Of a stretch of 48,034 nt of DNA, positions 1 through 48,034 are shown in pieces. The position numbers and the translations under genes were made by a program. The notes under the pieces were generated by a model, which was not told the DNA's origin, made no database searches, and saw nothing but the letters and a program-made list of their open reading frames with translations. The stretch lies in IMG/VR virus record IMGVR_UViG_3300045012_000037, positions 1 through 48,034 of that record; one strand, given 5' to 3'. Numbering within the stretch: the first letter of the stretch is position 1; every line of letters starts with the position of its first letter. This stretch comes from a virus.

Positions 1-127
1 AGCGCCGTGAACGGATTGAGATTGCGATGATGACCCTTTTTACCAAGCCCATAGAACCGACAGGACTTTCCCTGATCGCCCATTGTCGGGTGGTTAAGAA
101 AAGTTCTTTTGATTTCAATGGGGGGGG
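1..127. repeat. terminal direct repeat, copy 1 (identical to 47908-48034)
   Basis: agcgccgtgaacggattgag...ttcaatgggggggg read at both ends. It starts at base 1 and the second copy ends at the last base. Confidence 0.97.
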
Positions 128-200
128 TCATTATCGGCACAATGCCAAGCATCATGGGGCATCGCAGAGACACAGGCCGATGCGTCGATAGGAGTGGGCG

Positions 201-407
201 ATGAAAACCAAACCAACCGTTGAGGGTCCGATGTCTGCGGATGACGGCCTTCCTATCCTTAAATGCTGGGCTTGCAATGGCGAATCTCGGCACTGCATAA
301 AGTGCGGCGGGACAGGCGCCATCTTTTGGGTTGGCGGCTACGCCTTTCCATATTCACCCGAAGGTGAAATTCGAGCGAGGGCCGAACTCGCGAAAATAAC
401 GCGATGA
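201..407 (+). CDS. small zinc-finger protein (DnaJ-type CxxCxG repeats)
   Basis: 68-aa ORF with CWACNG and CIKCGGTG motifs. GGAG-containing stretch just upstream of the ATG. Confidence 0.6.
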   Translation: MKTKPTVEGPMSADDGLPILKCWACNGESRHCIKCGGTGAIFWVGGYAFPYSPEGEIRARAELAKITR

Positions 408-431
408 TGCGTCGTATGTCGGGAGGTGCAA

Positions 432-638
432 ATGGATAAGGAAATGCTCCGCGCCCTCATCGCCGATGGCGAAAAACTGCGCCAGCTTACCGGCGAAGAT
501 CATGGACCGTACTGCTGGGTGGAGTTCGAGTGCGAGGAATGCGGCGCGGTCGAAGAACTCGACGTGCTATTCAATCCGAACCTGACGGAATTTCACTGCA
601 CCGGCTGCGGCGGTGTGATGGTGAGAATGGACGGCTAA
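432..638 (+). CDS. small zinc-ribbon protein
   Basis: CEECG...CTGCGG pairs. GGGAGG lies 5 nt upstream of ATG 432 (the track start at 426 is a GTG). Confidence 0.6.
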   Translation: MDKEMLRALIADGEKLRQLTGEDHGPYCWVEFECEECGAVEELDVLFNPNLTEFHCTGCGGVMVRMDG

Positions 639-654
639 CACGGGAGTAACTACC

Positions 655-927
655 ATGAGCGACATCGTGATCGGCGGCGCCAATGAAATCGCCAATCTGC
701 GCAGACTTAGTGACGCAAAAATTAAATGGCGATGCTTTCACTGCGGCGGGATATTTGGCTCCGACGATGAGGCCGCCGAACATTTCGGTCTAGATTATAG
801 CGTCCCGGCAACCTGTATTATTGAGCAGCTTGTTTCGGCGGCCCGCAGGGGTGGCTCGCGCTCGCAATTGCGGGCTGAATTTCGAAGTATTTTCGCAGCA
901 ACCAGATCAAAGACAATCGGCGAATGA
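655..927 (+). CDS. hypothetical protein with CxxC...H motif
   Basis: 90-aa ORF containing WRCFHCGGIFGSDDEAAEH. GGGAG upstream. Confidence 0.55.
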   Translation: MSDIVIGGANEIANLRRLSDAKIKWRCFHCGGIFGSDDEAAEHFGLDYSVPATCIIEQLVSAARRGGSRSQLRAEFRSIFAATRSKTIGE

Positions 928-945
928 TAGGACGGTAGCAGACAG

Positions 946-1128
946 ATGCGCGCAGGACCGTACATCGAAAGCAGGTACAAGATGGAAAAATCCATGGCCG
1001 CTTACTATTTGGAGCGCGCCCTGGACTTGGAGAAAGAAGCTAATGAGTGTCGGCGCAAAGCCTATGAGTGTCTAACGCGCGCCGAGTGGTGGGCAAACGA
1101 CACTGACATGCCGCACAACGCGCTTTGA
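946..1128 (+). CDS. hypothetical helical protein
   Basis: 60-aa ORF, co-oriented with neighbours. Weak RBS. Confidence 0.4.
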   Translation: MRAGPYIESRYKMEKSMAAYYLERALDLEKEANECRRKAYECLTRAEWWANDTDMPHNAL

Positions 1129-1171
1129 ATGCGCCGCAAGAAAGCGCCCCCTCCCTCGCAATCAAAACCTG

Positions 1172-1182
1172 ACTAGCCGCCG
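1172..1182. repeat. 11-mer direct repeat ACTAGCCGCCG, copy 1
   Basis: Identical 11-mer at 1332-1342, exactly 160 bp away. The pair brackets the TGTACA array. Confidence 0.8.
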
Positions 1183-1290
1183 AGGACCGGAACATGAATA
1201 AGGGACAACGGCAGGAGGACGCGCGCCGCAACCGTTGTCTTGAATGCGGGCAGCGCAAACGAGCGCCGTCGATGAGCCTGCCCGCGCAAA

Positions 1291-1324
1291 TGTACAAGAT
1301 GTACAATGATGTACACGGCGTACA
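1291..1324. repeat. phased array of palindromic hexamer TGTACA (3 perfect copies plus CGTACA)
   Basis: Copies at 1291-1296, 1300-1305, 1310-1315 and 1319-1324. Start-to-start spacing is 9, 10 and 9 bp. Confidence 0.85.
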
Positions 1325-1331
1325 AATAGGC

Positions 1332-1342
1332 ACTAGCCGCCG
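1332..1342. repeat. 11-mer direct repeat ACTAGCCGCCG, copy 2
   Basis: See copy 1. Confidence 0.8.
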
Positions 1343-1499
1343 CCGCGTTCGGGGCTGCGACTACACCCAGAGCGGAGCGCGAGAACAATGTATGCTGGAA
1401 GCCGTTGAGTATGTTCGCGGCCGACCCGATACGGGGCCGCTATCGTCGTGGCGGTTTGAGTGGAAGTAGCCTATTAACCCGTCCAATGCAGGAGGAATC

Positions 1500-1673
1500 A
1501 TGAGCATACCATCGCACCGACTCGTCAATGGCGAGCTTACCCGAGACCAAGAGGGCATCGTTGCGCGATGCCAATGCGGCTGGGTGTCGCGCGGTCATTT
1601 TAGTTCGCTTGCCGCGTCTGCCGCGTTTCGAGATCATCAAGAGAAAGCGGCCCGGCCGCAACCTGCCGACTGA
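1500..1673 (+). CDS. hypothetical 57-aa protein (below ORF-track size cutoff)
   Basis: AGGAGG at 1490-1495, 4 nt before ATG 1500. Read by hand as MSIPSHRLVNGELTRDQEGIVARCQCGW..., with TGA at 1671-1673. Confidence 0.6.
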   Translation: MSIPSHRLVNGELTRDQEGIVARCQCGWVSRGHFSSLAASAAFRDHQEKAARPQPAD

Positions 1674-1683
1674 TCAGTAGTCA

Positions 1684-1959
1684 ATGCCCGAGGGACGCCA
1701 CAAGCAAGTTGCGATCCAAGTGTGGATCGACGTGGATGAAGGAATTGCAACGATGGTCTCTTATCTCAATACAATCCAGGGCGTTCGCACGCACGCGAGC
1801 TGTCAAGGCACGCTTGGCGAAGGCGGTCCTAATCCTTATCGCCCGCAAGTGATGGTGACGTGGGATACTTACGCCGCGTTCAATCGCCTGCGTGACGAAT
1901 TCGACATCACGATGCTGGGCGACGCACTTGCCTATGTGCATCCAAAGGCTAATCAATAG
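1684..1959 (+). CDS. hypothetical protein
   Basis: 91-aa ORF with protein-like composition, co-oriented with the arm. The antisense ORF 1681-1956 looks spurious. Confidence 0.55.
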   Translation: MPEGRHKQVAIQVWIDVDEGIATMVSYLNTIQGVRTHASCQGTLGEGGPNPYRPQVMVTWDTYAAFNRLRDEFDITMLGDALAYVHPKANQ

Positions 1960-2157
1960 AATGTGGCGAGCCGCCGGGTTGTATGGTCTCTACCTACATG
2001 GAGAGATTGGCCCCATCGTGAGACGGGCTCCACGGCGGCTCACCACATTCATCATAACTCAGTAGAATGTGGGGCGCTCTCTGGACGCCGGTGGGACCGG
2101 CCGGCCCCAGGATCGGACAAGATGAGAGAGGTAGGCCGATCCACCGCTCAGTAGTTT

Positions 2158-2361
2158 GTGCCCATGATGCGAAACATCGGCGATCACATTCTGATAATCA
2201 CCGCGCCGCATTTTGTGGCTGGCGTCTGTATGAACGGCGATCACGTTGCAGTGCGTGCTGCCCCGATCTTAAAATACATGATCGGCTGGGACTTTCCTAA
2301 GATCGAGGAATATGTCGCCAAGAAGGGCTGGGAGTGGTGCGTAGGAACACAAGCAGCGTAA
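2158..2361 (+). CDS. hypothetical protein
   Basis: 67-aa ORF (GTG 2158, or ATG 2164). The sequence ...APILKYMIGWDFPKIEEYVAKKGWEW looks protein-like. Confidence 0.5.
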   Translation: MPMMRNIGDHILIITAPHFVAGVCMNGDHVAVRAAPILKYMIGWDFPKIEEYVAKKGWEWCVGTQAA

Positions 2362-2369
2362 CATCACAA

Positions 2370-2669
2370 ATGCAGGAAACGGAAATGACCCCCGACGAAA
2401 CGGTTGCCGAGATCAAGCGCGAGGCTTTCGACGTGTTCAAGGGCTCGCGCCGCGTATGGATGATCGAAGAGCGCGGCGGCGTTTTCATCGTTCACAATTG
2501 GCTGGGGCCGGATTGGACGAACGGTAGCGGCGTGGGGCCGCCGCACGAATACCCGACGCTCCGCAAGGCCGCCGCGCGGCTCCTACAGATACTCGGAACC
2601 GGGCCCGTTGCTCCGCAGACGTGGCCGGAAAGCGCCTGTATCGGCAGCGTGACCACGGAAGGTAGTTAA
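2370..2669 (+). CDS. hypothetical protein
   Basis: Internal ATG of track ORF 2334-2669, placed just after the stop of the previous gene (2359-2361). Product starts MQETEMTPDETVAEIKRE... Confidence 0.55.
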   Translation: MQETEMTPDETVAEIKREAFDVFKGSRRVWMIEERGGVFIVHNWLGPDWTNGSGVGPPHEYPTLRKAAARLLQILGTGPVAPQTWPESACIGSVTTEGS

Positions 2670-2820
2670 ACCCCCAAACGCATCACACTAACCGGAGACC
2701 GAAATGGCTACCATAGTTGATGAGCTTCGCTCCGCTTCGGTTGACCATGACAGCACCGGAACTTAATCCTATCCCGAGTGTTGTCTCGCTGGCCCGCCAC
2801 GGGTCTTAGCAGGCAACACA

Positions 2821-3036
2821 ATGATCCCGCTCGCAATCGACATCCTATGGCTTCTCATAGGCATTATTTGTTTGGCTGGCGTGGTTTGGCTCGTTCTGTA
2901 TGGCATCAAAACCTTTGTGACGCCGATCCCCGCGCGCCTCGAGCAGGGCATTTGGTTTATTGTTTTGCTGCTCTGCATCATTGGCGCGCTGTCTCTATTG
3001 GCAGGAGGTAGCTTTCACGCGCCTTCCTTTCGGTAG
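2821..3036 (+). CDS. small membrane protein (two hydrophobic helices)
   Basis: 71 aa: MIPLAIDILWLLIGIICLAGVVWLVLYG...GIWFIVLLLCIIGALSLLAGG. Confidence 0.6.
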   Translation: MIPLAIDILWLLIGIICLAGVVWLVLYGIKTFVTPIPARLEQGIWFIVLLLCIIGALSLLAGGSFHAPSFR

Positions 3037-3160
3037 TTCAGATAAATGCAGCCATATAACCGGCCAGCAGCGGGACAAGTGCGAGGATTTCCAGTCTCGC
3101 AAGCGGCCTGACGACGTGCCTCCAATCTGCACAAACTGCTAGGAGGATGTCATTACGAGA

Positions 3161-3286
3161 ATGACCAAACAGGAAAAATTCAAGGTGTCGGCAACTATCG
3201 TTGGCGGCTTCCTGTTGGCGATAGGGATGACACTCCTAAGCCAGCATATATGGCCTGCTCCAATTTCAGGGTGCCCGCCGTTCTAG
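3161..3286 (+). CDS. 41-aa single-TM peptide (tentative)
   Basis: Hand-read MTKQEKFKVSATIVGGFLLAIGMTLLSQHIW... AGGAGG at 3141-3146. Last plus-strand ORF before the convergence point. Confidence 0.35.
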   Translation: MTKQEKFKVSATIVGGFLLAIGMTLLSQHIWPAPISGCPPF

Positions 3287-3585
3287 TTTGTAAGTAGTGC
3301 TACGTTATGTGAAGCGTGAATTGACTCGTGGTAGGTCTCGGTCAGCCTATTTATTTGCTCTATGATCGAGACCTGCTGCCCGTTACGCATGGTGGCAATC
3401 AATAGCTGCGATTCTAGCCGATTGATCTGTGCGTCGCGCTCATCGAGCTGCGCGGCTACAACTGCCAAATCAGTTTTCAGCGATTGCACTTCGACACGCA
3501 GGTTATCGCGCTCGCGTCTGACGTTGGCGGCACTCTGCGCCAGGTCGAGAACTTCCTGATCGTATTCGATCCTTGGTCCGCTCAT
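3283..3585 (-). CDS. coiled-coil protein
   Basis: 100-aa ORF with heptad-like charged sequence. 4-nt start/stop overlap with the upstream gene. More AT-rich than the core genome. Confidence 0.6.
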   Translation of the reverse strand: MSGPRIEYDQEVLDLAQSAANVRRERDNLRVEVQSLKTDLAVVAAQLDERDAQINRLESQLLIATMRNGQQVSIIEQINRLTETYHESIHASHNVALLTN

Positions 3586-3764
3586 GGCTTGTTTCCTTTC
3601 GGAATTATCAGATCAAACACTTTCACAAGTACCTGGCCGCATCTGGCGCAATCGTAATAGTGATATGCGATTGGCTTTATCGGGTGCGGCTCAATTCGTG
3701 ATATTCTGATGATGGCCCCGCATTTCGGGCAATTCCCATTGGTGGGAAGACGGATGACGGACAT
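3582..3764 (-). CDS. zinc-ribbon protein, CxxC-N23-CxxC (Ogr/Delta-like spacing)
   Basis: 60 aa containing CPKCGAIIRISR...YHYYDCARCG. Confidence 0.6.
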   Translation of the reverse strand: MSVIRLPTNGNCPKCGAIIRISRIEPHPIKPIAYHYYDCARCGQVLVKVFDLIIPKGNKP

Positions 3765-3765
3765 T

Positions 3766-4503
3766 TCAATGGCCGCGCATCACCATTATGGTTACCAAGA
3801 TTGAAACAACAGGAGACGCAACCGCTGCGCACGCCATAACGATTGCCAGCAGCCGCGCGTTAGTGTCCATCATGCCTTTTCGCTGACCGCCTATGCCGCT
3901 TTCTGCCGTTTGCATATTGGCAAGTGCTGTGGTCAGCCTGGCTATTGCCTCGGACGTTTTGGTGGAAGTGTTATTCATTGCATCAGTTGTTGTCGTCGAT
4001 AGCGACGAGATACCGGCCGCCATTCTAGCGAGAGCGTCGGACGTTTGCGGGTCTTGCACGGCCGCGCGACCCGCTGCGGTAAATGCCCCGGCCTCTAACT
4101 TGCTAACCCTGGTATCGAATGTTGCCTGAATTTGTACGAGCTGCGTAGAGACAAGCGTTGACGTGGTGCGAACCGACTCCGCAAGCATGTCGCGGATGGT
4201 GTTTTGAAATTCCTGCCTGGTTTGGGCGAGCTCGTCGATGCGTCGCGTTTCTGCATCGCGTTGGGCGTTTTGGAAGGCCACGACATTGTCCGAAACGATT
4301 GTCACCAATTCTTTTAGACCGCCGACCTTCTCATTTATCAGCTTTTCTTGAGCGTCGCGAGCTGCGTCTTGGTACTTGCTTTCGGCTCTCACGAGGTCAA
4401 GAACGTTCTTGGTTGGATCTATCGTGCGTTGGCCACGATAATCGATCGGGATGCCAGGATCGCCTGCGGTATCATGCTCAATAAAGTTAGGGCGCTTTGC
4501 CAT
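3766..4503 (-). CDS. coiled-coil protein with C-terminal transmembrane anchor
   Basis: 245 aa, long helical Q/E/R/T-rich body. C-terminal LLAIVMACAAVASPVVSILVTIMVM. Confidence 0.7.
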   Translation of the reverse strand: MAKRPNFIEHDTAGDPGIPIDYRGQRTIDPTKNVLDLVRAESKYQDAARDAQEKLINEKVGGLKELVTIVSDNVVAFQNAQRDAETRRIDELAQTRQEFQNTIRDMLAESVRTTSTLVSTQLVQIQATFDTRVSKLEAGAFTAAGRAAVQDPQTSDALARMAAGISSLSTTTTDAMNNTSTKTSEAIARLTTALANMQTAESGIGGQRKGMMDTNARLLAIVMACAAVASPVVSILVTIMVMRGH

Positions 4504-4508
4504 TGTCG

Positions 4509-4895
4509 CTACCGCGATCCGCCAGTGTTCTTCTGGAGGTCTTTGATTTGCTGTTGCAGTTCTTCGATACGCTGATCCACAGTGTGACTAGGGGCCTTCT
4601 GCTGGTCCTGCTGCGCCGAATACAGCGAGGATTGGAGCTGCGACAGATAGATTTGATTGAGTGTCTGTGTGGTCTGCGCTTGCGCGATCAGGAGCTTTGA
4701 TTCAGTCTGCAACATGGGATCGGTTCTGCTCTGGATGGTCTCAAGCACAAACGTCTTGAGCGCAACGGGTTGCCAGTCGGCCAGTTTTGACATTGCGGGA
4801 CCAACGCCGACGATTGCCCCGCATAGGGCCGCAATAAGCGTAAAGACAGAGGTTGCCGTGCGACGCAGATTTGTGCTCCAAAACACAGTCCACAT
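4509..4895 (-). CDS. N-terminal TM plus Q-rich coiled-coil protein (i-spanin-like topology)
   Basis: GGGAGGA lies 6 nt upstream of ATG 4895 (the track start at 4910 overlaps that RBS). Product MWTVFWSTNLRRTATSVFTLIAALCGAIVGVG, then LQSSLYSAQQDQQ...ELQQQIKDLQ. Confidence 0.6.
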   Translation of the reverse strand: MWTVFWSTNLRRTATSVFTLIAALCGAIVGVGPAMSKLADWQPVALKTFVLETIQSRTDPMLQTESKLLIAQAQTTQTLNQIYLSQLQSSLYSAQQDQQKAPSHTVDQRIEELQQQIKDLQKNTGGSR

Positions 4896-4914
4896 CGCAC
4901 GTCCTCCCATCAGG

Positions 4915-5736
4915 TTAGAAGTCGTACCGGATGTACGCCTTGTACTGCGTGCCTATATTGGCGCTGGCGTTGAGCGTCAGTGGTGCACCGTTAGTGGCAA
5001 ACAGATTGCTGAACGTCACGCCGCGAGTCGGCCAGTCGACGGCAACGCCGAGATCGAGCGCGCCACCGTTCGGCTTACCCGTCGAGTCGATCGTTTGCCA
5101 CAAATAGCCGGTGCGGACGCCAGGGGCGACGCCAACGGACGTGCCAGCGCCTTGGGCGAGGCCGGTGCCGGTGATGCCGAACTCGGTCACAAACGCGCCG
5201 AAGTACTCGCGAGGTGTGGCGGCCACCATAGCAGCGGAAGGAAGTGCCTGCGTTGGATTAAAGGCCGGGAACGGATTGGCGATGCCAAGCCGTGTCATAA
5301 GCAGCGACACCAGGTCGGCGCCAACATCAACGCCCTGCATCGAGGACCAGCGCGAGGCCACCCCAAAGCTTGCCGCACCCGTAGTGGGGGTCGCAGAAGT
5401 ACTCACACCACCACTGATGTTCTGGAAAGAACCGCTGACATAAGCGCGCGCCCATTGGGCAATGCCCGCGATGGAGGCGTTTCCCCAGATGTAGCCGCCC
5501 TCGAGATCGATCGATTGGCCGGCCGCTGTCAGGTCGTTGCTGACAAGCGACGTGGCAAACACATTGTTGTTGACGTTGGTCTGATCGACTGCCGACGTGG
5601 TGCCGATGCCCCAATACCAACCCGAGCCGTTGACAGTTAGGAACGGGGTAGGCGCTGCCTTGACCGGCATGTCTGCAGCAAATGCCGGCAGTGCCAGCGC
5701 AGTGAGAACTGTGGTGAGCAGTAGGATTTTCTTCAT
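4915..5736 (-). CDS. outer-membrane beta-barrel protein (porin/Omp25-31-like), moron
   Basis: Signal peptide MKKILLLTTVLTALALPAFA/AD. G/T/S/A-rich alternating sequence. C-terminal YKAYIRYDF ends in Phe, as in a typical OMP beta-signal. GGAG RBS present. An 83-bp AT-richer spacer lies upstream. Confidence 0.8.
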   Translation of the reverse strand: MKKILLLTTVLTALALPAFAADMPVKAAPTPFLTVNGSGWYWGIGTTSAVDQTNVNNNVFATSLVSNDLTAAGQSIDLEGGYIWGNASIAGIAQWARAYVSGSFQNISGGVSTSATPTTGAASFGVASRWSSMQGVDVGADLVSLLMTRLGIANPFPAFNPTQALPSAAMVAATPREYFGAFVTEFGITGTGLAQGAGTSVGVAPGVRTGYLWQTIDSTGKPNGGALDLGVAVDWPTRGVTFSNLFATNGAPLTLNASANIGTQYKAYIRYDF

Positions 5737-5819
5737 GACGCGCGCTCCTGATGTGAATTTACACCTAGGGTTTTACTCCTAGAACGCGCGACATAACTGC
5801 AACACTCAGGATATATTTC

Positions 5820-6200
5820 CTAGCTTCCAATCGCGCCACCCGCTGCGGCAGGAGCCGCCACTGTGATTTTATTCCCAGGGATTGCGTCGGCGAGCGCGGC
5901 CGTCGCTGTTCCTGGCTTGGCAAGAACCTGCGCAATCTCCGGGTTTTTCTTCATGCTGATCAGCCTGGAGAATGGGCTTGCCGTCCACGCCGCATAGAGC
6001 GCGGACGCGACTGGAATCAACGTCGTAACGCCTGCGATGATCGAAGCAACGCCATCACCGATTTGATGAATGCCAGTGCCAAGTTTTGTTGCATCGCCTT
6101 GCGAGAGGCCGACGAAAACAAGAACCGCCGCAGCCGTTCCTGCGGCTGTGTAAACGTGACGTAGTGCAGCGTTGACCTGATCACTGGTTGGAAGTTGCAT
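5820..6200 (-). CDS. membrane protein, holin candidate
   Basis: AGGAGA RBS before internal ATG 6200 of track ORF 5820-6326. Hydrophobic segments AAGTAAAVLVFVGL and GVASIIAGVTTLIPVASALYAAW. Confidence 0.55.
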   Translation of the reverse strand: MQLPTSDQVNAALRHVYTAAGTAAAVLVFVGLSQGDATKLGTGIHQIGDGVASIIAGVTTLIPVASALYAAWTASPFSRLISMKKNPEIAQVLAKPGTATAALADAIPGNKITVAAPAAAGGAIGS

Positions 6201-6438
6201 CTGGTTTCTCCTGCACTGGTTTAAATGACACAATGCCACCCCACCAGAAGTGACAGCACAAAAAGCCTGTGAGGAAGCCAGCAATCCATGGGAATGGTGG
6301 GAAAGCTGCCGTAATGTCCCAAACAAAACGAGATAGCGTCGATGTATTCTCGTGAAGCGACCAGCCCTCCATCAAAGAGAAGCTGACAACTATCAGCAAC
6401 AGCCATACCGCCCATTTTATGCTGCCTTTGATCATCAT
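6181..6438 (-). CDS. membrane protein (two TM), holin/antiholin candidate
   Basis: ATGA overlap with the upstream 31-aa ORF. Contains WAVWLLLIVVSFSL and FPWIAGFLTGFLCCHFWWGGIV. Confidence 0.55.
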   Translation of the reverse strand: MMIKGSIKWAVWLLLIVVSFSLMEGWSLHENTSTLSRFVWDITAAFPPFPWIAGFLTGFLCCHFWWGGIVSFKPVQEKPDATSNQ

Positions 6439-6530
6439 GGCGTCCACACGATGTATGCGATGAGCATGATCAGAACGATTACCGTGATCGCGAAGCCAAT
6501 TCCGATGCGCTCGCCAAGGCTGCGGTTCAT
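6435..6530 (-). CDS. 31-aa single-TM peptide (tentative)
   Basis: ATGA overlap with the endolysin stop. MNRSLGERIGIGFAITVIVLIMLIAYIVWTP, which is the C-terminal part of track ORF 6435-6770. Confidence 0.4.
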   Translation of the reverse strand: MNRSLGERIGIGFAITVIVLIMLIAYIVWTP

Positions 6531-7114
6531 GATGTCTCTCGTGTGAAGGTCACAGATGGATCGAGTTTGCCAATCATCCACAACAGCGGCGCGCACCCCG
6601 GCTGCGGATCCATGACGGTTGAAGAATATTTGTGATCTGCCACCCATTTCCCCGGCATTTGGATATTGGTCCCGCCAAAAATGTACGAAGATGGTCGGGG
6701 CGGCGTCCATGCTTCCGTGCCGACACCATTGAACAGCAGCATGTAATAAAGCTGCTTTTCGACGCGCCAATCACTGATGGTGTCCCATTTCTCATAATGG
6801 ATCGCATCAACACAGCCGTCGATGAAGGCGTTGGGTCCAGTGAACGGGCCCCGATCTGCCGGAACCTCCGTTGTCTTTTCTGACAGCAATTGGCCGTTGC
6901 CGAGATAAGTATTGAATTCAGCATCACCTTCGCGGCGATGAATGCAGGCAATCATCTGCCACGGAATGCGAGTCTTGGATTCGACCACGCTATATGTAAA
7001 TTTGTTCTTGATCGCGTACTGCGCCTCGGTCGTGAATTCCTGCACACGACTAGCATTGATTGTCATGCCATCCCAATATTTGGCGTAGCGCGGCCAGATG
7101 TCGGAATATCTCAT
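6527..7114 (-). CDS. putative endolysin (lysozyme-like peptidoglycan hydrolase)
   Basis: 195-aa soluble protein heading a run of small membrane-protein genes. IACIHRREGDAEFNTYLGNGQ resembles prophage lysozyme-family proteins from memory. The call rests on position and this pattern only. Confidence 0.45.
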   Translation of the reverse strand: MRYSDIWPRYAKYWDGMTINASRVQEFTTEAQYAIKNKFTYSVVESKTRIPWQMIACIHRREGDAEFNTYLGNGQLLSEKTTEVPADRGPFTGPNAFIDGCVDAIHYEKWDTISDWRVEKQLYYMLLFNGVGTEAWTPPRPSSYIFGGTNIQMPGKWVADHKYSSTVMDPQPGCAPLLWMIGKLDPSVTFTRETS

Positions 7115-7130
7115 TGGTTTTCGTAGCGGA

Positions 7131-9002
7131 TCATTGCGCGCCCACCGACCAAGAAACTATCGTCGTCGCGGCGCTCGAAGAAGAAACCATTTTGACATCT
7201 ATGGCGGAACTCGCCGTCACACTGACGGAATGTGTTGTATCGCTACAGGCAAGCGCAGATGCGCCGCTTATCTGACAAGTTACCGAGCTATCAACGCCAC
7301 CAGTGCGCAGAGTGAAAGTGTAGGTTTGTCCGGCGCCGGGCGCTGTATTAACATTGACGTAAAATCCCGTCAGCGCATAATTAGCTGGGCTGATCATAAA
7401 ATAAATTTCACTGGTGCTGATATTAGCCAGCGATAAGTATTGAGTGCTATTACTCGTACTCGCTGTCGAACCATTGCCGCCAAAGATTGGCTTAACAAAG
7501 TTTCCAATATAGGCCCCACCCGAACCGGGGCCTGTGCTGATAAACATCTGGCCGAAGGTGCCAAGGCCGGTGCCCGTAGTATCGCCAGGGAGCACAGTAT
7601 TGGGATCGACGCTAACGCCGGTTTTGCCGCAGAAAAGCGTCGATGTAGCATCCACGACATATCGCTTGGTGCTAGCTGCAAGAGAACCTGTGAACGTAAT
7701 GTCTTGACAGTCGATGATGCCGCCCTGAGTGGCAGTAGCAAACTGACCGTTCATATTTGGCGTGCCGACAATCGTGACTGGCGAGGCTGTCGTTTGCCAG
7801 ATCACGGCACCGCCGGTTACTGCATCAACGAAGCCGCCCGCGCTACCACCGTTTATCGTAAATGGGTTGTTGATAAACTCGATGATTGAATTTAGATCGG
7901 CAACGAGCTGTGGATTGCCAGAAACGCCGCCATAGCAATTGCCATCCAGCGCTATCCACGACAATGCGTCGGCTGTAACCTTAGCATCGATCTGAAAGTT
8001 TGTTACCGTCCAAGGAACCGAAACACCGACAGAAGTGATGCCGCTCGTTACCGTTGGGTAGTTTGTGCATGACGACGAGATCGTTGCCGCACCGCGCACC
8101 ACAACAGACTGCTGGCCAATACTTCCTAGATAACCGAGATATTTACAAGCGCTGAATCCCGTATAACTTCCGGTGTAAGTTCCGGCATCGCTGCCATCGA
8201 CTAGGACTGTGTGGCCATTGAGATCGTAATTGTCACAAATAACATTGGCAGCTTTTTGTAGCGTTAGAAATGGCGCCCCGGAAGTCAGGCCGCTGTTGCT
8301 GTCGGAGCCCGTAGAACCATTGACGTAAAGCGTGAGATTGACATTCAGTTGCGTGCGCGAAAGTGCTGGACCCGGCAGATAGGTATTGACATTTGTACAG
8401 ATCGGATTGACGCCGCTGATGTCAAAACCTAATAGGCTATTTTCGCATACGGCCGGCTGCGGCATCGCGCCAGTCGTGATGCCGGGCTGAAAGAATAGGC
8501 CGCGACCGGTCAGATCATTAGTCTTGTCCCAGAGCTCGCGCGTGATGGCGCGATCCTCGGTGAAGCGCTGATTGAGATCGCGCGCCGCAACGCCACGGTT
8601 TTCCTGAAACTGCGATAGCTGCCGCGGTCGCTCGGCGCCGACGATTTGAATGGTCGCCGTCTGTGGGCTGGTGAACGTCAGTATCGCATCGGTGATCGGC
8701 CGCGGGATGGTCGACAAAGAGCCGGTAGGACTGGTCAGGCCCCAGCCATAGGTTGGGTCGGTCGACAATTTGCGGACGCCATTGACCCAGACCTGAATCC
8801 ACGAATCAACATCGTTGCCCGTGCCGTAAAGCGCCATATTGACGGCGCACGCACAGGTCGATGTGCTAATGCTATAGGCTGTTCGGCGCTCGGAATCCGG
8901 CAGCGCCGGGACTGCGGGGGGCGCCTGCGCAATGGCCGCCAGTGGACTCAGGGCGGTCCACAGTAGCCCTATCGCGGCGATGGTCCGGCGCAGCGGCTTC
9001 AT
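7131..9002 (-). CDS. tail fiber/tailspike: T7-type N-terminal adaptor pattern plus beta-helix-like body, with signal-peptide-like N-terminus
   Basis: Syntenic with T7 gp17, directly after the gp16-like gene. Residues about 40-160 end in ...RDLNQRFTEDRAITRELWDK, like the fiber N-domain. GSTGSDSNSGLTSGAPFLTLQKAANV is a pectate-lyase-fold-type motif. N-terminus MKPLRRTIAAIGLLWTALSPLAAIA/QA. Confidence 0.7.
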   Translation of the reverse strand: MKPLRRTIAAIGLLWTALSPLAAIAQAPPAVPALPDSERRTAYSISTSTCACAVNMALYGTGNDVDSWIQVWVNGVRKLSTDPTYGWGLTSPTGSLSTIPRPITDAILTFTSPQTATIQIVGAERPRQLSQFQENRGVAARDLNQRFTEDRAITRELWDKTNDLTGRGLFFQPGITTGAMPQPAVCENSLLGFDISGVNPICTNVNTYLPGPALSRTQLNVNLTLYVNGSTGSDSNSGLTSGAPFLTLQKAANVICDNYDLNGHTVLVDGSDAGTYTGSYTGFSACKYLGYLGSIGQQSVVVRGAATISSSCTNYPTVTSGITSVGVSVPWTVTNFQIDAKVTADALSWIALDGNCYGGVSGNPQLVADLNSIIEFINNPFTINGGSAGGFVDAVTGGAVIWQTTASPVTIVGTPNMNGQFATATQGGIIDCQDITFTGSLAASTKRYVVDATSTLFCGKTGVSVDPNTVLPGDTTGTGLGTFGQMFISTGPGSGGAYIGNFVKPIFGGNGSTASTSNSTQYLSLANISTSEIYFMISPANYALTGFYVNVNTAPGAGQTYTFTLRTGGVDSSVTCQISGASALACSDTTHSVSVTASSAIDVKMVSSSSAATTIVSWSVGAQ

Positions 9003-9028
9003 GCCGAGGAGCCTTGGGCGGGGCTAGA

Positions 9029-9049
9029 TTCGCGCGCAACGCACGGTCC
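9029..9049. promoter_or_regulatory. conserved late-arm motif copy 1 (ATTCGCGCGCAACGCACGGTC)
   Basis: In the 87-bp spacer between the gp16-like gene and the fiber gene. The core ends 35 nt upstream of the fiber ATG 9002 on the minus strand. Confidence 0.6.
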
Positions 9050-9089
9050 CTATGCCGCTCAATCAGGCTACGGCAGCGGCGATAGCCCA

Positions 9090-12000
9090 TTACTGCGGCA
9101 ACATGTTTTTCTGAATGATCTGGCCCTGCATGGTGCGGATAACATCATTACCGCTGCGGGCGACCTGGATCATCGAATAGTAGAGCTGATCAATTAATTG
9201 CCGCTTTTCTGCCGGCGGGACTTCTGGATTTTTATAGATGTCCTGCACCAGCTTGGAATGCTCGTTGAGCGTCTGAGCGACCGAATCCAGCCGCATGAAC
9301 ATCGACGGGCCGCCCATGTCCACGATGTGCTGGGTTGCCACCACGTCGCCATCCCTAGCCTTCGCCATGAAGGTCGTGAAATAGGACTTGTTCCGCTCGT
9401 AGTTGTCGTAGAAATCTTGGATCGATTGCGCGCTGGTCGACGGATAGCGGACGACAAAAGCCCTGATTATAGGGATGTCGGCGAGCGTCGCGGTTGGCTG
9501 CGGCGGATCGGGCAGGATGCCTTGCTTGCGCAGCGCTGTATCGGCCGCGGTCAGTGCATAATTGCCGAGCGTGCCGGTCCAGCCGCGGATATAGTTCTCC
9601 ATCAGGATCGGGCTGGTAATCGCCCGCGCAATGCCGCCCGAGGCAGACTGATCCATCTTCACATCGCTGATGCCGGGGAACGCGCCGACAATGCGGCCGA
9701 CCGCCTTAGTCAGCTCTGTTGTGTAAGGCGTGTACTGATATTCCGGCAGGAATTTCTCCTGTGCCGAAGGGATCAGTGTGCGGTTCGTAAAGGTCGAGCG
9801 ATTGGCGAATTGATCGACAATCGGCGCAGCCGCAGTCGGCACAAACTCCGGGCCAACCTGCGTCCAAAACTGCTTGAAAAAATCCTTGAACGCATCCGGC
9901 TTCTCGCCGACGTATTGGTCGAGCAGCCGTTCCGGCAGCGTCCCAAACACCATGCCCATTGCCCACGGCTTCGGGATACGAAACACGTGGTCCGGCGTCA
10001 TGACCAGCCAGAACATATCCTTTTGCCACTGCGGGATTTCAGCATAGCGTGGATCATCGTGATTGGCGGCCCACAGCGCCACAGACGGCACCGTAACGGC
10101 AGCGCCGATCTTGACCAGCGACGAGATCGGGTTGTCGCGGATCGCGCGCACCACGCGGTCGCTATCCTGCAGTTTGATATTGGCGAACGCGGTGATCAGA
10201 TTATAGGCCCGCATGTTGGCGCCCATGCGCGCGGCGTCGACTGCCGTGTCGCGCGAAACCCACGCGGCACGGATGGCCTTGTCGCGCAGATTGGTAGCCT
10301 CAGGCTCGGCACGATCGGCCGCGCGCATCGACTTCTTGAATGCCGCAAGGTGGCTGGCGTTCTCAGCGAATTGCGTGGCGGCACGCAGCGGGTCGAGTAC
10401 GAACTTGCCGATGGCCTGGAATGGCAATTTGCCAAGCGCCCCCGCCTTGTCCCACATCGAGGCTTCCGGGTCGGCCAGCACATTCCAGGCGCGGCCCGCG
10501 AGCCCGGTTTGGCCGGTCAGTTTACGCAAGTCCTCCTGCAGATAGCGCCGGTCGATCCCAACCGAGGAGATATTGCCGCCGCCGCCTTTGAGCCAATTCC
10601 AATAATCCTCGTCCTTCATGATCAGGCCGGCGAAGCCCTTGCCCATGTCGATCGGGCTGAATACGCCCTCCTTGAAGGTGGTCATGGCATAGAGCAAGTC
10701 GCGTAGGACGTGGCGGCCCCAGAATTCAGGGGTCGAGACGGCGCCGGCGCGCAGCGTCGAGGCCGGGAAGGCCAGTGCCCGCTCGAGCATGCTCATGCTC
10801 TGGGCGTCCAAACCCTTCATGGCGCGGGCGAGCTCGGGATCGACCGAATAGGTTTCCCGCTTGCCGTCCCGCAGGATCGAGATTTGGCCCTCGCGCTCAG
10901 GCTCGCTGGCCTGGGCGAGCGCTTGGGCCAATTCCTCAGGACGCCTCACGCCGGACTCAGCGAGGGTGTCCGCTATCGCCCCAGCGCGGGGCAGCTCAGG
11001 AAGGCGCTCGGCCGTAATGGCCGCCGGCGACTCTGGGAAGGCTTTGGCGCCCCCTTGTAGCATATCGACCAGCTTGGTTCCGACTACGTTCCGCTCGGCC
11101 ATTTCGACCATATGGAAGGTGTTGCGGACCACGCTTTCGACCGGGTCGACGATGTCGCGGGCCGATCCTTTGATGGCCTTGATCGGATTGTGGGCCTGCA
11201 GGGATGAGCCGCCGACCGCTGGCGCCCCCTCGTCCAGCCCCATGACGCGGGAAAACGGCACATACATCTTATTGGCGTCGACCATGGCCTTATAGCCGTT
11301 GGCCGAAAGTACCCCGGAATCGCGCAAATATGCGCCCACCCGATTCTGGTAGTCGACCAGATCGCGGAACGGCTTTTCGTACTTGTCGCGGCCTTCGGCT
11401 ACCACGGTGCGCGCGGCATCCAAGCCTGACGACACCAGCGGCGGCGCACTTGGCTGCTCGGGAAAATTGAACCCGCTTTCGACGCCCCTGCCCTCCAATT
11501 CGAGCGCGCGGGACGCCGTGGCATAAGCCCGAAAGCCGTTCAGATCCTTCGCCACCGGCCGCAGGATCGACTTGAGCGACGGGCCATTGTTCTCATAGGT
11601 GGCAAAGTCGAACGTGCCATTATTGAGGAAATGATCGGCCTTCCCAGCATACCCCGCCATCAGCCGGGCAAGCTGATAAGGATTATTTTCCGCAGTCAAA
11701 TCCGGCAGGTCGGCCTCCTTCACTGCCTTGGCGATCGGGAACAACTTGTCGATGAAGCCGGTATAGAGGCCGTCCCATGTCAGCGCGCGCTCGGGCGCCT
11801 TCTCGTCGATGCTGATCTTGGACAGGATTTGCTTTTCGGCGTCGCCGTAGGATGGTGGCCGCCCCGGCCCGCCCCCTGGCGGTTCTGGCGGAAGATTGCC
11901 TATACCGCCGCCTACCGCCTTTGCTTGAGAAGCAATTTCTTGAGGCAGGTTAAATTCTGCGCCAGTCGCGGCCCCAGCTTTTTGCTCATACTTTGACAGA

Positions 12001-13079
12001 TCGGCTTCGGAGATATCGACGTAGGAAAGTTGGCCGCCGTAGGATTTTCTAAATGGCAGGGCAATACCTGGCAGGTCATTTGTAAATTGAGTTGCTGTGC
12101 CTACTTCGCCAGAACGATTGCCACGCCAAAGTCTAGCAAGCCCATCCTCGACTGGCGGCAACGATTGTTCAATCGCGGCGGCCTCCATTCTAAATTGTAC
12201 AATCGGCGGACCATAAGCCGCCGGCATGTCGCCGCGGTCGCTCGACAGTATGCTTTGTGCAATCGTTGGATCGGCTTGCGCATCATGTGCGACTTCAGCC
12301 GGATGGACACCCTTGTCTTGGTAGAGCTCGGCTAGCTTAGCCTCGACCTTGGGCATAGCGTCGCCGTTGCCGATGGCCGTTGCCGCATTGGAAAAGTCCT
12401 GGCCTTTGGGCAAACCGCCAATCTCGGTGATTTCTGGCGTGCCCATTGGCCCCATGCCCACGCGCATAACCGACCGACTGCCGAGCGCCATCATGGCGGT
12501 GTCGGTGATCTTCTTGGCATCCTCAAAGGTTACGCCGCCCGGCGTCAGTCCTTCCGCCCGCTCAGCTTGCCTGACCCTATCCTCGCCGTACATCCTGACC
12601 GCCGCGTCGCGCATGACGCCGGCGGCTGCGACGATCGGATGGCCGGCAAAGGCGTGAACGGCGCCGACTAGCGGGGCGAAGGGCAGCGCGGCCATGTCAA
12701 CCAATCCAAGACCAGTACGGCTAATGCCCTCTGCCGCACCTTCCTTCTGCGGCTCGCGCGCACCGCCAAATTCCTTCGGCAATAGATTGGCAACCGCATC
12801 TTTGAACGTGTCGACCGTATTGGAAATGGCCTCGCTCGGAATATCAGTGATCGCCTTGGGCAGTTTGCTGATCGCCTGCGATAACATGCTGCCGCTCATG
12901 ACCCGTTGCACGACTGACTGCGGCACGCCCTCTGGCGTCGCCGGGATGCCCATGTGTGCGTCGATCTCGGCGTCAGTGAAGCCGGCGGCCTGATAGGTGG
13001 TGCGCAGTCCGGTCAGATGATCGGTGATTTCCGCATCGCTAAATCCGGCGTCGCGGTACGTGCTGGCAAGATCAGGCAT
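9090..13079 (-). CDS. large internal virion (ejection) protein, T7 gp16-like by size and position
   Basis: 1329 aa (T7 gp16 is of similar size). Last of three core-protein genes after tubular B. N-terminal duplicated AGF(S/T)DAEI motif. Confidence 0.7.
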   Translation of the reverse strand: MPDLASTYRDAGFSDAEITDHLTGLRTTYQAAGFTDAEIDAHMGIPATPEGVPQSVVQRVMSGSMLSQAISKLPKAITDIPSEAISNTVDTFKDAVANLLPKEFGGAREPQKEGAAEGISRTGLGLVDMAALPFAPLVGAVHAFAGHPIVAAAGVMRDAAVRMYGEDRVRQAERAEGLTPGGVTFEDAKKITDTAMMALGSRSVMRVGMGPMGTPEITEIGGLPKGQDFSNAATAIGNGDAMPKVEAKLAELYQDKGVHPAEVAHDAQADPTIAQSILSSDRGDMPAAYGPPIVQFRMEAAAIEQSLPPVEDGLARLWRGNRSGEVGTATQFTNDLPGIALPFRKSYGGQLSYVDISEADLSKYEQKAGAATGAEFNLPQEIASQAKAVGGGIGNLPPEPPGGGPGRPPSYGDAEKQILSKISIDEKAPERALTWDGLYTGFIDKLFPIAKAVKEADLPDLTAENNPYQLARLMAGYAGKADHFLNNGTFDFATYENNGPSLKSILRPVAKDLNGFRAYATASRALELEGRGVESGFNFPEQPSAPPLVSSGLDAARTVVAEGRDKYEKPFRDLVDYQNRVGAYLRDSGVLSANGYKAMVDANKMYVPFSRVMGLDEGAPAVGGSSLQAHNPIKAIKGSARDIVDPVESVVRNTFHMVEMAERNVVGTKLVDMLQGGAKAFPESPAAITAERLPELPRAGAIADTLAESGVRRPEELAQALAQASEPEREGQISILRDGKRETYSVDPELARAMKGLDAQSMSMLERALAFPASTLRAGAVSTPEFWGRHVLRDLLYAMTTFKEGVFSPIDMGKGFAGLIMKDEDYWNWLKGGGGNISSVGIDRRYLQEDLRKLTGQTGLAGRAWNVLADPEASMWDKAGALGKLPFQAIGKFVLDPLRAATQFAENASHLAAFKKSMRAADRAEPEATNLRDKAIRAAWVSRDTAVDAARMGANMRAYNLITAFANIKLQDSDRVVRAIRDNPISSLVKIGAAVTVPSVALWAANHDDPRYAEIPQWQKDMFWLVMTPDHVFRIPKPWAMGMVFGTLPERLLDQYVGEKPDAFKDFFKQFWTQVGPEFVPTAAAPIVDQFANRSTFTNRTLIPSAQEKFLPEYQYTPYTTELTKAVGRIVGAFPGISDVKMDQSASGGIARAITSPILMENYIRGWTGTLGNYALTAADTALRKQGILPDPPQPTATLADIPIIRAFVVRYPSTSAQSIQDFYDNYERNKSYFTTFMAKARDGDVVATQHIVDMGGPSMFMRLDSVAQTLNEHSKLVQDIYKNPEVPPAEKRQLIDQLYYSMIQVARSGNDVIRTMQGQIIQKNMLPQ

Positions 13080-15190
13080 CAGCGCAACCCGGTTCGCTTA
13101 TCGAACTCATCTAGCGTTTCGCCAGGCTCGCGCTTTGGAATTTGTGCCGCGGCGGGCATGACTGGCCCAGGCGCTCCCTGTCCGGTCATCTTTCTTGTCA
13201 TCTCGGCCATAGAGTCCTTCAAGGACTTCTGGAATGGCGCAATCACTTCCGGCTTGCCGAGATAGTCAGGCTTGGAAGGATCAAACAAGTCGAACGGGCT
13301 TTTCTTGGCCGCACGATATTCGTCGATCTTCTGATCGACATATCGCTCAAAGGCGAAATTCTGCATCTTACCGCTGGCGTCGATCTTGCCCATGATCGGA
13401 TTGGAATTGTCAATCAAAGGCTCTACTGCCTTGGAAAATTGCGCGCGCAATGGCGCAAGCCTGTCACCGCCTGCGGTGCGCGCATCGGTAAAGCGCTTCT
13501 CTAGCCATTCCTCATCGGCGCGCGTGAGGGCGCCGGCAATGTAGGCATCGCGCACCGGCTTTAGATCGCTGATCTTGCCCGGATCAGTCTCGTCAAGGCT
13601 CATGCGACGGAACAAGTCCATGGCATTCGATTGCGAGACCTTGGCAATCGGTTCCGGCATGTCCTCGCGCTTTACCCAGGACAGCATTCGCATTTTGGAT
13701 TCGGGCGACACATCGGTCGCCGTTTTAATCTCATTTTCAGTAATCTGCGGGCTATCACTCGCGCGATCCTTGATGACACTATCCTCGAACGTCTGATCGC
13801 GTTGCTTCTGCCCAAGATCGGCGAGGTTGGTCTGGCGCACAACATCATCGCGATATTCCTTTATCGCTGCCAGCCCCTTCTCATAGTTGATCTGCCGCTG
13901 CGCAGGCGGCACAGATTCGTCGGTGCGCATGGCCTCGACCGCCGCCAAGGCTCGCTCAACGCCGCCCTGCATCGTGCCGGGGCCGCCTGGCTGTCCCTGC
14001 ATCGCCAGCGGACTCGGCCGCTGCCCGCTTATCCAACCCTCAATCGGCTGTCCGGTGATGGCACGCACATAGTTGCGTGTTTCTGCAGGCATTGCTGCAG
14101 GGTTGGCGCCTGCGGCCATCCACTGTGCAACATTCTTCTCACCCCAATTATAGCCAGCAAGTGCCAGTCCGGTATTGCCGCCAAACTGTTTGGTCAGGTC
14201 AGACATATAACGGGCCTGACCCTCGATCGATGATTGAGGATCGCGCACGTTGACGCCGTAGCGCGCGGCGGTAGCCGGCATGAACTGTGCGATACCTTGC
14301 GCACCAGCCGGACTGACGGCATTGGTGCGAAAACCGGACTCCTGATAAAGCTGGCGAGCCAGCAAGTTCGGGTCGAGACCGTAACGCTGTGCTGAATCGT
14401 TGATCATCGGCTGATAAGGCGCCGATGGATTTTTCAGCATCTTGCCGACATAGTTCTCGAATGCCGCACCGTTCATGTCTTGATGCAAATGGTTCAGGAA
14501 TAAATCGGCTTCGCCCTTCGACGCCTGCAGGAGCGGACTGCTGGTTCGCTCATTGACGAGGGCGTGAATATCGGTAATCAATTGCTTAGCTTGTGGCGTA
14601 TTGACGCCGCCATTTAGGATAAGACTTTTCAAATCTTCGGACTTTGACTCTATGGCTGCCCTTGTGTCACGGTCGAAATTCTGCGTTATCTTTTGCTGCT
14701 GTTCATTAGCCAGCCGCCGATAATTGAATGTCGTAGTGGTGTCGATAGCTCGGCTAAGAGATAGCCCAACTTCGGGACCAGCCTGATCCGTGACCTTTTG
14801 AACAAGCGTGTCGCGGAATTTATTTGAAGCCGCCAGGTATTGATCCGGGTCGTTTGGGAATTGTTTGCTGATAGCAATGTCTTGGCGCTTTGCCTCGCCG
14901 TCAGCCTGTGCCAACGCTGAGAATTTCATGGCGCGGCTATAGGCGATACCGGCCTCGCCAAAGATCGGCGTATGAGCAACCGACATGTTGCCCTGGTCAT
15001 CCATGGTGACCGACTGCAATCCAGCGCGTTCGGCAAGCGGCGTAGCTAAGGCTTCCAACCCTTCGCCGGCCTTATCAAGCGCCTGTCCGAGCATTTGATA
15101 GGGTTGCGCAACCTCACCAGTGCTGACCCGCGAGACAGGGGCGTCGCTGGTTACAACAGATTCCGGCCTGACTTCGGTGGCTTCCGGCAT
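13079..15190 (-). CDS. internal virion protein with soluble lytic transglycosylase (SLT) domain
   Basis: LYQESGFRTNAVSPAGAQGIAQFMPATAARYGV matches the SLT catalytic signature (ES...GLMQ/AQF MP.TA). gp15 position. Confidence 0.8.
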   Translation of the reverse strand: MPEATEVRPESVVTSDAPVSRVSTGEVAQPYQMLGQALDKAGEGLEALATPLAERAGLQSVTMDDQGNMSVAHTPIFGEAGIAYSRAMKFSALAQADGEAKRQDIAISKQFPNDPDQYLAASNKFRDTLVQKVTDQAGPEVGLSLSRAIDTTTTFNYRRLANEQQQKITQNFDRDTRAAIESKSEDLKSLILNGGVNTPQAKQLITDIHALVNERTSSPLLQASKGEADLFLNHLHQDMNGAAFENYVGKMLKNPSAPYQPMINDSAQRYGLDPNLLARQLYQESGFRTNAVSPAGAQGIAQFMPATAARYGVNVRDPQSSIEGQARYMSDLTKQFGGNTGLALAGYNWGEKNVAQWMAAGANPAAMPAETRNYVRAITGQPIEGWISGQRPSPLAMQGQPGGPGTMQGGVERALAAVEAMRTDESVPPAQRQINYEKGLAAIKEYRDDVVRQTNLADLGQKQRDQTFEDSVIKDRASDSPQITENEIKTATDVSPESKMRMLSWVKREDMPEPIAKVSQSNAMDLFRRMSLDETDPGKISDLKPVRDAYIAGALTRADEEWLEKRFTDARTAGGDRLAPLRAQFSKAVEPLIDNSNPIMGKIDASGKMQNFAFERYVDQKIDEYRAAKKSPFDLFDPSKPDYLGKPEVIAPFQKSLKDSMAEMTRKMTGQGAPGPVMPAAAQIPKREPGETLDEFDKRTGLR

Positions 15191-15669
15191 CAGAATGTCC
15201 TACTGCCAGGAGCACCGGGTATAGCGCCTCCAATTCCTTTGAGGATCGAAGATGCTGCGCTTACGTCGCCGGATAGCAATGCATCGCTTGACGCCGAGCG
15301 CAGATAAGCCGCGTCGCTTTCGTCCTGCTGTGATTGAGCCAAGATGCTATCGACTTGGATATTCTTGCGCTCAGTTCCAATCTGTTCGGTGTAATCACGC
15401 ACCGCCGCGCCGGTCGGCGACGTTGGATCAGTGTGCGACGCAGCGCGAATAGCGTCTAATTGTCCTAATGTTATGGCTTGATTGCGCGTTAACTGCGCAT
15501 TGGTTTGCGTAGCTTTCAATTCGCCATACTGTGCAGCACGGTCTAGTTCTGCGGCCTTGTATTGATCGGCCGCAGATGTGCCCTTAGCGCTTTCCAGCGA
15601 ACCAAAGGCTGACAAGCCCATCGAGGCTAGCGACAGAGCGGATGATGCACCTCCTGATGGAACGCCCAT
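15190..15669 (-). CDS. small internal virion protein (gp14-like by position)
   Basis: 159 aa, A/S/G/Q-rich. 1-nt start/stop overlaps with both neighbours. Confidence 0.5.
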   Translation of the reverse strand: MGVPSGGASSALSLASMGLSAFGSLESAKGTSAADQYKAAELDRAAQYGELKATQTNAQLTRNQAITLGQLDAIRAASHTDPTSPTGAAVRDYTEQIGTERKNIQVDSILAQSQQDESDAAYLRSASSDALLSGDVSAASSILKGIGGAIPGAPGSRTF

Positions 15670-18593
15670 TAGATTGTACTTTCTAATCCAGCCTCATGAA
15701 TGACGATCGGTCCCGGCGTATCTTTGATAATCGAGACGCGAGGATCGAATGAGCGACCCAGCGGGCGTGTCCGCTGGGCTTCCTCTCGCAAGGGCGGCGG
15801 CTGTGTCGGATCATCGCCCTGGTTCCAGGCTGTCCACCGTCGAAAGTTCATGATGGTTCCTAACACTGGCGATCTCGGCCGAAGCGGCCCTGAGAATAAG
15901 CGCGCCATCAGGAAGCCGGTTGAATTGGAAACATAGACGGCAAAACGCGCCACCCGGCGCGGAAACATGCGTTGATGCACGCTCTGGCCAGGTTGAGCAT
16001 CTGGCACGAACGGCTCGAGCGTCGCCGTCCAAGGCTGACCGGCAACCAGTGTCGAGAGCGTCAGGTTCTCGCCGTCGTTATTCTGCGGAATGATGAAGCC
16101 GTTGGCATCGACACTGTACGTGCCCATCATACGGTAGCCCTGATCCATCAGCGTCACGGTGCTGCTTGGGCCAGGAAATACATAGAGCGGACCTTTGCCG
16201 CCTGGCGGCGCAAACGGCGCCGGCAGACTGTTCACCAAAAGCGCACTATCGAGATATTGTGTAGCATCTAGCTTCTCGACAACGCTGGTTCCGACGAGTG
16301 TAGCAGTCGGGTTTATCGTGACAGCAGCGCCGGCCGTACCAAGAGCACCGAGCCATGTCAGTTGATCGCCGTTGGTATTGGGACCGGGAGCATTGGTAGA
16401 TGTCCAAAAATTAATGCCCCCTACGCCAGTAAACGGATTGGCGGTAGGCGATCCATTCCACAATCCACCATTAACCTGAAACCAGGCCAGCGCATTTGTT
16501 GCGTCGAACACCACGCCAATGACAGCCGATGAGGTTGAGCCAAGATTAATACCTGTATCAGTAGCAACCGCAAGCAGCACCCAAATTTCTCCGGTGCCGT
16601 CGATGGCAATTCCATTCTTTCCCGAGGTAAGATCAATGACTACTATGCCATCGCCGGCGCCGGTAGCGAGGTTAACCGGCGCAGAGAAGTTGGCATTAGT
16701 TGTAAACGTAAGAAAATAAATCCCGTTAGTGTGGCTAATGGTAGTGATGCTCCCCGCCAGCGGATATCCGGTTCTGGTTATAGTGAGATTTCCGTTTGAA
16801 TAGGCGGTAGTCGATGTGAGGATAGCCGGATTCCAGGTTCCTCCCCACGAAGTATTGATTTGGCCGCCGTAACCCGTTGTAAAAATAACGTCACCACCCT
16901 GCGCAGAAACCCACGTCGGCTTGCCGACGCCATTCCAGGGTAGCCAGCCGATCTTGGGCTTACCATCAACTCCAACATCAAGTAGGCCGTTGCGGACCGC
17001 ATATTTGCCGATAATACAGTTTCCATTGGCCAACAAAATGTAGGCATACATTTCCTCGAACTGCCCCGGCGCGCTCGGCGCCGCAATAGCAATCGCGGGC
17101 GAGGCCGTGAACAGATGCGAGTGAAATTCCGATACGTTGTCGACAATGTAGGGTCGATAATACGCGCCCGGTGCCTGTACCGCGCCGACCTGCGTGCCGC
17201 CGGCCTTCATGTAGAGAATCGATTGCTGCGCCGGCTGCGGCCGCACGTTCGGCATGCTGCCTTGTTCGCTCAATAGATTAAACGCGACAGAGCCGGGCAC
17301 TAGCGGATTGGCTGGCGTGATCGGAATGTAATAGACGGCGTTGTCGCAGAAAACAAACTCAGATGATTCCATGCCGGGCTGCACAAACAGCACTTGCGAT
17401 TTGCCGGGCGCGAGTTCAAAGATCGCATTGGCAGGCAGCGCGGCAACGTAGAAATCGAGGAATAGCCCGATTGCCGACCATCCAATGCCGGACGGCACGG
17501 ACGGAAAGTTGTTTAATATAAGCCGGTTTTGATCGAAGGACACCGATGTCGGATAGCCACGAAACAGGTTCATTACCTCGTCGTCCCACAACGACACCGC
17601 AAACGGGCCGCCGGGTGGATTGCTCGTAAGAGTGATCGCATAACTCGGCCCGACTGCAACCTCATTTGCCGCAAATGCGATAACGTGGCCTCCGTCGTTT
17701 TGAATCAATTGCACATCTATGCCGGTGCCCCCGCCGACAAGGGCGGTTACAATTCCTTCTGCGCCGCTCGTTTCGCCGATGATCACATCGCCGACGCTGA
17801 CGACGCCGGTTACATTGGCTGCCACGCCCAATGCTTGACCGGGATAAAGCGGCTCCTCGACTGTCGCGGTGCCATATTGCGACGGGCCGGCTGTTGGTGT
17901 GGTAAAATTAGATAACGTAACCGCGGTAATCAAAATCTGCCGATTGATGAATCGCATTCTTGTGCCGATCATGCCAGAGACCAGAACCGGCGATGAAAAC
18001 GTAATGTCGATGTTTCCCGACGTGGCGCTCGGCAGCATGGTGATGTTCTGCGGCGAGATGCGATAGAACAGCGTGCGCTTCTGGCCGCCTGGCGTGATAG
18101 TTTCGGCGAAGGTCGTCAGCGTCCACGTCGAAGTTTGCGATACGCCGTCCCAAGCCAAAACTTGCGGCACATTCACCGGGGCATCGTCGCCGTAGCAGAT
18201 ATAGATTGCACGTTGCGAGCCGGCGGCAACGACAAAGGTGACGTTCTTGACCGTTGCCGTCGTCCACGGAATATTGGTCGAGCCATCGCCTTTGAGCGTC
18301 GAGGTAAAAACCTGCGTGCCGGCGGCGTTGTAAACGCTCAATGAGCCGGCGCCAAATACCAGAAAGAAGATATTGCCCGGCGACATTAGGACTTCTTCGA
18401 CGCGGCCGGCTGCGGGGAATAGCGCGCTGCGGCCCGGTCGATTGGTTGCGGCACCACTATTGAGAATGCGCCAGTTGGAAGCCTGCCGCGCGCCGATCTT
18501 CATCAGCGGGTTTTCGTCGGCACGCTTCATCGCCACATCGAGCTCGCCGCCCGAAAAGTCTCGCTGTGCGCCGGTGATCTTCGCAATTGCCAT
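15669..18593 (-). CDS. tail tubular protein B (T7 gp12-like nozzle) with internal SPRY-like insertion
   Basis: N-terminus ...FSGGELD...GARQASNWRILNSGAATNRPG parallels T7 gp12 (KGGISQQP...QVNGW...GLQKRPP). 974 aa. The insertion contains YSNGNLTITR...ALAWFQVNGGLWNG. Confidence 0.75.
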   Translation of the reverse strand: MAIAKITGAQRDFSGGELDVAMKRADENPLMKIGARQASNWRILNSGAATNRPGRSALFPAAGRVEEVLMSPGNIFFLVFGAGSLSVYNAAGTQVFTSTLKGDGSTNIPWTTATVKNVTFVVAAGSQRAIYICYGDDAPVNVPQVLAWDGVSQTSTWTLTTFAETITPGGQKRTLFYRISPQNITMLPSATSGNIDITFSSPVLVSGMIGTRMRFINRQILITAVTLSNFTTPTAGPSQYGTATVEEPLYPGQALGVAANVTGVVSVGDVIIGETSGAEGIVTALVGGGTGIDVQLIQNDGGHVIAFAANEVAVGPSYAITLTSNPPGGPFAVSLWDDEVMNLFRGYPTSVSFDQNRLILNNFPSVPSGIGWSAIGLFLDFYVAALPANAIFELAPGKSQVLFVQPGMESSEFVFCDNAVYYIPITPANPLVPGSVAFNLLSEQGSMPNVRPQPAQQSILYMKAGGTQVGAVQAPGAYYRPYIVDNVSEFHSHLFTASPAIAIAAPSAPGQFEEMYAYILLANGNCIIGKYAVRNGLLDVGVDGKPKIGWLPWNGVGKPTWVSAQGGDVIFTTGYGGQINTSWGGTWNPAILTSTTAYSNGNLTITRTGYPLAGSITTISHTNGIYFLTFTTNANFSAPVNLATGAGDGIVVIDLTSGKNGIAIDGTGEIWVLLAVATDTGINLGSTSSAVIGVVFDATNALAWFQVNGGLWNGSPTANPFTGVGGINFWTSTNAPGPNTNGDQLTWLGALGTAGAAVTINPTATLVGTSVVEKLDATQYLDSALLVNSLPAPFAPPGGKGPLYVFPGPSSTVTLMDQGYRMMGTYSVDANGFIIPQNNDGENLTLSTLVAGQPWTATLEPFVPDAQPGQSVHQRMFPRRVARFAVYVSNSTGFLMARLFSGPLRPRSPVLGTIMNFRRWTAWNQGDDPTQPPPLREEAQRTRPLGRSFDPRVSIIKDTPGPIVIHEAGLESTI

Positions 18594-18602
18594 GGGCTAT
18601 GC

Positions 18603-19349
18603 CTAGCCCGGAGGACCGCCTGGGCCGCCCCAACCGCCGATACCTGTCCGCGGCCATGGGCGGCGTATCAGGCGGGACGCGCTGATGCGCGGGTTGAAGA
18701 ACTGCCGTTTGGGCAATTGCTGGTCGTAGCGCGTGCGGGCCATTTGCAGCATGCGCTCGCCGGCCATCCACATCTTGTCGCCTTCGGCCGGATCCTCGTG
18801 CAGCCCGCGATAGATGCCGGACATGGTAAAGGACTGCAGGGCAAGGAGCAGCGTCGGCGTGCCGTTGGTGGAGTCGCACAGCGCCCCGGAATTGGAGATG
18901 TATTTGAGCGTGATGGCGGCCGGGATGGTCGGCGGGACGGTCACGGGCGGCGGGGGCGGGCCGCCAAGCGCATTGACCACAATCACAGGGCCGGTCGGCG
19001 TCCCCATGATACGGTAGAGCGTGAACTGATTGGTCTGGACGTTCTGCGGGTCCGTCGTATCCTGATTGATCTTGAGCCAGATGATATGCACGCAGTCGGC
19101 CGGGATTGGATAGGCTGTGTCGTAATCGGTATCCTGCGGCGGGGTCGGGCTCGGCTGCAGCGTCACAACCAGGGCGGCATAGCCCCAGCCGTGGCTTTCC
19201 ATGGCGAAGCCGAGGCCGCGGTCATAGGCCGGCGAGGCTACGTTCCACTCGTCCGAACCGTCATCGGCCACGTTGACGAAGTTGTCCCCGGTTGCAGCCA
19301 GGGCAGAGTTAATCAGGCTCAGCTTGTCGAGTGGCGCCGGGAATGCCAT
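18603..19349 (-). CDS. tail tubular protein A (T7 gp11-like adaptor)
   Basis: Directly upstream of the gp12-like gene. INSALAATGDNFVNVA parallels T7 gp11 NEMLSAVGESPVNTL. Confidence 0.65.
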   Translation of the reverse strand: MAFPAPLDKLSLINSALAATGDNFVNVADDGSDEWNVASPAYDRGLGFAMESHGWGYAALVVTLQPSPTPPQDTDYDTAYPIPADCVHIIWLKINQDTTDPQNVQTNQFTLYRIMGTPTGPVIVVNALGGPPPPPVTVPPTIPAAITLKYISNSGALCDSTNGTPTLLLALQSFTMSGIYRGLHEDPAEGDKMWMAGERMLQMARTRYDQQLPKRQFFNPRISASRLIRRPWPRTGIGGWGGPGGPPG

Positions 19350-19376
19350 GCTCGACGGTGCGCTGGGGTCGCCAAA

Positions 19377-19393
19377 GCGCGCAACGCACGGTC
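19377..19393. promoter_or_regulatory. conserved late-arm motif copy 2 (GCGCGCAACGCACGGTC)
   Basis: In the 58-bp divergent spacer between tubular A (ATG 19349) and the methyltransferase moron (ATG 19408). Confidence 0.6.
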
Positions 19394-19407
19394 AGGAAAG
19401 CCGCCAA

Positions 19408-20064
19408 ATGCTCAGAAGCGCCCTCAAAGCGATGATTCCCGAGCCCGTTCTAACGAAATTACGGAACGTCAAACTAGCATTCACGCCACATGATAAAATC
19501 TATAATGAACACTATTTTGAAGAAGAAGTTATAGATACCTCAAGTATCGGAGCGCCCATTATGTCCAGCACGCTCTACGATTGGAGGCGCCCAAAAACGG
19601 TCATCGACATTGGATGCGGAAGCGGGGCACTACTCGCTGCATTTCGCGAATTAGGCTGCGAGGTAGAGGGCTTTGAATACGCCAACGTAGGACTAGCCTA
19701 TTGCCGAGGTCGGAAAATACCCACGGAGAAATTCGACATTTCTGTCGATAGATTTCCTCAACGTCGAGCTGACCTGGTTGTAAGTTTCGAGGTTGCCGAA
19801 CACTTGGCGCCACGATACGCAGACCGATACGTTGAGCTGCTTTGTTCGATGTCAGCGGATATTGCCATGTCTGCTGCAACGCCAGGACAAGGCGGTACTG
19901 GGCATATCAACGAGCAGCCGCATTCATATTGGATCGAGAAGTTCAGGCAACGCGGCTACTTTTTCCTAGCCGATATTTCGCAGAAATTATCCCAGGAATG
20001 GTGCGACGCTAACATTGCATCGTGGTACTGCAATAACGTGATGGTCTTTTCTCCGCGATCTTAA
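19408..20064 (+). CDS. class I SAM-dependent methyltransferase (non-DNA type), opposite-strand moron
   Basis: Motif I VIDIGCGSGALLAAFRELGCEVEGFEY, then VVSFEVAEHL and GHINEQPHSYWIEKFRQRGY. GGAAAG lies 7 nt before ATG 19408. The track start at 19273 would overlap the tubular A gene. AT-richer than its surroundings. Confidence 0.75.
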   Translation: MLRSALKAMIPEPVLTKLRNVKLAFTPHDKIYNEHYFEEEVIDTSSIGAPIMSSTLYDWRRPKTVIDIGCGSGALLAAFRELGCEVEGFEYANVGLAYCRGRKIPTEKFDISVDRFPQRRADLVVSFEVAEHLAPRYADRYVELLCSMSADIAMSAATPGQGGTGHINEQPHSYWIEKFRQRGYFFLADISQKLSQEWCDANIASWYCNNVMVFSPRS

Positions 20065-22907
20065 GGTATGACCTCGATAATAAGTTGGTCAGCGGCAATC
20101 GAGAGCGGCACGGAGCTTACGCTCGAATAGGTATTGATGGGCGTACTCTGCACTTGCGGATCATACACATTCACAGTGGTCTCGGTGGCAGCTAACGTCA
20201 GGGTAGCCGAAGTGGTCGGCGGCGTCACGTCAGAGCCATTCCACACGCTGGGTTCGTTCCAGACGCAAATGAAAAAATGGCCGTTGGACTTCTGCAGCAA
20301 AAGAGCCTGAGCGCCGAAATTGTTAAGCGCATTTGAGTGCGCCGGGAATGGAGAGATAGAATAAGTAAGCGAGCCGGGCGTGAACGCGCCACCAGTATCG
20401 GTCAGAATGGTCACTAGGTTCTTGATCGAGGTCGCGGCAGTCTTGGGATTATTATTATAATCAAACAGCCCGTAGTGGTGGAAAGATACAGTATCTGAGC
20501 TGTTGGCTTCATCGATCAGCTCGTACATATAAGTATATTTCGACCCGACAACGACATACATATCGAACAGGTCGTTCAATTGCAGCAGTGATTGCGCCAG
20601 TTGCGAAATGCCGCCTGTGGCGGGCACCGTGTAATAACCAGTCTCGGTCACTGCTTGCGGCAGACCGGCAATATCGCTTGCGGGGCCGGCGACCCAACCC
20701 GGCTGCTCGCCCTGATTGGGGTAGTAATGCTGATTGTTGTAGTCGGCAGTACCGGTGACACCGTATGATGGAAAGTCGGTGAAGTTAATCACCGGGACGC
20801 CGGTCAGATGCGAGTCACCATGGGTCTTGTTATAAATGTCCTGCTGCCAAGCGATAGCGGGCGCTGGATTGTTGTAGAAAGCTATGAATCGCGTCGCATC
20901 GCCGTTGCCAACGCCGGCCCCCTGGACGTTCGACGCCATCGTGACAGAGGTTGAGGCGATGGTGCTTAAGGTGGTGACCGGCGCGATCGGAAACACTGCG
21001 CCAGAGGTCAGCACCACGGCGTCAGCAATCCCCGCCTGCGCTGTGCCGACCGTGTTTGGCCCCAACGGAACCGAAAGGCTGCTTTGTGTGCTGGTAAACG
21101 GTTGAATCTCGACCAGATCGCCATCGTTGCCCCAGAGATTAGAGACAAAATCGCCTGTCACACCAGCAATGGTGCCAGCAACGGACACGAAGTTCTGAGC
21201 AGCCTGTGAACTATTGTTGCCCGTCTGCCGATAGCACCCGATGACAACCGTATTGGCGTGGGTCGTCGTAATCGTCAGCGGATCGGAAGTGCCGGTAACT
21301 GCACTGCCGTCGAAAGCGCCCGTGCTTCCGATCACACCGAAAGCATCAATGACCAGTGACGCGCTCGAAGTCTGCGAAACCGTAATGGTATCAGTTCGTG
21401 GATAGGAGCCACCGACTGGTCCCGTCGCGGTCCATTCCTCAAGATCGGTTGCTCCCGATGACGCGCTGGCCCGCTTTGCCCAACTTAAACTCTGGGTGTC
21501 CGTAATAGTAGTGACGGGTCCGCCGCTCGCCGCTGTGCAGATCAGCAATTTTTCGGCACTATTGTTGATCGTAAGTACAACATTCTGCGATGTAGCAGGA
21601 GAGGACGCCGCAGCGTGAGCATTGCCGGAATCAATGATAGTCGGTAGCAGCGTCAGGTCAGAGACTATTACCTGATTGACAAAGAATGGCGCATAAGACT
21701 GACAGCACGCATTGATCGCTTGCAACGCCGGAAGCGTCGAGGCGTAGTGCAGGGTAGCATTGCCAGAGGCAGTTGTGTTGTTCGTGACCGGCGAATTGAC
21801 GTAGCAGGACGGATTGTTGTTCAGCTCGTTGATGCCTTCGGCCGACGCCATCGCGCCGGGGTAAGTCGTAACAAAGGTGTCAATCAAGCCGTAAAGCGTA
21901 GTCAGTGTCGCAGCCGGACTTGGTGAGCAACCGCCAACGTGCTGTGATGCGATGTCAAAATCGAACTTATATCCCGCCGCCGCCAGGGTGTTGTAAACTG
22001 ACTGAGCTGGGTTGAGTGTGTCCAACCCATAGTCTCGGATCAGGCCGATCCCGAGATAGGCCATATCGGTCTGTATATTCGCTTCCGTGTAGATTGGATT
22101 GCCCTGAGTGATGTGCGTATTTGCACCCAGAGAAGCAATGAATGGCTGTGCCTTGACGGCGTTCGGATTGAATACATAAGGCTGATTGCCGCCGCCGTTG
22201 CCGGGGTTGGTCCAATTGGCAAACCCCGATGGAGCAACATCGGCATATGCCGTTGCGCCAAAATTTGCTGTTAATTGAACGCCCGAGATATTGTGAACGG
22301 AGGCCATGACAAAATATGGCCCGGCATTAAGTGCCGCAATCGACACGCCACACCCTGCATTAGCCGGCGTACAACCGCCCGTATTATTCCAGTTACCGCC
22401 ATGAACGCGAAACCATGCCAGCTTGTTAGTCAGGTCAACAGCCAGACCGGCCGTTTGACCGACCGTCATGGTCTGCTGCGCAGGGCCAACTTGAGCAGAA
22501 TTAAGAACGATACCACCACTATCGTACTCGCCAATACTGTTGTTTGAATCAACGCCCAATTCCTCGGCGGCATTGGCATTGCCGATACCAAAAATGACCT
22601 GACTAGTGCAACCGGAGACGCAACTGCCAATCGAGTTAAAGGTGAATTCGTTGTAGAACTGTCCTGTTAAGTTATTTGCCACCGAGCGGGTGACAAAATA
22701 TCCGGGGTTGCCGCTGCCTAGTGACGTTGAAGTAAGATTTCCGTTGGAAAGAACTGTCAGCGGGTCAGTTTGGCTAGGATCGAAGGTTGTTGTTACTGTG
22801 CCACTGGGTATTTTGCCGTGATCCCAGCCACACAGAAGGACCAGTGCAATGGAACCGATTGCGATATTTTTGCTTAACAAGCGGCCGGAGTGGAATGGAA
22901 ATATCAC
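20061..22907 (-). CDS. large exported/anchored protein: SPRY-like lectin domain plus possible TIM-barrel glycosidase region plus beta-rich C-terminus
   Basis: GTGA start/stop overlap at 22904-22907. N-terminus MIFPFHSGRLLSKNIAIGSIALVLLCG. SPRY pattern LSNGNLTSTS...GQFYNEFTF...LAVDLTNKLAWFRVHGGNWNN...LTANFGATAY. The later AEGINELNN is a clan GH-A-like NE motif (weak). Confidence 0.75.
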   Translation of the reverse strand: MIFPFHSGRLLSKNIAIGSIALVLLCGWDHGKIPSGTVTTTFDPSQTDPLTVLSNGNLTSTSLGSGNPGYFVTRSVANNLTGQFYNEFTFNSIGSCVSGCTSQVIFGIGNANAAEELGVDSNNSIGEYDSGGIVLNSAQVGPAQQTMTVGQTAGLAVDLTNKLAWFRVHGGNWNNTGGCTPANAGCGVSIAALNAGPYFVMASVHNISGVQLTANFGATAYADVAPSGFANWTNPGNGGGNQPYVFNPNAVKAQPFIASLGANTHITQGNPIYTEANIQTDMAYLGIGLIRDYGLDTLNPAQSVYNTLAAAGYKFDFDIASQHVGGCSPSPAATLTTLYGLIDTFVTTYPGAMASAEGINELNNNPSCYVNSPVTNNTTASGNATLHYASTLPALQAINACCQSYAPFFVNQVIVSDLTLLPTIIDSGNAHAAASSPATSQNVVLTINNSAEKLLICTAASGGPVTTITDTQSLSWAKRASASSGATDLEEWTATGPVGGSYPRTDTITVSQTSSASLVIDAFGVIGSTGAFDGSAVTGTSDPLTITTTHANTVVIGCYRQTGNNSSQAAQNFVSVAGTIAGVTGDFVSNLWGNDGDLVEIQPFTSTQSSLSVPLGPNTVGTAQAGIADAVVLTSGAVFPIAPVTTLSTIASTSVTMASNVQGAGVGNGDATRFIAFYNNPAPAIAWQQDIYNKTHGDSHLTGVPVINFTDFPSYGVTGTADYNNQHYYPNQGEQPGWVAGPASDIAGLPQAVTETGYYTVPATGGISQLAQSLLQLNDLFDMYVVVGSKYTYMYELIDEANSSDTVSFHHYGLFDYNNNPKTAATSIKNLVTILTDTGGAFTPGSLTYSISPFPAHSNALNNFGAQALLLQKSNGHFFICVWNEPSVWNGSDVTPPTTSATLTLAATETTVNVYDPQVQSTPINTYSSVSSVPLSIAADQLIIEVIP

Positions 22908-23779
22908 GTCCACACTCCGATGTAGTCCCATGATACGGGAATGCCGTCTCCTGGTGACATTATCAACATACTATGATTCGCGTCTGATGCCGCCCCATTG
23001 CTGCCAGTCGCATAGCTAAGAGCAGCGCCGGTCTGTTCCGCCCCATCGAGGTAACGCTTTATAACGCCATTCGTGGCGCCATTGGCCGGCAACCAGAGCG
23101 CTCCATACTTGTGAAAATTTGAATCTGAAATTCCGGTAATATTCCCGTTATTAAGCACCGAGGTCGTTGCCGAATTGAAAAAATGATCCTCCATTATTTG
23201 CGACTGACCTAGGTAATATTCATAACCATCGACCTCAACTAGAGAGGCGGCTCCGATTAAACTTTCGATCGCCAATAGCCACACGATAGGCCACGCAGAA
23301 GCGTCGGCATTGCTCGGCGTAAATGCCATACTCCATTCGACATACATCGGCGGCGTAAAGCCTTGTCCGACGTAAGACGATCCCGCGGCCTGGGCCGTCT
23401 GGACAAACAATTCGGATGTCGCACCAGTGCTATTGCTTAATGTAACTACCGAGTTGCTGACGCTTATGCTTGCTGGATTAGTGCTATGACCGGAAGTTGG
23501 AATTAGCGGCGCGGACCCCCCGTACGGATTCATTATATTCGGCCATGCATTATTCAGATACCAGTTGTAGCCCGGGTTGCCGGTCTTGCTTAGATCAAAG
23601 GTATTGCTCGTCAAAAAGTGGTCGAAAAACACGATTGTGGATAACCCGTTAGCTGCGGCAATGGCTGGGATCGGAAGAATGCCATGTGAAAATGCATTTG
23701 CTGGGCTCACACCGCTACGAGGCAACCACAATGCGGGAGCGGCCAAACTCGCACGAAGAAGATTTCTTCGAGTGATCAC
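22904..23779 (-). CDS. GH16-like (ConA-fold) glycoside hydrolase with twin-arginine signal peptide
   Basis: GTG start abutting the upstream stop. Signal MITRRNLLRASLAAPALWLPRSGVSPANA/F. WPIVWLL and EVDGYE match the GH16 WPAFWxL and ExDxxE signatures. Confidence 0.7.
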   Translation of the reverse strand: MITRRNLLRASLAAPALWLPRSGVSPANAFSHGILPIPAIAAANGLSTIVFFDHFLTSNTFDLSKTGNPGYNWYLNNAWPNIMNPYGGSAPLIPTSGHSTNPASISVSNSVVTLSNSTGATSELFVQTAQAAGSSYVGQGFTPPMYVEWSMAFTPSNADASAWPIVWLLAIESLIGAASLVEVDGYEYYLGQSQIMEDHFFNSATTSVLNNGNITGISDSNFHKYGALWLPANGATNGVIKRYLDGAEQTGAALSYATGSNGAASDANHSMLIMSPGDGIPVSWDYIGVWT

Positions 23780-24469
23780 TTACCAATTTCCAAATCCAGC
23801 GGGGGCTGCATAGGTATAAGAGGTTGCGCCAAAGTTTGCCGTTATGGAGGCGACGGCGTTGTGAATGCAGGCGGCGGCGAAATATGGGGCCGAGCCCGCA
23901 GAAGAAATTGATACGCCGCCGGCCCCCGTTGCCGGATTTGCTGTGCCGCTACCGTTCCAATTGCCGCCATTCTTTCTTATCCACACCAACCCTCCACCAA
24001 TATCGAGCGCCTGATCTATCACGTCGCCGTTGGTAAAAGTAGCATCAGTAAGGAGCGAGACGTTGTTGATGTATCCGTGTGAGTCGTCCCAATAGCCGAA
24101 ACCATTAATATCGACGCCGCCAAGAAACACATTAAGAGACTCTGATGAATTTACAAAACCAATGCCGTTGGAGTAAGAGGCAAAGCCGTTGCTGGTGTTA
24201 ATCAAAAAAGAAGCAAATAACTTTCCAGTAGAATGCGATGTGATAGAGCGAGAAAAACTATAGGTCCCAGAGCCGTTGGCTGTAATAGTTAAGTTTCCAC
24301 CAGACAGTGTAATGGTATTTCCAGTGTTGGACGGATCGAATGTCGTAGTACCGCCGCCGCCACTAGGCGCTACGATCGAACTGCCGACGCCGGTCTGCGT
24401 CAGGTCTTGTGCGTGCAGGACACACAGCAGCCCAACCAGAAACAGGCCAGCGGCAATCACCCGCTGCAT
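23780..24469 (-). CDS. secreted SPRY-like lectin-domain protein
   Basis: Signal MQRVIAAGLFLVGLLCVLHA/Q. LSGGNLTITANG...GKLFASFLIN...GLVWIRKNGGNWNGSGTANP...ITANFGATSYTYAAPAGFGNW, paralogous to the N-domain of 20061-22907. Confidence 0.75.
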   Translation of the reverse strand: MQRVIAAGLFLVGLLCVLHAQDLTQTGVGSSIVAPSGGGGTTTFDPSNTGNTITLSGGNLTITANGSGTYSFSRSITSHSTGKLFASFLINTSNGFASYSNGIGFVNSSESLNVFLGGVDINGFGYWDDSHGYINNVSLLTDATFTNGDVIDQALDIGGGLVWIRKNGGNWNGSGTANPATGAGGVSISSAGSAPYFAAACIHNAVASITANFGATSYTYAAPAGFGNW

Positions 24470-25302
24470 CAGTTATATCCGAATGTGCAGTTGATCGTGT
24501 TCGTTGCCGGTGCGGCCGCCCCCTTTGGCGTCGTGGTAGCCGCCGCACTCATCGCCGTGCCAAACTGCATGCCCTGCAGGTTCATCACAAAGCCGTTCGA
24601 CAGGCTTGGGGCGATCGGGATGACTTGCAGCGGCACCGTGGTTCCAACCGTGACCGACCCAAACGCCACGTTGAAAATCTGAATGTAGGTCCAGGCGGCA
24701 TTGTTGTTGTCGCATTGTGCGAAGCCGAGTTGACCGCCCGACGACTTGATCGCCTGTGCCGCATTGGTCAGAGCCGTTACCAACAGCGGCGTCCAGCCGC
24801 CTGTTGTGCCGAGTGGCGGCGGGCTGTTAATTGCGTTTGCCGCGGCCTTGGCGATCGCGGTCAACGTACAGGCTGTCGCAGTAGCCGGCAATGTGCAGGG
24901 CGAATCTGTTGTCGATCCCTCAACCGTGTTGGAGCCGTTGGCGATAGAGATTGCCGCTGTGTTTGTGATGAATACATTGGCGCCTGGAACGAGTACGGCC
25001 CCAGGTGACGTGCCGTAATTTGCCATCGCTCCGAGCGTGCCACCAGCCCATGTCGTATTCCAAAGCGCGGCAGAAGCCGGATCGACAAGTTGACCATGCG
25101 ACGTGTCGACACCGGCGCCGTTTGCGCCGGCCGAATAATCCCAGATCGTATTTTTGCCCAGGCAATTGCCGCTGCCGTCGACCACAGTGCCGATATTCTG
25201 AGATGTGCCGCCCGCATCCTTGCCAGTGATTGGCGAAGGACAAGCGGCAAATGCCGGCCAGCAAAGCAGCGTGAAGCCGAGCGCAAGGAGAATGCGCCTC
25301 AT
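24469..25302 (-). CDS. secreted or lipoprotein-type T/G/A/N-rich protein
   Basis: ATGA overlap with the upstream stop. MRRILLALGFTLLCWPAFAA/CPSP is a possible lipobox or an AxA site. Six Cys after the hydrophobic core. Confidence 0.7.
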   Translation of the reverse strand: MRRILLALGFTLLCWPAFAACPSPITGKDAGGTSQNIGTVVDGSGNCLGKNTIWDYSAGANGAGVDTSHGQLVDPASAALWNTTWAGGTLGAMANYGTSPGAVLVPGANVFITNTAAISIANGSNTVEGSTTDSPCTLPATATACTLTAIAKAAANAINSPPPLGTTGGWTPLLVTALTNAAQAIKSSGGQLGFAQCDNNNAAWTYIQIFNVAFGSVTVGTTVPLQVIPIAPSLSNGFVMNLQGMQFGTAMSAAATTTPKGAAAPATNTINCTFGYN

Positions 25303-25511
25303 GGAATTACTCCATTGATGAATTGCGGCATGTTGCAGCCGGTGGAGAGAGACAGATCGATTGCCCCTGCAGTGCATGGCGTGCCGACGATGACCGTCCC
25401 GCCGCCGCCGGACCCGCCGCCGATGCCCTGATTGCCGCCGATCGATTGTGCGAGTGCATGCGCTGTCCAGACTGACGCGGCAAACAATGCGAATGCGATG
25501 GCCCAGTTCAT
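25299..25511 (-). CDS. 70-aa secreted Gly-rich peptide precursor
   Basis: MNWAIAFALFAASVWTAHA/LAQSIGGNQGIGGGSGGGGTVIVGTPCTAGAIDLSLSTGCNMPQFINGVIP, with two Cys. Confidence 0.65.
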   Translation of the reverse strand: MNWAIAFALFAASVWTAHALAQSIGGNQGIGGGSGGGGTVIVGTPCTAGAIDLSLSTGCNMPQFINGVIP

Positions 25512-25512
25512 G

Positions 25513-26007
25513 TCAATTCTGATGCGTTTGTACAGTCGTTTCCAGATTGACCGCCGTGCAGGTTCCTGCCGTCATGGCAAATGCCACATAATCGCCGGCG
25601 GTGATCGCAGCCGAGTTGACCGTGCCGTCGACTACGGTTCCGGCTGCAGCAACGGTCACAGTTCCGATTGTGACGGGGCTCGATGCGCAAGTTGTCGACG
25701 TGCCGCACTCGAACACCGTTATGGTTGGATTGACCGAACACGTAAACGTGTTGGCGCTGCCCTCGATGTTGTCGACAGTCGTCGCCTTGCTGAATTTGTG
25801 AAACGCGCTTTTCGTGGCATTGATCGCCGTGATCGGACCGGTCTGAAAGCCGATGTGGTCGGTGGCGTTGTTGGCAATCGTTCCGCCCGAGCAGGTCAGA
25901 CCGGCGCCGCAGCCGAACAGGGCGCCATTGGAAATGCCGTCCGCAGCCAGCGGAGTGACCAAAGCCAGCAATGCGAGTGGGGCGATAATCCTACTGATAA
26001 TCTGCAT
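25513..26007 (-). CDS. secreted Cys-containing beta-rich protein
   Basis: Internal ATG 26007 of track ORF 25513-26160. MQIISRIIAPLALLALVTPLAA/DG. Six Cys in the mature part. Confidence 0.65.
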   Translation of the reverse strand: MQIISRIIAPLALLALVTPLAADGISNGALFGCGAGLTCSGGTIANNATDHIGFQTGPITAINATKSAFHKFSKATTVDNIEGSANTFTCSVNPTITVFECGTSTTCASSPVTIGTVTVAAAGTVVDGTVNSAAITAGDYVAFAMTAGTCTAVNLETTVQTHQN

Positions 26008-26368
26008 ACATCGTGTCCGAATTTGAGGCGCACGTCGCCTGGATGACATCGGACGGAACGTATGGGTAATAGCGCTGGTAGCTGCCGCCCGGAGACAACA
26101 AAATGGATGTTGCCTTTGTCGCGCTGCCAGATCCGATGAACAGCCAGCAATTGTCGCCATTGGTATTGTTGTTCTGGATAGTCAGCGAGCGCCTGATAGC
26201 CGGCGGCGCGGCAACAGCACTGAGTATGTTCTGATATGTGTTGCCGGTCGTGATCGTAACTGAGCCATTGATGGTTGGCGTATTGGTCTGCGCGTTCGCG
26301 ACAGGCGCAAAGAAAAGCGCTGCGGCGATAACCGCAGCGCGAGTTAGCCATGATCGATTCGCAATCAC
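25991..26368 (-). CDS. secreted beta-rich protein
   Basis: GTG 26368 preceded by GGTGGA and located after the stop of the upstream gene. (M)IANRSWLTRAAVIAAALFFAPVANA/QT. Two Cys. Confidence 0.6.
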   Translation of the reverse strand: MIANRSWLTRAAVIAAALFFAPVANAQTNTPTINGSVTITTGNTYQNILSAVAAPPAIRRSLTIQNNNTNGDNCWLFIGSGSATKATSILLSPGGSYQRYYPYVPSDVIQATCASNSDTMYADYQ

Positions 26369-26388
26369 AGCGGGAGGTTCCACCTGGC

Positions 26389-27006
26389 TTAGAAGTACGA
26401 GTAGATTATCGTGATATTGATCGAGCCCGAATTGCACGCGGTATGGCACGCGACAAGCACCTGATCCGCAATCGGCGCACCGCCATTGACTTGCAGCCGC
26501 GTCAGCGACGCATCCTTCACGACAACAGTTGCGTTGGCGCCGAGCGCGACCGCCGAGGCAAAAGTCGTGGCCGACGTGGCATCGCCGATGTCGACGCCGC
26601 CAGTGATGGCGTTGCCTGCCGTCTCGGCAAGCACAACGTTCTGAATGACCGTATTGGCCGGCAGCGTGATCGTCGATGTCGTTGACGTGGTTGACGCCAG
26701 GATGCCGGTCTGGATCAGCGTGAAGATATTTGGGCCGTAGAAGTAGCCTTGCGACAGGAAGTAGCCGACATCGCCGGAAGCGATAACCGCACAGCCATCA
26801 GCGTTGAGCTGATAGGCGGGCTGAGGCGTAGCCGTAGACGCCGAGTTGACAACACGCCTCGGTCCAGCGACGCCGGATGCTGGCTTAGGCGCGCACAAGA
26901 AGGCGTGAGCGGTCTGGGTCGACGCCGCCGCATAAGCGCCCTGCGGCACGATGAAGAAGGCGGCAATCGCTGCGGCGAGCAGGAATTGCGGAAGGCGAAA
27001 CTTCAT
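26389..27006 (-). CDS. secreted protein, possible small outer-membrane beta-barrel
   Basis: MKFRLPQFLLAAAIAAFFIVPQGAYA/A. Four Cys. C-terminus SINITIIYSYF has alternating hydrophobics and a terminal Phe (BAM beta-signal-like). Confidence 0.7.
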   Translation of the reverse strand: MKFRLPQFLLAAAIAAFFIVPQGAYAAASTQTAHAFLCAPKPASGVAGPRRVVNSASTATPQPAYQLNADGCAVIASGDVGYFLSQGYFYGPNIFTLIQTGILASTTSTTSTITLPANTVIQNVVLAETAGNAITGGVDIGDATSATTFASAVALGANATVVVKDASLTRLQVNGGAPIADQVLVACHTACNSGSINITIIYSYF

Positions 27007-27506
27007 GGTCTTGTCTCCTGTTCACCAAAGACGGGATCGGCACGCATCGCCGCGGCCAGATCGGCATTGGCCTCGATTTCGCGACGCATGTTTTCGGCGT
27101 GGCCGTGGCCTGGCGTGACGCCAACCGGCAGGCCGCGATTTTTCAGCTTCTCGTAACCGCGCGTGCGACTCGAGATCACGTAGCGTTTCGGGTCGCGGGT
27201 CAGCGCGTCATTGGCGTCGGCCGACCACATGAACAGTTCGATCGGGCCGCCTGAGCGCTTTTCAAACTCGGCATAGTCGACCTTGGCCTGCTTATGCGCC
27301 TTGAGCGCGGTCGCATAGTCCTCCATGGCCTCGCGAAATTCCAACATGGCCAGATCGTACTCCGGCTCACCTTCGCTGCCCTTTGGCGCCTTCGGACGCA
27401 TCGGCGGCTCGGGCTTCTTCGGCCCGAGATCCCACAGCCACACCTTCATCGCCGCATTGTCGGTGGCGTTGTTGCTGTTGATGCGCGTAAAGGCGAGATC
27501 GCTCAT
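27003..27506 (-). CDS. hypothetical protein (head-proximal)
   Basis: 167-aa ORF. ATGA overlaps on both sides. Charged, soluble-looking. Confidence 0.7.
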   Translation of the reverse strand: MSDLAFTRINSNNATDNAAMKVWLWDLGPKKPEPPMRPKAPKGSEGEPEYDLAMLEFREAMEDYATALKAHKQAKVDYAEFEKRSGGPIELFMWSADANDALTRDPKRYVISSRTRGYEKLKNRGLPVGVTPGHGHAENMRREIEANADLAAAMRADPVFGEQETRP

Positions 27507-27988
27507 GCCGCGTCTTTCTTGTCTTTCTCAACTTTTGCCGTGGCCCGCTTGGCGGCCATGACGCGCGCGATGGCGATCTTGCGGTCGGCGGCGAGTTGGA
27601 TGGCGGCGGCCGCCTTGGCGCGATCCTCTTGGATCTTCTTGACCTCGGCATCGACCGCGGACTCATCGAGATCCTGCGGTTCCATCGCATAGCGCTCGTC
27701 GGCGGCGATGGCGTGCGCCGCGTCGCTCGAGTGCATGGTCAGCGGGTCCGGCGCGATGTGGGTTTCGTGCCACAGTTTTGCATCGGCCTCGGCAGCATCA
27801 GAACGTACTTTCAACGCCTCGTCGGTTTCGCCGGGCTTCTTTTTCAGCGCCTTGCCGGTGCCGGGACCATGATCCCACACGATGACATTGCCGTTCGCGT
27901 CAAGGTCAGAAGCGATGACGGCGCGGCGGTGCTTCTTCTCGGCCTTGGTTTCGGTAGGACCGCCAAACAATGGATCAGCCATGGTCAT
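27503..27988 (-). CDS. hypothetical charged protein
   Basis: ATGA overlap with the upstream stop at 27985-27988. GAGGGA RBS. Product MTMADPLFGGPTETKAEKK... (track ORF 27503-28249 starts too far upstream). Confidence 0.65.
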   Translation of the reverse strand: MTMADPLFGGPTETKAEKKHRRAVIASDLDANGNVIVWDHGPGTGKALKKKPGETDEALKVRSDAAEADAKLWHETHIAPDPLTMHSSDAAHAIAADERYAMEPQDLDESAVDAEVKKIQEDRAKAAAAIQLAADRKIAIARVMAAKRATAKVEKDKKDAA

Positions 27989-28503
27989 TCCCTCGGAAGT
28001 ACGGCGATGAACGCCCGGAACGTGATTGAGCCGAACGTGCCCGCCACATAGAGCTGGACGAACTGATATTTGACGTTGTTCTGCTCGTTGGTGAACAGCA
28101 TTTCGTAACGCGATCCGCCGATCGAAGCCGGTGCGGCTGTATTGAATCCGTTGATCCAATCGACGTTGGCGAGCTCGCCGAGCTGATATTCGGCGAGAAG
28201 CTGGACGTTGCCGGCGCCAAACGCCGGATCGTTCGAACCGACCAGACACAGCTTGTAAACGTCCGATCCTGAAACGGTGATCGCGGTAACGTCGACCACG
28301 CAGGCCGCGTCGATGCGCGGTTGCTGCGGCGTGATTGATGTCGAGTCCGCGATCGACGGCAGCGTAACCGTAGCGCCCTGGTTGCCGCCGAGATCGACGA
28401 CGCCGGTAGCGCCGGCGTTCTGGGCGTAACCCGCGGCGGTCTGCGCAACAGAGCCGTCCGAGAGAACGTTGTTGGCGTCGAAACTATAAGTTCTGTCACC
28501 CAT
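27985..28503 (-). CDS. hypothetical protein directly downstream of capsid gene (possible decoration/cement protein)
   Basis: 172-aa ORF, 21 nt after the capsid stop. Function guessed from position only. Confidence 0.7.
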   Translation of the reverse strand: MGDRTYSFDANNVLSDGSVAQTAAGYAQNAGATGVVDLGGNQGATVTLPSIADSTSITPQQPRIDAACVVDVTAITVSGSDVYKLCLVGSNDPAFGAGNVQLLAEYQLGELANVDWINGFNTAAPASIGGSRYEMLFTNEQNNVKYQFVQLYVAGTFGSITFRAFIAVLPRE

Positions 28504-28524
28504 CGTGATTTCTCCTTGTCGCGA

Positions 28525-29478
28525 TTAGGCGACGATCGGCGCGTTAGTCCACGAGTCCATGCGGCCGAGACAATACTTGTGCTCGTCCACCAAACCGATG
28601 TCCCAACTGATATGCGTGCGATAGGTCTTGCGGTCCTGCAGCAAGCCAACATCTTCCGGCGTCAGGTTGCGGACATAGATGCCGCGCAACATGCCCTCGC
28701 CCATGGTCAGGCCGTAGAGCGACGCGGTGACGGCCGAGCCGCCGCCGTTGCCGACCTCGTTGAATTGCAGCACCGGCTGCTGGTCGTCCTTCGGATAGCC
28801 CCAGAGCAAACGAAGCCCGGCATAGCTGATCTTCGGCATGCCGACCTCATCCCAGGTCTGCATCACGAAGCCACTCAAGGTCGTGGTGCGCGCCGCCTGA
28901 ATCCACAGCGGCAGCGAAATGAACGGCACGAAGATGTAGGTGGTACCGGACTTGCGCGAGATGTTGTTGAGGAACTGATCGAGATTGGCGAGCGAAAGCG
29001 CAGCGCCGCCAGATGTCGTCGAGTTGTGATAGAGCCGGCCGAACTTGCGGGCCCGGACTTGCAGGCCGTTGAACACGCGCGGATTGGTCGATTGGTCGCC
29101 CTTGACGAAAGTGTCGATCCACAGCCGCGCAAAGGCGGTGATGCCCATGCGTTCCTCGTAATTGCGCCGCTCCGAGCCGTGCCGATCCTGAATGGCGCGG
29201 TCCACGTCGATGTCGTGGTCGATGATGTAGGTCGCCTCGTCGAACGGCGTGATCGAGCCGTGGCCGCTTGAGGATGCTTCGTTGATGCCGCGGAACTGCG
29301 GCGTCGGCAGCACGGACTCGCGGAAGCCGACATATTTGGAACCGCGCAAGCCTTCAAAGGGCATGACCTCGAAAACGTCACTGTACTGCGTGAACATTTC
29401 GATGATGGTGCGTCGGATGTCCTCATTCGAGAACCCCTTGGCGTATTCGGTCAGGGTAATCAGATTGTTGACAGCCAT
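28525..29478 (-). CDS. major capsid protein
   Basis: 317 aa, follows the scaffold gene in portal-scaffold-capsid order. GAAGGG RBS. The long antisense ORF 28516-29271 is rejected. Confidence 0.7.
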   Translation of the reverse strand: MAVNNLITLTEYAKGFSNEDIRRTIIEMFTQYSDVFEVMPFEGLRGSKYVGFRESVLPTPQFRGINEASSSGHGSITPFDEATYIIDHDIDVDRAIQDRHGSERRNYEERMGITAFARLWIDTFVKGDQSTNPRVFNGLQVRARKFGRLYHNSTTSGGAALSLANLDQFLNNISRKSGTTYIFVPFISLPLWIQAARTTTLSGFVMQTWDEVGMPKISYAGLRLLWGYPKDDQQPVLQFNEVGNGGGSAVTASLYGLTMGEGMLRGIYVRNLTPEDVGLLQDRKTYRTHISWDIGLVDEHKYCLGRMDSWTNAPIVA

Positions 29479-29491
29479 CGCTCAGCCCTTC

Positions 29492-29707
29492 CTATGGATT
29501 GCTTGCGCTAGGGGTGTAGGTCCACGCACCGAGCGCCGTATTCGGCGTACCCGCCGCATTGGTGCCCTTGATTGATCCCGTCGTCGTCGCGCCTTGGCCG
29601 CGCTGGATTTCCGCGGCGGCAATCTCACAAACTTTCGCCAAATAGCCTGCTTCGGCAGATTTCTTGTCGAACACCTGATCGACAATTGTGATGACCATGA
29701 CCGTCAT
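29492..29707 (-). CDS. 71-aa protein, tandem paralog 2
   Basis: MTVMVITIVDQVFDKKSAEAGYLAKV...AWTYTPSASNP. ATGA overlap with paralog 1. Confidence 0.65.
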   Translation of the reverse strand: MTVMVITIVDQVFDKKSAEAGYLAKVCEIAAAEIQRGQGATTTGSIKGTNAAGTPNTALGAWTYTPSASNP

Positions 29708-29919
29708 GGATTGCTCGCGCTCGGCGTATAAGTCCAAGACCCAAGCGATGTGTTCGGCGTTCCGGTCGCGCTGACGCCGTTCATCGTGCCTGACGTGACC
29801 GTGCCCTGCTTTTTCTGAATGTCAGAAGCGGCACGCAATAAAACCCTGGCGAGCCATTGGACCTCGGCTGACTTCTTGTCGAACACCTGATCGTTGATGG
29901 TAATGGTCAGCACGGTCAT
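29704..29919 (-). CDS. 71-aa protein, tandem paralog 1
   Basis: MTVLTITINDQVFDKKSAEVQWLARV...SWTYTPSASNP. 4-nt overlap with the scaffold gene stop. Confidence 0.65.
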   Translation of the reverse strand: MTVLTITINDQVFDKKSAEVQWLARVLLRAASDIQKKQGTVTSGTMNGVSATGTPNTSLGSWTYTPSASNP

Positions 29920-30749
29920 CGCTGCGCGCCGTTGAACTGCGTCTGATCAAAGCCGCGCGCATAGTCGAGGCGTTCGCGCGCCGACATTTTGGCAAACTGC
30001 TCGTCGCTGACACGACCCGGCGCTTGCGGCGGTTCGCGTCCGTTGGCGCGGAATGGCGCCCCGCCTTGGCTCGAGACTTTCTGAATCAGTTTCTCGGCGA
30101 TGGCGATGTCGCTCGCTGTGAACATGCGGGATGCGAGTTGTGAGCCCTCGGCCTCGCCGAGAAATGACTTGAAAAACGTGGTGACTGCGGTGACGCGGGC
30201 GGTGCCGTTGGCGCCGAGCTTGGAGACTTCGGCGGTGCGCGCGGCGGTAATGCGCGCCTGATCGGCGACCTGGGCGCCGGCATAGAGACCGAGCAACTTG
30301 GAGAATGCCTCCTGCCCGCTCACCTTGCCGGCATCGATGTCGTGCATGACCTGGCGGGCGAGCGCGAGATTCGGATCGGCGTCATTGAACTTGAAGTCGA
30401 CGCCGTCCGGCACCTTGAAGTCGGACGGCAGCTTGACCTCATATTTGTCGGGTGAATCCGGCAGCGCCAGCCGACGCACGTCATCAGCGGCGACGCGCGC
30501 CTGCAGCGCGCTGAAATGCTCACCAAATTCCTTGTCTTTGACTTTGCCGGCGGTTGCGTCCCAGAAGGTCTCGGGAACGTAAGCAGGCCGCGCGTTAGTT
30601 GGTGCTGCCGCTGGTGCCGGAGCCGGAGTTGGCGTCGGTGTCCCAGCCGGCGATGGCGGTGTCGAGGGTGACGCGGCGACGGGCGCCGCGGGGGTGGGTG
30701 CGGGTGTCGACGGGCTCGGCGATGGCGAAGGTGACGGCGTATCGGTCAC
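29916..30749 (-). CDS. putative scaffolding protein with P/S/T/A-rich N-terminal region
   Basis: Positioned between portal and capsid. Helical, charged C-terminal two thirds. GTG start. The first ~50 residues are PSPSPSPSPSTPAPTPAAP... and overlap the upstream ORF. Confidence 0.5.
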   Translation of the reverse strand: MTDTPSPSPSPSPSTPAPTPAAPVAASPSTPPSPAGTPTPTPAPAPAAAPTNARPAYVPETFWDATAGKVKDKEFGEHFSALQARVAADDVRRLALPDSPDKYEVKLPSDFKVPDGVDFKFNDADPNLALARQVMHDIDAGKVSGQEAFSKLLGLYAGAQVADQARITAARTAEVSKLGANGTARVTAVTTFFKSFLGEAEGSQLASRMFTASDIAIAEKLIQKVSSQGGAPFRANGREPPQAPGRVSDEQFAKMSARERLDYARGFDQTQFNGAQR

Positions 30750-30960
30750 TGTCAGCTATTCCCTTGCCCATGTGGGCCATCAGATCGGCCGCGAAACTGC
30801 GGCGACCCTCATTCGCGCGCAACGCACGTCCCGGCATGTTGGGCGTGGTGACCCCCAACCTGACCTTCTGCAAGTAGCGATAAAGAAGCTGGCCATCGGC
30901 GGTACGCGCGATGCGATCCATGACCTGCGTGATGTCGTCCGATGTGATTTCTTCGGTCAT
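30595..30960 (-). CDS. small protein downstream of portal
   Basis: 121-aa ORF. ATGA overlap with the portal stop. ...DGQLLYRYLQKV...RALRANEGRRSFAADLMAHMG looks protein-like. The 3-prime 155 nt overlap the scaffold ORF. Confidence 0.55.
   Translation of the reverse strand: MTEEITSDDITQVMDRIARTADGQLLYRYLQKVRLGVTTPNMPGRALRANEGRRSFAADLMAHMGKGIADSDRYAVTFAIAEPVDTRTHPRGARRRVTLDTAIAGWDTDANSGSGTSGSTN
30811..30831. promoter_or_regulatory. conserved late-arm motif copy 3 (ATTCGCGCGCAACGCACGTCC)
   Basis: 18-nt exact match to copy 1. 70 nt upstream of the scaffold GTG 30749, inside ORF 30595-30960. Confidence 0.55.
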
Positions 30961-32585
30961 GCTGCCGGCCCTGGAACTTGGTTGGTTGGCCCAGGCACCG
31001 GCCGGTCGCCCATCAGTTTCGACATCTGTTCGATCGCTGCCTGCACTTGCTGCGGGTTTCTGAATATAAGCAGCAATGAGCGCGCCTTTTTCGTCATCTC
31101 CTCCATCGTCTTGCCGCCATCGACCTTGACCTTAAATTCCTCGGGGAAGGTCTGCGCAAAATATGTTGCAAGCTGCATGGTCTTGACGATTTCCTGCTGC
31201 TCGGCGGCGCCCTGCGCGGGATTGCGCGGCAGCGTCGAGACGGCGCGGCCGTCCACTTGCAGCGGCTTGATCGATCCTGATTTCTCCAGCAGAAACTTGA
31301 ATCGCAAAAAATACTGCGCTGGACCTTCCTGCCAAAACGACATTCCCGGCGTGCCGATGCGGCGCTGTGCGCGGGCGAGTTCGTCCATCCATTGTGTTGC
31401 GGTCGGCGGTGTATCGCCGCTCTGCTCCGGATGATCGACGAAAGCCAGCTTGCGCAGATGTTTGATCTTTTCCTCGTACTGATAGTTGGCCGCTTCCGCC
31501 GGCGGCGGCGTGTAAATCGGCTTGACGGCGCCTTCGCTGCCGGGCCGGATCGGATAGGCCATGCCTTCCTCAACGCCCTGCTCGACTGCGGCAAAACTGT
31601 CGTCGGGGTAGGTGATCGGCGGCTTGATCGACAGCGCCGCATTCTCGATCCGCATCGATTCCAATTCGTCGATCTGACGCAGCGTCGGTAGGCCCTGGAT
31701 CAGCCAGCCGAGGCCGTGCGGCCAATCAGCGGTCGGATTGAACCGGGTCACGACCAGCGGACAGCAACCTTCGCCCTTGATCTCGTTGTCATGCACGACT
31801 TTGTTGCCGAGCATGACGACGGCCTGCCAAACCTCGTCGGACTTGTCGTCCCATTTGCGCCAGAATGCCCACACGATCTGCGTGCGATCGGACGGCTTGT
31901 TGTCCGCAACCTTTTTCTGGTCGGCGTCTAGTTTTTCCCAGATTTCCTCGCCGAGCAGTTCGCGGACATAATGGTTGCGCGTATAGCGCACGGCAGCGCG
32001 GTAATCGATGCCGCCATAGGGACCGAGATCGATTTCCAGTTCGCGCAGCGGAATGGCCGAGCAAACGACGGCGGAAGCCGGATGCGGTCGGTCGATCCAC
32101 ATACCGACCGTACCGATCGATAGGTCGGGATAATAGGCCTTTGGAATTTCTGAATAGAAGTTCGACGCCTTGATCGCGTTGAAGATGATGGCGTCATCTG
32201 TCCTGACCTGCTTCTCGACGCTTTTCCAGATTGGACCGTCCTTGCCGCCTGGCAGATCCATGCCGGGGCCGCGCTCACACCACAGCTCCGCTTCCGGCAG
32301 AAACGCATTGACGACTTCGGTTGTGTGATCGCCACAGATGATGAATGCCTGATCGGTGTTTAGTTCCGGCGCGTCGAGCATCCGCGACTGCGACGGCATC
32401 ACTGCCGAACTGATTTGCCGCTGGCGATTTGGCGCTGCGAAAAAATAGCACTCCTTGAAATCGAGCTCGACGTAAGATTTCCAGGTGCGCGCGGCAGCAA
32501 GCCGCGAGACCGCTTCCTGATCAAGCGTTTTGACTTCGCCGGTCGATGCAGCCTGCGTCTGCGCTGAATCCGGCGTCGCGGCCAT
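30957..32585 (-). CDS. portal (head-tail connector) protein
   Basis: 542 aa (T7 gp8-like size). Sits between terminase and scaffold/capsid. Confidence 0.75.
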   Translation of the reverse strand: MAATPDSAQTQAASTGEVKTLDQEAVSRLAAARTWKSYVELDFKECYFFAAPNRQRQISSAVMPSQSRMLDAPELNTDQAFIICGDHTTEVVNAFLPEAELWCERGPGMDLPGGKDGPIWKSVEKQVRTDDAIIFNAIKASNFYSEIPKAYYPDLSIGTVGMWIDRPHPASAVVCSAIPLRELEIDLGPYGGIDYRAAVRYTRNHYVRELLGEEIWEKLDADQKKVADNKPSDRTQIVWAFWRKWDDKSDEVWQAVVMLGNKVVHDNEIKGEGCCPLVVTRFNPTADWPHGLGWLIQGLPTLRQIDELESMRIENAALSIKPPITYPDDSFAAVEQGVEEGMAYPIRPGSEGAVKPIYTPPPAEAANYQYEEKIKHLRKLAFVDHPEQSGDTPPTATQWMDELARAQRRIGTPGMSFWQEGPAQYFLRFKFLLEKSGSIKPLQVDGRAVSTLPRNPAQGAAEQQEIVKTMQLATYFAQTFPEEFKVKVDGGKTMEEMTKKARSLLLIFRNPQQVQAAIEQMSKLMGDRPVPGPTNQVPGPAA

Positions 32586-32800
32586 CAGACCCTACCGCCG
32601 TATCCCTGGCCGGTGCTCGTTGGCGAGAGCGGCGAAACGGTTGTGCCAGCCATCGCAAGCTGCGTGCCGTAGCGCGCCATGAGCGACGCCATATCGCCTT
32701 GCGTTTTATCCTGCAGCGACGAGACAAGACTGTTCTGCGCCTGCTGCTGCTCAGTCAGGAGGTTGGGATCGGTGGGGATTTGGGGCGTGGATGGTGTCAT
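32585..32800 (-). CDS. small Q/S/T-rich protein upstream of portal
   Basis: 71-aa ORF. 1-nt overlap with the portal start. Confidence 0.5.
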   Translation of the reverse strand: MTPSTPQIPTDPNLLTEQQQAQNSLVSSLQDKTQGDMASLMARYGTQLAMAGTTVSPLSPTSTGQGYGGRV

Positions 32801-33212
32801 CTAGGCGCGTGCCGCCATTTTGCATCAGATGGCGGTATAGGCCGCTAGGCGTCATTCGGGCGCAACGCACGCCTAGAAGGTGCTTGATGGCGGGCACGCA
32901 ATAAAAACCAATGCGCGATGACCAGCTCATCGGCTGATGTTGCCGGGTAAACATCACCACTTCGCAATCGGCCATGTACTTGAGCAATGTTGCCTTGGCT
33001 GTCGGCCCGGCGGCCAGCAACATGAGCCGCGTACCACTTAGCTGCGTGTCATAGACCAGCCAGGCGCGAAAGCCGGGGCAATAAGCGAATGCCGAAACGT
33101 GCTTGAAGCGGCCGCAAGCCAACATACGAAGCCATAGGCCAGGCGTCCTAGTATGGAAAACGACGTTCCATACTGTCGGTTCGATGGCATCAGGAAGATG
33201 GATTTCGTCCAT
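32751..33212 (-). CDS. hypothetical protein between terminase and portal
   Basis: Internal ATG 33212 of track ORF 32751-33269. Product MDEIHLPDAIEPTVWNVVFHTRTPGLW... Confidence 0.55.
   Translation of the reverse strand: MDEIHLPDAIEPTVWNVVFHTRTPGLWLRMLACGRFKHVSAFAYCPGFRAWLVYDTQLSGTRLMLLAAGPTAKATLLKYMADCEVVMFTRQHQPMSWSSRIGFYCVPAIKHLLGVRCARMTPSGLYRHLMQNGGTRLDDTIHAPNPHRSQPPD
32854..32873. promoter_or_regulatory. conserved late-arm motif copy 4 (ATTCGGGCGCAACGCACGCC)
   Basis: 17 of 18 identical to copies 1 and 3. Bracketed by the inverted 7-mers CGCTAGG/CCTAGAA-like CTAGGCG...CGCCTAG on the minus strand. 62 nt upstream of ATG 32800. Confidence 0.5.
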
Positions 33213-33344
33213 TCCAGAATGCCTCGAAGTCTTTTTTTTCTTTCTCGTACTGTTCGATGGCGGCCTCAAGATACCGTTTAACCTGCGTACGAAATTCCGG
33301 CGTGCCTTTATCCCCCTTTATGAGTTCAAATGATTTGGCTACGT

Positions 33345-34850
33345 TCATGCCATGACCCTCCGCATTGTTCTTCGCTCCGGCCGCATCCTGATCGGCGTGA
33401 TTTGCCCGATCGGCTGCAGCCCGATCATCCTACGCCCTTCGCCCAAGGTAAGACAGAAATATTGCGCACAATCGCACAGGTTCGAGTATTTGTCCTTCTT
33501 CGGGCGCAACTCGCCATCTTCCTCGCGCACCAGATGATAGCGGCCGGCCATGCCGACGATGAGGGTCCGACACAGCGGCGAGATCACCAGCCGGTTCTCG
33601 CCGCGGGGATTGTCGTTGAGCGCATAAGCCACCGCCTCGGTGCGCTCGGCGATATTGTTCAATTTCACCGGCGCCGGCGTCACCGGCATGCCGTTGAACT
33701 TGAAAATGTCGTAGGAACTTTGCTCGGTCTGCTGGCCCTTGTCGCGACCCTTCGGATCGCCGACGCAGCGGAAATTGTGGCCGGTATAGTGCTGCTCGAG
33801 AAAGCGCTTGACCTTTGGCGCAAACACCGACGCCGGCTCATTGAAGCCGAGCATTTCGTACTGGAAATAAATGCGCTGGTTGACCTCCTGGCCGAACAGC
33901 GCTGCCGGGAAAACGCGGCCAAAATCGAGCGCCACAATGACATCGTGCCCCGGTATCGGCCGCAACGGCTCGCGCGCAACGTGATATTCGCGGCGGAACA
34001 TCGGCCATACCGCCTGACCGTCGACCACCAACGCCACACGATTCATCAGGCGAGAATCGATCCAGGCCCGCGATTTGCCTGGCCACATGCGCGAATAGTA
34101 CGTGTCCGGCAGGTTTTTCAGGTTTTCCGCGTGCGAATTGACCTCGTAGCCAAGACTGTTGCCGCGCTCGTCCATACGCTCGATCAGCGCCGGCGGCTGC
34201 ATGTAATATCCCCATTCATGCGGCCAGACGTATTGCAGCCGTTCGTCCTCGCTCAACCCCGGCGGCAGGTCGACTTGCCCGGTCATCATGGCCAGCCAGC
34301 AATCCTCATCTGGCGCGTTGCCATCGGCGATGATGCCGCGCCAGGTCGGACCACCGTGCTCGTCGCCCGGATAACGTAAGCGGGAATCCGCCTCGTCGAA
34401 AATCTCCTTGGGAATAAATGGCAATTCGTTAAAGAAAATGCCGGTGTATTCCGTCGACCGCAGCTTCTTCACGTCGTCAGGCTTGTCGAGCGACATGAAG
34501 TCGAATTCGGTGCGCACATCGGAAAACGAGATCCTGTGCTGCATAAAACCCGGCGCCGAGTTGAAGCGGCCGTACATTTGTTCGGGAAATGTCTCGAGCC
34601 AGGTGCGCATAGTCGAGCGCTTCAAGTCCGGCATGGTATTGCGAACGAGCGCAAAGCGGGTGCGGCGCAAACCGTCGACCGGCGACTTGCCCTGTTCCTG
34701 CGCATGCCGCATCAGACGTACGCAGCACGCCTTGGTCTTGCCGGATCCGAGCGGTCCCTGAATATAGTCGACCGGCCTATTCGATGTCATGAAATCGGCG
34801 ACTTTGGTGCCGGCAATGACCTCGAACGGGTTTTCCGTATCGACGCCCAT
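33345..34850 (-). CDS. terL: terminase large subunit
   Basis: 501 aa. Walker A GPLGSGKT near the N-terminus. Nuclease-sized C-terminal half. Upstream of portal. Confidence 0.85.
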   Translation of the reverse strand: MGVDTENPFEVIAGTKVADFMTSNRPVDYIQGPLGSGKTKACCVRLMRHAQEQGKSPVDGLRRTRFALVRNTMPDLKRSTMRTWLETFPEQMYGRFNSAPGFMQHRISFSDVRTEFDFMSLDKPDDVKKLRSTEYTGIFFNELPFIPKEIFDEADSRLRYPGDEHGGPTWRGIIADGNAPDEDCWLAMMTGQVDLPPGLSEDERLQYVWPHEWGYYMQPPALIERMDERGNSLGYEVNSHAENLKNLPDTYYSRMWPGKSRAWIDSRLMNRVALVVDGQAVWPMFRREYHVAREPLRPIPGHDVIVALDFGRVFPAALFGQEVNQRIYFQYEMLGFNEPASVFAPKVKRFLEQHYTGHNFRCVGDPKGRDKGQQTEQSSYDIFKFNGMPVTPAPVKLNNIAERTEAVAYALNDNPRGENRLVISPLCRTLIVGMAGRYHLVREEDGELRPKKDKYSNLCDCAQYFCLTLGEGRRMIGLQPIGQITPIRMRPERRTMRRVMA

Positions 34851-35437
34851 CAGGCGATCAATCGGGCTTGTTGCGTCAGCAGCATCCGCGCGCGGGCGGC
34901 TTGGAGGATCGGCAGGATCTTGGCGTCCAGGCTATCCTCGCCCTCGTCGGAATCCATGCCCACCTCATAAGGCCCGGTGTATTGGTCCGGCGCCACCGTA
35001 TCGACGGAAATGCGCTGCCCCTCATCCTCGGAAATGTACGTAAGCCACTCATCCTCGTAAGCGGCGATCTCGTCGTCCGACCAGCCATCGAGCTTGAGCA
35101 GCATGTGCTCGTAGCCGGTCGCCCACCAATGCGCCGACCGCGCGCCGGGCCCGACCCAATATTTCATATCGAGCCGCGTCATCATCCACCATTCGAAGCC
35201 CTCATGGCCACTGACGTACTTGTCGGGCTCGATCCCCATCTTGAAACGAAGCGGCACATTCTCGTCGACATAGGTCATCGCGCCGTCCATGGACCGGCCG
35301 GCACCGTATGGAACCAGGAACTTGCGGGACACAATCGAGTGACGCGGCAGAAAATTCTGCAATCCAACCTGCCGCTGGATCAGGCGCACCACGGCGCTTA
35401 CCCCCGCAGCATCGGTATGGCGATGCCCGGAGCTCAT
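34850..35437 (-). CDS. hypothetical protein with strongly acidic C-terminal region (alternative small-terminase candidate)
   Basis: 195 aa. 1-nt overlap with the terL start. Contains ...DDEIAAYEDEWLTYISEDEG...MDSDEGEDSLD. Confidence 0.6.
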   Translation of the reverse strand: MSSGHRHTDAAGVSAVVRLIQRQVGLQNFLPRHSIVSRKFLVPYGAGRSMDGAMTYVDENVPLRFKMGIEPDKYVSGHEGFEWWMMTRLDMKYWVGPGARSAHWWATGYEHMLLKLDGWSDDEIAAYEDEWLTYISEDEGQRISVDTVAPDQYTGPYEVGMDSDEGEDSLDAKILPILQAARARMLLTQQARLIA

Positions 35438-35685
35438 TCGATAGTCCTTGTGCGCACAATGCGGTCATGCTTGTAGAATTCGAGCGCGCCTATTTCCTCA
35501 CGGATCGACAGCGAAGCCGAAGATCGGTGACCCCACATTCCATCGGTTTCGCTGGTAAGAATAATCACGCCGGTCACGTTGCCAGCTTCCGCGTCGGCAA
35601 GTGCGTCGCGCAAAAGATCAATCACGCCGGCGCGGATTTCTTCATCTATCGTAGGCTTCGGAACAAGCCTGACAGGTTCGGTCAT
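35434..35685 (-). CDS. hypothetical protein
   Basis: ATG 35685 overlaps the TGA of the upstream Cys-rich ORF (TGATG). Product MTEPVRLVPKPTIDEEIRAG... Confidence 0.55.
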   Translation of the reverse strand: MTEPVRLVPKPTIDEEIRAGVIDLLRDALADAEAGNVTGVIILTSETDGMWGHRSSASLSIREEIGALEFYKHDRIVRTRTIE

Positions 35686-35822
35686 CAGTTCGGCCTCGCG
35701 TATTTTTCTGGTTCGCAAATCTTACAAAACTGATCCGGCTTGCATTCGCACTTGTCCTGTCGAATTTCGACACATGCCGCACATAAATCGCTTGTCCCGG
35801 TACAGTACGGACATTGCCGCAT
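35685..35822 (-). CDS. 45-aa Cys-rich zinc-ribbon-like peptide (below track cutoff)
   Basis: Hand-translated MRQCPYCTGTSDLCAACVEIRQDKCECKPDQFCKICEPEKYARPN. Eight Cys arranged as CxxC, CxxC, CxC, CxxC. Confidence 0.5.
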   Translation of the reverse strand: MRQCPYCTGTSDLCAACVEIRQDKCECKPDQFCKICEPEKYARPN

Positions 35823-35839
35823 TACATGCGTGATCTTGG

Positions 35840-36241
35840 TCAACTCATCCTCCCCGGAAACGGCAAGATATTCGGCATAAACGGCAGTCCAGGCCGCTGC
35901 GGTTCCTTATCGAACAACCGCGCCGCCCAACCAAAACGCTGCATTTTCTCGCAATGCCGAGCGATGATCTGCTCATCGACTTCGGTCTGCGGCGCCACCG
36001 TCACCCGGTCGTGCTGCCGCTCCATCTTCGCAATTAGCTTGACCCCCTTGAGCGGTGGCCCCTGCTCGCGGTCCCAAGTGATGATCTGCCCCGGAAAATC
36101 CGGCATCAACGACAGCCGACCCTCCTTCAACACAATCGACTTCACCGGCCCGATCTTGGAAAAATTCTCGCCCCACGCGCAAAGTTCCTCGTTGTAGCGC
36201 TCAATGAAATAATCCGGTATGCGCTCGAATACCGTAATCAC
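35840..36241 (-). CDS. hypothetical protein
   Basis: 133-aa ORF. 4-nt overlap with the upstream gene. Confidence 0.6.
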   Translation of the reverse strand: MITVFERIPDYFIERYNEELCAWGENFSKIGPVKSIVLKEGRLSLMPDFPGQIITWDREQGPPLKGVKLIAKMERQHDRVTVAPQTEVDEQIIARHCEKMQRFGWAARLFDKEPQRPGLPFMPNILPFPGRMS

Positions 36242-36648
36242 AGCTTGCTCTCATCGACGACCGCAGATCCGTTTGACGATCCAGGCAAAGGGGGCATGTT
36301 CCCTAGCTGCCGCAACTCCCCTTCCATCTCCGCAAGTTCCGCCTCGTGCGCCGTCAAATGATGGTCAGCCAGCGCAAACTTCTCATCCCCCGCCCGGTCC
36401 ACAGCCTCAATCCGCTCCATCAAAGCAACAGCACGCTGTTCAAGCTTCGCCTTCAAAGCCGTCATCGCCCCGCCTACCATCGCTACCCTGCTCACACGCC
36501 TCTCCCCAATGTTCCGCCGCAATACCGCGTCAAACCGTGAAGCCGCAGACCGATACCGCGCATACGCCGCATCCGCCTCAATCTCAACCCGATGCCGCGG
36601 GTCACGCCATTCACCCACATGCAAACCCCAAATGTTTTGCAGGCCCAA
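36238..36648 (-). CDS. hypothetical helical protein
   Basis: 136-aa ORF with a non-ATG (TTG) start in the track. The start is uncertain. Confidence 0.5.
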   Translation of the reverse strand: MGLQNIWGLHVGEWRDPRHRVEIEADAAYARYRSAASRFDAVLRRNIGERRVSRVAMVGGAMTALKAKLEQRAVALMERIEAVDRAGDEKFALADHHLTAHEAELAEMEGELRQLGNMPPLPGSSNGSAVVDESKL

Positions 36649-36714
36649 TATTTTTTGACCCCCCGCTAAATCCAGCCCAAGTTGTGCGAGCGGAGATTAG
36701 GAGCCGACGCGAAG

Positions 36715-37296
36715 TCATGAATTTTCCCTCCCGGGTCGCCTCGGCGCGGTTTCAATGGATGGTCGCGACGCATCGGATGGTCGAGCACTGCCGACTAGCT
36801 GCTTGCTAGACTGATGGTCTTGCGCTGTTTCATCAATGACAACGGCATTTGCAGCACTTGATTGCTGATCTGGGAAGCCCATGGGAATACTCGCGGGCTG
36901 CTGCTGTACGACAGTCACGACACGAATAGTCACGCCAGGCGATGCACTTATGCCTGATTGACGCTGCGAGTGATCGTCACCGAGTTCCTCGAGCAATTTG
37001 ATTGCATTCACTGCCGGCATATTGTCGGCTGCATCACGGATTGCGACCAGACGATGAATGTTGCGCGGCGACACGCTGGCTCTAAGTACCTGCCGCTCCC
37101 TATTGAGATATGCGAGCACATCTGGCCGAGCCAATGCACGACGCATTGATCGGACGTGATAATTGAACGTCCGGGCAGCAACATCGTACGTCATACCTTC
37201 CCAGATCATTGCATCAAGGGCTTGGCGCAGCTTACCGCGGATTTCGCTGCGTTTTTCGATTGATGGACGTTGTTCGGCGATTGCTACATCGGACAT
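36715..37296 (-). CDS. HTH DNA-binding protein, possible terminase small subunit
   Basis: 193 aa. ...ALDAMIWEGMTYDVAARTFNYHVRSMRRALARPDVLAYLNRERQ...AVNAIKLLEELG resembles the TerS N-terminal HTH pattern. One of the first genes of the late arm. Confidence 0.45.
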   Translation of the reverse strand: MSDVAIAEQRPSIEKRSEIRGKLRQALDAMIWEGMTYDVAARTFNYHVRSMRRALARPDVLAYLNRERQVLRASVSPRNIHRLVAIRDAADNMPAVNAIKLLEELGDDHSQRQSGISASPGVTIRVVTVVQQQPASIPMGFPDQQSSAANAVVIDETAQDHQSSKQLVGSARPSDASRPSIETAPRRPGRENS

Positions 37297-37305
37297 TGTG
37301 TCACG

Positions 37306-37506
37306 CTATGGGATGTGCTGGCCTTTGCAACGCACGGTCTCGGCTATTTGCTGCATTTCGGCTTTTGACATTGGCTTGATGATCTCGGCTTTTAAGAGCC
37401 TGTGCAGTCTGGCGTTACGCTTGGCAACCTTTGGATTGAACTTGAACGGCATCCAGCGTTTGCCGGATGTGGAGAACGTCGAGCCTGTACCTCGCAGCTT
37501 GTCCAT
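37306..37506 (-). CDS. small basic protein
   Basis: 66-aa ORF. First ORF after the 335-bp gene-poor gap. Confidence 0.45.
   Translation of the reverse strand: MDKLRGTGSTFSTSGKRWMPFKFNPKVAKRNARLHRLLKAEIIKPMSKAEMQQIAETVRCKGQHIP
37327..37339. promoter_or_regulatory. conserved late-arm motif copy 5 (GCAACGCACGGTC)
   Basis: The core ends 31 nt upstream of ATG 37296 of the TerS-like gene. Confidence 0.5.
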
Positions 37507-37631
37507 GCGTCACGCTGGCGCCTTCGCTTACGCTCCGTTGCCGGTCCTCGCATCCGCTGCGGATGGTCGGCTATCGCCGGCCTTTTCTCGTTTGTCTCTC
37601 CTCGCGCGATAACATGCCTGTCAACTCTCGC

Positions 37632-37643
37632 CCAACGCACGTC
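37632..37643. promoter_or_regulatory. conserved late-arm motif copy 6 (CCAACGCACGTC)
   Basis: In the gene-poor 37507-37841 segment. On the minus strand it is followed within about 10 nt by a perfect TTGACA. Confidence 0.4.
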
Positions 37644-37841
37644 TTAGACCTTGCATTGGAACACATTTCGTCGCAAGCGGCGCCTGCAAACACCATCAGT
37701 CGCGCGGCGTGCAAATTACAAGTCTGCCTTGTTATTGTCTCCCCGATTTTGCTTTTTCCACGCAGCGACGCTTTCAAAATTTGGATTAGGCTCTTTGTGA
37801 AGTCATATTTAAGTTTCATGTGTTGCCTTTGACGGAGCAGA

Positions 37842-38036
37842 TCACTTGGCCTTTCGTCCACGTTTGACGTCCTTGTCAACCTTGAACATTAATCCAGCAG
37901 TTGCCAAGCATTTGCGGCAAAGATGAATAGCCGGATCTACGCCGCATCTTTTGTCGATTTCAAGTGACCACGACGCTTCATTGCGCCGTCGAACCTCGCC
38001 GCACGCATCGCATTTGATTTGCCGGATATAGCTCAT
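37842..38036 (-). CDS. zinc-ribbon protein
   Basis: 64 aa, CDACGE...HLCRKC. 4-nt overlap with the upstream gene. Confidence 0.6.
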   Translation of the reverse strand: MSYIRQIKCDACGEVRRRNEASWSLEIDKRCGVDPAIHLCRKCLATAGLMFKVDKDVKRGRKAK

Positions 38037-38512
38037 CCCATGAGCCCCCTGACCTGCTTTTCGTCCAGCACAGAACCGACCATTTTGGTGTTTCCGACCT
38101 TCTTGGCGATGCGCTCATAAGCCTTGCCGAACTTGGCCATTTCGGCGCCGGTGCAATAGCGCATGCGCTTGCCGTTCGGCATTTCGAGGTTGAGTAGCAT
38201 GATTTGGCTTTTTATGGATTCCACCGTCTGGCGCATTTCGCGCTGCCTTTCAGCGCTCTTCACGGCAGCTTCGGGCGTGCGCTTGCTACGCCGCGTAACC
38301 TCGTACTCGTACATATTGACAAAGAAGTACCAATCCACCGCACGCTGATATTCATCCTCATCGCGGATTTCATCACGGAACAGCTTAAAGAGATGATCCT
38401 TGCTTGCGTCTGGATTTTGCTCAATCAACGAGATCAACAATTCCCGCGGATTGGCGGTTGCTCGCTTGGATAGAAACGCCGCGCCAACCCTTGATTCATC
38501 ACTGTGTAGCAT
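38033..38512 (-). CDS. hypothetical early protein
   Basis: AAGGAGG lies 5 nt upstream of ATG 38512 (internal Met of track ORF 38033-38557). Confidence 0.65.
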   Translation of the reverse strand: MLHSDESRVGAAFLSKRATANPRELLISLIEQNPDASKDHLFKLFRDEIRDEDEYQRAVDWYFFVNMYEYEVTRRSKRTPEAAVKSAERQREMRQTVESIKSQIMLLNLEMPNGKRMRYCTGAEMAKFGKAYERIAKKVGNTKMVGSVLDEKQVRGLMG

Positions 38513-38523
38513 TTCAACCTCCT

Positions 38524-38838
38524 TTAGAATTGAATTCCAAGCTCCTTGAGGGCCCAATAGGCCGCTCGAAATTTATTCATCCACCTTATGCTCGCTTTTC
38601 TTGTGCGCTCAGGATGCCTTTGACGATAGAGCCTGCTATAAGCCCGCTTTTGTCCTGAAAGCACGTATCTTCGACGTTTTTCCTTTTCTTTCTCTCGAAT
38701 AGCAGGATTAAGCGCATGGCGCCTCCGCGCTAGCCACTTGTTTCGTTCTTTTCTACATCCGGCCGAGCAAGTTAGGCAGGTAGGTCGCTTTGAGTTTACG
38801 AATTGAGAACCACAGATAATGCAATTTTTTATTTGCAT
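38524..38838 (-). CDS. zinc-finger plus basic-region protein
   Basis: GAAGGAGG upstream of ATG 38838. CIICGSQF...CLTCSAGC followed by an R/K-rich tail. Confidence 0.6.
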   Translation of the reverse strand: MQIKNCIICGSQFVNSKRPTCLTCSAGCRKERNKWLARRRHALNPAIREKEKEKRRRYVLSGQKRAYSRLYRQRHPERTRKASIRWMNKFRAAYWALKELGIQF

Positions 38839-39413
38839 TTGACCGCCTCCTTCACATCGCTCCACCGAATGAGCGCAGCGCGGCGCGCCTTGGCACTTTT
38901 TGCCCGTGCGACCGCATCGCGCTTGCGCTGTTTCTTCCAGCGAACTTGTGCGCCTTTTTTGCCTATTTTCTGCATGAATTTGGTGCTGAAAGTGTGCGTA
39001 ATAGCGCCGCCATGAGCCAAGTTTCCATTCCGCCTAGAAATGCGCGATCCAAAGCGCTTAATGGCTTCCTCGTCCTCGACCATGATGAATTTAACGCCGA
39101 GGACACCAAACACCGGACCCATGGAGGTGATGCCAATGCGCCGCACGGACTGGATATTGTGCAACGTACGCAACGATAGCAATTGCGTCATGCGGCGATC
39201 GGACAACCCGGCAACGTCGTGCGTGTTCTCAGACGATATTGCGATCTGTCGCTCGTTGGCGCGAGCTCGTAGCGCATGAAGAAAACTGGCGTAGTCCGTG
39301 ATTTCCGCCAGCACCTTCGGCCAGGCGATGCCCTCACCCGCCGCATCGGGCGCGCAATTGGCGACCCACCACGGCGGCGGCTTGAACGACGAGACCGCGA
39401 TGTCGTCGGTCAT
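38829..39413 (-). CDS. hypothetical protein with basic C-terminus
   Basis: 194-aa ORF. 4-nt overlap with the upstream gene. Confidence 0.6.
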   Translation of the reverse strand: MTDDIAVSSFKPPPWWVANCAPDAAGEGIAWPKVLAEITDYASFLHALRARANERQIAISSENTHDVAGLSDRRMTQLLSLRTLHNIQSVRRIGITSMGPVFGVLGVKFIMVEDEEAIKRFGSRISRRNGNLAHGGAITHTFSTKFMQKIGKKGAQVRWKKQRKRDAVARAKSAKARRAALIRWSDVKEAVKCK

Positions 39414-39928
39414 TCGGCCGCTTCCGATTGCGGCTTGTAATACGCGCGGAGCTCGTCGTCCGATGGCCCTTTGGACTTTGGATCAAATAGATTGTGCATC
39501 AGCTTCGATAGCCGTTGCAGCATGGTCTTGCGATGCTCATCGGGGAACTGTTGCTCTTCAATGCGTTTAGCGTCCTCCTGCTTGATCCAGATAATCGCGC
39601 CTTGATGACGTTTAACGCGCTGATCGCACCATGTAGCGATGCATGCGACCGTCGGCGGAAATTCACGTTCTCGAGCAAGTCCGCGGTGCGGATCACAGCA
39701 TTCCTCCACCACACCCAGCGGATATTGCTCCAGGATGGCAGCCAGCGACGTTGCGTAACCTGCAGGATCAGGCGGTCGCGCATGTGGCCAGGCAGCGACA
39801 AGTTTTTTAGCGTTTTTCGCCGCCTCTAGGGGTGATGTCGACCATTGGAGGGCTGCTATCGCCTGTTTCGCCAGCTGTTCGATCGATGAGCCAGTCGAAG
39901 GCTTCCATGGTTGGAGATCCTGTCCCAT
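39410..39928 (-). CDS. hypothetical protein
   Basis: 172-aa ORF. The annotated start overlaps the upstream gene by 122 nt, so the true start is uncertain. Confidence 0.5.
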   Translation of the reverse strand: MGQDLQPWKPSTGSSIEQLAKQAIAALQWSTSPLEAAKNAKKLVAAWPHARPPDPAGYATSLAAILEQYPLGVVEECCDPHRGLAREREFPPTVACIATWCDQRVKRHQGAIIWIKQEDAKRIEEQQFPDEHRKTMLQRLSKLMHNLFDPKSKGPSDDELRAYYKPQSEAAE

Positions 39929-40478
39929 GTCCGTTCACCTGTTTTTTTGCTGATAGTTGTCGCACGCGATTGCGCCAGGTGGCCGGCCAATCGAGTTTTG
40001 TACCGCGCGATCCTGGAATGCCGATCCAGTAATCGACAAACTCAACCCACATCGCCTTGATTGCGCTGTCGTGGTGGCCGAGGTCTCGCGCAAATTGCCA
40101 CTCCGCTTCCTCGATCGCCTGTCCCGCAACAAGCCGCGTCGCGCGCTTGGCTTGCTCCTCTTTCTTCCTTTCTTTTCTTCGCTTAGAGCCTTCAGAAGAA
40201 GAAGAAAGAAAGGAAGAAAGATCACAGCGATTGTCCGCTTTGTCCGGGACATTTGGAGTGGTCTCAGCCTCAGAACCAAGAGCGGACATCGTTTGCTTTC
40301 CGCCTGATTTTGTGGGGTTTTTGCGCTGTAGCTCTTTGCGGCTGCGCTCGTATTCACGCACGATGTCCCGGACATTGTCCCGGACTGTCCCGGACAAAGC
40401 GGCGGCCACTCTGGCGACCAAGTCCGGGTCCAAACCGGCGCGCACCAAGTCTGCGATGAGCGTAGGATTGGACTGCAT
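39807..40478 (-). CDS. putative replication initiator (contains iterons and inverted repeat)
   Basis: TAATG overlap with the upstream stop. Four copies of GTCCSGGAC and a 17-bp perfect inverted repeat lie inside the ORF, as for lambda O/ori. C-terminal WVEFVDYWIGIPGSRGTKLDWPATWRNRV motif. Confidence 0.5.
   Translation of the reverse strand: MQSNPTLIADLVRAGLDPDLVARVAAALSGTVRDNVRDIVREYERSRKELQRKNPTKSGGKQTMSALGSEAETTPNVPDKADNRCDLSSFLSSSSEGSKRRKERKKEEQAKRATRLVAGQAIEEAEWQFARDLGHHDSAIKAMWVEFVDYWIGIPGSRGTKLDWPATWRNRVRQLSAKKQVNGHGTGSPTMEAFDWLIDRTAGETGDSSPPMVDITPRGGEKR
40159..40221. repeat. 17-bp perfect homopyrimidine/homopurine inverted repeat (candidate ori unwinding/cruciform element)
   Basis: tctttcttcctttcttt (40159-40175) pairs with aaagaaaggaagaaaga (40205-40221). 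The 29-nt spacer is itself partly self-complementary. Confidence 0.85.
40242..40250. repeat. fourth iteron copy (GTCCGGGAC, centre base inverted)
   Basis: Flanking bases also match (ttGTCCGGGACat is the reverse complement of atGTCCCGGACaa). Confidence 0.7.
40365..40395. repeat. three direct copies of 9-bp palindromic iteron GTCCCGGAC
   Basis: Copies at 40365-40373, 40377-40385 and 40387-40395 (spacing 12 and 10 bp), inside the putative initiator gene. Confidence 0.8.
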
Positions 40479-40921
40479 TAAACATACCCGCCTCGAACTA
40501 GGTGCTCGAGCACACGCTGCACACACCCATCGGCAAACCGATAAATCTCACTGCCACTGAACCGCAGGAGCGTGATGCCAGCTCGAGCGGCAACGCCGTC
40601 TTTGATCTTGTCTCGAGCAATTTGTTCCGGACTCGAATGGTAATCACGGCCGTCACATTCGATGAATAGTACCGGCTCATCTGTGACTTCGCGCACGACA
40701 GCAAAATCAATGCGAAACTGTTTCCATTTATATTGAGGAATCAGAAGAATATTGTTCATTTCAAAAACTTCGCCTAGCAGCACGCGAATGCGTGCACCTA
40801 AATCAATCTCAATCGGGCTTTCACAAACTTCAATTAGTGCCATACGGACGGCAATAGTCTCGAGGATACGCGGCCCATAATCGCCAACGCTTACCCATGC
40901 CCAGGGTTCATCGAGGCTCAT
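40478..40921 (-). CDS. DUF559/Vsr-like endonuclease-domain protein
   Basis: ATGA overlap with the VRR-NUC stop. ...RIDFAVV...VLFIECDGRDYHSSPEQIARDKIKDGVAARAGITLLRFSGSEI fits the DUF559 pattern (D...E.DG..H...D..R...L...G..VLRF). Confidence 0.65.
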   Translation of the reverse strand: MSLDEPWAWVSVGDYGPRILETIAVRMALIEVCESPIEIDLGARIRVLLGEVFEMNNILLIPQYKWKQFRIDFAVVREVTDEPVLFIECDGRDYHSSPEQIARDKIKDGVAARAGITLLRFSGSEIYRFADGCVQRVLEHLVRGGYV

Positions 40922-41280
40922 GCCGCCTGTCCTCGCAAAATGCCCCACATTTCCAGGCATCTGAGCGCACGATCGAGGCCGTGGCAGATGCAGGCAAACC
41001 CGCCAGCATCGCGGATCCGCTCGACAACCTCGTATTGCTGGGCTGTCGGCTTGCCGGTCTCGGTCTTGAGCTCGATCGCATAGACGCTGCCGCGCCAGAT
41101 GCAGAAAACATCAGGCACGCCGGTCACAACGCCCAATCCGGCATTGATGCCGGCCCGTCGACCGCGCTGATGGATGCCGCCATTCATCGGGTGGAATGCA
41201 AACACGCCGGGCGCGGCGCGCTGGCGTAGGTGCATGAAAACGCTTCTTTGGATTGCTTGTTCGCTCAGTGGTCGTCGCAT
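40918..41280 (-). CDS. VRR-NUC domain nuclease
   Basis: ...GVPDVFCIWRGSVYAIELKTETGKPTAQQ has the PD-(D/E)xK arrangement typical of VRR-NUC. The start is taken at ATG 41280; the track start at 41328 is GTG. Confidence 0.65.
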   Translation of the reverse strand: MRRPLSEQAIQRSVFMHLRQRAAPGVFAFHPMNGGIHQRGRRAGINAGLGVVTGVPDVFCIWRGSVYAIELKTETGKPTAQQYEVVERIRDAGGFACICHGLDRALRCLEMWGILRGQAA

Positions 41281-41349
41281 AGGTGCGCGTTTCCGGATAG
41301 GAGCAAAAACACGCACTATTACAAACACCTACCGCACCGCAGTAGGATT

Positions 41350-41535
41350 TTATTCAGCCGCTTCGAGCTGTTCGAGAAGATGGTCGATCGCGATCTGTGC
41401 AGTGCCGCGGCTAGGCGGCCCTTTGGCCTCCCAACGCGAAATAACGCTCTGATCGACGCCAAAACGAGCGGCAAAGACCGCTTGGGATTCCTTCAGGCGC
41501 AGGCGGACGGCCTTAATTTGCTCTGCTCTTGACAT
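41350..41535 (-). CDS. Cro-like XRE-family HTH regulator (first gene of leftward arm)
   Basis: 61 aa. ...LKESQAVFAARFGVDQSVISRWEAKG is a classic HTH_3 pattern. Preceded by a TTGACA-N16-CATAAT promoter. Confidence 0.8.
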   Translation of the reverse strand: MSRAEQIKAVRLRLKESQAVFAARFGVDQSVISRWEAKGPPSRGTAQIAIDHLLEQLEAAE

Positions 41536-41543
41536 TGGCTCGG

Positions 41544-41571
41544 ATTATGCACATCACATAACGCTTGTCAA
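41544..41571 (-). promoter_or_regulatory. leftward early promoter with embedded palindromic operator
   Basis: Minus strand: TTGACA (41571-41566), 16 nt, CATAAT (41549-41544). Operator TTATG-N7-CATAA at 41545-41561. The cro-like ATG at 41535 is 8 nt past the -10, so the mRNA would be leaderless or nearly so. Confidence 0.65.
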
Positions 41572-41592
41572 TGTCTCGTACATAATAGCGTG

Positions 41593-41919
41593 ATGCATAA
41601 TGCATTTATGTCAAGTGCAGCCGACCGGCTCAAACTAGCTCGAAAGCAACGCTACCCGACCGCTGTAGCGGCCGCAGAAGCCCTAGGGCTGCCCGAACAG
41701 ACATACCTGCCATGGGAGAGCGGGCGTACAGGATTTACGCACCGGGCGGCTTTACTGGCCGATTTCTTCCAGGTCAATTTGGAATGGCTCCTCAACAACA
41801 GGGGGCCAATGAAAAAACACGGCGCTCACCCTGTTTTAGAGCGTTTTGAGCGCATCCCGGCTGAAAAACAGCAGGAAGCTCTTGATTTCATGGATTTTTT
41901 GGCCCGCAAGACTGGTTAA
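41593..41919 (+). CDS. CI-like XRE-family HTH repressor
   Basis: ...RLKLARKQRYPTAVAAAEALGLPEQTYLPWESGRT... Lies between the two operator-bearing early promoters. The start could be GTG 41590, ATG 41593 or ATG 41608. Confidence 0.75.
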   Translation: MHNAFMSSAADRLKLARKQRYPTAVAAAEALGLPEQTYLPWESGRTGFTHRAALLADFFQVNLEWLLNNRGPMKKHGAHPVLERFERIPAEKQQEALDFMDFLARKTG

Positions 41920-41988
41920 GCCTTAACTTTATCCACCGGAAATTATGTAGGTCGCGTTTTGCAACCAAGATTTATTATGTATTTCGCA

Positions 41989-42016
41989 TTGACATTGCTT
42001 ATGTGATATGCATAAT
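41989..42016 (+). promoter_or_regulatory. rightward early promoter with embedded palindromic operator
   Basis: TTGACA (41989-41994), 16 nt, CATAAT (42011-42016). Operator TTATGTGATATGCATAA at 41999-42015. 23 of 28 positions are identical to the leftward promoter. Confidence 0.65.
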
Positions 42017-42039
42017 AGCCCTTCTGATTTGGAGGGCAC

Positions 42040-42246
42040 ATGACCACACGCGGCGAAGTCCTTACCGAGCTCCGGCGGCTTGGCTATCAGGTCACATGCG
42101 GCGACCTAGCTGAGATCATGGGCCGCCCCAGCTATTCAGTCGGCAACGCGCTCACCGCGCTTTACTCCCGCGATCTGATCGACCGCACGCCGGTCGTCGG
42201 CGCCAATCAGAAATTCGTCTATCGGGCGAAGGCGGTCGTGGCATGA
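42040..42246 (+). CDS. winged-helix-like small DNA-binding protein
   Basis: 68 aa. GGAGGG RBS. First gene after the rightward promoter. ...CGDLAEIMGRPSYSVGNALTALYSRDLIDR. Confidence 0.65.
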   Translation: MTTRGEVLTELRRLGYQVTCGDLAEIMGRPSYSVGNALTALYSRDLIDRTPVVGANQKFVYRAKAVVA

Positions 42247-42443
42247 AACGATACGCAATCATCGGCACTGAATATCTCGCCGGCGACAAAGAGGTCGTCA
42301 TTTGCGAGCTCGGCAGTAATCCGGAAGCCGCGATCGAGGCGCTGAAGGAAAAAAAATTGCACGTTTACAAAGGGCCCGGGGCTACGCGCAAATCGACTAT
42401 CGGCCGGTATGTCAAGTTGCGGATCGAAGATCGGCAGGCATAG
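42243..42443 (+). CDS. hypothetical protein
   Basis: 66-aa ORF. ATGA overlap with the upstream gene. Confidence 0.6.
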   Translation: MKRYAIIGTEYLAGDKEVVICELGSNPEAAIEALKEKKLHVYKGPGATRKSTIGRYVKLRIEDRQA

Positions 42444-42445
42444 CC

Positions 42446-42535
42446 ATGAACATCCTGCACGATCCCATGATGCCGCTCACGTTTTTGGCCGTGGCGATCG
42501 TCATGATCTTCATCATTGCAGGCACGTATCCATGA
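42446..42535 (+). CDS. 29-aa hydrophobic peptide (tentative)
   Basis: Hand-read MNILHDPMMPLTFLAVAIVMIFIIAGTYP. Starts 2 nt after the upstream stop. Confidence 0.35.
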   Translation: MNILHDPMMPLTFLAVAIVMIFIIAGTYP

Positions 42536-42636
42536 GCTGGTGGGCCTGGATCGGGATAGTCATCGGGCTGTGGCTGATGTTTTCAGTCGGCTTTGCGTGC
42601 GGTTGCCTTTGGTCCGGCGGATTGGACGTTGGCTAA
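42532..42636 (+). CDS. 34-aa hydrophobic peptide (tentative)
   Basis: ATGA overlap. MSWWAWIGIVIGLWLMFSVGFACGCLWSGGLDVG. Confidence 0.4.
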   Translation: MSWWAWIGIVIGLWLMFSVGFACGCLWSGGLDVG

Positions 42637-42818
42637 TGACGCGGAATGATTTTTATAACGAGCGCTTGGCCCGCTATCTCAGCGAAGGCATGGCGATGCA
42701 AGCCGCGCGCGCGCGCGCGTCAGCGGTCACGTGCTCGCATTGGCCACTGACACCGTACACACAAACCGATGCGGATTGGGATACACACAGCCCGGAAGCC
42801 AATCGGTGGCACGAATGA
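42636..42818 (+). CDS. hypothetical protein
   Basis: TAATG overlap. Product MTRNDFYNERLARYLSEGMAMQAARARA... Confidence 0.5.
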   Translation: MTRNDFYNERLARYLSEGMAMQAARARASAVTCSHWPLTPYTQTDADWDTHSPEANRWHE

Positions 42819-43045
42819 GTTTTGCCGTTCACCACATCTGCGCCGATCTGCACTCGCGCACCAATATGTTCGAGGCGGACGCAAAGCATTATCTGTGGAA
42901 GCTAGCCGAACTTAAACAGCACGGATTTTCTGTCGCCACGATGCCAATGATGCAGCTCGCGGCTGATTACGCCACGCTGTTGGACTTGGCCAAGAAGATT
43001 GAAGCCGTTCATACCGAACTGACCAAACAAACGGAGCTGACATGA
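42815..43045 (+). CDS. hypothetical protein
   Basis: ATGA overlap. Product MSFAVHHICADLHSRTNMFEADAKHYLWKLAEL... Confidence 0.5.
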   Translation: MSFAVHHICADLHSRTNMFEADAKHYLWKLAELKQHGFSVATMPMMQLAADYATLLDLAKKIEAVHTELTKQTELT

Positions 43046-43446
43046 CTGAGCTAACCTTCAATGAAATGTTCCCGAGCAAATATTTGAAGTCCGCTGATCT
43101 CAAAGGCCGTGAAATCCGGCTGCGAATTTCGCACATTAAAATGGAAGTGCTCGGTGACGATGAGGAGCCGAAGCCGGTTCTTTATTTCAACGGAGCAAAG
43201 AAGGGCTGCGCTTGCAACAAGACCAATGGCACGGTTTTGTTTGAGGCTTATGGCGAGCCTGACGCATGGCCTGGCAAGGAAATCATTTTGTATCCTGCAC
43301 GAGTGCAGTTCGGTGCCAAGATGGTCGATAGCATTCGCATGAAGATCCCGGATGCCGTTGCTGCGCAGCCTAAAACACCCAAGGCAACTGATCCACCACC
43401 TCCTGAATTCGATAAGGCTGACGATGGGGAAACCATACCATTTTGA
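43042..43446 (+). CDS. SSB-like protein with acidic C-terminal IPF tip
   Basis: 134 aa. ATGA overlap. A beta-rich core is followed by a P-rich linker and the C-terminus ...EFDKADDGETIPF (compare bacterial SSB ...DDDIPF). Confidence 0.5.
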   Translation: MTELTFNEMFPSKYLKSADLKGREIRLRISHIKMEVLGDDEEPKPVLYFNGAKKGCACNKTNGTVLFEAYGEPDAWPGKEIILYPARVQFGAKMVDSIRMKIPDAVAAQPKTPKATDPPPPEFDKADDGETIPF

Positions 43447-43562
43447 ACCACGGGCGACGACGTGGTGCTCGACCGAGCCGGCTCCTGTGCATCAGCCCCC
43501 CAGCCCCTCGCAGGAGCCGGCAAGGTCAAACAGATGGAACGATAGGATAACGGGGATTTGTC

Positions 43563-43727
43563 ATGCGCTACAACAGTTGGGAACAGCGGCAGCTAGACAT
43601 CAAATCCGGCCAGAGGCTCGACAATCTTAGGCGACCGCCGCTCTGCGAGGGTTGCGGTAAAAATCGTTCTGACCCACCTTCAAAGCTCTGCCCCGGATGC
43701 CAAGCCTACCAAGAACATCAGCGTTGA
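43563..43727 (+). CDS. 54-aa zinc-ribbon protein (below track cutoff)
   Basis: Hand-read MRYNSWEQRQLDIKSGQRLDNLRRPPLCEGCGKNRSDPPSKLCPGCQAYQEHQR. Confidence 0.45.
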   Translation: MRYNSWEQRQLDIKSGQRLDNLRRPPLCEGCGKNRSDPPSKLCPGCQAYQEHQR

Positions 43728-43752
43728 TACGGAAACAGCAGGAGAAAACACG

Positions 43753-44088
43753 ATGCTCTACGATCCGAAATGGGAAGTGCCCGTCAAAACAAAGCCGGAC
43801 CTTGCTGAGTTTGTGGCATTCGCTGCCGCGCAGCCTGTCGGCAGCACGTTCAATATCGACAAGCCTCAGGAATGCGCTCTCGGGCAATATTTCAAAGCCG
43901 TGGGGGAGAAGCCCTTGGTGCTGGTGGACGACGCCGCTCAAATGTTTGGCATGGAGACCTATGAGCTCTATCGCATTCTGTGGGGGAGCGGCGGGCGACC
44001 CATCGTGAGGTTTGACGGGATTGCTAGGCGTGGGAAACGATTTTTACGCCCGAGCATTTGGTCCCGCGTCCGCGCAATTTTTGTCTGA
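43753..44088 (+). CDS. hypothetical protein
   Basis: 111-aa ORF. AGGAGAA RBS upstream. Confidence 0.65.
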   Translation: MLYDPKWEVPVKTKPDLAEFVAFAAAQPVGSTFNIDKPQECALGQYFKAVGEKPLVLVDDAAQMFGMETYELYRILWGSGGRPIVRFDGIARRGKRFLRPSIWSRVRAIFV

Positions 44089-44110
44089 TGACAGAACAAC
44101 AGGCAGAAAC

Positions 44111-44290
44111 ATGACCGTTTGGTTCCTATGGTTCTTTCTCTGGCCGCTCGACGCGACGGCGCCTGTTATTCAGGTTCCAAATATAGCGTCTGAGCAAGAG
44201 TGTCACCGCCTGGGCAGTCTTCTTGCCCATCGCGGCTCTAATTCAGACCTCATCGAAATTCATTGCGTGGCCTATGAGGCCGCGAAGTGA
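44111..44290 (+). CDS. small protein with hydrophobic N-terminus
   Basis: ATG 44111 inside track ORF 44012-44290. Product MTVWFLWFFLWPLDATAPVIQ... Confidence 0.45.
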   Translation: MTVWFLWFFLWPLDATAPVIQVPNIASEQECHRLGSLLAHRGSNSDLIEIHCVAYEAAK

Positions 44291-45183
44291 CCGATGTATC
44301 GGCCATAGCGGATCCAGACCGGCCGGTCCTGCGCTGGCACGGCGGCAAGTGGAAGCTCGCGCCGTGGATTATCAGCCACTTCCCGCCGCACCGCGTCTAT
44401 GTCGAGGCATTCGGCGGGGCGGCATCCGTGCTTATGCGCAAGCCGCGCTCTTACGGTGAAGTTTACAACGATCTGGATATGGAGGTCGTGAACCTGTTTC
44501 GCGTCCTTCAATCCCCCGCCTCGGCCGAGGCGTTGCGATTGAAGCTACGCCTCACGCCATTCGCGCGGGAGGAATTCGAGACCGGCTATCTCGATTGCGA
44601 AGATCCTATCGAGCGGGCGCGACGCCTGGTCATCCTCTGCTTCATGGGCTTTGGGTCCAACGGGCACAACAAGGCCACGCGAACCGGATTCCGGGCCAAC
44701 TCAAACCGTTCCGGCACCACGCCGGCGCACGATTGGGCCAACTACCCTGACCGACTGCCGGCGATCATTGAACGCCTCCGCGGCGTCGTCATCGAAAACC
44801 GCGACGCCTTAGAGGTCATGGCGCAGCACGATAGCAGCGAGACCCTTCACTACGTTGACCCGCCCTACGTTTGGGAGACCCGCTCATCGGCGATGCCCCG
44901 AAACCGATGCTACACGCATGAGCTGGACGAGGAAGGCCACCGGCTGCTTCTGGCCTTCCTGGGCGACCTTGCCGGCGCCGTCGTCCTATCCGGCTATCCG
45001 CACGCCAGTTACGAGGCCGCGCTAGGATCCTGGCGCCGCATTGAGATCGACGCCCACGCGGACGGCGCTCGCAACCGCGTTGAAGTGCTTTGGCTCAATC
45101 CAAAGGCCTCCGCCGAGATTGAGAGCGCCCAGGCGCAGTACGATTGGCTGCTAACTTCTGCCAAGACGGAAACTGCAAAATGA
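44287..45183 (+). CDS. N6-adenine DNA methyltransferase, D12 (Dam) class
   Basis: WHGGKWKLAPWI, EAFGGAASV (FxGxG) and HYVDPPY (DPPY) motifs in the order typical of Dam-like enzymes. GTGA overlap with the upstream gene. Confidence 0.85.
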   Translation: MTDVSAIADPDRPVLRWHGGKWKLAPWIISHFPPHRVYVEAFGGAASVLMRKPRSYGEVYNDLDMEVVNLFRVLQSPASAEALRLKLRLTPFAREEFETGYLDCEDPIERARRLVILCFMGFGSNGHNKATRTGFRANSNRSGTTPAHDWANYPDRLPAIIERLRGVVIENRDALEVMAQHDSSETLHYVDPPYVWETRSSAMPRNRCYTHELDEEGHRLLLAFLGDLAGAVVLSGYPHASYEAALGSWRRIEIDAHADGARNRVEVLWLNPKASAEIESAQAQYDWLLTSAKTETAK

Positions 45184-45350
45184 AATTCAGTTGCGGAACC
45201 TGCCCACCCTGCTTGGATGTCCCCTCGGGGGTCTGCGCGGCGATAGTTGGGAGCGACCAGGGAAAGCAAGGGGGCACGGCCGGCGACCGTTGTTCGCGCG
45301 GTAGGCACGGCCCCCACCTATTCGCTTCTGCAAAACTGGAAGGACGGTGA
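45180..45350 (+). CDS. small Cys-containing protein (tentative)
   Basis: ATGA overlap with the methyltransferase stop. Product MKFSCGTCPPCLDVPSGVCAAIVG... Confidence 0.4.
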   Translation: MKFSCGTCPPCLDVPSGVCAAIVGSDQGKQGGTAGDRCSRGRHGPHLFASAKLEGR

Positions 45351-45392
45351 TGCCACATCTTTCCCCATCCGGGACCGGGCGAAATAAGACGA

Positions 45393-45418
45393 TGCCCCGT
45401 CGCTTCGGCGGCGGGGCA
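45393..45418 (+). terminator. GC-rich 11-bp stem with UUCG tetraloop (attenuator/terminator-like, no U tract)
   Basis: tGCCCCGTCGC-TTCG-GCGGCGGGGCa with one G-U pair. Lies between the Dam operon segment and the GcrA/xis/int segment. Confidence 0.35.
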
Positions 45419-45419
45419 C

Positions 45420-45438
45420 TAACTGAGGTTCCTTCTGC
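45420..45438 (+). repeat. intergenic cassette TAACTGAGGTTCCTTCTGC, copy 1
   Basis: Exact 19-mer also found at 45751-45769. Similarity continues to ...TAG.CA..GGAATT before each ATG. Confidence 0.85.
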
Positions 45439-45456
45439 TAGACAGGAATTGAAAAC

Positions 45457-45753
45457 ATGAGCGAGCATACACCGGGGCCGTGGGTTGGCCTCTCAGATGA
45501 TGGGGCGCTGGTCGCCATTATGCCGGCGGCCCGCGAAGGCGACATTTGTTCGTTCATGGTCAGCCCCAATGATGCTGACGGCCGGCTGATAGTTGCCTCT
45601 CCCGACATGCTGGCCGCACTCCGCAACGTCAACAAGCTGATCAGCGAAGCCGCAATGACCGGCTTCAATTGCAAGGACGGCGATTGGGCCGAACGGCTCT
45701 TTACGAGCCAGCAAGTCACCAGCGCGGCGATCCGCAAGGCGCTTGGCAGTTAA
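45457..45753 (+). CDS. hypothetical phage protein
   Basis: 98-aa ORF. TPGPW...LIVASPDMLAALRN is a pattern seen in many phage hypotheticals. Confidence 0.65.
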   Translation: MSEHTPGPWVGLSDDGALVAIMPAAREGDICSFMVSPNDADGRLIVASPDMLAALRNVNKLISEAAMTGFNCKDGDWAERLFTSQQVTSAAIRKALGS

Positions 45754-45769
45754 CTGAGGTTCCTTCTGC
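45751..45769 (+). repeat. intergenic cassette TAACTGAGGTTCCTTCTGC, copy 2
   Basis: Its TAA is the stop of ORF 45457-45753. Confidence 0.85.
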
Positions 45770-45788
45770 ATAGCACGGGAATTTTAGG

Positions 45789-46091
45789 ATGAACCCTTGG
45801 ACGCCAGAACGCATTTCAGAGCTCACGGCGATGTGGAAATCTGGCAAGACCGGCGGATACATCGCCAAGGCCCTTTGCATTTCTCGTAGTGCCGTAATGG
45901 GGAAGTGTCGGCGGCTTGGCTTACTTGGCGACCTCCCGAGCAAAGAAAAATTAAGACGGCGGGGCAGCGGCGTGACGGCGTCATGGAATAGCGGTAATCG
46001 CAAACCGAGGCCGCGCCACAGCAAGGAAACCCGCGAGAAAATGAAACGCGCCCAAGCTGAGCGCCGGCGCCGAGAATCGACGAGTAACTGA
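45789..46091 (+). CDS. GcrA-like cell-cycle regulator homolog
   Basis: MNPWTPERISELTAMWKSGKTGGYIAKALCISRSAVMGKCRRLGLLG parallels the GcrA N-terminus (WTDERVELLKKLW.EG.SASQIA..LG.VSRNAVIGK.HRLGL). Confidence 0.75.
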   Translation: MNPWTPERISELTAMWKSGKTGGYIAKALCISRSAVMGKCRRLGLLGDLPSKEKLRRRGSGVTASWNSGNRKPRPRHSKETREKMKRAQAERRRRESTSN

Positions 46092-46095
46092 GGTT
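46085..46095 (+). repeat. intergenic cassette, short copy 3 (TAACTGAGGTT)
   Basis: Its TGA is the stop of the GcrA-like ORF. GAGG serves as the RBS for ATG 46100. Confidence 0.7.
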
Positions 46096-46099
46096 TTAC

Positions 46100-46264
46100 A
46101 TGAAGATCAAAGAGCCTCCCTGGAATTGCATAAAGTGCAGCCAACTCAATTCAGGTTGGGCGGCCGAATGCGGCCATTGTGGTTGGAAACGCAAGGCGGA
46201 CACCTACCGCAATGACCCGCGCCCGAGTGAGGTCATCGCCAAGGACGGCTGGCCGGAAGAATGA
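46100..46264 (+). CDS. 54-aa RanBP2-type zinc-finger peptide (below track cutoff)
   Basis: GAGG lies 8 nt upstream. MKIKEPPWNCIKCSQLNSGWAAECGHCGWKR fits W-x-C-x2-C-x3-N-x6-C-x2-C. Confidence 0.5.
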   Translation: MKIKEPPWNCIKCSQLNSGWAAECGHCGWKRKADTYRNDPRPSEVIAKDGWPEE

Positions 46265-46593
46265 CCTCCCCCCACCCAGCCACGCTCGACCGCGAGAAGG
46301 AGGACACGACACATCTTGTGCCCGATGACGCCCCTCTGCGGCATAGGGCGATCAAGCGCGGCGGCTGGTTCATCATCGACCAGGAGCTGATCGAGCTTAT
46401 GCAGGTCCCGGAACCGATCGCTAGGGCGGCAATTCAGGCTTGGGACAGGGATCCCCGCACCAGCGGTTTTCCACAGAAAATCAGGCTTTTGGGGGGTAGG
46501 CGCTTCCGCCCGGCCGTCGAAGCCTACTTTGAGCACGCATATGGCTTTAAGCTTGCGGCCTCAAAAAGAGGAGCGCGCAATGATCTTGATTAA
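46261..46593 (+). CDS. excisionase/AlpA-like DNA-binding protein (tentative)
   Basis: ATGA overlap with the upstream ORF. Immediately precedes and overlaps int. ...GFPQKIRLLGGRRFRPAVEAYFE resembles the HTH_17/Xis C-terminal pattern. Confidence 0.5.
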   Translation: MTSPHPATLDREKEDTTHLVPDDAPLRHRAIKRGGWFIIDQELIELMQVPEPIARAAIQAWDRDPRTSGFPQKIRLLGGRRFRPAVEAYFEHAYGFKLAASKRGARNDLD

Positions 46594-47902
46594 GCCCGTT
46601 TTCGAGGATGCCCCCGGCATCAGTATAAAGCGCATGAAGCGCGATTGGCAGGCCCGCTGGATTGCCCGTCAGGATTTAGTGAAGCGCGGTTATCGGCCAA
46701 AGTATCTCAGATTGTGGCGCGGCAATGAGCCGAGCGACGCCGAACGCAAATGGCTATCCGATAGGTGCACCACGCAGCAAAACGAAATGCTGGCATGGGC
46801 AAGAGGCGTCGCTACTCCGAAGGCGCCTCGCGGCAACAATCTGGGTCGCCTGATGCATCGATATTGCACCGACACGCTATCGAACTATTACAAAGGCCAG
46901 CACGCCATGGATGGCGGCTTAGAATACTGCACGCGCCGCTACTACGACCGCCTCATGGCGCAGCTCGGCGAAACGAAATGGACCGATGAAGAAGATGGTG
47001 TCGAGAGGATCGCTAGTGAAACTTCCATCGAGGAAATCAAGGGCCGCACCATTCATCTGTGGCATCAGAAATGGAGCCACAACGGCAGAAAGGTCTCGAT
47101 GGGACACGCACTGGTCGGAATGCTGCGGACGCTGGTCAATTTCGGCGCCGCGTATTTTGATGATCTAGAATGTGCCCGCGTGTCGATCATCCTAAGCAAA
47201 CTGAAATTTGATAACGGCCAACCGCGCACGGTGCGGATCACGCGCGACCAGGTCATTGCGATTGCCGCGTCGGCTCGACCGACGTTGCCCATGGTGTCGC
47301 TGGCGCAAGTTCTTCAATTTGAATTTGGCTGGCGGCAAAAGGACGTGATTGGCGAATGGCTGCCGCAGAGTGAGCGCTCGAAATTGTCTGAAATTCTCGA
47401 CGGCAACATGAAGTGGGTGAAGGGGCTGCGCTGGGAGGAGATCGACGCCGATCTCGTGGTGCACCACATTACCAGTAAGCGCAAAAAGCTGTCGGAGCCT
47501 GATCTGAAACTAGCACCGTTGACTTTGGCCGAACTCGGCCGCATGTGGCCCGGCTGCTACGAGATCGACGGCGACAAGATCATCCCGCATCGCGACGTGC
47601 TGCCGGCGAAAGGCCCGGTGATCCTCGACCTCGGCCCCCACATCCCCTACTACGCCGACGACTTCCGCGAGGAATGGCGCAAGCACGCGGTCGCCTGCAA
47701 CGTTCCGCTCAACGTACAAAACCGCGACACGCGGGCTGGCGCCGTCAGCGAAGCGATCGCACTTGGCGCAAACCCGGAGCACGTCCGCGACATGGCGACC
47801 CATTCGGACGTTTCGCAGACCCGCGACTATAGCCGCGCGAGCCGAGAGAATACGGCGACGGTGATGGAGCAGCGAGCAAAACTGAGCAAGAACGTGGCGT
47901 GA
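46580..47902 (+). CDS. int: tyrosine integrase
   Basis: GAGGAG RBS before ATG 46580. GLRWEEID (box I Arg). ...NRDTRAGAVSEAIALGANPEHVRDMATHSDVSQTRDY (R...H....Y catalytic pattern). Confidence 0.85.
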   Translation: MILIKPVFEDAPGISIKRMKRDWQARWIARQDLVKRGYRPKYLRLWRGNEPSDAERKWLSDRCTTQQNEMLAWARGVATPKAPRGNNLGRLMHRYCTDTLSNYYKGQHAMDGGLEYCTRRYYDRLMAQLGETKWTDEEDGVERIASETSIEEIKGRTIHLWHQKWSHNGRKVSMGHALVGMLRTLVNFGAAYFDDLECARVSIILSKLKFDNGQPRTVRITRDQVIAIAASARPTLPMVSLAQVLQFEFGWRQKDVIGEWLPQSERSKLSEILDGNMKWVKGLRWEEIDADLVVHHITSKRKKLSEPDLKLAPLTLAELGRMWPGCYEIDGDKIIPHRDVLPAKGPVILDLGPHIPYYADDFREEWRKHAVACNVPLNVQNRDTRAGAVSEAIALGANPEHVRDMATHSDVSQTRDYSRASRENTATVMEQRAKLSKNVA

Positions 47903-47907
47903 ACAAG

Positions 47908-48034
47908 AGCGCCGTGAACGGATTGAGATTGCGATGATGACCCTTTTTACCAAGCCCATAGAACCGACAGGACTTTCCCTGATCGCCCATTGTCGGGTGG
48001 TTAAGAAAAGTTCTTTTGATTTCAATGGGGGGGG
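47908..48034. repeat. terminal direct repeat, copy 2 (identical to 1-127)
   Basis: Same 127 nt as the window start. It begins 5 nt after the integrase stop codon. Confidence 0.97.

Follow-up and report, generated by a model that had tools for sequence, protein, structure and literature searches.

A divergent GH16-like glycanase with a predicted twin-arginine signal in a run of signal-bearing genes of a temperate podophage

We describe a phage gene whose product is probably a catalytically competent, very divergent GH16 beta-glycanase (or transglycosylase) of a temperate podophage, with a cleavable twin-arginine (Tat) signal through which it would be exported to the envelope. Phage polysaccharide depolymerases are usually seen as virion tailspikes or as soluble enzymes freed at lysis. 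Our analysis suggests that this phage delivers glycan-binding and glycan-cutting proteins to the host envelope instead of mounting them on its virions.

The window, by which we mean the whole 48,034-nucleotide stretch of DNA analysed, is a complete, circularly assembled 47.9 kb genome of a soil-type temperate podophage. Its circularity and its genes for terminase, portal, capsid, tail tubular proteins A and B and an integrase (46529-47902) confirm the phage origin assumed in a preliminary description of this DNA; searches for the host of the phage found none. The glycanase gene lies on the minus strand, as do the terminase, portal and capsid genes upstream of it and the genes for tail tubular proteins A and B and for internal virion proteins that lie downstream. 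Its position, strand and translational coupling suggest that it is a late gene. The gene and its main features are as follows.

22904..23779, minus strand: GH16-like glycanase gene with predicted Tat signal; 291 aa, GTG start, TGA stop; supported by the ORF, its homologues, and GH16 profile and fold matches
23693..23779, minus strand: predicted signal peptide, residues 1-29; supported by sequence, a below-cutoff match to Pfam TAT_signal (E 0.016), synonymous-codon conservation and hydrophobicity
23279..23293, minus strand: W-P-I-V-W, residues 163-167; corresponds to the substrate-cleft motif of GH16 and aligns to WPAFW/WPAIW of GH16 structures
23219..23236, minus strand: E-V-D-G-Y-E, residues 182-187; predicted ExDxxE catalytic motif of the beta-bulge type, aligning to EIDIxE of GH16 structures

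Fold, catalytic motif and family

The window protein alone matches neither Pfam PF00722, even at E<=1, nor any PDB sequence. A profile of 13 family sequences matched 22 PDB sequences, all of them GH16 (best E 5e-6), and a profile of 121 sequences gave 11 PDB matches, again all GH16 (best E 9e-10), aligning WPAFW, ExDxxE and the C-terminal vDYVrVwq motif to GH16 structures. PF00722 was matched by 7/13 family members at E<=1 and by 11/121 relatives at E<=0.01. Residues W163, E182, D184 and E187 are invariant in the 13 homologues, and conservation of E182, D184 and E187 is at least 90% among 121 cluster representatives. In GH16, the three residues of this motif are the nucleophile, the helper Asp and the acid/base. 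Conservation at this level, like that of the RR-containing N-terminus described below, indicates that the features did not arise by chance.

An AF2 model (pLDDT 76.8, pTM 0.79) places EVDGYE on a predicted strand (residues 179-189) and includes a long disordered loop at residues 80-96. When the model was compared with the PDB using Foldseek, ranks 1-34 were all GH16 (E 4e-8 to 2e-5; target-normalised TM 0.41-0.65), with an identity of only 12-17% to any solved GH16 and <20% to characterised GH16 enzymes. The preliminary description had called the product GH16-like and named a failure of homology searches to return GH16 as one outcome that would count against that claim. The profile searches and the structure model both give a GH16/ConA-like glucanase fold; the homology matches are exclusively GH16, and the ExDxxE strand aligns to the GH16 catalytic strand. 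We conclude, from sequence comparison and structure prediction, that the protein is probably a member of GH16 at the level of the superfamily or a distant clade.

The GH16-like clade to which it belongs is separate and mostly unannotated, comprising about 1,800 clusters at 50% identity, with members in phages and in bacterial chromosomes. We found no match to the glycanase among 50,697 GenBank phage records or in a pattern scan of IMG/VR. Most of the clade escapes the present Pfam, PHROG and NCBIfam models; the clade is common to soil-type bacteria and their phages, and surveys of viral 'CAZyme AMGs' would therefore miss or misread it. Neither the size and cellular membership of the family nor the seven-gene run in which the glycanase gene lies had been part of the preliminary description.

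Start codon and export signal

No room is left to extend the ORF upstream, because its GTG start at 23779 abuts the TAA stop of the preceding ORF (23780..24469, minus strand). The encoded N-terminus reads M-ITRRNLLR-ASLAAPALWLP-RSGVSPANA/FS (first residue V/M; the slash marks predicted cleavage). In the public JGI annotation the gene (P0001) is called from V24, without the signal. In a codon comparison with the homologue in phage contig L010, 14/22 N-terminal codons in the stretch before and around V24 show synonymous differences only, and the 17 residues RRNLLRASLAAPALWLP are kept despite saturating synonymous change; the codons of the RR-containing N-terminus thus vary while its protein sequence is conserved. 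In homologues, the RR comes after an ATG or GTG start, and in L010 a strong GGAGG Shine-Dalgarno precedes this start. This comparative evidence rules against the JGI start, which is too short. A cytoplasmic protein translated from V24, with the RR motif untranslated, would agree with the public call and with the lack of a strong Shine-Dalgarno at both candidate starts, but it is at odds with the conserved peptide, with the starts of the homologues and with the first GTG, whose position against the upstream stop fits translational coupling, and we regard it as highly improbable. The preliminary description had read the ORF, its GTG start, the RR N-terminus, WPIVW and EVDGYE correctly, and its concern that the true start might lie downstream of the RR is answered by the abutting GTG, the conserved RRNLLRASLAAPALWLP and the GGAGG of the homologue. 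We conclude on these comparative grounds that the RR-containing start is real. Since automatic gene calling removed the signal peptide in this case, such exported phage proteins are probably under-counted.

The n-region, T-R-R-N-L-L-R (nt 23753-23773), matches an S/T-R-R-x-F-L-K-like motif. It is followed by a short h-region of 11 uncharged residues (ASLAAPALWLP) and by a c-region (RSGVSPANA) with a basic residue, R21, and an A-x-A site, with cleavage predicted between A29 and F30 (A-N-A/F). Residues 1-33 are disordered in the AF2 model. The maximum Kyte-Doolittle value of the h-region (11-residue window) is 1.41, and RR signals as a group are less hydrophobic than 24 non-RR signals of the same cassettes (mean 1.78 vs 2.64; Mann-Whitney p = 7e-5), as expected for Tat. 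With Pfam TAT_signal (PF10518) the window protein scores 15.6 bits against a cutoff of 22.7 bits (E 0.016), short of the curated-HMM threshold, and it has no match at E<=1 among NCBIfam models, including TIGR01409. Seven relatives match PF10518 at E<=0.01, and Acidobacteriaceae homologues are named 'twin-arginine translocation signal domain-containing protein' by NCBI.

RR signals are present in 8/12 close homologues, counting P0003 after correction of its start. Most phage homologues have RR, two have Sec-type signals instead, and at least one has no signal: in the close homologue P0002 the absence of any signal is certain, because an in-frame stop immediately precedes the ATG. Among short family representatives, 52/122 are Tat-like and 25/122 Sec-like, and chromosomal bacterial members also carry Tat signals. 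That the family changes among Tat, Sec and no signal speaks for an export role of the N-terminus and against a structural one. The n- and h-regions are more conserved than the enzyme part, which is atypical for a plain signal peptide. The Tat-type signal that the preliminary description had recognised (TRRxLL, hydrophobic core, AxA) is present in each of its elements, with a weakly hydrophobic h-region and a basic c-region, and we infer that the glycanase is routed through Tat rather than Sec.

The signal-bearing run and its possible functions

Between the head and tail genes lies an uninterrupted run of seven signal-bearing genes that includes the glycanase gene, and the other six encode canonical Sec signals with AxA sites. 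The same run-of-signals pattern occurs in five other phage contigs. The six neighbours and the genes at the downstream end are listed here.

26389..27006, minus strand: 205-aa signal-bearing protein, first of the seven-gene run; 69-70% identical to its L010 homologue
25991..26350, minus strand: signal-bearing protein of about 119 aa (…TRAAVIAAALFFAPVANA/QT); 68% identical to L010_749_1108
25299..25511, minus strand: small Gly-rich protein of 70 aa with a Sec-type signal; similar 71-aa gene in L010
24469..25302, minus strand: 277-aa protein with a Sec-type or lipoprotein-like signal (MRRILLALGFTLLCWPAFAA/CPS), counted from ORF M26; TGGAG Shine-Dalgarno before M26
23780..24469, minus strand: 229-aa SPRY/ConA-like protein (phrog_10080) with a Sec-type signal (MQRVIAAGLFLVGLLCVLHA/QD); stop abuts the glycanase start
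20061..22907, minus strand: 948-aa protein (956 aa from ATG at 22931), downstream gene; signal/anchor, SPRY and clan GH-A-like glycosidase
19273..20064, plus strand: moron-like ORF for a SAM-dependent methyltransferase, flanked by the glycosidase gene and that for tail tubular protein A; match to Pfam Methyltransf_23 above cutoff (E 1.7e-12)
18603..19349, minus strand: tail tubular protein A (phrog_394), downstream boundary of the cassette

The glycanase gene meets both neighbours without a gap, with a TAA-GTG junction upstream and a GTGA junction downstream, where the GTG start of the 948-aa gene overlaps the glycanase TGA stop. In L007 and L008, a homologue of the gene for the 229-aa SPRY-like protein occupies the syntenic position immediately before the GH16-like gene. 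The 229-aa product and the N-terminal domain of the 956-aa protein are paralogues, and the SPRY domain (PF00622) is found in homologues of the 956-aa protein. The clan GH-A-like glycosidase of the latter carries an insertion of roughly 300 aa and the invariant motifs EG.NE.N..P, H.Y and TE.G, and its only PDB matches are to PslG (E 0.011). The 277-aa protein has C-terminal similarity to L007_2597_3754. Scans for promoters and terminators gave no convincing site delimiting the cassette: shuffles contained more promoter-like sites than the actual sequence, and the single strong hairpin falls within coding sequence.

We propose that translation would begin at the GTG at 23779, coupled to that of the upstream SPRY-lectin gene and of the downstream SPRY plus PslG-like glycosidase gene. 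The glycanase would fold in the cytoplasm, the host Tat system would move it across the inner membrane, and signal peptidase would cut after A-N-A. In the periplasm or envelope, the glycanase and its six Sec-exported neighbours may then act on a host envelope polysaccharide, cutting it from inside; putative targets are EPS or capsule, O-antigen or a periplasmic glucan. The periplasmic hydrolases that host EPS operons themselves encode (PslG, ExoK, WceF) would be a parallel. A likely benefit would be destruction of a receptor or matrix glycan, such that progeny are freed or superinfection of a lysogen is blocked. Signal cleavage, the periplasmic site of action, the substrate class, the timing and the benefit are those that we infer from the features described above.

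The cassette might instead be transcribed in the lysogen and not only late in lytic growth, in which case the exported glycanase would trim or remodel the lysogen's O-antigen or EPS and so remove the receptor, resulting in superinfection exclusion or serotype conversion. The phage is temperate, a methyltransferase moron lies on the opposite strand at the cassette end, and surface-glycan genes adjoin or lie near homologues in three phage contigs, with an Acyl_transf_3 O-acetyltransferase gene beside the homologue in L003 and Wzy_C genes near those in L014 and L016. Genes of both kinds are classic seroconversion genes. However, the glycanase gene runs in the same direction as the head-to-tail structural block and is translationally coupled within it, and the scans revealed no convincing promoter or terminator around the cassette. 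We consider expression for conversion possible but improbable.

We also considered a virion-associated depolymerase, in which the conserved N-terminal 20-30 residues would serve not for export but for docking the enzyme to the tail, an arrangement known from branched receptor-binding-protein systems. Consistent with this, conservation is higher over the first 17 residues than in the catalytic domain, the tail genes lie just downstream of the gene, the GH16-like gene in L010 and L011 is directly followed by a tail tubular protein A homologue (58-60% identity), and the signal-less P0002 is near a tail-fibre-like gene. In addition, the GH16-like domain forms the C-terminal part of some proteins that also contain phage 'tail protein' modules (phrog_5939), so it can also be virion-borne. 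A docking peptide is, however, hard to reconcile with the many unrelated textbook Tat signals (…TRREFIKYAGAALGAAALF…) and Sec signals at the same position in the wider family, with Tat signals on chromosomal members, with the Sec signals of all six neighbouring genes and with the lower hydrophobicity of the RR signals, and we judge it unlikely.

More doubtful still is an auxiliary metabolic function, in which the exported enzyme would degrade environmental beta-glucans of plants, fungi or algae and so nourish the infected cell, a role that has been suggested for glycoside hydrolases of soil viruses. The auxiliary CAZymes catalogued for viruses in soil viromes include GH16 beta-glycanases (PMC6460857), cellular family members are found among metabolic genes in Acidobacteriaceae-type genomes, and homologues of the window protein all come from environmental metagenomes. 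Yet Tat export in a diderm host ends in the periplasm, no uptake or utilisation genes accompany the glycanase gene, and it is embedded with genes for SPRY lectin-like proteins and a PslG-like EPS hydrolase, with surface-glycan genes nearby in related phages. For these reasons we favour a host-envelope target.

If the exported, envelope-directed glycanase is correct, a phage exporting folded glycanases and lectin-like proteins to the envelope would represent a new way to manipulate the host surface: it might destroy receptors from inside, bring about release from EPS matrices, or convert the serotype through hydrolysis instead of addition. We speculate further that in this podophage lineage all receptor-binding proteins and depolymerases reach the envelope by way of host Sec and Tat and are not built onto the virion in the cytoplasm. 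Such a phage 'secretome' module (SPRY lectin-like proteins, two glycosidases and, in relatives, proteins with tail-fibre or Peptidase_S74 modules) might dismantle or rewrite the surface glycans of the host from within before lysis, or its products might join virions only after lysis, and the unusually conserved Tat n- and h-regions might be read by a dedicated factor; we hold this wider scheme tentatively and think it improbable as a whole.

Comparison with known systems

The closest known enzymes are GH16 glycanases of the beta-bulge ExDxxE type (laminarinases, beta-1,3(4)-glucanases, agarases and porphyranases; for example SCLam 6xof, ULam111 5wut and P. furiosus 2vy0), with which the window protein has in common the beta-jelly-roll, W-P-x-x-W, E-x-D-x-x-E on one strand and a C-terminal xDYVxVW strand. 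It differs from them in its low identity to solved members (12-17%), its invisibility to PF00722, its placement in a separate clade and its loop at residues 80-96. The best viral structural matches to the AF2 model are GH16-like proteins of chloroviruses (BFVD M1HLJ2 and M1HYC6; E about 3e-8), although these come from viruses of eukaryotic algae and the RMSD is about 15 Å over the alignment.

Phage tailspike and tail-fibre depolymerases are likewise phage-encoded polysaccharide-degrading enzymes beside tail genes, a likeness strengthened by family members with tail-protein modules, but the window glycanase is a small stand-alone jelly roll with an export signal and not a trimeric beta-helix. 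The Streptomyces coelicolor agarase DagA, which following CAZy we take to be GH16, differs in being cellular, actinobacterial and secreted to the medium. It resembles our predicted enzyme as a cofactor-less secreted glycanase, and serves as a model Tat-dependent protein (PMC4511581).

Functional counterparts may be WceF, PslG and ExoK, exported glycanases that act on the cell's own envelope polysaccharide, as we propose for the window protein. ExoK is a GH16 enzyme of Sinorhizobium succinoglycan, and its relation to the window glycanase goes no further than the GH16 family. PslG (GH39, Pseudomonas Psl) is the only PDB match of the neighbouring 956-aa protein. WceF, an EPS hydrolase (Pantoea stewartan), also has a Tat signal (PMC7949094) but no sequence relation to the window glycanase. 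What distinguishes the window glycanase from all three is its setting, since it is encoded in a phage structural block and not in an EPS biosynthesis operon.

Start codon and signal peptide of the target gene

The TAA stop of the ORF at 23780..24469 is the in-frame codon directly 5′ of the target GTG, and this GTG is therefore the first possible start. The product begins (M)ITRRNLLRASLAAPALWLPRSGVSPANA|FS; this N-terminus and the two motifs listed below are all present in the target translation as the preliminary description had read them.

Target gene and its motifs
22904..23779, minus strand: target gene, 291 aa, GTG start
23279-23293, minus strand: WPIVW, residues 163-167 of the target translation
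23219-23236, minus strand: EVDGYE, residues 182-187 of the target translation

The likely start of the downstream gene is a GTG at 22907, with GGAG 5′ of it, and this GTG overlaps the TGA stop of the target as GTGA. Given this overlap and the TAA-GTG junction, we conclude that the upstream, target and downstream genes are translationally coupled.

The public JGI call of the target (P0001, 268 aa) begins at V24 and excludes the RR motif. Between the window (23720-23770) and contig L010 (L010:3632-3682), the 17-residue n/h-region, RRNLLRASLAAPALWLP, is identical; over the 22 codons from T3, 3 are identical, 14 have synonymous-only differences and 5 have replacements. Synonymous change with the peptide kept is purifying selection, indicating that the RR N-terminus is translated. 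In the homologues P0004, P0005 and P0010-P0013, the start codon precedes a conserved [ST]-R-R-x-[LF]-[LI] motif, and in L010 a GGAGG Shine-Dalgarno sequence stands four bases 5′ of the start of the homologue. Together, the synonymous-codon pattern and the homologue starts bear out initiation upstream of the RR motif, as originally proposed; a start at V24, which would leave the motif untranslated, is contradicted by the codon evidence and is very improbable.

P0003, the homologue on contig L007, was also called too short: its reading frame continues 5′ to GTG-LTRRSLL, a start overlapping the stop of the gene before it. With P0001 (shortened over window 23711-23779 and so without the signal peptide) and P0003 both truncated, automatic start calling conceals exported phage proteins at these loci.

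Tat hallmarks in the target comprise T-R-R-N-L-L-R, a weakly hydrophobic and short (11-residue) h-region, a basic c-region residue, A-N-A and a conserved mature N-terminus. Tat signals are expected to be less hydrophobic than Sec signals. Consistent with this, within the same phage cassettes mean hydrophobicity was 1.78 over 8 RR signals and 2.64 over 24 non-RR signals (Mann-Whitney p = 7e-5). However, the target scored 15.6 bits against PF10518, under the 22.7-bit cutoff, and had no match in NCBIfam, such that the Tat signal claimed in the preliminary description stands on its sequence hallmarks and low hydrophobicity but not on profile matches. The N-terminus type varies in the close family, being Tat-like in 8 members and Sec-like in P0007 and P0008; P0002 has no signal, with a stop codon immediately 5′ of its ATG. 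The best 160 family representatives include 122 short proteins, 52 of them Tat-like and 25 Sec-like, and Acidobacteriaceae members are annotated by NCBI as 'twin-arginine translocation signal domain-containing protein'. The n/h-region of the homologue on contig L003 (L003:5713-5763) departs from RRNLLRASLAAPALWLP solely by K for R. Since the mature enzymes of the window, L010 and L003 are just 32-38% identical, with most n/h-region codons differing synonymously, conservation is higher in the signal than in the catalytic domain.

In 17 of the 160 family representatives (2.3 expected), in a set spanning P0003-P0155, a [WFL]-[ST]-H-G motif comes right after the predicted cleavage site; the target version is FSHG (residues 30-33). 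Comparable strings, W.HG or THG, stand after the signals in the unrelated 956-aa neighbour ('CGWDHG'), in P0276 and in the L007 esterase.

Assignment to the GH16 fold

Searched alone, the target gave solely a sub-threshold TAT_signal match in Pfam, and single-sequence searches of PHROGs, NCBIfam and the PDB gave no usable match. A word-indexed search of 5.8 billion proteins returned only 13 relatives, all metagenomic, in whose alignment W163, E182, D184 and E187 are invariant. The profile of this alignment matched 22 PDB sequences at E<=10, all GH16 (best ULam111, 5e-6), with WPIVW and EVDGYE aligned to their WPAFW and EIDIxE. Exhaustive HMMER searching of 1.84 billion cluster representatives yielded 1,822 relatives at E<=1e-3 and 1,011 at E<=1e-10. 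With a 121-relative profile, the 11 PDB sequences matched were again all GH16 (best Streptomyces beta-1,3(4)-glucanase SCLam, 9e-10), and the alignment takes in the C-terminal vDYVrVwq strand. Only 11 of the 121 relatives individually reached Pfam PF00722. From these searches, the target clade appears distant from known GH16 and mostly missed by current models.

An AlphaFold2 model of the target (pLDDT 76.8, pTM 0.79) has residues 1-33 disordered and places EVDGYE on strand 179-189. Its best 34 Foldseek PDB matches are all GH16 enzymes, at 12-17% identity; in a viral structure library, two chlorovirus proteins and various ConA-like domains of tail proteins rank highest. The GH16-only profile and Foldseek matches support the GH16/ConA-glucanase relationship suggested from the two motifs. 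The target is thus predicted to have a GH16 fold and its catalytic machinery, although the substrate is not predictable. We conclude that a translated RR signal is joined to a domain of GH16 fold whose catalytic triad is conserved, and that the protein belongs to a known fold family as a new and very divergent member.

Three other identities were rejected: a non-catalytic lectin, because the catalytic triad is conserved; an anchor of the SAR-endolysin type, because GH16 is not muralytic and the h-region has just 11 residues; and a lipoprotein, because the signal has no Cys.

The phage genome and its cassette of signal-bearing genes

The first 127 nt (1-127) recur exactly at the contig end (47908-48034), indicating that the window is a circularly assembled, complete phage genome of ~47.9 kb.

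Phage genes of the window
33345-34850: terminase
30957-32585: portal
28525-29478: major head protein
40478-40960: MTES_1575/DUF559-type endonuclease-like protein
44287-45183: DNA methyltransferase (phrog_56)
46529-47902: integrase (phrog_1, weak)

Also encoded in the window are tail tubular proteins A and B and two internal proteins, one a virion protein carrying a transglycosylase domain and the other 1,329 aa long; no tRNA genes were found in it. The terminase, portal, head, tail and integrase genes leave the phage origin first proposed well supported, and we conclude that this is a temperate podophage genome; the endonuclease-like protein, DNA methyltransferase and integrase indicate a temperate lifestyle with DNA-modification functions. 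The closest sequenced phages ('Microcystis' phage Mwe-JY08, a Pelagibacter phage and Caulobacter/Brevundimonas phages) are merely 33-48% identical, and 50,697 phage records gave no match, either by megablast of the region or by tblastn of the target protein.

Mwe-JY08 (PP395640.1), the closest GenBank phage, also encodes a DUF2312 protein; its tail tubular B homologue (26190-27776) is unannotated, that region being annotated just with tRNA-Gly. In the window, tail tubular protein B (974 aa, 15669-18593) includes a 46-residue stretch (16395-16532) that is 52% identical to SPRY-like cassette proteins of contigs L008 and L009, and may, by this similarity, represent a lectin inserted into the nozzle protein.

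The target gene lies within the phage structural block, translationally coupled to its neighbours. Between head and tail genes, from 27006 down to 20061 (minus strand), seven consecutive genes each have a signal peptide, six Sec-type and one Tat-type. In this order, they encode proteins of 205 aa, ~119 aa, 70 aa (Gly-rich), 277 aa and 229 aa (SPRY/ConA-like), the Tat GH16-like enzyme and a protein of 948/956 aa. The target has signal-bearing lectin-like or glycosidase-like proteins as neighbours.

Cassette member and other neighbouring or signal-bearing genes
20061-22907, minus strand: 948/956-aa protein with signal, SPRY domain and clan GH-A-like glycosidase region
19273-20064, plus strand: SAM-dependent methyltransferase (Methyltransf_23, E 1.7e-12)
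7131-9002, minus strand: 623-aa protein in tail-fibre position, weak phrog_32409 match, Sec signal
4915-5736, minus strand: 273-aa OMP-like protein, Sec signal

At its N-terminus, the 948/956-aa protein carries a SPRY domain (relatives match PF00622); it also has a glycosidase-like region that bears the clan GH-A signature, in which the EG.NE.N..P, H.Y and TE.G motifs are invariant, and that is split by a ~300-aa insertion. Its sole PDB match is the Psl exopolysaccharide hydrolase PslG, at a marginal E of 0.011, and the AF2 model of the 956-aa form has a pLDDT of 35.8; its putative glycosidase identity rests on the motifs and the marginal PslG match. The methyltransferase gene, on the opposite strand, separates the cassette from tail tubular A and is a moron-like insertion. 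For the OMP-like protein, 95 metagenomic homologues were found, one of them bearing the name 'opacity protein-like surface antigen'; the protein had no match among plasmids or GTDB genomes.

A promoter/terminator scan was uninformative. A strong GC-rich hairpin at 26317-26340 (minus strand), with a T-run after it, has the score of a terminator, but is probably not one, since it falls within the signal-peptide codons of a gene that is conserved in L010.

The homologue contexts retrieved are mostly phage-like, and phage contigs L001, L003, L007, L010 and L014 repeat the pattern of signal-bearing genes. In L010 and L011, the target homologue follows five signal-bearing genes and lies directly 5′ of a tail tubular A homologue (58-60% identity); in L007 and L008, a SPRY-like gene is again immediately upstream. 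The L003 homologue is preceded by a second Tat-signal ConA-like protein (4774-5682; MNRRRFLK…) with weak ArabFuran-catal and Laminin_G_3 matches, and abuts an Acyl_transf_3 gene (L003:6735-7838). In L001, a signal-bearing 1,063-aa Peptidase_S74 protein comes before the homologue and a lysis-like cluster after it. L014 carries RusA, GapR, YqaJ, DnaB and Wzy_C (L014:5955-7049), and L016 carries terminase, P22 portal, capsid and Wzy_C (L016:6-1157). Acyl_transf_3 and Wzy_C are surface-glycan enzymes, encoded here by related phage contigs that also have GH16-like genes. Two members lie among bacterial genes, P0164 between housekeeping genes of a 2.17-Mb Acidobacteriaceae-type contig and P0117 among metabolic genes of a 332-kb contig; hence, the family is not phage-only. 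Pattern scans found no relatives in IMG/VR and GTDB genomes, and just two short loci in JGI metagenome contigs.

Proposed role and alternatives

We propose that Tat would export the target to the periplasm, with cleavage at A29|F30, and that the enzyme and its Sec-exported neighbours would jointly act on a glycan of the host envelope (EPS/capsule, O-antigen or periplasmic glucan). The likely benefit would be destruction of receptor or matrix, leading to progeny release or superinfection exclusion; late-lytic and lysogenic expression are both allowed. The same biochemistry with different timing would make the gene a prophage-expressed conversion function, which we regard as possible but less likely.

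The conserved N-terminus might instead attach the enzyme to the virion. Such a docking peptide would fit a signal n/h-region more conserved than the enzyme, and the fusion, in some long family members, of the GH16-like domain to a phrog_5939 'tail protein' or to Hoc-like Ig modules. However, many unrelated canonical Tat and Sec signals occur across the family, cellular members exist and all cassette neighbours have Sec signals, making docking unlikely. An auxiliary role in nutrient acquisition is improbable: GH16 is among the CAZymes listed for soil viruses (PMC6460857), but the gene context points to a host-envelope target.

In the literature searched, we found no precedent for Tat-signal routing of a glycanase from a phage structural block, for the 'secretome' cassette of seven genes, found again in several phage contigs, or for receptor-binding proteins that bear signals. 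Three unexplained features (the hyper-conserved signal, signals on proteins resembling tail fibres, and no obvious receptor-binding protein of cytoplasmic type) leave room for a broader, tentative reading, in our view doubtful, that the whole receptor-binding/depolymerase repertoire of this lineage is routed via host Sec and Tat into the envelope.

ExoK is a periplasmic hydrolase of a bacterial EPS operon, and agarase is a GH16 enzyme. The role proposed here, export to act on envelope glycan, mirrors that of the periplasmic hydrolases of such operons (WceF, PslG, ExoK). WceF carries a Tat signal and influences the chain length of stewartan (PMC7949094), and agarase is the standard Tat model substrate in Streptomyces (PMC4511581).
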